This document shows, one piece after another, positions 1 to 64,000 of a DNA stretch of 64,000 bases (the stretch's first letter is position 1; the number at the start of each line of letters is the position of its first letter). The position numbers and the translations under genes were made by a program. The notes under the pieces are model-generated. The model was not told the origin of the DNA, searched no databases, and saw only the letters and a list, made by a program, of their open reading frames with translations. The stretch comes from Geosiphon pyriformis uo1 (lineage: Eukaryota > Fungi > Glomeromycota), in the NCBI GenBank assembly GCA_016748015.1, contig JAAOMT010000352.1, positions 767,964 through 831,963 on the forward strand. The letters are read 5' to 3'.

Positions 1-1322
1 TCTTTAATATGATGGTTGTTAGAACTAATTGAAATGGAATTCAAATCTGGGTCTTTGGGGTTGCTGGTTGTCTCTAACTGCTTGGGCTAATGATTCTAAT
101 AGCTGAGCAAGATTAGCAGTAAGTTTGTCTATTAATTGTTCATTGGGGTCTTAAGTATGAGTGACAAAAAAAGTTGTAGCCATTTGTGAAGCGGAGTCAT
201 GGCAGGAGCAAGAGCAAAAACTGGAAGTGTGAATTCCAAATGCATCCTTTGGTTATCTTCAATTCTTTGTGCCAGTTTAATAGCCATGTCCATTGTTGAG
301 TTGTTTTTTAAAGCCAAAAGAGGCCAAAAAGCATATGATAAATCAGTTTTTAATCCTTTTGTAAAGGAATAGATTTTTTGCTTTTTTGTTCAGTTTCTCC
401 CAAAGTCTACTCATTTGATTAACTTTTTGATAGCTTTGGCATATTCAGTCACTACTTCTTCAGGGCCTTGGTTTTTTTTTTTCAATTCCATGCACTATTT
501 GGAGATTAATATTGGAGTTTTGAACTTGGTTTCAAACTGGATAGTGAAAGAAGTATTTTCTTCTTCAGCATTGGTTGGTGTCTATCTGATTATTCTGTGT
601 TGAGCATTGGCATTTGTTTCTTGTGAAAACCAGATAGCAGAAAAGCCTTGGAAGTAGCCACCAATGATTTGGAACTTGTATTTTTTATCATACTGGTTGG
701 CTATGGCAGCTCTTTTAAAGTTATCCAATCATTCAATTGGATCTTGTACATTACCTCTAAACAAGAGTAATAGAGTGTTGTTTCTTTTTTCCAAAGCAGT
801 TTGTATGCCTTGGAGGGCAGCCAGGATGTTTGCTTGCATGGGGTTATTAGCCATTGATTTAGAGATAACTGTTTGAGTAGAATGAGCTGATTCACTTGAG
901 AAGAGATTAAAAACAGGAGCAGTTTGATAGCTTTTTTCTTCTGTTTTAAAGGGAGTTTTAGTTGCTTAATGGGTGGCAATCCAAATGTGGATTTAATGAT
1001 TCAGATATTCAAAATTAGGGGGCTGTTGTTCAAAGATTGTGGAATATAAAAGCTAATTGATGCTGTTGTTTCTTTCTTCAAAGTTGTCTTCAAAATAAAC
1101 TTGATTAAAGTAATAAGTTGTATAGGCTGTGTAGGTTTCAGCTAAATACTCATTCAGGAACCAGTTCTAAAAGTCTTGGAAATGTCTGCTGAATTGTTTT
1201 TCAATAGGGAAGCAAATCAAGCAGGAGGGCAAAGGATTAAGTTCAATAAAGTCTAAATCATTTTTGTTATGTGCTTCAAAGTGTTCTTCTAATTGTTGTG
1301 GCAGATATGAATAATTACCCAT
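1..1322 (-). pseudogene. gag: gag of Gypsy C, interrupted by stops
   Basis: Manual minus-strand translation from ATG at 1322; capsid-like motifs DPIEWL, GYFQG..WF, QG..E.V.EY, F.KGL; ends in ORF 132-317 (MDMAIKLAQRIE). Confidence 0.75.
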
Positions 1323-1351
1323 ACAATAGGAAACAAAGTGGAATTTGACAA

Positions 1352-1368
1352 CCTCACAGAAAGCACCA
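1352..1368 (-). promoter_or_regulatory. Primer-binding site of Gypsy C (TGGTGCTTTCTGTGAGG)
   Basis: Begins with TGG (complement of tRNA CCA) 6 nt inside the LTR end; resembles elongator Met or Ile(UAU) tRNA 3' ends; tRNA identity not confirmed. Confidence 0.7.
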
Positions 1369-1374
1369 CTTTTA

Positions 1375-2088
1375 TGTTATGGATTGAAGTAATAAGCTAA
1401 TGAATAGCAAGAGAGAACAGAATTGTAAGATGATAAAAGGAATCAAAGGGAATTCAACTTCAAAGAGCAAATTGAATAAGTATGGATTCAATGTGCAAGA
1501 TTAGTCTCATAAAATATCTTAGTCACTATACTTTTTAAAAGATAACCAGAGAATCTGAAGGTAAAGAGATAGTCTGTACTGTCAACAAATAATCATGTCT
1601 GGTATAATTCTATGTTTTATGTTAGTGCTTTTAGAATTTAATATTAGGTATTAGATGTGCTCTTCAGTCACATTTTATTCAATAATCTTCAAATGCTGCA
1701 ATTACATGTTTCAAGAAAAGGGTAAGTAAAGGCCAACAAATATCTTTTATTCTAAGATGTTTGAATATTTAAAGATAAGGAAAAGAAAATTAGCGATAAG
1801 AAAATAATTGAGATGAAAGTTGTTATTTTATTTATTTGATTTTCTTGATTTCTATATACTTTTCTATAGCTAAGAGATTCATTACTTATATAACTTTCAA
1901 AAGTGGTCAATGATCAGATCAACAACTAGATCAATAATCAGATCAATAATCAGATCAATAATCAGGTTAACAGTCAAGTTATTGATTAAATTAATAATTA
2001 CTTTCTAAAAATAGAGTGGCTAATTTATATAACATCAGTGGCTAATACATGTGATAATTAATAAGAAGTATAAGTTTTAACTGTAACA
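1375..2088 (-). repeat. 5' LTR of Gypsy C (~714 bp) with a 12-bp tandem array at 1916-1975
   Basis: TGTTAT at 1375 and GTAACA ending at 2088; AGATCAATAATC units. Confidence 0.7.
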
Positions 2089-2266
2089 ATAGAATTAAAC
2101 ACTAAAATAAAAATTACTTATTTAGAAAACTTTTTTTTTTTTTTTATCTTTTATTGAGTAAAGTCTAAATGCAGTCTAGTACCATACATTATACAAATAA
2201 TCTAAACTAGGAGCAAATCATGCATTTTCTACACATAACCAGCCACTCAGACTAATCAAAACAATA

Positions 2267-5200
2267 CTACACACCTATATGAACAGAAATCAAGTCCCCA
2301 ATACCAGAGAAAAATGAACATAGACTATAAAATTCGAAACCTACACCAAATGCCTCAGCAATACCCAGCAACCTAACCACACCAGCTGAGAATGATGTGG
2401 ATAAACCAGAAATTGAGGTAGGGATGGAATTATCATGTGAGATAAGCCTATTTTTGTCCATAAAAGCTTGGTGTTTGGCATGAACCAGCCAAATATTCTC
2501 CCTAAATGCAAGACAAAACTCACGAACAAAGCCCACAATCTTTAATGTCACAATCTTAGGATCTCTAAAAACAGAAACTGACTCATAATACCAATCATTG
2601 AAAACAAATCCTTTATATAAAGCCAGATCAACAGCAACATCGGAAACACAGATAAGCAGCAACTGCAAAATGCATGAAAAAGACTGAGATAAACTCGAGC
2701 GAATCTCCCAAACAGATGCATAAGCATCCAATAATCGAGCACAACTTACAGCATCAGACAGACAACAAAAAACATGGTTAAAGACCTCAATGTCACCACA
2801 GAATAAACAAATCACACTAGAATAACACTTATTATACAAATGTTTATGCACAACAACTGGAAGCCAATGATAGAGGGCCTTCATAAAGTAAGTACAAAGG
2901 CCAGCAATGCACATACTGGTAAAACCAGCAGCCAAATAAAAATTCATGTGCCACACCATAAGAGACTTCAACCAAGTAATATCAGTATGCAGACTATTTA
3001 GCAAAATATAGGAGCCCAATTCAACCTTCCAGCATGCACAATGAACAGACCAGAAAATATTACAAATGAAATGTCTAGAATTACCAAAAACTGCAGTACC
3101 ACCAGCTCTCAAAAATCTTTCACCAATCAAGTGGGGCAGTTGCCAGGCAGAGAAAGTGGCATTTTCAGCAAGTGCATCAGTGCACTCATTGCCCAAAACG
3201 CCTGAATGTCCCTTAACTTTAAACCAATTCACACTTAAATTTTTGTGATGAATAACATCAGTAATATGGTGATGCTCAATCCAACACTGGTTCCTAAAAT
3301 CAGAACAAGCCAATAAAGATTCTGATTTGCATGCATCCAGAGCTAGCCTGGCTGTCTGAAAATAAGTCAACTGTTCAAAAAGAAGGAATATACTCAAGAA
3401 CCAAAGCAATGGCTTGCAGTTCTATCAGAGTGAAAAAAACCAAACCAGACACTCTCACACTCAGACCTGAATTAATGTCCTGAAAAAAAACTGCAGCACC
3501 GGCCTTCATACCACTAGTACCCAAACCACATAGAGACTCATCCATATATACAAAAAAATGGGCCACATTAGTGGTCAACAGATTATTACAAATAACACTG
3601 AAATCATAAGATTAATAGACATTAGAGACAGCACCACTATCCATAAGTGAAGAGCACCCAAAAGGAAGAACATCACCCCTGAGAAAGCAAATAGAGAGAT
3701 CAAACCATAATGGAACTAGACCATGGGAGTCCAACCTTTTCCAATGCTTGAAGGTTCTCCAATCAAAGATGCCACCATTTTGATCTCACAGCTGCTCCAC
3801 AAAAGCAATTCCATAACATTTGAGTGACAAGACACACTTGAGAAAATATGGCTTACCAAGAACTATAGACATAGAGGTACTACCTCGAAAATGAAAGACA
3901 CAGGCCAGAGAGTTGTTCAAAGACAAATCACACCCAGAAAAAATATGAACCACACCAGCCAAATAGTTATTGAAAGAATTAACACCAACACGAGCCGGAA
4001 ATAGCAAAGAGTAACAAAAATGCCAACTAAGAACCTGGAGATTATGAGACCTATGAGAAAATAAGCAACCCAAAATACCAACTGAGTTAGCAAAATTGAT
4101 AACAGACACTGATTTACTCTCAGCTTGGATCTGTTCAAAAGTCTTTAAATTGTACAACAAAGGATGATAAAGTGCATCATTGGGAAAATCAAATGGCAGT
4201 CCTGACTTTGACTTTAGGTCTTTGCATATTAAAGCATCCCATTTATTACACACACTAATAGGAACGAAACTAAACTGGGTCTTGTAGCTAACGATAGAAA
4301 GCAAAACTGCAAACACTAAATATGCAAACTGTTTATCCAAGATCACTTTCCTCAAAACAAGATTCACAAAAAACCAAATATCTAAATAAGCCTTAGCCAA
4401 GCTAAGCTTGGACAAACCTTTAGTTGATAAGAAGATACCTAGATAATGGTAAGTTTCTCCTTTTTTTGTGATAGAAATAGGCAATCCACTGATAGCAAGA
4501 TGGGGATTTGTAACTTAACAATTGATAGAAACAGCCACTGTTTTGTCATTAAATCTGAAAAACTCACTAGCAATATTAAGAATGTGTTGTGTAGTGGTCT
4601 GGCTGCTACCAACCCATATTATATCATCGACAAAAACACCAGCAGCAAGAAATAAAGTCAACATGGCCTGAGGATCTGCCTGGTCAGTCTTAGAAATAAA
4701 ATTAGAATTTACTCTGTAATCACAAACATTCTTCTGTCTCTTAACCTTACACAAGAGTAAATCATAAAAAATGCACCAAAGAAGAGACGAAAAGACTTTC
4801 CCTTGATCCAATCTATCATGAACATGATACCTATTAGTTAATCCAAAGTCTGTCATTACTCTATTAATGTGACCAATATGAATATTACCAAAGAATCTTA
4901 TAAACTTGTCACATATCTTGATTCTGACCAAACTCCTTCTAAGATGTTCCTAACCAACTAAGTCATAAGCTTTATGTATGTCTTATAAAACCAGCCAAAG
5001 TTCTCTGTTCTTTTTCAAGACATCTTCAACAACAGAACCAATGGCAAAAATAAGAGATTGTGTTGTTGTGCTCTTTAAAACCAAGAAGTTGTTCCCATGG
5101 AGAATGTTGAAAGTGTTGCAAGCCGAAGAGATATTGTCTGAAAAAACCTTAGAAAAGATCTTGTGAACAGTTTCAATCAAAGCAATTGGATGAGTATTCG

Positions 5201-6938
5201 TGAGAACACTCTCCTATTCATACAGTTTAGGAATCATTGAAACCCATGCATTTTTCCAAAGTCTGAAAACCAACTCACTAACTAAGCAAGAGTTCAGAAG
5301 CACCAGAAACATATCTAAAACTAACTTGTTGCAATGTTTCTACAATTCATTAGAAATACCAGAAAGGCCAGCAGTCTTTTTATCAGGAAGATTCTTGATA
5401 ATGGCACACATCTCATCAAGACTAATTGAACACATAACACCAGAAAAAGCACCATTAAACACATAATCCAAAGGCTGAAATTGACAAACCCAATTAGTAG
5501 AAAGATCAGATACCACTTTATGCTTCCTGGTCCATTCTCCCATAATCTTGTCCACCCTAGATTTGACCAAATCAGGCTCAAAATCAACTCATCTCCTACC
5601 ACCAGATGGTCCAAAACCACTTTATAAAAAGGATGCTCCAACACATTCCTGATGATATGACCTTTGTCAAACTCAAAACTCTCTATCCTCCTGGCAATAG
5701 TCTGCTTGATATAAGACTCCTTAGCACACTTGAATTCCAACAACTTGGCAGTGCAGTAAAATTTCCTCGCTCTGGCAAGTGCAGAATAAATAAGATTAAA
5801 ATTAGAATCTGAAAGAAACAGTGACTTCACCATTAATGCACCAGTGGAATTGAGCTTTGTTCTATGTTTCCAGCAACACAACAAAATCATGACAAGAAAA
5901 TAAATGCAAGGCCTTAACCAGCTTGGAAACCAACAACTTCAGCTTATGAAACCTGAAAGACTCCTTGGTGAAAACACCATCAAAATTCTTGAACCATTTC
6001 TTCTTAAATGCACTATTAGCTGAGAGAACTATAATCTTGCAAATAATGTTCCACATAGTATCCAGATCCAGAAACCTCACAGCAAGACCAAATGCATCTA
6101 AAAACATGACAGCGTTAACAGCTGTAATATCCCTGAACTCAGACCATTTCACTTTACTGGCATTTTTGATGTCAAATTTCCAATGATCTTTATTTGCTTG
6201 TTTGTAAAGAGAAATCAAATGAGTATCCAAAAGTCCACCCAACCCCAAAGACACAGAAACAGCCTGGTAATCTGTGTCGAAATGTTCATTAACATCAAAA
6301 ACGCCATGAAAAACAACCGTATTGATTAGATTTGAAGAAATAAACAAGTAGTTAATAGTTTTTTCGACATCCTTAGAATTTGCCCAAGTGGGCATTTTAG
6401 CAGTTAGGCTTCTGACCAAAGAATTAACCAGCCCCAGATCCAGGCATTTTTTGAAACTAACACACTTATGAGACCCATCTTTATTAAAATCACCACTGAG
6501 AATGACAAAAAAAAACTCATTAACAGCCCTTGTAATAAGAGAGTTGATCTCGCTGGCTTGAGAGAACCAAACTGCTGAAGAAGCACCAGCATAAAGACCC
6601 AAAATAAACACAGAAAGTTTATTTTTAAAAAGTAATTTGATGTAAAGTAGCCGACCAAACACTTCAGAGACTTTACACACATGTCTTGCTAAAGAAAAAT
6701 CCATGACAATAAACACACTAGCACTCAGATAACCAGAATCCAAACCAGAAGTAAACATCTGAACACCATCGAACCTGTTGGTGATCTATGGATGGACCTT
6801 TCTCTTTAGTTTTAATTCCATAAAAATAGAGATTAAATTGCCCATATCCTTATGCCAACAAATAATATCATCCTGTTTTGCAGGATTATTCATTCCTTTA
6901 ACATTACATGTGGCAACTATCCAAACCAAATTTATCAT
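2267..6938 (-). pseudogene. LINE-a ORF2 (APE endonuclease - RT - RNase H - CCHC), disrupted
   Basis: VATCNVKG, GDFN, DTD (EN); KAYD, DQGKVFS, FVDD, YLG (RT); ELQAI, KVKGHSGVLGNECTDALA (RNase H); CLFCGDIEVFNHVFCC. Confidence 0.92.
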
Positions 6939-8780
6939 TGAGAAGAATGACAAACAGGCACTGGACCAGCATTGTTCATTTTAGCCGAAAGGCTCATAAT
7001 TATAACCGAAAGATTCCTTAAAGTTTCCTCCATTTTCAAGACTACTAAAGGGTTGAAAACCACTGCTCCCACTACAATCTCACCACTAGCAGCCACATCC
7101 GAACTCTCATTCATCACTATATTTACCCCTTGATTCTGTGATGAAAGGGTCACCAATGGCTAACATCCAGGGCTAAGCTGGGAAACCATTGGCCCAAGTG
7201 TGTTTAACCTCTTAGCCAGCTTATTAACACACTCTGCGAGGCTGGCAAGACTGTGCTCAAGAGTGGCAAACCTATCATTTATTTCCAAAGACACCAGTGG
7301 AGTAGACTTCATTCCCAAAGAGGAGCCATTTTTTGAAGAAACTTCCTGACCAGAGAGAGAGAAGAAAGAAGACTCACTGACAACACTAGCCCATGAAACA
7401 CCACCAAAAGCAGCTGGCTGAGTGACTAAAGCTGAATGCTTAGCATAAATGGTTGTCAGTCTACTTTTATTAGAATCTGAAAGCATCTGATGTGGCAACC
7501 TGCCAAAAGATAATTTTCCACCAAGACCACAGCCCAAAGAAGTATGATCCAATCTTCCACACTTTGCACATGTAGCAGAACCAACATAGGACCAGTGAAA
7601 GTGAGTATCTCTTAAAACGGGTGTAGTTTCCATGACAGCATCCAAAGATTCGGCTGACTTAAAACAAATAACAGCACATTTGATTTGAACATACGTAACT
7701 GAATAATGATTAATTACACATGTTTTCTCACCTACAGAACCAATAAAGTCCCAGATGTCATGAGCATTTGTTTTCACAGGTAGAGTATAGAGCAATGCCC
7801 TATAAAGATCTCTTTTATCCCATGTAACCTTATTCAAATCCGACCTAGCAATGTGCACTGCATCTTTCCCAATTAGGATGGACCATCTATCTGCCAAAAG
7901 ATCAACCTGAGATTGTTTCTCAAACTCAATGATTGCTTTTTGCCACAGCCCCACCAATTGCATTTTGATTGACTTAACTACACCAAATTCGGACAGTGCA
8001 GCATGCACAGTCTCAGCTAATGTTTCAACTGGAATTTCTTTCATTACCACAGCCTGATCTGAATGACCAGTTGATTTCTTAAGATTGGTGTTTACCACAA
8101 TCTTTGCATCAATAGCCTTTTTGGTAGCTTTTATTGAACCCAATTCAGAAGTAAATGTTGCCTGGATGATTCCAAAGAATTTTGAGGGGGTAGAGGCCTC
8201 CCCAAAATCATTGATTTTTGAAAACAATTTTCTGACCACCTGAAGCTTTTCATGAGAGAATTTTCCAACCACTTTGTCCAACCCAATATCTAAAGCAAAA
8301 GATTTCCAAACAGAAACATTAACCAAATTCTTCACAAGTGGTGGAAGCACCAAAGGGGCATCCAAAAGAACATCATTATCATTACTGCTTGGTGAGAAGT
8401 CAATTTTTCCCAATGGTTTACTCAATGTCTTCTTAGTTTTGACTTTTGATCCTGTAGGTGTCTGATCAAGATCTCTCCCAGCAAAAGCACTACTCTCATC
8501 ATAATCAAAACTGGTTTCCTCAACCAGACACTCCTTCTCCATATTAATACTTTCAGACTCAGTGGTGTCACCAGCCTCTGAATTCCATGAGTGATTACTT
8601 TGGACTTTAAGACCAATATTTTTACCACCAAAACCATCTTCCAAAATGCTGTCTCTCCTTTTCTTCTTTGGAAGAACAGGTCTGAAACCATTACTAGAAC
8701 CAGAAACTTTGGCAGCCTTCTTTATAACAGTAATACTACAGTCAATGGTGGCTTTATAGTTGAGAATAAAAGGTTTAGAT
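6935..8780 (-). pseudogene. LINE-a ORF1 (RRM-like domains + CCHC knuckle); start approximate
   Basis: ORFs 7160-8644 and 6935-7156 in one frame; VVMKEIP..EFGVVKSIKM..AIIEF; CAKCGRLDHTSLGC; basic KKKRR motif. Confidence 0.85.
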
Positions 8781-9589
8781 TTATCGTACTCAATTGTAAA
8801 AACTTCTTTCAGAAAACTTTTAACTCTTTCTTAAGATTTCAGAACAAAAAAAAGAAAGAAGTTTTTAGAGAACTTTTAATGACTAAAAATTGTTTTCTAA
8901 ATATTATTAAAAGCAGTATTAAAAAACAAAAGAGCAAAGATTAATTTGGTTTTTATTTAATTAATTTAATTCTTAAGATTAAGTAATTTAATAAATTGTT
9001 TTGCTTTTAAAACTAACAATAATTTATTAAAAGACATTATATTTGACAATATAGCGAATAGTTAATCTTGATTTATCTTGAAAAATATGCTATTATTATT
9101 GTTATTTACATTAGAAAAAAAACTAATTATTATTAAAAAGACTTTATTTAAATTTTTATTTAGAACCACAAAAAAATTTAGTATAAAAATAACAAATATA
9201 AACAACTGCTGCTGTTTTTTTAACTTTTTTGTCTTTTTGGCTATTTGTAAAATAATAATAATAGTATTAGTAATAAAAATAAAAAAGACCAGCTTGTTAA
9301 TTGGTCTGTTGTTAAAAACTTTAAAGCTTCTAAAAAAAGTAGAAACAATACTAAAACTAATTTAAATATGTTTTTAAAAAAAACTTTAACTAAGAAAAAA
9401 CTATTAGCCAAATATTAAAAAACACTTTAAAAGTCACTAAAAACAGCTTTTTACTACTAATATTTAAAAAATATATTGCCAAAATGTTTTACTTAGTTGT
9501 TTTGACAATAAAAAAAACTTTTTTTTGTTAAAATTTTATTAATTACTATAAAAAAAATAATATTTAAAACTTGCTTTAATTATGGTTGT

Positions 9590-12500
9590 TTTTTTTTCTA
9601 TTTAATAAGTAAAGTCCAAACACTGTTTAGTATAATACATCATACAAATGATCTAAACTAGGTGTAAATCATGTATTTTCTATACATGATTAGTCACTCA
9701 GGCTAACCAGAACAATATTAAACACCTATATGAACAGAGACTGTGTCCTCTATACCTGAAAAAACAAACAAAATTTACAAAACCCAAAACTCATATCAAT
9801 TGTCTTAGCAATACCCAATAATTTAACCATGCTGATTGAAAACATTGAAGAAAGACCAGAAACTGGAACAAAAATAGAATTATCACACAGAATTAAACCA
9901 TTTTTCTCCATAAAAGCTTGGTGTTTGACACGAACCAGCCAAATATCTTTCCAGAATACAAGACAAAATTTGCACACAAAATCCACAATATGCTGGTCTA
10001 CAATCTTAAAATGTTTGAAGACTGAAACAGATTTGTAATATTAATTATTAAAAACAAAATTCTTAAACAAAACTGTGTTAACTGCAACATCAGAAACACA
10101 AATAAACAACAACTGCAAAACACAAGAAGAAGAACAAAATAAACCAAAGTACACATCCCAAACAGATGCATGGGTATTCAACAACTGAACATGACCAGCA
10201 GCATCAAATGGACAAGAAAAAGCATGGTCCAAGACTTCAACATTATCACAGAACAAGCAAACCACATTAGAATAACACTTATCATATAGTTGCTTATGCA
10301 CAGTAATAAAAAGCTGATGATAAAGAGCTTTTATAAAATATGTTCAAGAACCAGCAGTCCATTTACTAGTGAAACCAGCCATTAAGTAAGAATCAGGATG
10401 CCATACCAAAAATGACTTGAACTAATTTTTCAATACATATAATAAACAGACTGAAAAACTCTTTGAACAAAATGTCTAGAATTGCCAAAAACAGCAATAC
10501 TACTGGTCTTAACATAACATTTACTGACCAAATAGGATAGGTGCTAATTGGAAATAGCAGCCACTTTGACAAGTATATCAGCATGCTTATTCCTTAAAAT
10601 GCCAAAATGACCTTTAACCTTATGTTAACTGATATCTAAATTCTTATGACAAATAATGCTTACAATATGACAATGTTTGACCCAATATCAATTTCTAAAA
10701 TTCAGATAAACCAACATCAATTCTGATCTGCATGTATCCAAAGCAGTCTGGCTGTTTATAAACAGATTCACAAAATGAGAAAAAAGAATGCACTCAAGAG
10801 CCAAAACAATGGCCTGTAGTTCCACTATGATAGAAAACAACAAATCAAAAACTTTAACACCCAAACCTAAATTAATGTCTTCAAAAAAAACAGCTGCTTT
10901 AGCTTTTACACCAAGAGTCTCCAAACCACTTAAAGATCTATTCATATAGACAAAAAAGCAGCCAGTATTAGCATACAACAGATTGTTACTAACAACACCA
11001 AACTCACAAAACTGAAAAATATCTGAAGGATTATAACCATCCAAAAGTGGGGAATTAACAGAGAAAAAAGCAAAATTATCAAGAAACCAAATAGAAAACT
11101 CAAACCAGATGAAAACAGAACCATAAGAGTTCAACTGTTTTTACTATTTGAAAATCATCTAATTGAAAACAGCACCACTCCAGTCACACAGCTGTTCTAT
11201 AAAGACAATCCCATAATGCTGAAGTGAAGAAACACACTTAAAATAAATTAATTCACCAAGAACAAAAGACATAAAAGTTCCATCCTAAAAATAAAAAGCA
11301 TTGGCTAAAGAGGTGTCCAAGAACAAATTATATCCAGAAAATATGTGCATCATATCTGCTAAAAAATTATTCAAAAAATTGACTTTGACATAAGCTGAGA
11401 ACTATAAAAAGTGAAATGAATACCAGCTAAGAACCTGAAAATTGTACAACTTATGAGAAAATAACTGGTCCAAAATACCAATTGAATTTGCAAAGGAAAC
11501 AACTAAAATTGATTTGCTTTCAGCCTAAACCTGTTCAAATATTTTCAAACTATATAGAAAAGGATGATAGATTGCATTATTGGAGAAATTGTACAGCAAA
11601 TTAGACTTAGACTTCAAGCCCTTGTAAATGAAAGCATCTTATTTATTATATATGCCAATAGAAATAAAACTAAATTGAGTTTTATAACTAATAATCGGAT
11701 GAAAAACTGCAGACACCAAATATGCAAACTGTTTATCTGAGATTCTTTTCCTTAAAACAAGATTGATAAAAAACTAAACATTCAAATACATCTTAGTTAA
11801 GCTAGGTTTTAACAAACTTTTAGAAGATAAAAAAATACCCAGATAATAATGCAATTCTCCTTTTTTGGCAACAGAAATGGACAAGTTACTAATAGTTAAA
11901 TAAGAGTCCTTAACTTAACAGTTAATAGTGATAATCATAGTTTTGTCATTATTGATAGAAATATTATTAAAACAAAAAAATTCATTTGCAATATTAAGAA
12001 TATGCTGTGTAGCAGCTTGGCTACTACCAACCTAAATTGTATCATTGATAAAAGCACCAGCAGCAAAAAATAAAATCAACCTGGTCTGAGATTCTGTTTT
12101 GCCAGTTTTGAAAATAAAGTAAAAATTTAATCTATAACCATATATACTTTCTTGCTTCTTAACCTCACATAAGAGCAAATTATAGAATATGCACCAAAAA
12201 AGAGGTGAGAAAACCTTTCCTTGATCCAACCCATTATAAACATAATACCCACCAGTCAAGCTGAAGTTCATCATTACTTTGTTAATATGATTATTTTAAA
12301 GACCACCAAAAAATTTAATAAATTTGTCACATATTTTGATCTTAGTCAAACTCTTCTTAAGATGCTTTCACTTAACAGAGTCATAGACTTTACACATATC
12401 TTGTAAAACCAGTCATAGTTTCTAATTCTTTTTCAAAGCATTTTCAATAACAAAACCAATAACAAAAATGGAAGATTGTGTCATTATACTTCTCAAAACA

Positions 12501-15500
12501 GAAAAGTTGTCCCCACAGAGAACATTAAAAATGCTGCAAGCCAGAGAAATTCTGTCTGAAAGAATTTTAGAAAAGATTTTGCAAGCTGTTTCAATCAGAG
12601 CAATAGAACAGATATTAGTAAGAACACCCTTCCATTCATAAGGCTTGTGAATTATTGAGACTCAAGCTTCTTTTTAAAGCCCAGATACTAATTTACAAGT
12701 TAAACAAAAGTTCAAAAGCATTAGTAGCATATCTAACACTGACTTGTTACAATGCTTTTACAACTTATTTAAGATGTCAGAAAAACCAGCTGCTTTCTCA
12801 TTTGGCAGATTTGAGACCACAACAGACATTTCATTGAACACAATTGGACACATTACATTAGAAAAAGCATTATCAAAAACATAATCCAAAGGCTAATATT
12901 GGCAAAACCAATCATCAGAGATATCAGATACCATCCTATGTTTCCTAGTCCAACCTTCTATAATCATATCTATCTTAGATTTAACTAAATTGGGCTCTAA
13001 TACCAACTCATTATCTGCAATCAAATGATCCAGCACTATCTTATAAAAAGAATGCTTCAGAACACTCTTGATAGTATGATTCTTATCCAACTCAAAATTT
13101 TCTATTTTTTTATTAATAACTGCCTTGATGCAAAACTCTTCTGCATACTTGAACTTCAACATCTTAAAAAAACAGTAAGATTTCCTTACTTTAGCCAGAG
13201 CTGAACAAATTGTGTCAAAATTAGAACCTGAAAAAAATAAAGATTCTACTACCAATACACTAACAGCATTAAGTCCATTTCATGTATCTAACAATGCTTT
13301 AAAATTTTTCATTAGAAACCAAATAAGAAGTCTTAACCAGCTTAAACACCAACAACTTCAGCTTATGAAACTTAGAAAATTCTTTAGTAAAAACCTTATC
13401 ATAATTTTTAAATCATTTTTTTTTGAATATTTTATTTGCCAAAAGAGTCATTATCCTGCAAACAATGTTCCACATAGCATCCAAATCCGAGAACTCTACA
13501 GAAACAGCAAATTCACTTAAAAACATTAAAGCATTGGCCAATATGGCACTTTTAAAATCATTCCACTTATTTTCATCAGCATTTTTGAAATCAAATTTCC
13601 AATAATTCCTATTAGCTTGTTTGTAAAGAGAGTTCAACTGTGTATTCAACAGGCCACCCAGACCTACAGACACAGAAATAGCTCAGTGATCAGTCTTAAA
13701 ATGCTCACTGGTATCCAAGACATTGCAATGTATTATCACATTGACCAAATTTGAAGAAAAGAACATGTAGTCAATTGTTTTAGCAACATCCTGAGAATTG
13801 TTCCACATCAGCACCTTTGTAAACAAGCTTTCACTCATAGAATTAACCAAACCCAAATCAAAGCACTTTTTGAAACTAACACACTTGTAAGAACTATTTT
13901 TATTGAAATTGCTATCCAAGATGACAAAAAATAATTCATTTACAGCTTTCATAATCATGGAGTTAATATCACTCACTTGAGAGAGACAAACCACCAAAGA
14001 TGCTCCAACATAAAGACCCAAAATTGACACAGAAAATTTATCCTTAAAAAGTAATTTGACAAAAAAAAGTCTGCCAGAAATATCTAACACTTTACACACA
14101 CGCCTTGCCAAAGAATTGTTTATGATAATAGTAATACCAGAACCTAGATAACCAGAGTTCAAACCAAAAGTGAAAACTCAAATACCATCAAATTTGTTTA
14201 TAATCTATGGAAAAACCTTGCTCTTTAACTTCGTTTTAGTAAAAACAAAGATCAAGTTGCCCATGTCCTTATGCCAATGCACAATATCTATTTGCTTTGC
14301 AGAATTGTTCATATCTTTAATATTACATATGGCAATTTTCTAAACAAACTGACTTATTGAGAAAAAAGTAGAAAGGGCATACTGCCAGCCAAAACCAAAC
14401 TATTTAAATGTGCTGATAGATTCATTACTGAAGTGAAGAGACTTTCCAACATGTTTTCTAATTTAACAGTCTCAGAAGAGGCAGACAAACCTAACAACAT
14501 AGCAGTCTTGTCACAAGTGGCTTTATCTGAATTCTCTTCTATTACTATATTACTTATTTGATTCCATAATAGGAGAGTTACTAGCAGCTGACATTCAAGG
14601 CTAGGCTGAGAAACTGCCTGTATGAGTGACTCCAATCTCTTAACCAACTCACCAATTTGTTTTATGAGACTGGCAAGACTGTGCTCCAAAACAGTGAACC
14701 TATTATTGATGCTCATAATAATCAGAGGGATAGGTTTCATTTTTAAAGAGGAACCAAATTTAACTGAAATATTATACACAGGAAAGGAAAAGAAAAAAAA
14801 CTCACCAGCAATCTGCACCCAAGAAAAACCACCAAAAAAAACAGAATAGGTAACTGAAGCTAAATGTTTGACATAGATGGCAGCCAGTCTGCTTTTATTA
14901 GCATTCAAAAAAACCTTTTGAGACAAGCCACCAGAAAGAAATTTCTTATTAGAAACACAGCCCAAAGATATATAACCCAATTTTTCACACTTGGCACATA
15001 CAACAGAAACAATGTGAGACTATCAAAGATAGGTATCTCTTAATACCAGTGTAGTTCCAATGACAACATCTAAAGATTTAGCTGACTCAAAACAAACAAT
15101 AGCACATCTGGTCTGGGCATATATAACAGAATGGCAATCAATTGCACAAATTTTTCTACCCACAGAGTCAATGAAATTCCAGATATCATGAGCATTTGTT
15201 TTTACAGACAGAATATAAAGTAGTGCCCTATGACTGTTCCTATTATTTCAAGATTTTTTGTCATGATTAGCTTTAGTCACATGTATGACATTCTTTCCGA
15301 TTAAGATGGTTCACTCAGCTACAACCAAATTAGCATGCTCTAATTGCTCAAAATCTATTACAGCCTTTTGTCACATACCCACCAATTGCATTTTGATTGA
15401 CTTAATTGTACCAAATTTGGATAGTACAATATGCACAGCCTCAGTTGATATTTCAATTAAGATTTCTTTTACAACTACAGCCCAATCTGACCTTTTACTA

Positions 15501-16281
15501 GATATCTTGAGATTAGTGTTCACCATAATCTTTGCACCAGTAGCCTTTTCAGTAGCTTTCATTAAATCTGATTTAGAAGTAAACATTACTTTGATGATCT
15601 CTAAGAATTTTGAGAAAGTAGAGACCCCTCTAAAACCATTAATTCTTGAAAATAATTTCCTTATTGTTAAACATTTTTCTTAAGATATTCTTTCAGCAAT
15701 TTTGTCCAGCCCAATATTCAAAGTGAAAGATTTATAAACAGAGACATTAACCAAGTTTTTTAAGGAGGGAAGGAAGTTTTAATAGAGCATCTGAAAAAAT
15801 ATTATCATTATTATTACCAACCAAGAAATTAATCTTTCCTAATGGTTTATCCAATGTTTTTTTGGTTTTGATCCATGAACTTTTAGGTGTCTGATTAGGA
15901 TTTCCACCAGCATGAATACTGTATTTACCATAATCAAAGCTTGTTTTCTCAACCAGACACTTCTTCTCTATATCAATACTATTAAACTCAATAGTGTTAC
16001 CAGTTTCAGAACCCCATGAATAACCACTTTGAACATCAGAAACAACTTTTTTACTGCCAAAACCATCCTTTAAAATGCCATCTCTTCTCTTTTTTCTTGG
16101 GACAACAGGTTTGAAGCCACCATTGAAACCAGAAATTTTAATCACCTTCTTTATAACAGCAATACTATAGTCAACAGTAGTCTCATAGTTAAGAATAAAT
16201 GGTTTAGATTTATTGTACTAAATTGTAAAAAACTTTTTGACTCTTTTTTTGGAAATTTGGGATAAAAGAGAGAAAAAAAGG
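9590..16281 (-). mobile_element. LINE-b: full-length, heavily mutated
   Basis: Same 3' UTR and 5' end as LINE-a; ORF2 fragments 9718-14357, ORF1 fragments 14354-~16200; 10-bp TSD TTATGGTTGT (9580-9589) / TTATGGTCAT (16282-16291). Confidence 0.9.
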
Positions 16282-17259
16282 TTATGGTCATAATATAAAA
16301 AAAAAAGTATTATAATAAATATTATAGTATAATAACAATAAATACTATTTAAAAATATTAAAAAAAAAGTATTATAATATATTTTTTTATAAAACTATAA
16401 ATATATATATATATAATAAATTTAATATTAAAAAATTATTTTATATATTAATTATCTTTTATTATTATTATTATTATTTTTATTAAGCTTTTAATGAGTG
16501 AAGCCCAACCACTATCTAGTACACAAGACCAAACTAAGTGGCCAAAACTAGATGTAACTCATGTATTTTCTATATATAGCTAGTCACTTAGGCCAGACAA
16601 GGCAATACTACACACTTAAAACAACATAAGGGCTACAATTCAAACCTGTGAAAAAAGAACAGAGCTGTTAGTGGCCAAAATTAACTGCAAAAGACTCGAT
16701 AATACCAAGCATTCTTACCATTCTCTCTGACAGTAAAGACCCAACACAATGTGACAAACCTGAAACCATACTGTCATTATCCATCAAGCCTATTTTCTCC
16801 ATCTCCACCTTATGTTTACATCTCACCAGCCAAATTTTAGAGTGATACAACTCAGCCAACCACCTAATAAACCCAACAATTATGCAGAAAGCCTTCTTTT
16901 TCTCATCAAAAATATTGATGGCTTTCTCACACCAGTTTCTAAGCACAAACCCCTTGGACAAAACTGAATACAAGCCAATATCTGAAGAGCACTGACCAAG
17001 AGCCTGCAAAACAGCAGAAAAAGCCAGGCTGACAATACTCAACAAAAAATTCTAAGATGCAAAAGCTTCAGCCAAAACCTCCTCTCAAACTCCAGCATCT
17101 GATGCACAAGTAAAAGCATAATTAGGCATTTCTATCTCACCACACAATAAACACAACATGCCAGAATACCTCCTATTATACAATCTTTTCCTAACCACAA
17201 CAGGTAACCATCAGTGCACAGCTTTTATCAGATATGTATGCAAACCAGAAGATTTCTGA

Positions 17260-17451
17260 TGTTACCAGATGAAATTAAAGATATTATTTAGCATAAAATT
17301 ATCTTATAATTCCTATCATTAATTAGCATTGTTTCAAATTATCACTTATTACATTAGCAAAAATGTCCAAAATTATCATTTAATTAATAACCCAAATTGT
17401 ACACAATACAAATGTAACCTAATTACAATGATCAATCATGCAATACCCCGA
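17260..17451 (+). repeat. First 192 bp of the 5' LTR of Gypsy A
   Basis: Near-identical to 26300-26491; similarity stops abruptly after CCCCGA. Confidence 0.92.
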
Positions 17452-18066
17452 TGTTACAGTTTAAGAATTTAGAAAAAAAGAATCATAAAAATAATACAAA
17501 CTATTCAATCATAATATAGCACAGTAATAATCTTAGAAAGGTAATGATTAACATAGTAGCAAACACCATCTCGCAATAGTGGCAAGCACCAGTTCACAAT
17601 AGCAGCCAACACCAACTGGTGATAGCAGCAAACACCAGGTTGAAATATCAAAAAGAAAGTATTTTCTCATAGAACTACAAATATGTATATATACAGTAGT
17701 TTTAATATTGGGAAATAATCAATCAAGTAATAAAAATCATAACTTATCAAGCAATAGATCCAATTTTATCCAACAAACTCCACTTTAAATCATACTTTCA
17801 AATTAAATATCCCAAGAAACCTTTAAAATCAAAAAGAAATGAAAAAGAATATTTAGAACTGAACTATCACAACCCAAAGTATTAAGAAACTTACTTGTAT
17901 TATTTATTGAATGAAACTATCATTCATCAACTGAATCCCTTGGAAGAATAATCCTTGATCAAGATTATTCACGTTGTTACTAATTGATAAAAGCTTTATT
18001 GTGAGAATTAGAAAAGCGCTAAAGACCATTAACATTCTGTGTTTCTAGATTAGAGAAACACATCAG
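17452..18066 (+). mobile_element. Family-B LTR inserted into the 5' LTR of Gypsy A (solo LTR or collapsed element; right end hidden in the gap)
   Basis: Starts TGTTACAGTTTAAGAATTTAG, the reverse complement of the ends of 44247-45122 and 53075-53951; carries the same 23-bp repeats (17553-17644). Confidence 0.9.
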
Positions 18067-18787
18067 NNNNNNNNNNNNNNNNNNNNNNNNNNNNNNNNNN
18101 NNNNNNNNNNNNNNNNNNNNNNNNNNNNNNNNNNNNNNNNNNNNNNNNNNNNNNNNNNNNNNNNNNNNNNNNNNNNNNNNNNNNNNNNNNNNNNNNNNNN
18201 NNNNNNNNNNNNNNNNNNNNNNNNNNNNNNNNNNNNNNNNNNNNNNNNNNNNNNNNNNNNNNNNNNNNNNNNNNNNNNNNNNNNNNNNNNNNNNNNNNNN
18301 NNNNNNNNNNNNNNNNNNNNNNNNNNNNNNNNNNNNNNNNNNNNNNNNNNNNNNNNNNNNNNNNNNNNNNNNNNNNNNNNNNNNNNNNNNNNNNNNNNNN
18401 NNNNNNNNNNNNNNNNNNNNNNNNNNNNNNNNNNNNNNNNNNNNNNNNNNNNNNNNNNNNNNNNNNNNNNNNNNNNNNNNNNNNNNNNNNNNNNNNNNNN
18501 NNNNNNNNNNNNNNNNNNNNNNNNNNNNNNNNNNNNNNNNNNNNNNNNNNNNNNNNNNNNNNNNNNNNNNNNNNNNNNNNNNNNNNNNNNNNNNNNNNNN
18601 NNNNNNNNNNNNNNNNNNNNNNNNNNNNNNNNNNNNNNNNNNNNNNNNNNNNNNNNNNNNNNNNNNNNNNNNNNNNNNNNNNNNNNNNNNNNNNNNNNNN
18701 NNNNNNNNNNNNNNNNNNNNNNNNNNNNNNNNNNNNNNNNNNNNNNNNNNNNNNNNNNNNNNNNNNNNNNNNNNNNNNNNNNNNNNN
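18067..18787. other. Assembly gap (721 N); a second gap of 30 N lies at 22752-22781
   Basis: N runs. The missing LTR-B remainder (~260 bp) plus LTR-A remainder (~780 bp) exceed 721, so the gap size is probably underestimated. Confidence 0.97.
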
Positions 18788-21700
18788 CAACCTTTACAAT
18801 AATTTAGCACACTATTCACAGTTGAGAACTGAAGACCTTAACAGTGAAACACTTGCCACTTACTTTCATGAACTTAATTTTAACATTATCAAATACTGTG
18901 AAGAAACATATCCAGTGCAGTCTCAATACACTATTGATTTTGAATTGGAAACAGAAACAAGCAACAAAGGCAAAAACAAATTGAAGCAATACTCAAAAAC
19001 CACCCCAAATACTCCAACACTACCAAAAACAACTGCCAACCATTTACAAACACCTGAACAAGGAACCAGTTCAAAACTTCCACTTACTATCACATCTTTT
19101 CTAGCTTCACTTGCACAAACACAAACATCTAATTCACCCTTGAATTGATTTGCAAGACCAGAAGATTTTACATCACTCAGAAGTCCCACCAGACAACAAA
19201 AACCCCTTCAAACTAGTTCCAATCTCCTTGATTTTCTAGCTGAAAATCAAAGTGAACACTCTGAGACAGCAGCAAACGAAGAAAACAACTCTGAAATAAC
19301 TGAAGAAGAATCAATAGACAGTGAAAACAAAGAAGATGAAATGACAACATACATCGCAAAAATTCCTGAATTCAATGGAGAAGATATTGAGACCAGTCCC
19401 CAAGAATGGCTTGACCAAGTTATTAAAGCTGGAGATGCAAATGGATAGAATGCTGCCAGAATATTAAGAACAATTCTTTACTTTCTCAAAGGAACAGCAG
19501 GAGAATGGTTTGAAAACTTGGCTGCTCCATTCAATGATTGGAATGCTTTCAAAGTAGCCTTTCTTGAACAGTTCACTGACAATAATACTTCCATTATCCT
19601 TTGTAATCATTTTTGAAATATCAAACAAGAACCCTCTGAATCTGTTATGACTTATATTGGAAAATTCAACAAACTTCTCAGACAAATTTGCCAATTCGAA
19701 ACAAACAATTATTATTCCAATGCTCAAATCTTGGATCAATTTATCACTGATCTAAAAGATAAACTAATTAAAAAGGTTCGTCCACATGCACCAGAAGATT
19801 TAAACTCTGCCATACAGCATGCGAAAAGATATGAAATGGCCATAGAAGAGACCAATTGCACAAAACTTGTAAATTTGACAATTGGAGAAACCAGCTCAGC
19901 AGCTGAGAAAAAAATTGACCAACTCACAAAAAAGGTTGAAAACTATTTCACCAATCAATAACAACAGCAACTCCAAAGATATCAACCACCCCAAAGACAA
20001 AATCAAAATAATTTTGCACCACTTTCCAATAACCAGTCTCAAAATTGCCATTACTGTGGAATCTCTGGCCACTGGAAAAGAGATTGCAGAAAGCTACAAC
20101 GAAGCCAACAAAATAGGAGTAATTAACATTACCCTCTACCACAGCAATCTTATTATCAACCGCTACCACCAGCTTACTATTCACCAAGACCCCAATACCA
20201 AAATAACTATTATCAGCCCACTCCACAGCCAATCCAACAGCAATACCAGCAACTGCTCACACAACATTATCAAGTATCTGCTTGAAGACTGCTTACACAG
20301 AATCAATTTACACCACAAAACCGATACCAAGTAAACAACAATAGAATCAGTTCAAATAACCAATTGGTTTCTCGAAATTCCACTCAACCAAGACCCAACC
20401 ACTACCACACTCAACCCAGTTATTTAACAATGCTAGAAGAACAGGATTTTCATCATACTGCACCCTCGGAAGGTAGAGCTGCAGCACAACAACAAAACTC
20501 TTCCTATACTCTTATCACAATCCCACCAGCCAGAATCACTGAAAATGCTAATCTTTCAGATATATTCCCTTTTGAGTTCGAAGCAAATGAGTCACCATTT
20601 CTGCTTAGCAATACAGCTGCCAATGAACAAAAAGCAATTACAGCTATGTACACTGAAGCAGAAGTCGAAGGAAAAACAATTTGCTTGATCCTAGACAGTG
20701 GATCTGCCGGAAGCATTATCACCTACCAGTTAATGCAACAGTTGAAGAGAAATGTTGACTGACCAGCTCAAACAGTAATCGTCATTGCTGATGGCATGAA
20801 AAAGACTCCAGTAAGAGAAATTGACAATTTTCTATTCACTCTTGATGGAATCACCATTCCAGTTAAAGTTCTTGTAATGGATGCACCTCAGTACCAAGCT
20901 CTCGTCAGAAATGATTGGCTTCAAAAAGCCAATGCTAATCTGAATTAGAAAACACAAGAGTTAACAATCTCCTACCAAAAACAACACGCCCAAGTACCTG
21001 CCACTTGTGGTACATTCAACAAATGCTCTGAAAAAGCCCCAGCTTTTGAATTTGAACCGGAAGAGAAAAAACCCCTCATTGAAACATTCATGGCTCTTGG
21101 ATTAACGTCCAACTGGGCTGATGAAACAGAACAAGAACATTTTACTCCACACTCTGAACCCGAAACCTCTGGATGGAATATCCCTTACTCAAAACCTGAA
21201 CCAAGAAAACAATGCCCCTATATTCCCCTTAAATGTAAGGACTGCCACAAGAAACTATTGTCAATGGGAGTCTGCATTTCACTTGAAGAAGAATATGAAA
21301 ATCATACTTGTTATTACTGCAAAGCTTGTCACAGAAAATGATGGGGCCATCTAATAAAAAAGAGCGGAAAATGGGACAACACTCCTTGTTTGACTTGTGA
21401 AGATATGCTACTGGAAGAATGCAATTAGATTGATGTAGTCATGAGAGGAGGAGTCTGCGATCAGACCTGCCAATATGCTTTATCAATTTCAGAAAAAGTA
21501 AAAAGAGGAACACCCTTTAATGCGGCATACAACAGTGCTCTCAACAAACTTTATCACTACCCCCATAATGCTGAGATGATTTTCGACCTAGCAATAGCAT
21601 TAATTAATAGAGCTACCAAAGAAGATGTTCATCAAATGAAGGAAGCAGAATACATTAAATACACCATAGAATTAGCTGGATTCGATTACGAAGACAAAGT

Positions 21701-24051
21701 AGAAGTCTACCACCAAATTGCAAGTCACACCTATCCAACTCAAGAAGCTCAAATTCAATGATTAGAGCAAATGAACATTAGACTATGTGAAGAATGCATT
21801 ATGCCTTGCAATGAACAGTGGTGTCCTGAATGCTATGCTCTTAGTATCCCCTTGCCCAATGAAAATGATGAGAATGAAATTGAATTTGGAGAACCTGAAG
21901 CAACAGAAGAAATTGAAACAACACCTATCTATCTTATCAAAAATCAGCCTGCCTTACAACTTAAATACTTCAACAACAATAGACAAGGAATAAAACCCGA
22001 AAAAGCACACAAAATTAATGCTGGATATGACCTAAGATATCCAGACAAGGATACTCTTGTTCTCAAACCCAAATCTCTCACAAAAATCAACCTCAAAATT
22101 GCATTCGAAATCCCGCCAGGAGCAATGGTTCAAATTACCTCCTGGTCCTTTCTGGCAAGCAAAGGAATCAATGTCAGAGGAGGAATAATCGATGCTGGAT
22201 ATACTGGAGACATTACAGTGATGCTTCAAAATGAAACTGACAAACCATTCAAGATCGAACATGTTGAAAAAATTGCCCAAGCTATTTACCTACTCTTAAT
22301 CAACATTTTGGGTTTGCAACTAGTCAATCAAAGAGAACAATTAGAAAAAAGCGATAGAGAAACCCAAGGTTTTGGTTCAACTGGACAATTTACAGTTCCA
22401 GTTAACATAGCTCTTAACACACAGAATGAATTTTACCAGATTCTCAGACTTTCACAACCAATTACCATCTCACTCTTTGGAGAACATCCAGAAATCTACA
22501 CTTGCCCAAAGCCAACAACCACACAACAAATTTTTGAGTCCAATGAACAAGTCTGCTTGGAACATAATATTTTGATCCCAAACATTTATATTCCAGAAGG
22601 AACAAAGAAAGTCTGAGTTACTTTTTACAACCCCAATAATTACCCCATAATTTTATTAAATAATTTAGAAATTGGAGTTATTCACAGTAATATATTTCAA
22701 CAAGAATTACCCCAAACAGTTTCCGATTTCTCTGAAATTATTGGACATTCANNNNNNNNNNNNNNNNNNNNNNNNNNNNNNCAAACCAAGAAGACAACAA
22801 GCATATCGAGTTGTTCTAAAAAGCCACCAATTCATCCAAGAAGAAGTACAACGAATGCTTAACAATGGGCTCATCCAACCCTTCATGAGTCCTTGGGCTT
22901 CATCTGTAGTGCTAGTTAAAAAGAAAAATAGAAAGATCCGATTTTGTGTTGACTATCGACAACTCAACAGTGTTACAATTGGAGACGCCTACCCCCTTCC
23001 CTGGATTGATGACATGTTAGATGCCCTTGGAAAATCCAAATACTTTTCAACACTAGATTTAGAAAGTGGTTACTGACAAGTTGCTATGGATCCCAAAGAT
23101 TGCCCCAAAACAGCATTCACCACCCAAGGCGGAAATTACGAGTTCAATGTAATGCCTTTTGGATTATGCAATGCACCAGCAACGTTTCAGAGATTAATGG
23201 ATGTTGTGTACCAAGGACTTTTTTGGAAATCAGTAGTCATTTATCTTGACAATACTGATGTTTATTCTCCATCATTTGAATTACACTTAAAACACCTGCG
23301 AGAAGTTTTTTAATGATTACAAAAAGCAGGACTAAAACTCAATATCAAAAAATGCTACTTTGAAAAAACAAGCCTGGCCTTCTTTGGTCATATCGTTAGT
23401 AAAGATAGAATTAAACCAGATCCTGGAAAAATCAGCGTTGTCAAAAACTTCAAAACTCCTCGAAACACTACAGAATTAAGAGGATTCATAGGATTAGCAT
23501 CCTACTATCAGAAGTTTATCAAAGGATTTTCAGAAATTGCAAAACCCCTCAACCAGCTTACCACCAAAAACATTGAATACAAATGGACTACCGAACACCA
23601 AAAAGCTTTTAAAATTCTCAAGAAAAAACTGACAACAGCTCCAATTCTCACCTACCTGGATTTCAGCAACCGATTTCAACTAGCTACAGATGCTTTATAT
23701 ACTGCCTTTGGTGCTATCTTATCACAACTAGACAACAACGGAAATGAGCAAGTAATTGCTTATGCTAGCAGAACATTAAAACCAGCTGAGAAAAACTACT
23801 CTGCCACAGAACTAGAAACAGCAGCCGTAATTTGGGCTCTATACTACTTCAACCTTTATCTTAGGCCTAAAGAATTTGATATTATCACTGATAATATTAG
23901 ACTCAAATGGCTTCAGAACAAAAATACTCAGCTAAATGCAAAACAAATCTGATGGACAGAATTTCTAGCAAACTATCAATACATAGTACATCACAAACCA
24001 GGAAAACTCCACACCAATGTTAACTGTCTCTCCAGAATGAGACAAGATTAG
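18788..24051 (+). pseudogene. gag-pol: Gypsy A gag-PR-Cys-rich-dUTPase-RT-RNaseH polyprotein, stop-disrupted, ending at TAG 24049-24051
   Basis: Gag IPEFNGED..PQEWL, CHYCGISGHWKRDC; PR LILDSGS; RT RFCVDYRQLN, FSTLDL, MPFGLCNAPATFQ, YLDN; RH LATDA, IAYASR, NYSATELE; ORFs 18822-22616 all in one frame. Confidence 0.92.
21955..22386 (+). other. dut: dUTPase domain within the Gypsy A polyprotein
   Basis: All five trimeric dUTPase motifs recognisable: AGYDL, (R)SFLASKG, GGIIDAGYTG, KIAQ, RETQGFGSTG. Confidence 0.92.
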
Positions 24052-24103
24052 AAAAACACAAAAACCAACACTCAACTTAACCAACCAAAAGAGCCAACAA
24101 ACA

Positions 24104-25489
24104 ATGAATTCGAAAAACTACAATGATCTCAAACAATATTTGGAAACATTAACAATCCCAACAGATTGGTCTCCAGATGAAAAACATTGACTACAATAAC
24201 AAGCCAAATAATATTTTCTATACAACAATATTATTTATTACCAAAATTTCAAAAACCCAGACAAACCACTTAGATTAATACAAGAACAGAAAAAAGAGAC
24301 TATATTATACAACATGCACTCAGATTTTTCATCAGTCTACTTCGGAAAAGACAGCACCACCCAAAGAACACTAGAATACTACTTTTGGCCTCGAATGAGA
24401 AAAGACATTCATGAATATATCAAATTTTGTGATAGTTGTCAAAGAAGAGGAGGAACTTGCCCTACAGAACTTTTAAACCCAATCAAAGTTGGACAGCCTT
24501 TTGACAGAGTTGGTATTGATTTAGTCGGACCACTACCTATCACAAACCAAGGAAACCGCTATATTGCAGTAGCCATAGACTATCTCACCAAATGGCCTGA
24601 AGCCAGAGCCATTTAACGGGCAGATGTAAAATCAGTAGCAAACTTCATCTACGAAGACATTATTTGTAGACATGGATGCCCAATAGAACTTTTATCTGAT
24701 CAAGGAACATATTTCGTGAACAATTTAATCCAGGAAATTTGTGAACAATTTAATGTCAAGAGACCATTATCTTCACCCTACCATCTACAAACAAATGGAC
24801 TGGTAGAATGGTTCAACAGAACATTGTGTGAATCATTAGCCAAAGTTTCAACCAATTTTGAGCAAGAATGGGATCTCTTTATTCCATCAGTGTTACTAAC
24901 ATATAGGATACTAAAACAAGATACCACAAAACACACACCATTTGATTTAACTTACGGAAGGATGGCAACGTTACCAATTAGTTTCACAGTGGAAACATAC
25001 CCAGCACAACCAATCGATGAAAACAATTTTCAAGAAATGCTTCAACGAAGAACCTACACTTTGCTTAGCACATTGGAAGGAAAACAACGAATAGCAGCCA
25101 CCCATATTGAACACTCCCAAGCTCAACAAAAAGAACGGCATGATGACAAATTGCCTCCAGTCACCAATGAATTTAAAATTAGAAACAAAGTTCTCTTACA
25201 CAGAACTAAAGCCGAAAAACAATGGAGTGGAAAATTTGAAAATAAATGGGATGGACCATTCTTTATCCATGAAGTTTTAGGCAATAGATCATACAAGCTA
25301 AGACTTGATGACAAAATTCTAGCAAAAGTTGCACATGGAGATCGTTTAAAACACTATAATTCCAGAAACAATCCTGAACCATTAATTCCACAAATTGGTA
25401 CACATTTCCCTTTAATCAATCCTGAAGACATTCCCTGAAATTTAGAACCAATAGTTGTCATTGAACAGCCTTACAACTTGAACACTTAA
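24104..25489 (+). pseudogene. int: Gypsy A integrase as a separate ORF (HHCC zinc finger, DDE core, GPY/F module; no chromodomain)
   Basis: ATG 24104 MNSKNYNDLKQYLETL; YFWP..CDSCQ; VGIDLVGPLP; LSDQGTYF; QTNGLVEWFNRTL; KWDGPF. Confidence 0.9.
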
Positions 25490-25527
25490 TTTAAATTTAT
25501 TATTATAGTTATCTTCTTATAATTTAG

Positions 25528-26288
25528 AAACAATCTCACAAAAACAAAACAAAAAATAACATAAAAACCCATGCACCAAAAATAATTTTCTTTTATTTCA
25601 AATCGCTTATAATGACTATTCCTTAAAACATTTAACAATTATCCCAAAAACTAATATTAGCTTTAAAAACAATATCCGAATTATCCATTACTGTTACTGG
25701 AAACCACATTAATTATACCCAAACAGAAGTAGTTACAAATTTAGCCCCAAATTCATAAAAATATCACCCGTATAAGAAGAACACAAGAAGTTATACTGGA
25801 ATTCACCTGCCAGAACTTTTAAAACTTGCTTTAAGAGAAAATTTAATGCTCATTCCGATTAGTATTTTACCAAATACTACAATTCAACAAAGACTTCAAC
25901 TGTGTTTCAATGAGGAAAACACTGAATATCCTCCAATCTATAGATATTTTCACATTGGAAAAACACTCTACAAATGAAAACTGGAACTTATAACAGCAAA
26001 CCTCGCAAAAGAAGCTATTCAGAAACAACTCCACAATGAATTCAAGACAACAGCTGAATCAACAAACAGTCGCTACAGGCTCAGAGCTGCTCTTAGACTT
26101 TATGACCTATTCCACACCTGTGAAAATGTACTACAAAACCCAATTTTTCAACCTTTAAAGATACAATACATTGGAAAGCTCACAGAACTGAAATTTCAAC
26201 AATTTTCAGACCAAATTTCTTCAATAATTTTGGATTATTATCTGGAAATAACAAACAGTACTTGGACTTCAATGGAGCTCAGTCTTAA
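25528..26288 (+). pseudogene. Gypsy A ORF3, unknown function (~230-250 aa, first Met 25612)
   Basis: Frame-1 translation with four premature stops, each one C>T away from a sense codon; aligns along its length with Gypsy B ORF3. Confidence 0.75.
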
Positions 26289-26299
26289 GGAGGAGGTTA

Positions 26300-27274
26300 T
26301 GTTACCAGACAAAATTAGAGATATTATTTAGCATAAAATTATCTTATAATTCTTATCATTAATTAGCATTGTTTCAAATTATCACTTATTACATTAGCAA
26401 AAATGTTCAAAATTATCATTTAATTAATAATCCAAATTGTACACAACACAAATATAACCTAATTGCGATGATCAATCATGCAATATCCCGAACTATGTAA
26501 CATTCAAAAGTTCACCGAAATTTATAGAAATTCACCGAAATAATTGATAGTTCACCGAAATATCTAATAGTTCACAGAAATAACTTGTAGTTCGCCGAAA
26601 TGTATCTTTAGTTCAGCGAAATTGTAGAAAATAGTAAAGTTAAAGTTCATAGAATAGTGTTACAACAAGTTATATAAAAGAAGAGCTTTTCTCTTCGAGA
26701 AAATGTATCTTACTTTAGATTTTAACAATTAGAATTATCTTTTACACACAAAAACGAAATAAATATCAAATAATTTGAAAAATCAAATCCTAAATTATTT
26801 CACTTTTGAAATTAACTAATTCCTACAAAACAGTTTGAAATTGATTAGCTACCAATTTCAGTAAACTGTTAGTGACTCCAGGCCTGGATAAAAAATGTTT
26901 CCCTTGACAGAAATTTTATTTCTTTTACATTTCTTTTATTTTTCTTTTATTTTCTTATTACAATTATTAGAGTAGCCTACAGATGAGATTCCTGTAGAAG
27001 AGTTGACTTTCACAGCAAAGTAACTACACATTTTTAGTGAGCTTCCAGACAAGCAATTCTTGGGAAAGAGTTGATATTTACTACAATGTAACTACATAAA
27101 AACAACTGGCAAAGAATTGGCCATTCCATTCATAAGTCCAGCAGCTCAAATTATAGGAGATAATTTGAGGATAAATTCAGTTATCGGAGGTTTAAACACT
27201 TCCCATAATCATAAATTAACAGCATTACAACAAACATACAAGAGCTAAAAAGAGACCAAAAACCTCCAGTAACA
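26300..27274 (+). repeat. 3' LTR of Gypsy A (975 bp)
   Basis: Follows the PPT; TG...CA ends; matches 17260-17451; TATATAAA at ~26671. Confidence 0.93.
26510..26622 (+). repeat. Six-unit array of TTCACCGAAAT with 20-bp period in LTR A
   Basis: Motif at 26511, 26531, 26551, 26571, 26591 and 26612 with variable spacers. Confidence 0.9.
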
Positions 27275-30200
27275 CTGACTAGTAAAGCCAGCAAGCATAT
27301 AAGAGTCAGGATGCCATACTTTAACCATAGCATTTCAGTCCACACATCCAATCAGATCACTCAAAACAACATCTTGGCCAGGACCAGCCTTCCAATAAGC
27401 ATGACAAATAAACCAAAACATGTTCCTAACAAAATGATGGGCATTGCCAAAAATAGTCATATTCTCAGCTATCAAAAAATTTTTACACACTCTCACAGGC
27501 AAAGAAAACTTAAAACACGTAGTATAACCAGCAGCAGCATCAGCCTCCATATTATCCATAACTTCAGAATGGCTCTTGATCTTCACCTATCTTACATTAA
27601 GATTTTTATTTCTAATTAAATTAAAAATGTGACATCTCTCTATCCAGCATGGAACACAAAAGTCCAACATAGCCAAAGACATTTTGGATATACACATATC
27701 AATAACAGTCTGGCTGTTAAGATACAATACTACTATACAAGAGGATGGGATGCACTCCAATACCAGAGTGACCACCTGCAACTCAGATAAAGTAGAAAAC
27801 AATAGACCTCAAACTTTAACACCAACACTCATATTTACAGAAAGAAAATATGCAGTCATGCTGTCAGCAATATTAGCAGTTCTAGCATCTCTTAACAAAC
27901 CATTTGTGTAGACATCAAACAAACCAGACCATATTTCATGCAAACCACTTTGAATATCAGAGAACTCCATAGAATTCAGAACATCCAGCTCAGGTGGAAG
28001 ACCACTCTTAGCAGGAACAACCAAAAAAGAGTCTATATCCAACAAAAACTTTGTAACAGTCACAAACCAGAAAGGAACAAGGCCTTTTAGATCCAATTTT
28101 TTCCAATAATAAAAGGTCTTCCAATCCATTACTCTACTCTTTTTATCAAACAGTCTATTACCAAAAGTAATACCAAAATGCTTCAATGAACAAACCGAGC
28201 CAAAGTAAAGAGTATTTCCCAATACAGAAGATATAGGAAATACACCAGAACTGTAAAAAGCACTTGACAAGTTGTTAGCTAAAGACAGCCCATTATCCAA
28301 GAAAATCTTAACCACACCAGCCAGAAAATTGTTTACAGAACTAACACATAACTTAACAAAGAACTGTAAGAGGTTCAGTGGAGTCCAACCCAGAATCTGC
28401 AAATCCAAAAATCTATGATTGAATAAACACCCAAAAATGCCAGAAGCATTGGAAAATAAAACCACAGCAGCCGATTTACATTCTGACTGCAATTGTTCAA
28501 AAAACTTCAATCCATATAACAAGGAGTAATATAATACATTGACTAAAAAATCATGTGGCAAATGTGCTTTAGACCTAAGACCTTTCCAAACCAAAGCATC
28601 CCACTTGCAACAAACCCCCAATAAAACAAAACCAAACTGGGTCCTGTAGCTAACAATGGACTGCAGAACAGCCAAAACCAAATAAGAGAACTGCTTGTCA
28701 GCAATAATCTTCTTTAGTACCACATTAACAAAAAAGTGCATATTAGAATGAGCTTTGGTTACACTTAGCTTAAACAACTCTTTAATAGACAGAAAAATAC
28801 TCAAGTATCTATAAATCTCACTCTTTCTAGCTATTGAAATTGGCTGACCACTTATGCTCAAAGAAGCCATTTTAACATCTTGATTAATAGAAATGGCCAC
28901 AGTTTTTTTATTGTTAATAGAAATGTTATTAATTGTGAAAAACTCACTAGCAATATTCAGAGCATACTGCATTGATGCTTAACAATTACTAATTCAAATT
29001 GTATTATCTACAAATGCACTTGCAGCAAAAAAGGAAGATAACCTGCCACCAGCTTCAATTCTACCAGTTCTTGCAACAAACTTAATGTCAATTCAATAAC
29101 CACACAAATGCTTATGTCTCTTGACTTTACATAGAAGAGAATCATAGAAGATTCTTCAGAGAAAAGGTGAAAAGACCTCATCCTGATCTAAGCCGTCACA
29201 AATCCTGTATCCATTAGTAAGACCAAAATTGGTCATAACTCTATTAATCCTGTTACCATGTATGCCACTAAAGAATCTGATGAACCTATCACACATTTTG
29301 ATCTGATATAAACTAGTCTTCAAGTAATGCCAACTTACAGAATTATAGGTCTTGCGTATATTCTAAAGAACCAACCAAAGTTCACAATCTTTTTCAAGAG
29401 CATTTTTAACAACTAAACCAACTGCAAACACAGGGGATTGGATAGATGTATTCTTCAAAATGAAAAAGTTATCACCACAAAGAACACCAAACTTGCTATA
29501 TGCAAAAGAGATCCTATCAGAAAGAATCTTAGAGAGAATCTTTCTGGCAGTCTTGATCAAAGCTATAGGCTATGTATTTGTAAGAACTCCATCCTAATTG
29601 TAAGGTTTAAGAATCATTGAAACCCAAGCCCTTCTCCATAAAACAAGAACACTACTAATCAACAAACATGCATTCAACAATCTCAAAAGATATTCCAACA
29701 CTCCTTTGCTACCATGTTTTCAAAGTTCATTAGGTATACTGGACAAGCCAGCAGCTTTACCATCAGACAGACCATTGACAACCAAGATTAACTCACTTAA
29801 ACTGATAGCACTCATCATATTAGAAAAGACACAATCTTGCACATAATTCAATAGAGCATATTGATGAGCCCAGAGGTCAGGCACTACCAAAGGCACTGTT
29901 TGTTTCCTAGTCCAATCCTCTATAATCCTATCCACATTGAGCTTCACTTCCTCAGGTTCCAAAATTAAATCATCATTCACCATTAAGTAATCCAGAACTA
30001 CTTTGCAAAAAAGCTAATCCAAAATGCTTCTGATTATGCTACCTTTGTCAGAACAGAAATTTTCCATGTGCTTTGAGATTGCCAATCTAATAAAAGTCTC
30101 CTTAGCCAATTTTGACTCATACATCTTAGATCTTCTGTATTCTTTATGAACCAACAACAAATATCCAAGAACCACTTCAGACTTCTCACCCAAGCCAACC

Positions 30201-33200
30201 AAATCAGCAAAAGCATGAGCCCTAATGCTATCCAATGTCGACCATGTCCTCACAAGACAATTAACTTTAAGCAAGTCACCTGAACCAAACTTTTTAACAA
30301 TTTTGGCAATTAACAATTCCAAACCAAAGAACTTAGAAAAAAATTTATCTTTAGAACAATAAAATTCACTAAACCAATGACTCGAAAATGTCTCATCAGC
30401 TGATTCCACTATTATCCTCTTCAAAACTGCCCACATAGCATCCACATCACTATGAGTTTCAGCACCAAAAAATTCATCAACAACTGCCAAAAGTTTGGCA
30501 GAAAGGCAATCCCTAAATTCAGTCCACTTGGGACTATTAGCATCTTTGATTTTGAACTTCCACTGATCCTTGTTAGCCTGTTTGCACAAGCTATTCAACT
30601 GAACCTCTAGGAGTCCATCCAAGCCAATTGAAACCAAAACAGCATTATGATCAGTATCAAAAAAACCAGACACAAAGCAGACCTAATGACCAGCAATGGC
30701 AGAAAAAAGATTACTGCTGATAAAAATAAAATTAATTGTCTTTTCAACTCCCTGAGAATTGTTCCATGTGGGAGCTTTTACTATATAATGACTAGTAAAT
30801 GAATTGACCAAACCCAGATTTAAACAGAACTTGAACGTCACACTCCTTTTAGATCTATTCTTATTAAAATTCCCATCCAAAACCACAAAAGTACTAGAGT
30901 TAACAGCTTCTGCAATTACAGAGTTTACTTCTAAAGCTTGACGAATCTGATCTCAGAAAAGACATCAGCATACAAACCCAGAACCATGACTGAAAGCTTG
31001 CCCTTAAACAAAAGCCAAATTGAAATAATTTGGCCAGGAACCTCCTTAATCTTAGACATGTGGCAAGCCAAAAAATTGTTCATAATCACAACAACCCCAA
31101 TACCAAAAAAACTTTTATCCAAACCAGATGTAAAGACATGCACACTTTCAAACTTATCAGCAATTCAAGGCTTGAAACTGGATCTCAATTTTGTTTCTAT
31201 AATAATAGAAACCATATTTTCGGACTTTTTGTGCCAATGAACAATGTCTTCTTGCTTAGCAGAGACATTGAGACTTCGAACATTACATGTAGCAAACTTT
31301 CACACTAACTCCATCATTGAGAAGAAAGTGCAGCAGAAACCAAACCAGCATTGTTTATTTTGGCTGAAAGGCCCATAACCATAATTACAAAATTCTTCAA
31401 AGTGTTTTCTATTTTCCCAATAACAGAAGAATTAAAAATCACTGCTCTTGTAACAGTCTCACCACCAGTGACCACATCTGAACTTTCACTCATTACTATA
31501 TTCACCCCTTGATTCTGCAATAAAGGGGTTACCAACAGTTAACATCTAGGATTAAGCTGAGAAACTATTGGTTCAGGTGTTTTCAACCTTTTAGCCAGCA
31601 TATCAACATGCTCTGCAAGACTGGCAAGACTGTTCTTAAGAGCAGCAAACCTATCATTGATTTCATTTGCAACTGGTAGGAATGACTTTATCTCCAAAGA
31701 GAAGCCAATATTTGATGAAACAACTCAGCCAAAGAGAGGAAAAGAAGATGACCCATTTGCAACTTTTGTTCAAAAAAGGCCACTAAAAGAAATGGGATGA
31801 GCAACTGGAGCAGAATGTTTGGCATATATTACAGCCAGTCTGTTTTTATCTGTATCTGAAAGCACCTTATGCAATGAACTACCAGAAGAAATCTTTCCAC
31901 CCTTAGCACAGTCTAATGACATATGACCTGACTTCTTATACTTGGCACATCTGGCAGAAACAAGACTAGACCAACGTAAATTAGTGCTTTTGAGCACTGG
32001 TATAGTCCTCATGGCAGCATCTAATAATTCAGCAGAATCGAAACAAACAACAGTACATCTGACTCAAGCATATATAACTGGATAACAATTGATAACACAA
32101 GTTTTCCCACTCACAGATCTAACAAAGTCCCAAATGTCATGAACATTAGTTTCCATTGGCAATGTATAAAGCAGTGCCCTATGATGATCTCTCACATTCC
32201 ATGTTTTTTTGTCTAAATTAGCTCTGGCAACATACATGGCATTCTTTCCAATTAGGATAGACCACTTAGCTGCAACCAAGTCAGCATGATCTGATTGCTC
32301 AAATTCAACTATTGCTTTCTGTCACAGTCCCATCAATTGCATTTTGATCGACTTAATTATTTCAAACTTGATTAGTGCAGCACGCACAGCCTCTGCTGAT
32401 GTTTCAACTGGAATTTTTTTAACTACCATAGTCCAATCTGAGCGAGTATTTAATTTTTTGAGATTAGTGTTTACCAAAATGTCTGCTGCTCTTGTTTTTT
32501 TTATAGCCTGCACCAAGCTAGCTTTAGAAGTGAAGGAAGCATAGATAATCCCAGAAAATTTTGAGAGAGTAGAGGCCTCCCCAAAACCATTGACTTTTAA
32601 AAACAATCTTTTAACTATCATCAGCTTCTCTTAAGAGGATTTTCCAACCACTTTATTCAAGCTGATATTCAAAGCAAAAGACTTTCTAACAGAAATAGGA
32701 ACCAAATTTTTCAAGGAAGAGGGAAGTTCTAAGAGAGCATTCGAGAGAATATTATTATCAATATCAAGATTTAAGAAATTTATCTTTCCTAATAACTTGT
32801 CCAAAGTTTTCTTAATTTTGACACCTGGCTTTTTAGGTGTTTGATCATGATTCTTATCAGTGATAATGCCACTTTTACTATAGTCAAAACTAGTTTTTTC
32901 TATTAGACATTTCTCCTCCATATTAATACTCTCAGACTCAGTAGTGTCACCAGTTTCAGAACTCCAAGAACAACCACCAGATGCCTTAGTTAAAATTCTT
33001 CTGCCACCAATACCCTCTTCCAAAGTGACACTTTTTCTTTTTTTCCTAGACAAAACAGGCTTGAAACCACCACCAGAATCAGACTTTTTAGCAATCTTCT
33101 TTATGACGGCAATACTAGGGTCAATGGTAGTTTCGAAATCAAAAAACAGTTTGGTTTTATCATACTGAATATTGAAAAAACTTCTTTCAAAAAACTTTTG

Positions 33201-34324
33201 ACTTTTTCTGGAAATTTGAAATGAATGAAAAAAAAAAGTTTCCAATTTTTATTATTATTTACTTTTAAATAAATTTTTAATTAATTAAAATAAATAAAAA
33301 ATAATATTAAAACTAAAGTATTATAATAAAATTATTAACAAATTTATTTGTATTTATTTATTAAATAATATTGTTATTTATTAACTAAATTTTTTAAAAG
33401 AATAATTTTTGATCAAATTTATTTATATTATTATTAATTAAATTAAAATTTTACTATAAAATAAAAAAAATGCTTAATATTTTGTATTTTTAAATTAAAA
33501 AAACATTTTAGATAATTGTAAAAATAGTTTTTAAAAAAAATTTTAACAGAAGCAAATAAATTTTTAAAAAAAAAATATAAATATAAAATAATAATTAAAA
33601 CTTAAAAAAAAACTTATATTATAATATTAATAAAAAAATTTTATTAATAGTTATAATCAAAAACTATTGTTTTAATGCTCTTAGAATTTTTAAATAAATA
33701 TTTTTAGTAAGATAAATATTAATTTATAAAATTTATATAATAAATAATTTATTGTGATTTTTATTAAAAAAAACTTTACTATATAATAAATATTAAATTT
33801 TTAATTATTAAAGTTATTTAAATTTTTTTTAAATAAAATAATTGTTATTTTTTTTGTTTTTATTGCTATTATTATATATATATATATTTTTATAATACGA
33901 AATTTTAGTAATTTTTACATTTTTCTAATTTATTATTGGAATTTTTGGTATTTTTAAAATTTTTAAAATTTTTAATATTATATTATTTATTAATTTCGAA
34001 TATATAATTGGCTAAATTATATTATATTTAACTATTAATTATTTTTTAATTATTTTATAAATAACAATATATTGCTTTTATTAAAATTATTAATATTAAT
34101 TTTTTATAATACTTGTCTAATAAAGAAATTTTTTTTAATATTATGTTAAATTTTTAAACTTTTAAATAATTATTTTTATTTATAATATAAAAACTTTTTT
34201 CTCTCTTTCGTCCCAAATTCCTGAAAAAGAGTCAAATTTTGAAAGTAGTTTTTTCTGTTTTTGCATACTGTCTTCCAATATTTCACAAGAATCAAACTCT
34301 TTTGTTGTTGGTCCGGCTGCCACT

Positions 34325-36166
34325 ATGAGTGGTCCTAGTGCTAAGAAAAAGTCTGCCAGAGTCTTGACTGCTGGTTCAGTTGGTAGTGATTCAACTCAAA
34401 AAGTCAAAAAGCCTCTCAGTGGTGTTAAACTTTTAAGTACGGATAAGAATCTCAAAGATGGTAGACCTGTTAGTATAGACGGGCAACCTATTAGCATGGA
34501 TACAAATGGAGAAGTCTTTGATAGTAAAGTCACCTCTGACTCCCAAATGAATACACCCAATGCGAAGCATTTTAATACTGGTACGGCTATCAGTTCCCTT
34601 CTTGGCTCTATTAATTATGACATGAATGATAAAGAGGAAGTTTTTCTTCCTCTCTGTTTGTCTTTCTCTTTGGAAAAGGTATGGGTGGACCCCAAAATTG
34701 TTAAAACTCAGGTGGAAGTAGCTGTAAAAAAATCTTTTGCTTTGAACATCAATCTTTTGGCTGTGGAAGAGAAATCGGCAACGGCTAAAACTCAAGTTGT
34801 AAGGATATTATTTTCAAGAATCAATGGTTTTGGGAGGACCACTACCCCCTCAAAATTTGAAGAGATTATTAGATCGACGTTTACTTTATCAGAAAGCATG
34901 GAGAAGGCTGCCTCATTGGCCAAGAAAAATGACATTATAGTAAACAGTGATCTTAAGAGACAAGGAGTTTGTTCAGATCGGGCAGTGGTCATTAAGGAAA
35001 TTCCTATGGATATGCCAAAAAAAATGATTGTCACCGCCATGTCTGAATTTGGTCAAGTGGTGTCAATCTGATTGCAACTCATTGGGCTGTGGCAAAAGAC
35101 TATGGTGGAGTTTACCGAATTAAGTCAAGCAGATCAGTTGGCAGCTAAGTGGTCATTCTTAATTGGAAAAAATTCAGTGCATGTGGCCAAGACTGTGCAG
35201 GATCGTAAGATGTGGACATCTAGAAATCAGTATAGAGCACTTTTGTTTACTTTGCCAATGAGAACAATGGCTCATGATCTTGGCAATCTTTTGGTGAGGG
35301 CTGGTGGGAAAACTTGTGTCATAAATTGTTCTTTAGACACTGACAATAGGATTTGTTGTGCTGTGATTTGTTTTGAGAATGATAAGGATTTGGAGTCTGC
35401 GTTTTGTATGGAACCTGTTTTTGGTGGGATGAAACTTTCTTGGGCTAGATTGGACCTGGTTCGGTGTGAACGGTGTAGGAAACTTGGTCATTCAGTTCTG
35501 AAGTGTGATGCTAAGGTCTCACATTCTCCTAAACTTTCCAAGTCATTTAAAAAGATTGTCTCTAATGAGAACTGCCTCCAGTTGGCCAAGCTATATGCAA
35601 AAAAAAGTGTGCCTATTTCCAGACTGGCTGCATTCAGTGGCAAATCATGGGCCCAGGTTGTCTCTCTAGCATCTTCATTTAATGGTTCTCACTTTGGTTT
35701 TGGTCCTGATTTTGACTCTTTTCCTGGCACCTCAGGTTTGGTTGGTAACTTGTCTCTTGCAGGTCCTGTTAGTTCGATTTTGGAAACTTGTCTCACTTCT
35801 CTGGAGCACTCTTTGGAACTTCTCATAGATAAGGTGTCCAGTATTGTTGGCAAACTTGATAGTTTAAGCCTGGTGCCCTTGGCTCTCGCCTTCTCTTCTC
35901 AGCCCTTGGTTGCCCCTGGTTCAGTTGATACAAAATTCAGTTCGGATATGGTTTTAGATGAACCTGATTTTGTGGTTGATCCTCCTTTTTTGATTTCCTT
36001 TGGTGCCTTAAGGTTGGATTTGAGTAGTTCAAAAATTCTGACTTCGAAAGTGGGCTGCTTGGAGTCAAAGATGGTGGCTCTTGAAGCTTTGGTTAGTTTG
36101 GTATTGGAGAAGTTAGATTAGATGTGTGCTGGCTCAGATTCTGAAGTCTCTTTTGTACCTCAATGA
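34325..36166 (+). pseudogene. LINE-d ORF1 (~613 aa; two premature stops)
   Basis: ORFs 34325-35071 and 35072-36121 in one frame; CERCRKLGHSVLKC; ends CAA TGA overlapping the ORF2 ATG. Confidence 0.88.
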
Positions 36167-39100
36167 ATGATTTAGTATGGAAAATAGCCACATGTAATGT
36201 CAAGGGAATGAACAATTTAGTGAAGCAAGAGGACATTATACATTGGCACAGAGATTTGAACAATTTAGTTTCGATTGTTACTGAGACAAAGTTGAAAGAT
36301 AAGGTTTGGCCTTGGATTACTACCAAATTCGATGGTGTTCGGGTCTTCACTTCTGGTTTGGATTCTGGTTATCTTGGTTCTGGTGTGGTGATTGTCATGA
36401 ACAATTCTTTGGCAAGGCACGTTTTCAAGGTTTCTAAGGTGCCTGGTCGGCTCCTCTCCGTCAGACTTCTCTTCAAAAATAAACTTTTGGTTTCTGTTTT
36501 GGGTCTCTATGCTGGTGCATCTTCAGGTGTCCAATTCTTACAGGCTGGCAACATTAATTCTTTGATTGCTAAGACAGTAAATGAATCATCTTTTGTGGTC
36601 TTGGGAGGTGACTTCAATGAGGATGGCATTCGTAAGAGTGCCAGTTTCAAAAAGTGCTTTGATTTGGGTCTGGTTAATGTTTTGGGTAGAAGTGTGCTTG
36701 CAAAGACACTGACATGGGGTAACTCTCATGGTGTTGTCAAGACCATTGACTATATGTTTGTCTTTTCGAGCTTGATCAATGCTGTGGCAGATCGTGGTGT
36801 GACTGGTGTCGAGGACTTTTTCGATACTGATCATAAGGCTGTTTCTGTTTCTGTGGGCTTGGATGGCTTACTTGACTCTCAGCTGAATTTGATGTGCAAG
36901 CAGGCTAATAAAGATTGTTAGAAGTTTGATTTCAGAAATGCTGGTGAGAAAGGGTGGAACAATTTTAAGAATGCTACATTGGCTAATGGCCTAACGTTCT
37001 CGAGTGATTTTGCTGCTTCTGCGGAATCTTCAGATTTGGATGCTATGTGGGACATTGTATGTAAAGTAATGGTTCTCTCAGCAGTTGGAACATTCAAAAA
37101 AAAATGGTTTAAGGATTATGATAAGGTTTTTACCAAGAGTTCTTCTAGGTTTCACAAGCTTGAGTTGTTGGTATCCAAGCTGGTCAAGGCGTCTTGTTTG
37201 TTGTCTAGTGTAGAATTTGCGTCATTGTTGAATATGTGGGAGAAGCTCAATGTTAATGGTGCTTCGGTAGTGAAGTCTTTATTTCTTTCAAGTTCCAGTT
37301 TTGACAGGATTCGCTCGGCTTTGGCTAAGATGAGGAAGTCTTACCACTTTGCTAAGTTGTTGGAATCCAAATGCGCTGAAGAATCCCGTATTAGGGCGGC
37401 TATTGATAGAAGGATGGAAAGTTTTGAATCAGACAAGGGTTACACTATCAGGAGTGTTTTGGAGCGTTCCTTTCACAAAATGGTACTGGATCATCTGGTT
37501 GTGAGTGACAAGTTGATTTTGGAGCCCAGCTTGGTCAAGGCTAGGGTGGATGGAATCATGGAAGGCTGGACCAGGAAGTGCAAGATGGTGCCAGATATCT
37601 CTGATATTTGGTCTTACCAGTACATGTCTTTAAAGCATGTTTTCGATGGTGCATTTTCTGGTGTGATGAGTCCTGTTGGTTTTAATGAGTTGTTCAGTGT
37701 GGTTTCTGGTCTGCCTGAGGGCAAGGCTGCTGGTCTCTCTGAGATTTCAAATGAGCTTTGGAAGCACTGTGACAGATCAATTTTGGACATGCTTTTGGTA
37801 CTTTTAAATTCTTGTTTGATTCGTGAGTCAATACCTAGTGCTTGGAAGGAAGCCTGGGTCTCAATGATCTCCAAGCCATATGAGTGGGAAGGAGTTCTTA
37901 TGAACATCTGACCTATTGCCTTGATTGAGACTGCCTGCAAGATCCTTTCCAAGATTCTTTCAGATAGGATCTCATTGGCTTGTAGTACTTTTGACGTTCT
38001 GCGTGGGGACAATTTCTCGGTTTTAAAGGGTACGACAACCCAGTCTCCCATTTTTGCCATTGGTTCAATTATTGAGGATGCTTTGGAGAAGAATCGTGAG
38101 CTCTGGTTGGTCTTGCAAGACATGCGGAAGGCTTATGACTCTGTTGGGTGGGAACACCTTCAGGACAGTTTGGTTAGGATAAAAATATGTCGCAGGTTCA
38201 TTAGGTTCTTTGGCAGCATCCACAATGGTCACGTTAACAGAGTTATGACGGATTTTGGTTTGACAGATGGGTACGAGGTGCATAATGGCTTGGACCAGGG
38301 GGAGGTGTTTTTACCACTCCTCTGGTGTATATTTTATGATCCTCTTTTGTGTGAAGTTAAGAGACAGGCAGATGAGTGTGGTTATAGATTGAATTCTCAT
38401 TTTATTTCTGAATGTGGTCATGCTGAGTCTTGGGCTAGTGTATTCTCATTTTTCACAGCGGGTGCTTTTGTTGATGATACTATCTGGGTTGGCAGCAGTC
38501 AAAGTGCTACACAACACATTCTCAACATTGCTAGTGAATTTTTCAGTATCAATGACATCTCAATTAATAATGATAAGACTGTTACCATTCTCATTAATTG
38601 TGATGGTACGGCTTCCTCTTTGCTGATTAGCAGGTCACCCATTTCTATTGCCAAGAAGGGGGAATCGCATCACTATTTGAGGATCTATTTGTCAACTGAG
38701 GGTCTTTCGAAGCCTAGCTTGGCTAAGGTGCATTCTGATATCCGGTTTTTTTCTAATTTAGTCCTGAAAAAGACAGTATCTGATAAGCAATTTTCATATT
38801 TGGTTTTGGCGGTCCTCTTTCCTATCATTGGATATAGGACACAGTTCAGTTACATTCCTATTAGTGCTTGTGGAAAGTGGGACACTTTGATTTGTAAGGG
38901 CTTGAGATCTAAGTCTGGTTTGCCACGTGATTTCTCCAATGATGTGATTCATCATCCCTCTCTGTATGGTTTGAAGACTTTTGAATAGGTTCAAGCTGAG
39001 AGCAAGATGGCTTCGGTCGTTTCCTTCACGAACTCTGTTGGGATTTTGGGGCATCTATTTTCTCACTGGTCACATGATCTTCAGGTCTTCTGCTGGCACC

Positions 39101-40851
39101 CACTACATTCTTTGCAGTGTCCGGTTCGTGTCAAGGTCAATCCTCTAAACAATTTTTTGGCAGGTGTGGTACATATTTTCTCTGGATGTGATTTGTCATT
39201 GAATGGCTTTCTGCCTAGCGCTTTTCGTTGTTAGAGTAGAACCCCTATGTTTCTTGTTCTTGGTGAATCGAATTATGTCAAAAGTGTCTTGTCACTTCGG
39301 CGTTATGGGATTGCTTTTGTAGACCAGCTACGAGACCAAAATGGGGCTGTTTTTAAGTGGAAGACCTTCAAACAGTGGAAATGGTTAGACCCACGTGGTC
39401 TGGTTCCTGTCTGGTTTGAGCTGTTGGTTCGTTTTCTTGGTGGTGTGTCTTTTCTTCCTGTCTGCTCCACACTTTCGGCTGATCGTGGCTCTTTGGATGT
39501 TCTTCGGTCTCATGAGTTTGGCATTATTGGCACCAGTTTATTCAATTCTAATGTTGGTCATCTTTCTGTCTACACAGATGAATCTCTAAGTGATTTAAGG
39601 ACTGTTGATATGAAAGCTGGGGCTGCTGTTTTCTTTGAGAACATTGGTATGGGTTTGGGTGTGGGGGTATCTGGTTTGATGTCTTCTACCTTGATGGAAT
39701 TGCAGGCTATTGCTCTGGCACTTGAGTGCGTCCCTCCTTCTTGCTCGATCAACTTGTTCTCAGACAGTCAGGCTGCTTTGAATGCTTGCAAGTTGGAAAT
39801 GGAATTGGTTTGCCCAGATTTTAGGAATCGGTGTTGAATTGAATACTGCCATATTGTTAATGTCATTCATCATAAGAATTTAAAAGTTAATTGGTGTAAA
39901 GTAAAAGGACACTCAAGGGTTTTAGGCAATGAACAAGCTGATAAGTTGGCCAGGGCTGCAGCTTTCTCTGGTTAGCATCTGCCTTATTCTGTCAATGAAC
40001 GCTATCTTAGGGGTGAGGAAGCAGCTATTTCTGGTAATTCTAGACATTTTGTTCGGGATATTTTTCAGTCAGTTCATCGTGCACATTGGGAAATCAGTTG
40101 TGGTATGAGAGTGGTGGCGGATAGTTTACGCACAGATATTGATTGGTTTAGATCATTGCTGGTTTGGCATCTGAATTCTCACATGGCTGCTGGCTTCACT
40201 AGCAAGCGGACTGCTGGCTTCCAGACTTACTTTATGAAGGCATTGCACTATTGGCTTCCTGTCGCCGTGCATAAGCAGCTTTATGATAAGCAATACCCTA
40301 ATGTGATATGTTTGTTTTGTGGTAATGTCGAGGTTTCAGACCATGTGTTTTCTTGTTCATTTGATGCCAATGGTCGTGCTCAGTTGTTGGATGCTCATGC
40401 AGCTATTTGGGGTGTGCACTCCGGTTTGGCTCATTCTTCCTCAGGTGTCTCACAGCTGATGTCTACTTGTGTATCTGACATTTTAGTTAGTACTGCTCTA
40501 TGCAAAGATTTTGTTTTCAAGGATTGGTTTCGTGAGTTTGTTTCTGTCTTCAAGGACTTCAGGATAGCAGGTCAAACCATTGTGGCCTTTGTGCGTGAGT
40601 TTAGCTTGGCTTTTTGGGAAGACATTTGGTTGGTTCATGCCAAGCACCATGCTTTTATGGAAAAGAATGGGCTTATTCCGTGCAATGAGTTGGTTCTTGT
40701 CTCAATTTCTGGGCTTTCTTTAGGGCTGTCATCTGGTGTGACTTGGCTGCTGGGTGTTGCTGAGGCGATTGGTGTTGGTTTTGAATTCTATAAGTCTTGT
40801 TTGTTTTTTTCTGGCATAGGGGGTGAGGTTTTTGTTCATATAGGTGTTTAG
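36163..40851 (+). pseudogene. LINE-d ORF2 (~1562 aa; APE-RT-RNaseH-CCHC), single frame with about six premature stops
   Basis: All ORF pieces share a frame; IATCNVKG, GGDFNEDG, IDY, TDH; QDMRKAYDSV, AFVDD; VYTDES, SDSQ, KVKGHS; CLFCGNVEVSDHVFSC. Confidence 0.94.
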
Positions 40852-43800
40852 TGTTGTCTTGATTGGTCCAAATAGCTGATCACGTGTGGATAATGCATGA
40901 TTCACACCTAGTTTAGATCATTTATATGATGTATTGCACTAGGCAGTGTTTGGACTTCGCTCATTAAATGTTAATAAAAAAAAAAATAATATAAGTAATA
41001 AATTTTTTGGTATAATAAAAAAACTTTTTTTAATTTGCTTGGTTTTTTTATTATTAAATAAATAAATAAGTAAAACATATTTTTACAAATTAAAATTATT
41101 ATATATATTTTTAAATACTAATTATAACTAAATTATTAAATTATTAAACTATTTATTTATTAATAAATGTTTTTAAACTAATTTTTATGTTATGTTTTTG
41201 ATTATTATTTATAAATTTATATTATTTATATTATATTAAATATTATAATTACTAATTAATTAATTTATAATAATAATTTTAATAATAATATATTTTAAAT
41301 TTTATTAAATAATACTGAAATATATTAATTTGTTAAAGAAAAATGGTAAAATTCGAAATAATATTATAACTTTTCTTTTTAAAAAAATATATTAAGTTTT
41401 AAATTAATTTATTAAATAATAATATAATTTATTAAATAATAATATAATTTATTATTATTAAAAGTTTTATAAATATACAAAAACAAACTAAATGTTTTTA
41501 ATTAAATATGATTTATGTTTTTACTATATATAATTAGTTATTTAAATTAATATAAACATTAATACTATTATTAAAACCAAAAAATAAATAAATATTTATT
41601 ATATAAACCAAAATTTACTATAAAAACTTTAGTAATATTAAACATATAAATTATTTTATTAGAAAAAAAACTTATAAATTATGTAAAATAATATTCTATT
41701 AAATAATAGTTAGATTACATATTAAATAATAATAATAATAATATAATTATTAAAATAAAATAAATATTTGTATTTTAAAAACCAAATTTTTTTTGTAATT
41801 AACTGCTTTTAATATTTACAATTTTAAATTAATTAACTACTTATTTTAATAAATAATCTTGTTATTTTAAACTTAAATAAAAATTGATTTTTTTTTTAAT
41901 AAAACTATTTTTTTTATTTTTTTATTAAGAAGTTTACAATTAAAATATTTTATAAAAAAGTTGACTTTTATATTAAAATAATTACACAAAATAATTAGCA
42001 TAAAATTAATTATTATTATTTTTTTTTATTACAGTTTAACAAGTGCAGTCCAACCACTATCTAAAATGATAGAATTAAATAAGATTCTAAATTAAGTATG
42101 GCTCATGTATTTTCTACATGTGACCAGTTATTTGGACCAATCAAGATGGCACTATACACCTAAACTACCAAATGAAGGAATGTCATGCAAAAAACTGAAG
42201 CCTAATTTGGACAGATAACCACTTAAGCTGAAGCAAATATGGATACCTAATCTAACACCAAGCTCGCAAATCATAACAAAAGTCTACGGAAATGAGAGAC
42301 TAGAGACTGAAAGGATAGCCACACCATCACATGGCAAAAGATTATTCTTTTCATAAAAAGATCTTAATTTAGCCAATGGCAGCCAGATAGCAGACCTGTA
42401 ATTCACAACAATGTTTCTGATCAAGTTAACAATCAGTGCACCACTATTTAGTCTAGTGGTCAGACAGTCTACCACATCAACCACTCAACTTTTCAATACA
42501 AAACTCTTTGCTAATGTGATATACAAACTGTTAGAGAATTTGGTCTCACATAGAGACCAAACTACCATGTCACCATTAGCAGAGACACCACTTGATACAA
42601 CCCACTTATAAACAATGTCAGATAGTAGATTTTTCTTGGCATCACTATCTAGTGCACACAAAAAAACATGGTCTGAATTTTCCACTTCTCCACAATGAAT
42701 ACAAGCCACACTAGGATAATTAGGATTATATATTCTCTTCCTTTTAGCAGTAATGTAACACCTTCATAATATAAGATTGGAGCACTGCTGACGAAATGCT
42801 AGTATAGTTAGAGTGAATATTACTATTAGAATACTATATCTTAAGAGTCCTGGCCATGTCTAAACCACTACCAATGTCTGTATTCATGATGCTGTCAATG
42901 CATTTGGATTCCCATTTAACAAAGCTGATTGCACTAAACAATGACTTGACAAAGCAATAAGCATTTCCAAAAACTATCCTGTCCTCAACAGTTAAAAACC
43001 AATACGGAATTTTGAGAGGCAGCAAAAAACTGGTAACAGTAGCAGTGTCAGTAAAAAAATCAGCTTGTTTATTTTTAATAACATCTGAATGACCTTTGAC
43101 CTTTTGCCAATTAACTGATAAATGTTTTCTAAAAATGACTTGACAAATATGTTCTTTTTTAATCCAACAATTTCTGCAAAAGTTGGAAACAGGCACACTA
43201 CTGTCGAATTTACATATGTTTAATAAAGCCTGACTGTCTGTGAACAAAGTAACAGAAAAAAAATTGGGAATACACTCTAAGACGAGAGCAATAGCCTGCA
43301 TTTCTACTAAAGTCAAGGACAGTAAACCATTTATCTTGACTCCAATACCAAGATTGACATCTGGAAAGTAAGCAGCAGTACCATTACAAATGTTCACCAA
43401 TCCAAAATCTTTGACAGAGCCATCTATGTAAATTTCTACAGAACTCAACAAATGTTTCTCAACAGAGCCACAGTCACAATAATGTCCAGAAGAAAGGAGT
43501 TGAAAACTTACCACCCTATTATGCAATAAACCACCCCCTTCTATAAAACTGACCAATAAGGTAAACCAAGCAGGAACCAGACTTCTAGGATCCAGTTTCT
43601 TCTACCTGCGAAAAGTGAGCCATATAAAACATATACCACTACGGTCCAAAAGTTAGTTGATAAAAGCAATGTTATATTTCTTGAGAGATTTAACCATACT
43701 TAAATAACTGTCCAATCCCAACACTTCCACTACCATAACACCTCTCCCTGCCTGAAACACATTCGGCAGCACATCTCCAAGAGAAAGATTGCAAAAGGCA

Positions 43801-44246
43801 AGAGTGCATATAGCACCCACCAGAAAACAATTCAAGGGATCAATTGACAATTTTACTGGAAACCAGAGGGGATGCCGGGACATCCAGCAAGCAACTTGTA
43901 AGTCCATAGCCCTATGCTTGAATAGATCACCAAGGATTTTAGCACTATTAGAAAATTTGATTAGGTTAGCCACCAGATTTTCAGCCAGTACTTGTTCAAA
44001 AGTCTTCAAACCATATAATTCAAGGTGGTATAAAGCCTCATTCAAAAAGTTTTTAGGCAGATTAGCCTTGAGCTTCAAACCTTTTTTCAACAATCTGTCC
44101 CATTTTTTACAAACACTACTTGATGTGCAACTAAATTGCAGTCTGTAACTAATGATGGGTTGTAAAACTGCAGAGATCAAGTACAAAAACTGCTTCTTAG
44201 TAATGGCCTTCCTTAAGACTATATTAGAAAAAAACTTGACATCCGA

Positions 44247-45122
44247 TGTTACGGGATGGTTTTCTTGGTATATTTAATTACTGATATCCCGTTTTAATTG
44301 CAATCAGTCTCTTGTGAGTTTCTCAATTCTATTTGTGTGATAATATCACTTGTTATACTGAAGGCTTTCTCTTTAATGTTGCAATTTAAGTTATTTCTCA
44401 ATTCCTGATTATTGTGTGTGTTTATGTACTCCTTCCCAAAGGCTGAACTAAAATCTACCCACTGTCTGGAGTTTTCTCTAAGACTATTTTTGCAATTGCC
44501 TAATGTGTTTCTCTAATTTAGAAACATGAAATGTTAATGGCCTTTAGCGCTTTTCCTAATTCTTACAATAAAGCTTTTATCAATTAGTAACAACATGAAT
44601 AATTTTGATCAGGGATTATTCTTCCAAGAGATTCAACTAATGAATGATAATTTCATTTAATAATTAACACAAGTGAGTTTTTTACTACTTTGGGGTTGTG
44701 ATAATTCAGTTTTAAATATTTTTTTTTATTTTTTTTTGATTTAAAAGTTTTTTGGGATATTTAATTTTAAAGGTATGATTTAAAGTGAAGTTTGTTGAAT
44801 AAATTGGATTTATTGCTTAATAAGTTATGATTTTTATTACTTGATTGGCTTTTTTCAATATTAAAGCTACTGTATATATATATGTTTGTAGTTCTACAAG
44901 AAAACACATTGTAATACTTTCTTTTTGATATTTCAATCTGGTGTTTGCTGCTATCACCAGTTGGTGTTGGCTGCTATTGTGAACTGGTGCTTGCCACTAT
45001 TGCGAGATGGTGTTTACTACTATGTTAATCATTACTTTTCTAAGATTATTACTGTGCTATATTATGATTGAATAGTTTATATTATTTTTATGATTCTTTT
45101 GCTAAATTCTTAAACCATAATA
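44247..45122 (-). repeat. 3' LTR of Gypsy B
   Basis: About 90% identical to 53075-53951 over the stretch compared; adjacent PPT GAAAGGAGGGGATAA on the minus strand. Confidence 0.95.
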
Positions 45123-45135
45123 TTATCCCCTCCTT

Positions 45136-45878
45136 TCAAGATTGAGCTCTGTTGAAATCAAAATTAATTTCTTCATTAAATTCTAAGTTACTATAATAGT
45201 TCAATACTGTGTTATTAATTTGTTGTTGTAATTCTTAAAATTGCGAGTTGATAAGTCGTCCAATACTGTTGGTTGTTATTATGTTCATGGTTGAGTCTAA
45301 CAATAGTTTGTGACAGTTTTCAAATGTTTTGAAAATTCTGTAAACTGTTTTTAAATGGAATATAGTGTTGGTTTTACCAATAAAAAGTTCTAATAGTTGG
45401 ATAGTTGTTTTGTCAAACACTCTAGTTGAGTTTTTTGAGTATAATGTTTGTATGTTCAAGTGCTTTCCTAGTTGATAATAACAGTAGTTAATTGGAAATT
45501 TCGTTTTCAAGTTGCTAAATGTGTTTGGTGTTAATTCACTTATTTCTATTTCTTCTATTATTAATGTATTGCCCAATGCTATTTCTAATTTTTCAATAAC
45601 TTTGTTAATAAATTTGTTGTTATGTTTGGTAATATTATATGGTTCAAAATTATGTTTTTTTCTTGTTTTTGGATTTTCTATTGTTTTTTTATGTATGTTA
45701 TTTTGGAGCTATTAACTGTGATTTCCAGATCGGATTTTAATTATTGTAAGCTTTCAACTAATTGTTGAGTTATATTGTTGATGTTTTCTGGAATAAGTAT
45801 CATTGTTTGAATTTTGACTGCTATTTTGGAATCTTTTGCATGTGTTTTTATGATTGTTAAATCATTTTTGCTGTGATC
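45136..45878 (-). pseudogene. Gypsy B ORF3, unknown function (first Met 45803)
   Basis: MILIPENINNITQQL..LEITVNSSKITY..(frameshift)..NFEPY..LEIALGNTL..YCYYQLGKHL..IGRLINSQF..LNYY..DFNRAQS*. Confidence 0.75.
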
Positions 45879-45887
45879 TAAGATTAA

Positions 45888-47266
45888 TTATCTTTTTGAA
45901 TAATGTTCAATTAAAACTATTGGTTCTAAATCTCATAGAATTTGTTCTGGTAGAATTAAAGGTAATTGTGTTCCAATTCTGGGTGTTTTTGTTGTTATTA
46001 CTGGTTTACTGTAATAGAATTTCAGCCAGTTATCATGTGCTGCTTTTTTTAATATTTTATCATTTAGTCTTAGCTTGTATGCTCCATTTTCAAGTATTTC
46101 ATGAATATAAAATGGTCCATCTCACTTGTGATCAAATTTTCCACTCCATTGTTTTTCTATTTTTGTACAATGCAACAATACTTTATCTCCAATTTTGTAG
46201 CTAATTATATTATTTGGTAACTGGTTATTATGTCTCATTTTTTGTTGTTTTTGTGATTGTTCAATATTTTGTGCTGTTTTTCTTCTTTTGTTTTCTAAAG
46301 TTTTCATTAATTCGTATGTTCTTCTAAGTAGTGTTTTCTGGAATGTTGCTTCAGTAATAGTGTCACTTGGATAAATTAGGATAGTAAGTTCAACTGGTAA
46401 TGTGGCTTTTTTTCCATAAACTAGTTTAAATAGTGTGAATTGTGTAGTATCTTGTTTTACTGTTCTATATACTAGTAGTACTGCTGGTATGAACAAATCC
46501 CATTTTTTTCATGTTTATTACTAATTTTCACTAGTAATTTGCATAATGTGTGATTAAATCTTTCAACTAATCTATTTGTTTGTGGATGGTATGATGATGA
46601 CAGTGGTTGCTTGATTCCAAATTTTTGGCTAAGTTCTTTTAAGGTGTTGTTTACAAAGTATGTGTCTTGATCTGATAGCAATTCTTGTGGATATTCATGC
46701 TGACAAATTAAGTCTTTATGTACAAATTGAGCTATGGAAATAGCATCAGCTGTTTTAATAGCTCTAGCTTCTGGCTATTTGATAAGATAGTCTACAGCTA
46801 CTGCAATATAACAGTTGTTTCTTGTTATTATTGGTAAGAGTCCAACTAAATCAATTCCAATTCTGTTAAATGGCTGTCCAACTTTTATTGGTCTTAATAA
46901 TTCTGTTGTTTTTGCTCTTCCTCTTCATTGGCATGGGTCACAATTTTTTATGTATTGGATTATGTCTAAACTCATTTTTGGCCAATAGTAACGGCTAGTT
47001 ACATGTTGGATAGTTGCTGTTTTTCTAAAGTGGTTTGAATGAATATCTGAGTGCATGTTAAATAAGATAGTTTCTTTTTTATTTGTGATTATAACTCTTA
47101 ATGGATTATCTGGATTTTGTCGATTCCAGTAATAAAGTATGTAATTTTGGATGAAATAGTGTTTTGTTAATTTTTGGAGCTTAATTAGCTCTTTTACTGG
47201 TATTTCTTTATCTATTTGTAGTGTTTCCAAGTATTGGCTGAGGTTTTTGTAAAGATGGTTGTTCAT
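45888..47266 (-). pseudogene. int: Gypsy B integrase as a separate ORF
   Basis: ATG 47266 MNNHLYKNLSQYLETL; HSDIHSNHF..YYWP..CDPCQ; IGIDLVG; LSDQDTYF; VERFNHTL; C-terminal LEPIVLIE shared with A. Confidence 0.9.
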
Positions 47267-47295
47267 TGTTGTTGTGGCAGGTGGGTTGGTGATTT

Positions 47296-50200
47296 TTATG
47301 TGTGTTTCATTTTTAACAAACAGTCAACATTAGCATTTTTGGTACCTTTTTTGTATTTGATAATATAATTATATAGTGCTAATGTTTGTGAGCATCTGGC
47401 GTATTTTCCTTTTAGCACTTTTTTGTTATTTAACCAGATCAAACCTCTATAATCTGTGGTAATCTCAAAGAGTTGGTACCATAAATATGTGTCAAAGTGA
47501 ACACAACTCCAGACTACTGCTAAGCATTCAAGTTCGTGTGCTGTATAGTTTTGTTCTGCTGTACTGAGACTTCTGCTGGCATAAACAATTACACGTTCTC
47601 TTCCATTATTATCTTTTTGTAACAGAATGGCTCCAAGTCCAGTTCTAGAGGCATCTGTGGCCAAAATAAATTTCTTGTTGAAATTCGGATAGATCATTAT
47701 TGGTAATTCAATAAGCTTTTGTCTAAAGTACTCAAAAGCTTTTTGTTGTGCTTCAGTCCATTCAAATTTCACATTTTTGGATAGTAGGTAATTAAGGGGT
47801 TTAATGATGTTTGAAAAGTTTTCTACAAAGTGGCAGTAGTAAGATGTGAGTTCTAAAAAGCTTTTAACTTCTAAAACGTTTTGAAGTACTGGAAAATTTT
47901 TTACTTTGTCTATTTTTGATAGATCTGGTTTTATTCCATCTTTTCCAATTACATGTCCTAAAAATGCTAGCTCATTTTTTCCAAAGAAACATTTTTCTAG
48001 ATTTAGTTTAAGTCCAGCGTGTCTTAATCTCTCAAAAACTTGTTGTAAATATTGGAGATGATCCATGAATTTTGACGAAAAAACATTTGTATCATCCAAG
48101 TAGACAACAATGGATTGTTACAAGATTTCAGAGTAAATTATGTCCATTAGTTTTTGGAATGTTGCAGGAGTGTTTATCAATCCAAATGGCATTACATTGA
48201 ACTTATAATTGCCATTTTGTGTTGTGAATGCTGTTTTATGCCTGTCCTTTGGGTCTATTTCCACTTGCCAGTATCCACTGGTCAAGTCTAGTGTAGAAAA
48301 CCATTTTGCTCCTCCAAAAACATTGAAGATTTTGTTGATTAATGGTATTGGGTATGAATTTTTGGTTGTTTTGCTGTTTAGTTTGCAATAGTTGATGCAA
48401 AATCTAATTTTTCCATTCTTTTTCCTTACTAAAACAACTGGTGAGAACCATAGGCTCATTGATGGTTGGATTATTTCTTTTTTCAACATGTTTTGGACTT
48501 CTTTTCTGATAAAATTATGTTCTATTGGTGGGACACAGTAAGTGCATTGTTTTTTAGGTCTAGTATCTCCAGTGGGGATTTGGTGTTGAACCAAGTTGAT
48601 TCTTCCAAATTCGCCATTTTGTGAAAATATATCAGAGTATTTTAAAATTAGTGCTTTTAATTATCACTGTTGGTCAGGATCCATTGTTCTAATGTTTAAT
48701 TTGGCCAATTCTTCTGGCATAAATTGATAGCATTCCAATGGTTGTTGCTAATTTATTGAAGTGAGTTCACAGTAAAGGGCAATTTCTGGAAAATTTAAAA
48801 TTTCTTGTGGTGTTGACATGTTTTCTAGCTCTGTTCTGAGGTATCCAATGATGGTATCTTCTGGAATGTAGATGGGTTCTTCTGTAGTGTTTGTGATAGG
48901 AATTTTTATCTATTGAGCTTTATCAGCTGGAATAAAAAAGTTAGTAAGTCCTATGAGAAACTGTTGGCAAGTTTTTGAATAAGGCTCAAATATTAGGTCT
49001 TTTTCTTTAATTGTTCTTTTTATTCTTATTTCTGATTTTCCATATGATAGAAGTGTGATGAACTGCTCAGTTTTAATTACTTTGCCTTTTTCCTCTATTG
49101 TTTCAGCAAAATTTGCTTCAATTCTTTTTCCTGTTGATCCGAAACCAAAAGTTCCTCTCGTTGTTTGTAACAATTCCTCACAATTTTCTACTGGCACAAA
49201 TTTCCCAATTTTTGCCAATGGTAAGAAAATTGCTTGTGTAATCTTTTCCTTAGATTCAATGGTATAAGGCTTTTCTGAATTGTTCTGTAGCAAAACCATC
49301 AAATTTCCAGTGTATCTGAAGTCAATTACTCCTCTTTGAATGCTTATTTCTTTTTTCACAAGACTTGATTATGATGCTATTTGAATCATTATTCCTGGCA
49401 GAATTTCAACCACTATTTTTAGGTCGATTTTGGTGATGCTCCTGGGTGGTAATGTTGTGGATTTGTCTTCCAGATAATATAGATCAAATCCAGCATCAGT
49501 TGAATGGGCTCTTTCGGGTATTATTCCTAAGTGCCCATTGTCAAAGTATTGGATGTTGATTACCTGTTTTAGGTTAGTATAGGCTATAAATTTTTCTGAC
49601 TCAGGACCTTTAAGTGAGTCTTGTTGATTTATTGATTGATTTTAAGACTGCTGATTCTCAATTTCTATTTTTCTTTCTAAGTCCCATTTGTCTTGACACT
49701 CTTCACAGCACTGATTTTGGCATGGGATAAGACAGTTTTCACAGAGGTAAGTGTTGATTTGGGCGAGATATTGTTCTTACTTTTGTTAAGTAGGGCATAG
49801 TTGTTGGTAGTAGTTCTGGAATTTGTTCACTGAATCAAACATGTTGTAACTGGTGACTTTGTCGGCTACTTCGGCTGACTCTTTCCAACATTGTATTTCT
49901 TTGGTGGTTTTTTCTCTTACTTTGGTCTGTGCAGTGTTGTACAACTTGTCCTCATTGTGTGGGTAATGCTGTAGTCTTTTTAACGCTCTGTTGAATGCTG
50001 CTTTGAATGGCATTCCTCCACTTACCCAATCACAGATGAGAATTGTGTATTGGCAAGTTGCATTATATGTTCCTCTTCTGCCTAGTATGTCATTTTAGTT
50101 ACACCCTCTTGGTAATGGTTCTCCACAAGCAAGGCATGGTTCCTCATCCCATTTTTTGTGTCTTTCTGGGTAATCATATTTTTCTTTGTTACAACGGTTA

Positions 50201-53000
50201 CAATAGTAGTGGATGGGGTTTCTTGGGTCTTCGTCTGGTGCACTGCACACAGTCATAGACAAGAGTTTTTTCTTACAAACTGAGCATTCTAGCTTTGGTC
50301 TGCATTGCTGGTGGTTTCTTTGTGAACTTATCTGGTTTTATTCAGATTTTTTTTTGCTGGTCCACATTGGTACAGCTGGTAGTTCTGTTCTTTGGTCATT
50401 AGCCCAAGAAAGCTGATAGATTTCGATGACTGATAGTACTGAATTTTTCTTAAATTTGAAGATAGGTCTTTGGTTGGTGCTGGGTTTTTGGAAGTGGCCA
50501 CAGGTGGCTAGAATTCTGGCCTGGTGGCTATTATAATTGATCAGAAGCTCTTGGGTGGTCCAGTCTAGAGTGGCGTTGGCTTTTGTTAGCCAATCATTCC
50601 TTATTAATACTTGATATTGTGTAGCATCTATTACTAATACTTTTGTAGGTATTACTATGCCGTTAATTTCGAAAGGAAATAAGTTGATTTTGCTATGAGG
50701 CAGCTTTGTACTTCTATTGGCTGTTATAATTTGGAACATCACAGCATGATTAACTTTGAAACCCAGTTGGTTTATTAGTTGAAGCATTATGATGCTTTTA
50801 GTGAATCCACTATCTAAGATAAGTTTAATTGGGGTATTGTTTACAGTGGCTTCCATATACATAGCAGTAATTGGGCATTTTTTGTCCAATGCTGCTTCAC
50901 TGAACATAGTCTTGTTTTTTTTTAATTCAAAAGGAAAAATAGCTGCGAGGCTGCTATCTTTGGTAACAACTGCTAGTGGTATTGTTTGGCTCAATTTGTT
51001 GAAGGAATTTTTGGTTTTGTTTATGTTTCTATCATCATTGTTTCCGATAATCAGATTTTCTGGTATATTAAGATAAGTTTGTTGATAATTTTGGTAGTTT
51101 GGATTGGTTTGCTGACTGGTTCCAGCATGATTTGGATTCCTTTGGACCAACACGTTCTGGTTCCACATGAGCTGATTTCAGAGCTTGGAACACCAATTCG
51201 GGTTGGCTATCATGGGCTGTTGCTGGTAAGTTCTTTGATTTTGATACATAGTGGAATATTGGTGTGATATTGGCGTGTACTGGTTTCTGGACATTTGGGG
51301 TGGCACATAATAATTATTTTTGCATGCTTCCTGCATCATTCGCATTTGACATTGACTAATCAAATGTCCTACACATTTACAAAAATGGCAGGCACATGTT
51401 TCTGTTCTGAATTCCTGGTGCGATAAGCAAATATTTCAACTGTCACTGACTTTCTGGCTGTGTCTTTGGGGTGGTTGGTATGTATTTCTTCTTGGATCCA
51501 GGATGAGATAACTTTCTATTTTCTTAGAGAGTTCCTCCCCTAATTGTGTTATTTTTTTCTCTAATGTTTCTGTCTTATTTTCTTCCATTACCATGTTAAC
51601 CATTTGACTATGGTTAGCTTCTTTCTCAGCCAATTCAAGGGCTTTGGTGAGCATAACGGCTTCTGGTAAGGAATTAGGGTGGGCAGGGCATATTCTTCCT
51701 AAAATGCTGCTTTTTAATCCTCTAATAAACTGATTTAAAACCTAAGAATCAGTGTAGTATCCTTGTTTAATCGCTTCAATCTGATGGTAAATTTGATTGA
51801 ATCAAGCAAGATATTGGGTAACAGTTTCATTGGTACTTTGCTTGATAGTATTGAATTCATTCTGTAGTTGGATTATGGCGTTTGGATCGCTAAAATACTC
51901 TAGAAGTGCATTTTTAAATTCGGCAAAGCTCGTGGGTTTTGTTTCCAGGCTTTAATACCATGAGTTAACTGTGCTTTTCAGGAAGAAAGATAATGTTTGA
52001 ATTGCTCTTTGGTTATTCCAATTATTTGCTTGGATGGTTTTTTGCGCTTCTTTGAATCATGTGTACATGTCTGTTTCTTCTTCTTTTCCTGAGAAATCTG
52101 TTAGTCTTGCGATGTATAGTGTGGCTATTTTATTGCTGTTTTCTGCTGGTGGGCTTATTGGTCTAAGAAGAGGTGGGATGATATTTCCTTGAGTGTTCCT
52201 AAAGGTGGCTTCTCTTATATTCAGTTCTTTCTCTTGATTATGAGTTTCTTGGTTTTTGGACTGGCTGCTTGTTTCAGTGACTGGTCTTGTGCTTGTTTTT
52301 TCACTGGTTTCTTCAGATTCCGATTCAGACTCCTCTTAACAGTTTTCAAACTCCACTCTGAATTTTGGTTGAAAAAAGGGTTTTTGGAATAGCAATGAAT
52401 ATCTTTTTGTAATTGGTATATCTTCCTAATTGTGTTGTTTGAACTTCTCAATATAATTAGAAGTTCTCGGTGTTTGTGAGATTAATATGGATGATGATGC
52501 AGCTTCTAATGGAAGTTGGATTTTATTATCTGGGGAAAAATGATAAAATCTTTCTTCTGGTGAATGAATGTGTTGTTTTTTTACTGATTGCGTGATGTTT
52601 TTCTTAGGTGTTTGGACAGGTGTTTCTAATTTTTACTGATTTTCTTTATGATTAATTTCTGGATTGTAGATGTGTTCTCTGGTGTTCTTTGTGGATATTG
52701 GAAAATTTTTGTTGGTGTATTGTTCTATTTCGCAATGAATTTTGACAATAGTCATGGTTATTACTGCTATTTCTTTGGTAGTGTATTGTGATAATTCTCT
52801 ATACAATCCAAGTTTTGTGTTATGTAATTCTTCTTTCTTTTCTATATGATAATTTATTCTGGCATTGATATAATAAGTGAGGGCAGATTTTGCTAGACAA
52901 TATTCTTTTGGTAATTCAAGATTACTTTGATGTTATGTGTAAATAGCATGGCAGAATTCAAGAACAATAAGGTTAAGAGTTTTTGTTGCCACTTTTTGTT
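47296..53000 (-). pseudogene. gag-pol: Gypsy B gag-PR-Cys-rich-dUTPase-RT-RNaseH polyprotein in one frame; start approximate
   Basis: ORFs starting 51654, 51363, 51168, 50013, 49359, 48594 and 48099 share a frame; CHFCKCVGHLISQC; LILDSG; YLDD; LATDAS; stop TAA 47296-47298. Confidence 0.92.
49130..49560 (-). other. dut: dUTPase domain within the Gypsy B polyprotein
   Basis: DAGFDL, SSLVKK, GVIDFRYTG, KITQ, RGTFGFGSTG. Confidence 0.92.
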
Positions 53001-53055
53001 TCTTTTTTTTTAACAATAAATTAATGCTAATTATTATTTTTTTTTGATTTTCTTT

Positions 53056-53072
53056 CCTCATAGGATTCACCA
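53056..53072 (-). promoter_or_regulatory. Primer-binding site of Gypsy B (TGGTGAATCCTATGAGG)
   Basis: TGG 2 nt downstream of the 5' LTR end; tRNA not identified (probably eroded by deamination). Confidence 0.75.
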
Positions 53073-53074
53073 AA

Positions 53075-53951
53075 TGTTACAGGATAGTTTTCTTGATATA
53101 TTTAATTGCCGATATCTCATTTTAATTGCAATTAGTCTCTCGTGAGTTTCTCAATTCTATTTGTGTGATAATATCACTTGTTATACTAAAGGCTTTCTCT
53201 TTAATGTTGCAATCTAAGTTATTTCTCAATTCCTGATTGTTGTGTGTGTTTATGTACTCCTTTTCAAAGGCTGAACTGAAATCTATCCACTGTCTGAGGT
53301 TTTTTCTGAGGCTATCTTTGCAATTGCCTGATGTGTTTTTCTAATCTAGAAACACAGAATGTTAATGGCCTTTAGTGCTTTTTCTAATTCTTACAATAAA
53401 GCTTTTATTAATTAGTAACAACATGAATAATCTTGATCAAGGATTATTCTTCCAAGAGATTTAACTAATGAATGATAGTTTCATTCAATAATTAACACAA
53501 ATAAGTTTCTTACTACTTTGGAGTTGTGATAATTCAGTTTTAAATATTCTTTTTCATTTCTTTTTGATTTAAAGGTTTCTTGGAATATTTAATTTTTAAA
53601 GGTATGATTTAAAGTAGAGTTTGTTGAATAAATTGGATCTATTGCTTGATAAGTTATGATTTTTATTATTTGATTGGCTTTTCTCAATATTAAAGCTACT
53701 GTATATATATATGTTTGTAATTCTATGAGAAAACACATTGTAATACTTTCTTTTTGATATTTCAACCTAGTGTTTGCTGCTATCACCAGTTGGTGTTGGC
53801 TGCTATTGTGAACTGGTGCTTGCCACTATTACAAGATAGTATTTGCTACTATGTTAATCATTACTTTTCTAAGATTATTACTGCACTATATTATGATTGA
53901 ATAGTTTATATTATTTTTATGATTCTTTTGCTAAATTCTTAAATTGTAATA
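53075..53951 (-). repeat. 5' LTR of Gypsy B
   Basis: Direct repeat of 44247-45122; 23-bp tandem units near 53760-53850. Confidence 0.95.
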
Positions 53952-56900
53952 CCAAATGAGCCTTGGCCAAACTTGGTTTAGATAGGCCATCAATCAAAAG
54001 AAAAATACCCAGATATCTATAAAATTCACTCTTCTTGGCAATTGAAATCTTAGAGCCACTAATAGACAGTGAAATATTCTTGACATCCTGGTTAATAGAA
54101 ATGGCAACCATCTTATTCATGTTTATAGAAATATCATTAATAAAAAAAAATTTACTGGCAATATTTAGAATCTGCTGAGTAGCAGTCATGCAATTCCCAA
54201 TCGAGATAGTATCATCAACAAAGGCTTCTACAGCAAAGAAAGATGTTTTGCCACTTTTAGGGTCAACTCTACCAGTTTTTGTAAAAAAATTTGTATGTAC
54301 TCTATAACCAATTAATTGCTTATGCCTTTTAACCTCACAAAGCAGAGAATCATAAAAAATCTTCCACAATAGAGGTAAGAACACCTCCTCTTGATCCAAT
54401 CTATTATAGACAGTATACCCATCAGTGAGCCCAAAGTTGGTCATCACCCTGTTAAATCTATTATTGTGTATGCCACCAAAAAACTCCACAAAATGGGGAC
54501 ACATTTTGATCCTCTTGAGACAATTAAGCAAATAAAACCAACTGACAGAATCATATGCCTTTTGCATATCTTGGAGAACCAACTACAGCTTCCTGTTCTT
54601 TTTCAATACATTCTCAATTAAAGAACCAACAGCAAAAATTGGGGATTGGGTGGATGTGTCCTTCAAGATTGAGAAGTTGTCACCATGTAAGATATCAAGC
54701 TTGCTACAGACCAAGGAGATTTGGTCTGAAAAGATCTTTGACAAAATCTTCTGGGCCATTTCAATCAAAGCAATTGGTCTGGTATTAGTAAGAGTTCCTT
54801 CCCAGTCATAAGACTTCGGTATCATAGAAACCCAAGCATGCTGTCACTGTGTTGGAACCTGACCTGATGCCAAACATATATTGAATATGTCCAACAGACC
54901 ACTCAAAACTTGCCTATTATCATGTTTCCAGAGTTTATTGAGAATACCTGACAGGCCAGCAGCTTTGCTATCAGGCAGACCACCAACAACTTAGAAAAAT
55001 TCATCAAAACTGATATTAAACATAATTTTTGCAAAGGCATTATCATTAACATAACTTAAGGGAACATATTGGCTAGACCAACATTTAGGCCATACTTTAG
55101 GCACCATGCAGACTTTAGTCCATTCTTCTATAACCTTGTCAACTATAGGCTTAACCTCATGAGGTTCTAAGACCAATTCATTATTGACTACTAGATGGTC
55201 TAAGACAACTTTCTGGAATGGCCGATCCAAAACACTCTTGATCATTCTATTTTTATCAGAACAAAAGTTCTCCATACACTTGTTTATGGCCTTTCTGATC
55301 ATCTTATTTCTGGCAATCCTGAATTCAAAGTATTTAGACCTACAATATCTCTTCTTAACCATAGACAAATGACCCAAAATCTTATCTAAAGCCTCACAAT
55401 TATCAATTATAATATGTACTTCAGAAGCATCTTTCATATTAATGACAAACCAGACATCAAGAAAGCATGCAGTTTCTAACTCTTGGAAGGAGCTCACACT
55501 TTTTACAAGTTTGGCTACCAAACACTCCAGCTTGTAGAACTTAAATGATTGCTTATTCCTAGAACAATCAAACTTATTAAACCACTGCCTAGAAAACACC
55601 TTATTAGTGGAATCAATTACTACACATTTCAAAATTTCTCACATAGTGTCTAAATTACTATTGTCTTTTGCACGAATAAAGTTACCCACCAAATTTGCAA
55701 ATTTGTCTGCTGAATACTCTCTGAACTGCAACTACTTGGTGACATTAGCATTATTGATTTTAAACTTCTATTTGTCCTTATTGGCCTGTTTACGTTTGGA
55801 ATTAAGACTGACATCTAACAGACCACCCAAATCAACTGAAACTGAAACAGATCTATGGTCAGTGTTAAAAAATTCCGAAACAAATTCTACCTTATAGCCA
55901 GCAATCGCAGACATTAAACTCTGGGTCACAAAAATAAAGTCAATGACTTGCTCAACACTCTTAGAGTTGCTCCAAGTAGGAGACTTGGCCAATAAATGTT
56001 CACACAATAAATTGAATAAACCCAAGTTCACACAGAATTTAAAAGTCACACTCTTCTTTGAATTACTCTTATTGAAATTCCCACCCAAAACCACAAAAGT
56101 ACTGGAGTTGACTGCTCTGGCAATAAAGGCATTAACATTAGCTGCCTGACCAAATTTTGTCTCAGCAGAGGCACTAGCATACAAACCCAGAACTGTGACA
56201 GACAACTTCCCTTTAAACAAAAGTCTAATTGAGATAACATGACCAGAAATCTCCTCGACCTTAGACACATGATGAATCAGAGAGTTATTAACAATGATAG
56301 CTACCTCAGCACCAAGAAAACCTTTATTCAAACCAGAAGTGAAAATCCAGATATCATCGAACTTGTTCATAATCCACAGCCTAATGTTAGATCTCAACTT
56401 TGTCTCCATAATTACTGAAATCATATTCCCTAATTTTTTGTGCAGCACACAACATCTTCTTGTTTAACAAGCATGTTGATGCCATAAACATTGCATGTAG
56501 CAATTTTCCAAACTAAATTAGTCATTAATAAGAGGAAGATACTGAAAAATCCAAGCCAACACACAACAGACCCAACTTTGTCAAAACTGAACCAATAGAG
56601 ATCTCAAGAGCCACCAACTTTAACTCCAAACTGCCCACCTTGATGGTTAAAACTTTTGAACTGCTTGGATCCAAAGATGAGACATTAGAGACAATAGGAG
56701 CAAAAGATGGAAGCATTAATTCTGGCCCATCCAGAACCATATCTGAACTTAAACCCAAACCATCATCCATAGAGGTGTTCAACTCATGAAGTGAAAGAGG
56801 AGGAGCCTGAGCTGTCAATACTATGTCATTGAGCTTTTGCATCATACCAGAAACTTGATCTGCCAAAAGTTCCAAAAAATGTTCTACAGTGGCCAACCGA

Positions 56901-58519
56901 GCACCCAAAAAAGAGTTATTAGCAAAAACAGACAGAATACTGTCATTTATGCCCAAAGCATTAGAAAAAGAAGAACCAGGACTAGAATCAGAATGAAAAC
57001 CACCAGGAGAATAGACAAGCAAGACCACCTGTGCCCAAGATTTGCCACCAAAAGTGGCAGGATGAAAAATAAAAACACATTTCTTTGCATACAACTTTGC
57101 CAGCTAAAGGTGGCAGTCATCTGAAACAGTTCTTTTAAATAATTTCAAAGATCCAAAACTAAAAGCAACTGATGCAACACACTCCAAAACAGAATGTTCT
57201 AAGCACCCATATTTCTCACAATGAACCAAATCCATCCTAGTCCAAGAAAGTCTCATATTCCCAAATATTAGTTCAGTGTGAAATGCAGATTTAAGTCCAT
57301 CTTCCGATTCAAAACCAATAACAGCACAGTGAATCCGATTGCCAATTTCTAGTGAGCAATTGATTACACAAGTTTTCCCACCAGCCTCTTCTAAAAGAAC
57401 ACCAAAATCATGTGCAGTTGTTCCCACAGGCAAAGTAAATAGAAGTGCTCTAAAGCAATCCCTAGACATCCAAGTATTCCAATCTCTCATGGCCATGACC
57501 ATATGTACTGAGTCTTTACCAATGAGGAAAGACCATCTGAATGCCAGTTGCTTAGTCTGTTCCAATTCAGCGAATTCCACCACAGCCTTTTGCCACATTC
57601 TAATCAGCTAAACTTTGATTGACTTAATATTATTAAACTTAGAAACTACGGCAATGATCATCTTCTTTGATGTATCTATGAGAATTTCTTTGATCATCAC
57701 AGCCCAATCTGATCTCATTTTTTGTTTCTTAAGATTGCTGTTTATGTTAATCCCTTTTTCTCTGGCCAATGATATGGTTACTTCTATGCTTTCTTCAGAA
57801 GTAAACATTAATCGGATGATCCCTTCAAATTTTGAGGGGGTAATGGCTCCCCCAAAACCATTGACTGTTAAAAAAATTTTTCTAATTAACTGAGTCTTTG
57901 CTGTTGCCAATTTACTATCCATAGCTGAAAGATTAATATCCAAAGCAAATGACTTTTTAATTAACACTTTCACAAAAGTTTTGATAATTTTAGGGTCAAT
58001 CCACTTTTTATCTAGAGAGATAGGCAAGCGAAAAGGAAGCATCACTTTATCATCATCCATATGAAAGTTGGGAAAGCTGAGTGGAAAACCAAAGCCAGCA
58101 CCAGTGTTGACTTGCTTTGTCTTGGGTGTAGTAGTAGTTAAGCCCACAAGAGACCCACCATTTACTCCAGACATGTTAACATCCTTGTTCTTGCCAAATA
58201 GACTTTTTACATTAGAATAAACACTGCCACTAGATCCAGATTTGTTTAAGGATATATCTTTTTTGTCCTCAGAGTGTTTCACATTACCAAAAACCATCTT
58301 TTTCTTTTGAGAAAAGAAGCCACCAGTAGGACCATGAAAAGCACTTTTAGGAGCCTTCTTCTTAGGTGTAGTGCTACTAGTAGTAGCTTTTATATCTATG
58401 AAAAATAAGTTATTATTAGGTAAAAAAATATTGATATAGACTAAAAAAACAAAAAACTTCTTTTTCAGAAAAATGCACTTTTTGGGGATTTGTGGAAATA
58501 AGAGAAAGAAAAGTTTTTA

Positions 58520-59550
58520 TTATTTTATTATAAAAAATAATAACACAAATAATTTAAAATATAAAAAATAGTTTAAAAATAAATAATTTATTAAAAATTT
58601 AATAATTTAATAATAATAATATTTTTTTGGTAATAATATTTAATTTTTTAATATTTATTTTTTAATTCTAAAATTCAAAAAAGCTTTATTTTTATTATTA
58701 GCATTAAATTTAATATTAATTATTATAAATTTTTTTAAATTAGTATTTATTTTATTAAATATATTAGAAACATATATTATATTATTTAAAAATAAAGATT
58801 TAACCAGAAAAAAAACTGTTTTATTTTTAAAATTTTTAATATTACTATTTATTTTTTTAAAATTTTTAAATAAAAATATTGTTAATAAAATTATATATAG
58901 TATTTTTTACAAATTTTTTTTGATTATATTATTATTATTAATAGTTATTATTTTTTGTATAAAAAAATAAATATTTACAAAATATTAAAATTTTATAAAA
59001 CAACAAAAAATAAAACAAAATAAAAAACTTTATTTTTTTAAAAAAATTTTTGATATAAAAAAAAAGTTAAAGTAATAATAATATTATTATTATATAAAAT
59101 ATAGTAAAATTAAAAACAGAATTAAAAATTAAACAAAATTTTTTATTAAGATTAAAATTAAAATTAAAATAAAATACTTAATATAATAAAAATATTTAAA
59201 TATATAATTTTTATAATATTTAAACTTAATTATTTTTAAAAAAACTAATAATTGTTTTAATAAAATATTTATAAATTATATAATTAGAATTATTATAATA
59301 CAAATAAAAATTATTAATTTAATAACAAAATTTTTTAATTTAAGTAAAAAGTTTAAATTAAAATTGTATTAATTAATATTTAAATTATTATTATATAAAT
59401 ATTATTTAATTAATTATAAAAGCCAAAAAAAAAAAAATTTAATAACATATTTTTAAAAATACTGTTTTTTATAATATTTAAAAAATCAAATATTACAATA
59501 AACTATATTATTAATAATTTTATTAGATTTTATATAGAATTTAATATACC
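58520..59550. other. Extremely AT-rich spacer (others at ~8880-9580, 16290-16480, 33250-34180, 40995-42010)
   Basis: Sampled 60-nt lines contain only 1-4 G/C. Confidence 0.85.
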
Positions 59551-59679
59551 AAGTATTAATGCTTAATATTTGGAGTGACGTCATATGTTCACTGCTTTAG
59601 TCCCCATATTTAAAAAGTGATATCTTAAACGAGATAATTTCTTCCAAAAATAACCCTTTAAGGCCAAGTTATCACATGA

Positions 59680-60528
59680 TTACTTTTTGACTAGTAAATT
59701 TCTTTCTAAATCCTGAAACGCCTTCATCCCGGCATCCATTGCTCGATTCTGATCATTTTTATACTCACGACTTTTACTCTCTTTCTGATCTGAAAGAATT
59801 GGTGGAATAGGCTTATTTTCTTTAATTAATCGTTTTCGTATATTATCAGTTGCCTCCCACCATTCTCGAAATTCTTCAGCATAAATGTCTAGGACACTGG
59901 TATAAAAATTAAGAGAAGCATTAACAACAATCAAAAACATATATATATACATAGATTTCTATGATCTTACCAATGAGCACATCCACTATATCCAATTTAG
60001 TTGTCAAGATTAGTCAATTAGCCAAAGATATAAATAATAATATAAAATTAAGATTAAAAACTAAACCTCATACAACAATTATCCGGAAACGCCGGTTTCG
60101 GGGGTATTATCTCGTCATCAATGGTCACAACGGGACCCATAATTTTTTCATCGTCACAAACATTTTTCCTTTGGTCTGAGGATGATACATTGATCTTAAA
60201 TGTGGTAGGTTTTTCAAGATCAACTTTTTTTTTATCTGTCGCAAGTTGTATTGATGAAGGCTAAAGTTTCATTCAATAAAATGAAATAATAAATCCTTGG
60301 AATTGAAACTTTATATTTAATTTTTTTTAATACCTGATATAATATTAACTTCCAATATCCTTTATATTGTTGTTCCTTATCTTCCTCTTTTTGTGTGGGC
60401 ATTTTTGGCCCTTCAGAATTTGAATGGATACCCTCATAATTACTGCGTGAAAGATGACTATTCAAAAAACTACAATTTACATGATTTCTAAATCTTGTTG
60501 ATGCATGTTTCCTTATTAATTGAATCAT
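59680..60528 (-). CDS. Oxidoreductase-like domain protein (UPF0651 / OXLD1 / yeast YPL107W family), 206 aa; exons 60528-60334, 60260-60067, 59985-59971, 59896-59680
   Basis: Three GT-AG introns (73, 81, 74 nt) splice in phase to give PPKPAFPDNCCMSGCAHCVLDIYAEEFREW, the family signature; R/K/S-rich N-terminus suggests mitochondrial targeting. Confidence 0.88.
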
Positions 60529-60599
60529 TATCTGGCGTTTAATGATATTTAATTGTGAGAGTAATTTGTCAAAAAAATGAAACCGTAAAACTGATGAGT

Positions 60600-60600
60600 T

Positions 60601-60635
<35 letters not shown>

Positions 60636-60637
60636 TT
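60600..60637. repeat. (TTTA)n microsatellite upstream of the OXLD1-like gene
   Basis: Seen directly. Confidence 0.85.
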
Positions 60638-61530
60638 AGAGAGATTATAAATTATTTGTATTAAAAACATGAGATAAAATGGGTTAGATTTTACTTTTAT
60701 AGACTTTTAGGACCTAAATATAATTTATATAATTTCGGTTTTCAAATTATGTAATAGTTAAAAATTATATTTGGCTGTAGATTCATTATTAGTTTACAAA
60801 TTCTATGTATATTATTAATTAAAAACCTTTTAAATATTAATTATTATCTATTATTGAAGAAGAAATATAAAATCTTTATGTTTTAAATAAAATATCAATA
60901 AAAAGGAAATTTATTATAAAAATAAATTTGTATTTGATTACAACCAAATTGATATGTAATAATAAAATATTTAATTAATAAATATTGTTATTATCAGTTA
61001 TTAATTAAATATATTTTTTATTAATAAATATATATAATTTGATATCATATACAAATATTTAAAAGACTAAATAATTATAATAATTATTATAATAATAATA
61101 TTTTAATTTATTATTATTATTATTATAAATTAAAACTTATTTTTTAAATTAAATTATGATTTGGTTTTCATAATTTATCATAATTTGTTAATAATATATA
61201 TATATTTATATATATTTAATAAATATGTAAAAGAATTGTTTATAAGAGATGAATAAACATACATCATATTTATTAATTTATCGGTAATTAGTTAAAATAT
61301 ATGATTATAGGTAGACCCATTGTTATCTAGGTGATAGTTAAATGTAGTACCAAATTGCCGTTACACGTGATAGTATATGTAACATTGCATTTTACTTTTT
61401 TCCTGATTAAGCAGGTTTAATCTACAAGAGTATTTTCTAGAATGGGATACCATTAACCACTGCTTAACAATTCATTGTTTAAATTTGTAACTTTCGATCC
61501 GGTCCTTTTTCAACTTGGAATAACCAAGAA

Positions 61531-63404
61531 ATGAGCGATAACACCAAAACCTCGCGTCATGCCTCGGGGGTTTTGCCTGCGAGGCAATTTTTTTCACCCA
61601 GAAAGCCTATAAGGCCCATAAGGCAAAGCACAGGTGGTCCAAAAAAAAGACATACTAATAATTTAACTTTTAACACACCTTCCACTTCCGAATCGAAACA
61701 ACATTCTTCCTCGATCCCACAGAGACTTCCAGTTACATCAGTAGTTGGATCAACGCTTTCAGCACTCTCCTCTGAAGAGGAAGAGACATCCGTGACAAGG
61801 GAATCTTCTCTTGGCCTTACAACAACACCGATTTCTCTTGACCAGTCGGTCGATTCAATATTTGCCTTAGAAATTGAAGGCGAACCAAAGAGATTACCGG
61901 AACGACCTCCAAATGCCCTTTTGATGCATCGCCAAAAGACATATTATAATGAAAATGACATTTCACAAACTGTTATAGATTCTGTTTTAGAACCAAGTTC
62001 AACAATAAATAATTCGAGAAATCAACTTAATTATAATAAGTACTCAAGAGACCTGGGGAATGTATCTAGGCATTCACTGAACAATACTTTTAAACCAATA
62101 TTAAATAAAAAATCTTCGGGAATAGAAACACAAAATTCGTTTCTTGCTATTCCATATTCCAGTATTATGCGTCCTCCATCACATTTACTCCACCCAACAC
62201 CATCTATAACGGCCACAGATAAAAAAAATAGAAAACGTGTATATCAATTGTGGCCAGGACGAAATAGATTTTTTTTAGGGGGGAGAATAATAACCAGCAG
62301 AGATTTTCCTGCTTTTGTGGTCGCCTTGTCAGCACTTATTTTGCCATGTTCTCTTTTTTTTGGATTTACGTGAGTATTTTATTAATCCGATTTGGTAGAA
62401 TCTTCATTTTTGAAGCGATTTTATTAAACATCATATATTCTTAGGGCACCATTTTTATATACTCACGTATCCCCAGCTATTGTTTTTGTTTTTTTATATT
62501 TATTTTTATTGGCTCTCAGTAGTATGCTTATTACATCGTGGACAGATCCTGGAGTAAGTTAATGTTTCTCACAATTATTTTTAAAGAAATACAACTCATT
62601 TGAAAGTTTTATTTTGTCTATTAGATTATTCCACGAAAACTTGATCCATCACCAACCATTGGGGAATATGAAGAGGGAGAAAATGTTTTAAATAACTCAC
62701 AATATCCCTATTATCCTTCTCGCAATTCTACCCTTCCAAAAGATATCAGAATCAATGGACAACGTATAACATTGAAATACTGCGAAACATGTAAGATATA
62801 TAGACCACCCAGATGTAGCCATTGTCGACAATGTGATAATTGTGTAGGTAAATACCACAATATCTTTTTTTTTTTCACGATTTATGCAAAGATTTAACCA
62901 ATATCAAGATTTCATTAGACTCACCAAAAAATTACTAAAATGATAAAATTTTTGAAATATAAATGCACCTTGTTCAGAAAATGAAGACCATCATTGCATA
63001 TGGCTCAATAATTGTATTGGCCGGCGAAATTATCGAAGTTTTTTCACCTTTATAATCACCGCGACCGTATTATGTATCTACGTGTTTAGCTTTTCCCTTA
63101 CCCATATATTGTTGTTGATGAAAGATCGGAATATTAACTTTCTAGAAGCCCTGAGAACTGCACCAATCAGATATCCTTTACAAAATCAAGAAAAGAAATT
63201 GCTTGTTTTTTATTCAAAAAGATTTATATGATCCCTAACAAAATAATGATTACTTTTGTATTAGTTTTGGTAGCATTTTTATTGGTTTGGTCAGTGGGTG
63301 GATTAACTGGATTTCATATGTACCTGATTGGTCATAATATGACAACACATGAACAGGTAATTATTATGTGATTCTTTCTAATTCATGATGAAAATCTAAT
63401 TCAA

Positions 63405-63454
<50 letters not shown>

Positions 63455-63618
63455 GCTTCGTGCCCCTCTAGCGCGAAGAAATGGAATTTTGAATCCGTTT
63501 GATTTTGGGAGCATATATTTGAATTGTGTATGGGTACTTTGCCGTCCTTTAGTACATAGGTAAGTTTTTTAAAAAAATATCATGGGGTTTTCCCTTAAAC
63601 AACTAAATTTACAATTAC

Positions 63619-63669
<51 letters not shown>

Positions 63670-63847
63670 TTTTATTTTTAATTAATCAAGTTCAGTAAAT
63701 GTTCGTGGATTTTTCGAACCAGAATCAATAGAAGAAAGGGTTAGTGGTCCAGATGAAGAAACTCTCACTGCACCCCAAATGACTAGTGCAACAAATTTAT
63801 CATCTACTAGAGGACAACAGGATCTAATGGACACAATTATTACTTAA
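61531..63847 (+). CDS. ERF2: DHHC palmitoyltransferase, ERF2/ZDHHC9-like, 575 aa; exons 61531-62369, 62445-62553, 62625-62847, 62978-63170, 63254-63356, 63456-63559, 63691-63847
   Basis: [78 protein letters not shown], NPFD; exon phases add up to 1728 nt. Confidence 0.93.
63171..63253 (+). other. U12-type (minor spliceosome) AT-AC intron, 83 nt
   Basis: 5' ATATCCTTT, branch TCCCTAAC at 63232-63239, 3' TAC; removal gives in-frame TAPIS-FVLVLVAF. Confidence 0.92.
63408..63668. repeat. Two (TAT)n microsatellites in ERF2 introns 5 and 6 (~63408-63453, ~63616-63668)
   Basis: Seen directly; the first abuts the 3' splice site AG. Confidence 0.9.
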
Positions 63848-64000
63848 TGGCTTTTTTTTTGTATTTTTAGTTTGTATTAAATATTTATAGTAGTATATCA
63901 CAATTTTTTTTTGTAAAAATCTTTTACCCTTAATATTATAGATGATGTGTATTAATTTTTGACACGATTTCAATTTCATAGATATTAGTATATTAGGAAT

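Follow-up and report, generated by a model that had tools for sequence, protein, structure and literature searches.

The Tas protein of foamy viruses binds elements in the internal promoter and in the LTR's U3 part, and has an acidic activation domain (accessible text of PMC3798896). The VANC proteins, which are MAIN-derived, dicot-specific and encoded by VANDAL Mutator DNA transposons, are sequence-specific anti-silencing factors that show fast co-evolution of protein and motif (accessible text of PMC13547354). Plant LTR elements have extra ORFs in the slot considered here (accessible text of PMC7264820). Among fungi, the Gypsy elements PosPlaTy3-5 and Tmt1 bear a dUTPase, and an "add. ORF" is recorded for some fungal elements (accessible text of PMC2864245).

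We analysed a 64,000 nucleotide stretch of the Geosiphon pyriformis genome (contig JAAOMT010000352.1; "the window") that holds two Ty3/Gypsy elements, A and B, each with a third open reading frame (ORF3) between integrase and polypurine tract (PPT). Like Tas/Bel1, ORF3 is a small accessory gene beside the 3′ LTR, and by analogy the likeness may extend to a DNA-binding part, an acidic activation part, and response elements in U3 and upstream of the gene (compared with the accessible text of PMC3798896). Unlike Tas/Bel1, it lies in an env-less fungal Ty3/Gypsy element and is known here from sequence and a predicted model. A candidate counterpart of the Tas response element, common to the LTR and the spacer upstream of the gene, is present in the metagenomic element L001 (below), not in A or B, and Tas/Bel1 is not among the Pfam (25 of 29 families), BFVD or PDB matches listed. 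ORF3 may work like Tas, by analogy, but appears not to be a Tas member. As with VANC, it is a transposon-coded accessory factor, and the CpG-rich array of the A LTR suggests a VANC-type model by analogy; it differs from VANC, as described in the accessible text of PMC13547354, in belonging to a fungal retrotransposon and in having no similarity that we could see, and VANC is absent among the fold-search matches listed for ORF3. With the plant extra ORFs it shares slot, orientation, conservation across copies and a mostly unknown function; those ORFs often have transmembrane segments, whereas ORF3 has none and is a different family (accessible text of PMC7264820). What is new is the ORF3 protein family; this kind of slot is already known. 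No description of ORF3 appears in the literature searched, which includes the accessible text of PMC11952901, 10.1101/2021.03.30.436303 and PMC10224137; the Geosiphon genome paper and Repbase lie outside that search.

Organization of the host elements

In the AT-rich window, LINEs and LTR elements are stacked together. Element A spans 17260–27274 (+) and element B 53951–44247 (−), both inserted within LINEs (Table 1); the LINE interrupted by A continues across the insertion site. Ty3/Gypsy (Metaviridae) features are present, namely TG...CA LTR ends, the order gag-PR-RT-RH-IN and a PPT. The LTRs of A and B had been called unrelated, and indeed blastn gives no match between them. Because the B-family LTR nested in the A 5′ LTR enters a 721-base N gap, the gap may hide a collapsed element.

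For comparison we use L001, a 3.7-kb metagenomic contig with RT-RH, integrase, a 316-nt spacer, an intact 230-aa ORF3, PPT and LTR. In all three elements (A, B and L001) the integrase is its own ORF, which opens with a new ATG past the RNase H stop and a short A/C-rich spacer (junctions at 24049–24106 (+) in A, about 47300–47260 (−) in B and 772–801 in L001), and it is not the C-terminal part of one Pol polyprotein. No chromodomain, the mark of a chromovirus, matched at E ≤ 0.01 in the integrases of L001 and A. A dUTPase lies between protease and RT in both families (about 21996–22385 (+) and 49560–49126 (−); Pfam E 1e-19). This arrangement is that of PosPlaTy3-5 and Tmt1, from which A and B differ in having a separate integrase ORF with no chromodomain match (compared with the accessible text of PMC2864245). 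The carrier is a dUTPase-bearing Ty3/Gypsy lineage of Glomeromycotina-type fungi.

Several minor features of these elements were also seen. A Cys-rich stretch precedes the dUTPase in A and B. Target duplications are CTGA/CTGA at 17256–17259 and 27275–27278 (A), TTGG/TCGG at 53955–53952 and 44246–44243 (−), and CCGA at 17448–17451; these four-base duplications have a CpG, either present or possibly decayed, at their centre (CpG o/e in the window is 0.24) and resemble the CCGG/CCGT preference of Ginger1. Fragments related to the B LTR, and older, lie at 33268–33539 (71%) and 16353–16435 (82%). Inside the A 3′ LTR, about 570 bases from its start, is a primer-binding-site-like stretch (26868–26890), and from this internal position the A LTR border looks as if it had moved.

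Table 1. Coordinates of features in the window
Feature	Position	Strand	Remarks
Start of A 5′ LTR	17260..17451	+	94% identical to 3′ LTR; cut by nested B-family LTR and assembly gap
B-family LTR nested in A 5′ LTR	17452..18066	+	runs into N gap 18067–18787
Decayed gag, protease, dUTPase, reverse transcriptase, RNase H of A	19344..24051	+	Pfam; stop at 24049–24051
Integrase of A	24104..25489	+	separate ORF behind RNase H stop
ORF3 of A	25612..26331	+	239 codons, one frame, 4 in-frame stops; decayed copy
Conserved DNA box and polypurine tract of A	26268..26299	+	core GAGCTCARTHTTRA at 26275–26288
3′ LTR of A	26300..27274	+	975 bp, TGTTAC...GTAACA, then target duplication CTGA
Six TTC-N3-GAA palindromes, A 3′ LTR	26511..26620	+	20–21 bp spacing, upstream of TATA-like box at 26671
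3′ LTR of B	44247..45122	−	LTRs of B 92% alike
Four GCAAACACCA-like motifs, B 3′ LTR (copy count of the array 4–5)	about 45017–44941	−	23-bp spacing, upstream of TATA-like box
Same box and polypurine tract of B	45123..45156	−	core 45149–45136
ORF3 of B	45136..45803	−	frameshift near 45680, two stops in frame; the reading frame closes with DFNRAQS and stop
Decayed gag, protease, dUTPase, RT-RNase H, separate integrase ORF of B	45880..52130	−	collinear with A (tblastx)
5′ LTR of B	53075..53951	−	

ORF3 is a conserved gene between integrase and PPT

The first-pass annotation had proposed collinear, homologous ORFs between integrase and PPT in A and B, and had named the lack of a significant protein alignment beforehand as an outcome that would speak against it. 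The local alignment of A ORF3 with the main part of B scores 125 (shuffles 36.6 ± 6.3; 0 of 2000 as high; z = 14), and that of the N-terminal piece scores 64 (shuffles 27.2 ± 4.4; 0 of 2000; z = 8). When the six frames of the window are searched with A ORF3, B is the top non-self match (127 and 64; next 52), and the matching sequence blocks that had been listed for the pair are all present; their nucleotides give no blastn match. Stops are few in the reading frame of the gene, 5 per 240 codons in A vs. 13–20 in the other frames, and 2 per 178 codons in the main part of B vs. 10–21.

The ends of the gene required correction. A had been thought to need one frameshift and to end at 26288. Like its intact relatives, it reads through the PPT in a single frame and 30 nt into the 3′ LTR, to its true end at 26331, so that the last 10 codons and the stop fall inside the LTR. 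It is B that carries a frameshift, which sits in an A-run. Intact 239-aa relatives of A ORF3 exist, with identity up to 90%. DFNGAQS in A and DFNRAQS in B, each followed by a stop, had been taken as a shared protein end; an ELSLEE-type tail is present in 94 of the 145 A-type proteins compared, and an FxGAQ ending in only two, both apparently spliced gene models. Since most of the A-type relatives compared end in this tail and the frame of A runs on to 26331, the correspondence is a match of DNA and not of protein. It is out of frame for the whole A clade, and DFNGAQS was rejected as a protein motif common to A and B. ORF3 is nonetheless a real, conserved gene in a fixed slot, behind a stand-alone integrase ORF and before the PPT.

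Relatives and rate of change

A search with A ORF3 gave 199 G. pyriformis protein matches, of which the closest are hypothetical proteins with up to 90–92% identity, and an A+B profile search gave 57 representatives at E ≤ 0.001 among 1.84 billion. Our compared set of 183 proteins is made up of 120 of the 199 A matches plus the B, profile and further-search matches. It comprises six Geosiphon families (A1, 103 proteins; A2, 42; B, 9; C, 9; D, 2; E, 9) and three metagenomic groups with 2, 2 and 5 members; the sources of 20 of the compared proteins were traced. No named relative outside Geosiphon was found among the matches of the ORF3 searches. Some 200 Geosiphon "hypothetical proteins" are hereby identified as retrotransposon ORF3 products, many of them fused to unrelated exons through gene prediction. 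The gene models P0014, P0030, P0089, P0123–P0128, P0131, P0165 and P0166 fuse ORF3 to LTR, LINE or gag by predicted splicing, and such fusions are likely annotation artefacts. The C-terminal piece of the integrase is joined to ORF3 in 15 of the 183 gene models (families A1, A2, B, C and E).

A tree of 18 ORF3 cores separates A1, A2 and the metagenomic proteins from B, C, D and E with support of 100/100, under a long-branch warning from the tool. The split tracks the tail: the first clade reads the box of conserved DNA before the PPT as ELSLEE and the second reads it as FxGAQ. Within the first clade, the P0183 group stops before the ELSLEE tail. In the ESM Atlas the core is nearest to Mucoromycota protein clusters (0.94 and 0.93), which we take as a lead only. 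The core may also resemble a helical domain widespread in Glomeromycotina, a likeness on which these Atlas matches only touch.

No other gene of the element changes as fast as ORF3, with 27% identity between A and B, compared to 37% for gag, 48% for protease and dUTPase, 54% for RT-RH and 55–58% for integrase. In protein-guided alignments its pairwise dN/dS is about 0.64 (A-B), 0.26 (A-L001) and 0.38 (B-L001), and that of the integrase is 0.30, 0.17 and 0.28, respectively; these are rough values, given nearly saturated synonymous sites, the decay of A and B and the bias of local alignment towards low dN. A dN/dS near 1 had been named as evidence against selection, and the rough values of 0.26–0.64 lie below it. 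Identity is highest at codon position 2 (0.61 vs. 0.36–0.47). The frame, start and slot of ORF3 are kept across lineages at 20–37% identity, and this is stronger evidence for selection than dN/dS. Together, the frame kept at near-saturated synonymous sites and the rough dN/dS support the earlier suggestion of an accessory protein under selection.

Predicted structure and comparison with known families

An AlphaFold2 model (37 sequences; pLDDT 75, pTM 0.62) predicts a soluble, mostly helical protein. It has a low-confidence N-terminus (helix 5–18 and hairpin 24–37), a disordered basic linker (39–64) and a confident helical core (residues 90–190) with a long last C-terminal helix; pLDDT is 84–94 across residues 81–210. 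A single-sequence model of P0157 gave pLDDT 42. Conserved core positions are Y110, Y112, G116, N152, A159, R162, Y164, F167 and N/Q185. In the helix pair 133–168, K/R exceed D/E in all nine family representatives. Of 10 N-terminal halves, 7 hold R/K/H-x(2-5)-PY in the linker, although one of the seven belongs to a mis-spliced model; P0183, P0174 and P0176 have no PY motif. The R/K-x-PY motif is a putative nuclear import signal of the PY type. The most acidic 25-residue window is the tail in 6 of 9 representatives and is tied in one; it is elsewhere in B and the P0183 group. The earlier view that ORF3 has neither signal peptide nor TM helix and is no classical env holds in a hydropathy scan of eight ORF3 proteins: the best 19-residue hydropathy is 0.27–1.29 in all eight, with no transmembrane-like stretch, and the N-terminal 10-residue mean is at most 1.27. 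ORF3 proteins hold 0–3 cysteines.

None of the searches gave a described relative. ORF3 matches no Pfam family among the matches listed (25 of 29 families), and these include no described Gypsy domain, a match to which had been named as an outcome that would remove the novelty. Against PHROGs the best E is 0.0012 for one member, with nothing consistent and named; a PDB sequence search gave a best E of 0.013, and the phage tblastn and viral contig searches gave no match. Foldseek against PDB and BFVD returned no row at E ≤ 0.001 for the model, whose N-terminal module was barely covered. A VIA fold search reached Z 5.3 (rmsd 2.5 over 68 residues) and another search Z 5.0. Helical DNA-binding domains are among the top rows (SigmaF fragment 1l0o_C, Z 4.8, rmsd 2.3 over 57; Orc6; CHD1 C-terminal), but for this predicted model the top rows are within the range of chance for helical proteins. 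ORF3 defines a protein family without a Pfam model or solved relative. DUF1016_N, the YhcG N-terminal domain, was considered but not supported: it scores 12.9 bits against a curated cut-off of 32.8, and its hhalign probability of 0.8%, from a narrow profile of 15 sequences, equals the best of 30 column shuffles.

LTR motif arrays and the spacer upstream of ORF3

The 3′ LTRs of A and B each hold a motif array (Table 1), and the L001 LTR has four TTGCCCT-like units upstream of a TATA-like box. Shuffled sequences have at most 3 clustered copies in 199 of 200 cases. CpG o/e is 1.9 in the A array and 0.32 in the remainder of that LTR, and a clustered CpG-rich motif is found in the A LTR only.

The L001 spacer that precedes ORF3 holds two further copies of TTGCCCT, which lie 21 bp from each other and upstream of a TATA-like box; the 2139 coding bases upstream have none. 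The spacer and LTR of L001 share 20 words (2.8 ± 2.3 expected; none of 1000 shuffles reached this count), and the LTR start has an 11-base word in common with the spacer; sharing of words between this spacer and the LTRs of the other families was not seen. The corresponding counts are 1 vs. 1.8 for A (720 of 1000 shuffles as high) and 7 vs. 3.6 for B (137 of 1000), so the LTR motif recurs upstream of ORF3 in one element of the three. One TTC-N3-GAA site lies 180 bp upstream of A ORF3, at a P of about 0.03 for a site chosen after the fact.

Possible functions of ORF3

The basic PY linker, the basic helix pair, the mostly acidic tail, the fast divergence and the family-specific arrays point to an LTR activator or anti-silencer. 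We propose, tentatively and at somewhat less than even confidence, that ORF3 is the element's own nuclear DNA-binding regulator, activating or un-silencing its own LTR. An internal promoter or a subgenomic RNA would serve for its expression, and the protein would be imported through its R/K-x-PY linker; the basic helix pair (133–167) would read the LTR motif array, and the acidic tail would recruit the transcription machinery. Such a task for the tail would account for the tolerance of either frame of the pre-PPT box. The divergence of protein and LTR motif would go hand in hand, so that each family would have a private switch. Among the functions offered by the first-pass annotation, a DNA-binding regulator or anti-silencing factor is the best fit to the predicted protein anatomy, and nothing supports the movement or packaging factor that it also named. 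Several points count against the self-regulator. Among small basic helical proteins there are also binders of RNA or of other proteins, and LTRs commonly carry motif arrays that serve as host transcription-factor sites, for which no element-coded protein is needed. Furthermore, the LTR motif lies upstream of ORF3 in L001 but in neither A nor B, the acidity of the protein peaks outside the tail in B and the P0183 group, and P0183, P0174 and P0176 have no PY.

Other functions can be weighed against the same features. Caulimovirus TAV/P6 is a translation re-initiation factor, and an element whose integrase stands behind a stop, an A/C-rich spacer and a new ATG needs a way to translate its downstream ORFs. 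ORF3 travels with this split-integrase layout in all three elements and might enable a stand-alone integrase to be made from polycistronic RNA in the same manner; we think this unlikely, as the pre-integrase spacer of 25–55 nt is probably short enough for unaided re-initiation by the host, a nuclear role better suits the PY-type linker and acidic tail, and no caulimovirus family is among the Pfam or BFVD matches listed. About equally unlikely is a cofactor of integration that, substituting for the missing chromodomain, would tie the integrase complex to chromatin that is methylated or has CpG. The integrases without a chromodomain match, the duplications at present or possibly decayed CpG in a window poor in CpG, and the position of both A and B within LINEs would suit such a tether. 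It would be based on three insertions only, however, and Ginger1 transposases, with a related integrase and CCGG/CCGT duplications, have no such ORF, so that the integrase alone can explain a CpG preference (accessible text of PMC2836005).

An RNA-binding protein that suppresses RNA silencing or acts as a nucleic-acid chaperone at the pre-PPT box would agree with the basic helical core, with the conservation of the box as DNA in both reading frames, and with the methylation of TEs and the TE-derived small RNAs of AM fungi (accessible text of 10.1101/2021.03.30.436303). Nothing links the protein to the box, however, which may simply serve plus-strand priming, and a generic suppressor has no need of family-specific divergence; we consider this role improbable, slightly more so than the two preceding ones. 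An env-like or cell-to-cell movement protein is suggested by the env slot and sense orientation, but with a best 19-residue mean of 1.29, no hydrophobic segment, 0–3 cysteines and a predicted fold that is soluble and helical, it is very improbable. Hardly any weight can be given to the idea that ORF3 was captured from a host, or is a passenger, and does nothing for the element: its core does resemble the Mucoromycota clusters of the ESM Atlas, but frame, start and slot have been kept across lineages at near-saturated synonymous sites.

Returning to the self-encoded regulator, the lineage as a whole may be organized like a complex retrovirus, with a dUTPase-bearing gag-pol, a separately translated integrase, and a family-specific DNA-binding transactivator of new fold that reads tandem motifs of its own LTR and internal promoter; this wider picture is possible but more doubtful. 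Ty3/Gypsy elements are usually thought to depend on host transcription factors. If ORF3 is a sequence-specific regulator, a fungal retrotransposon would have arrived by convergence at a device of the Tas or VANC kind, the ORF3-motif pairs would be orthogonal switches, and dozens of families would escape CpG silencing independently. Such switches would help explain the LTR expansion in Geosiphon, an expansion that is strong in Geosiphonaceae (accessible text of PMC11952901). Natural intact copies of ORF3 make the self-activator idea directly testable.

A conserved DNA box before the PPT

The box that adjoins the PPT in A and B (Table 1) holds a GAGCTC palindrome and is kept across the ORF3 clades, although they read it in different frames. 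The possibility that it contains a splice acceptor was set aside, since the CAG of B and L001 is absent at that place in A. Since the box is kept in A, B and L001 while the two clades read different frames, it is a cis signal conserved at the DNA level, for which priming, RNA dimerization and a protein site are candidate roles. The exact 14-base core occurs in the window at A and B only, and the box of L001 lies at 3084–3115 of that contig.
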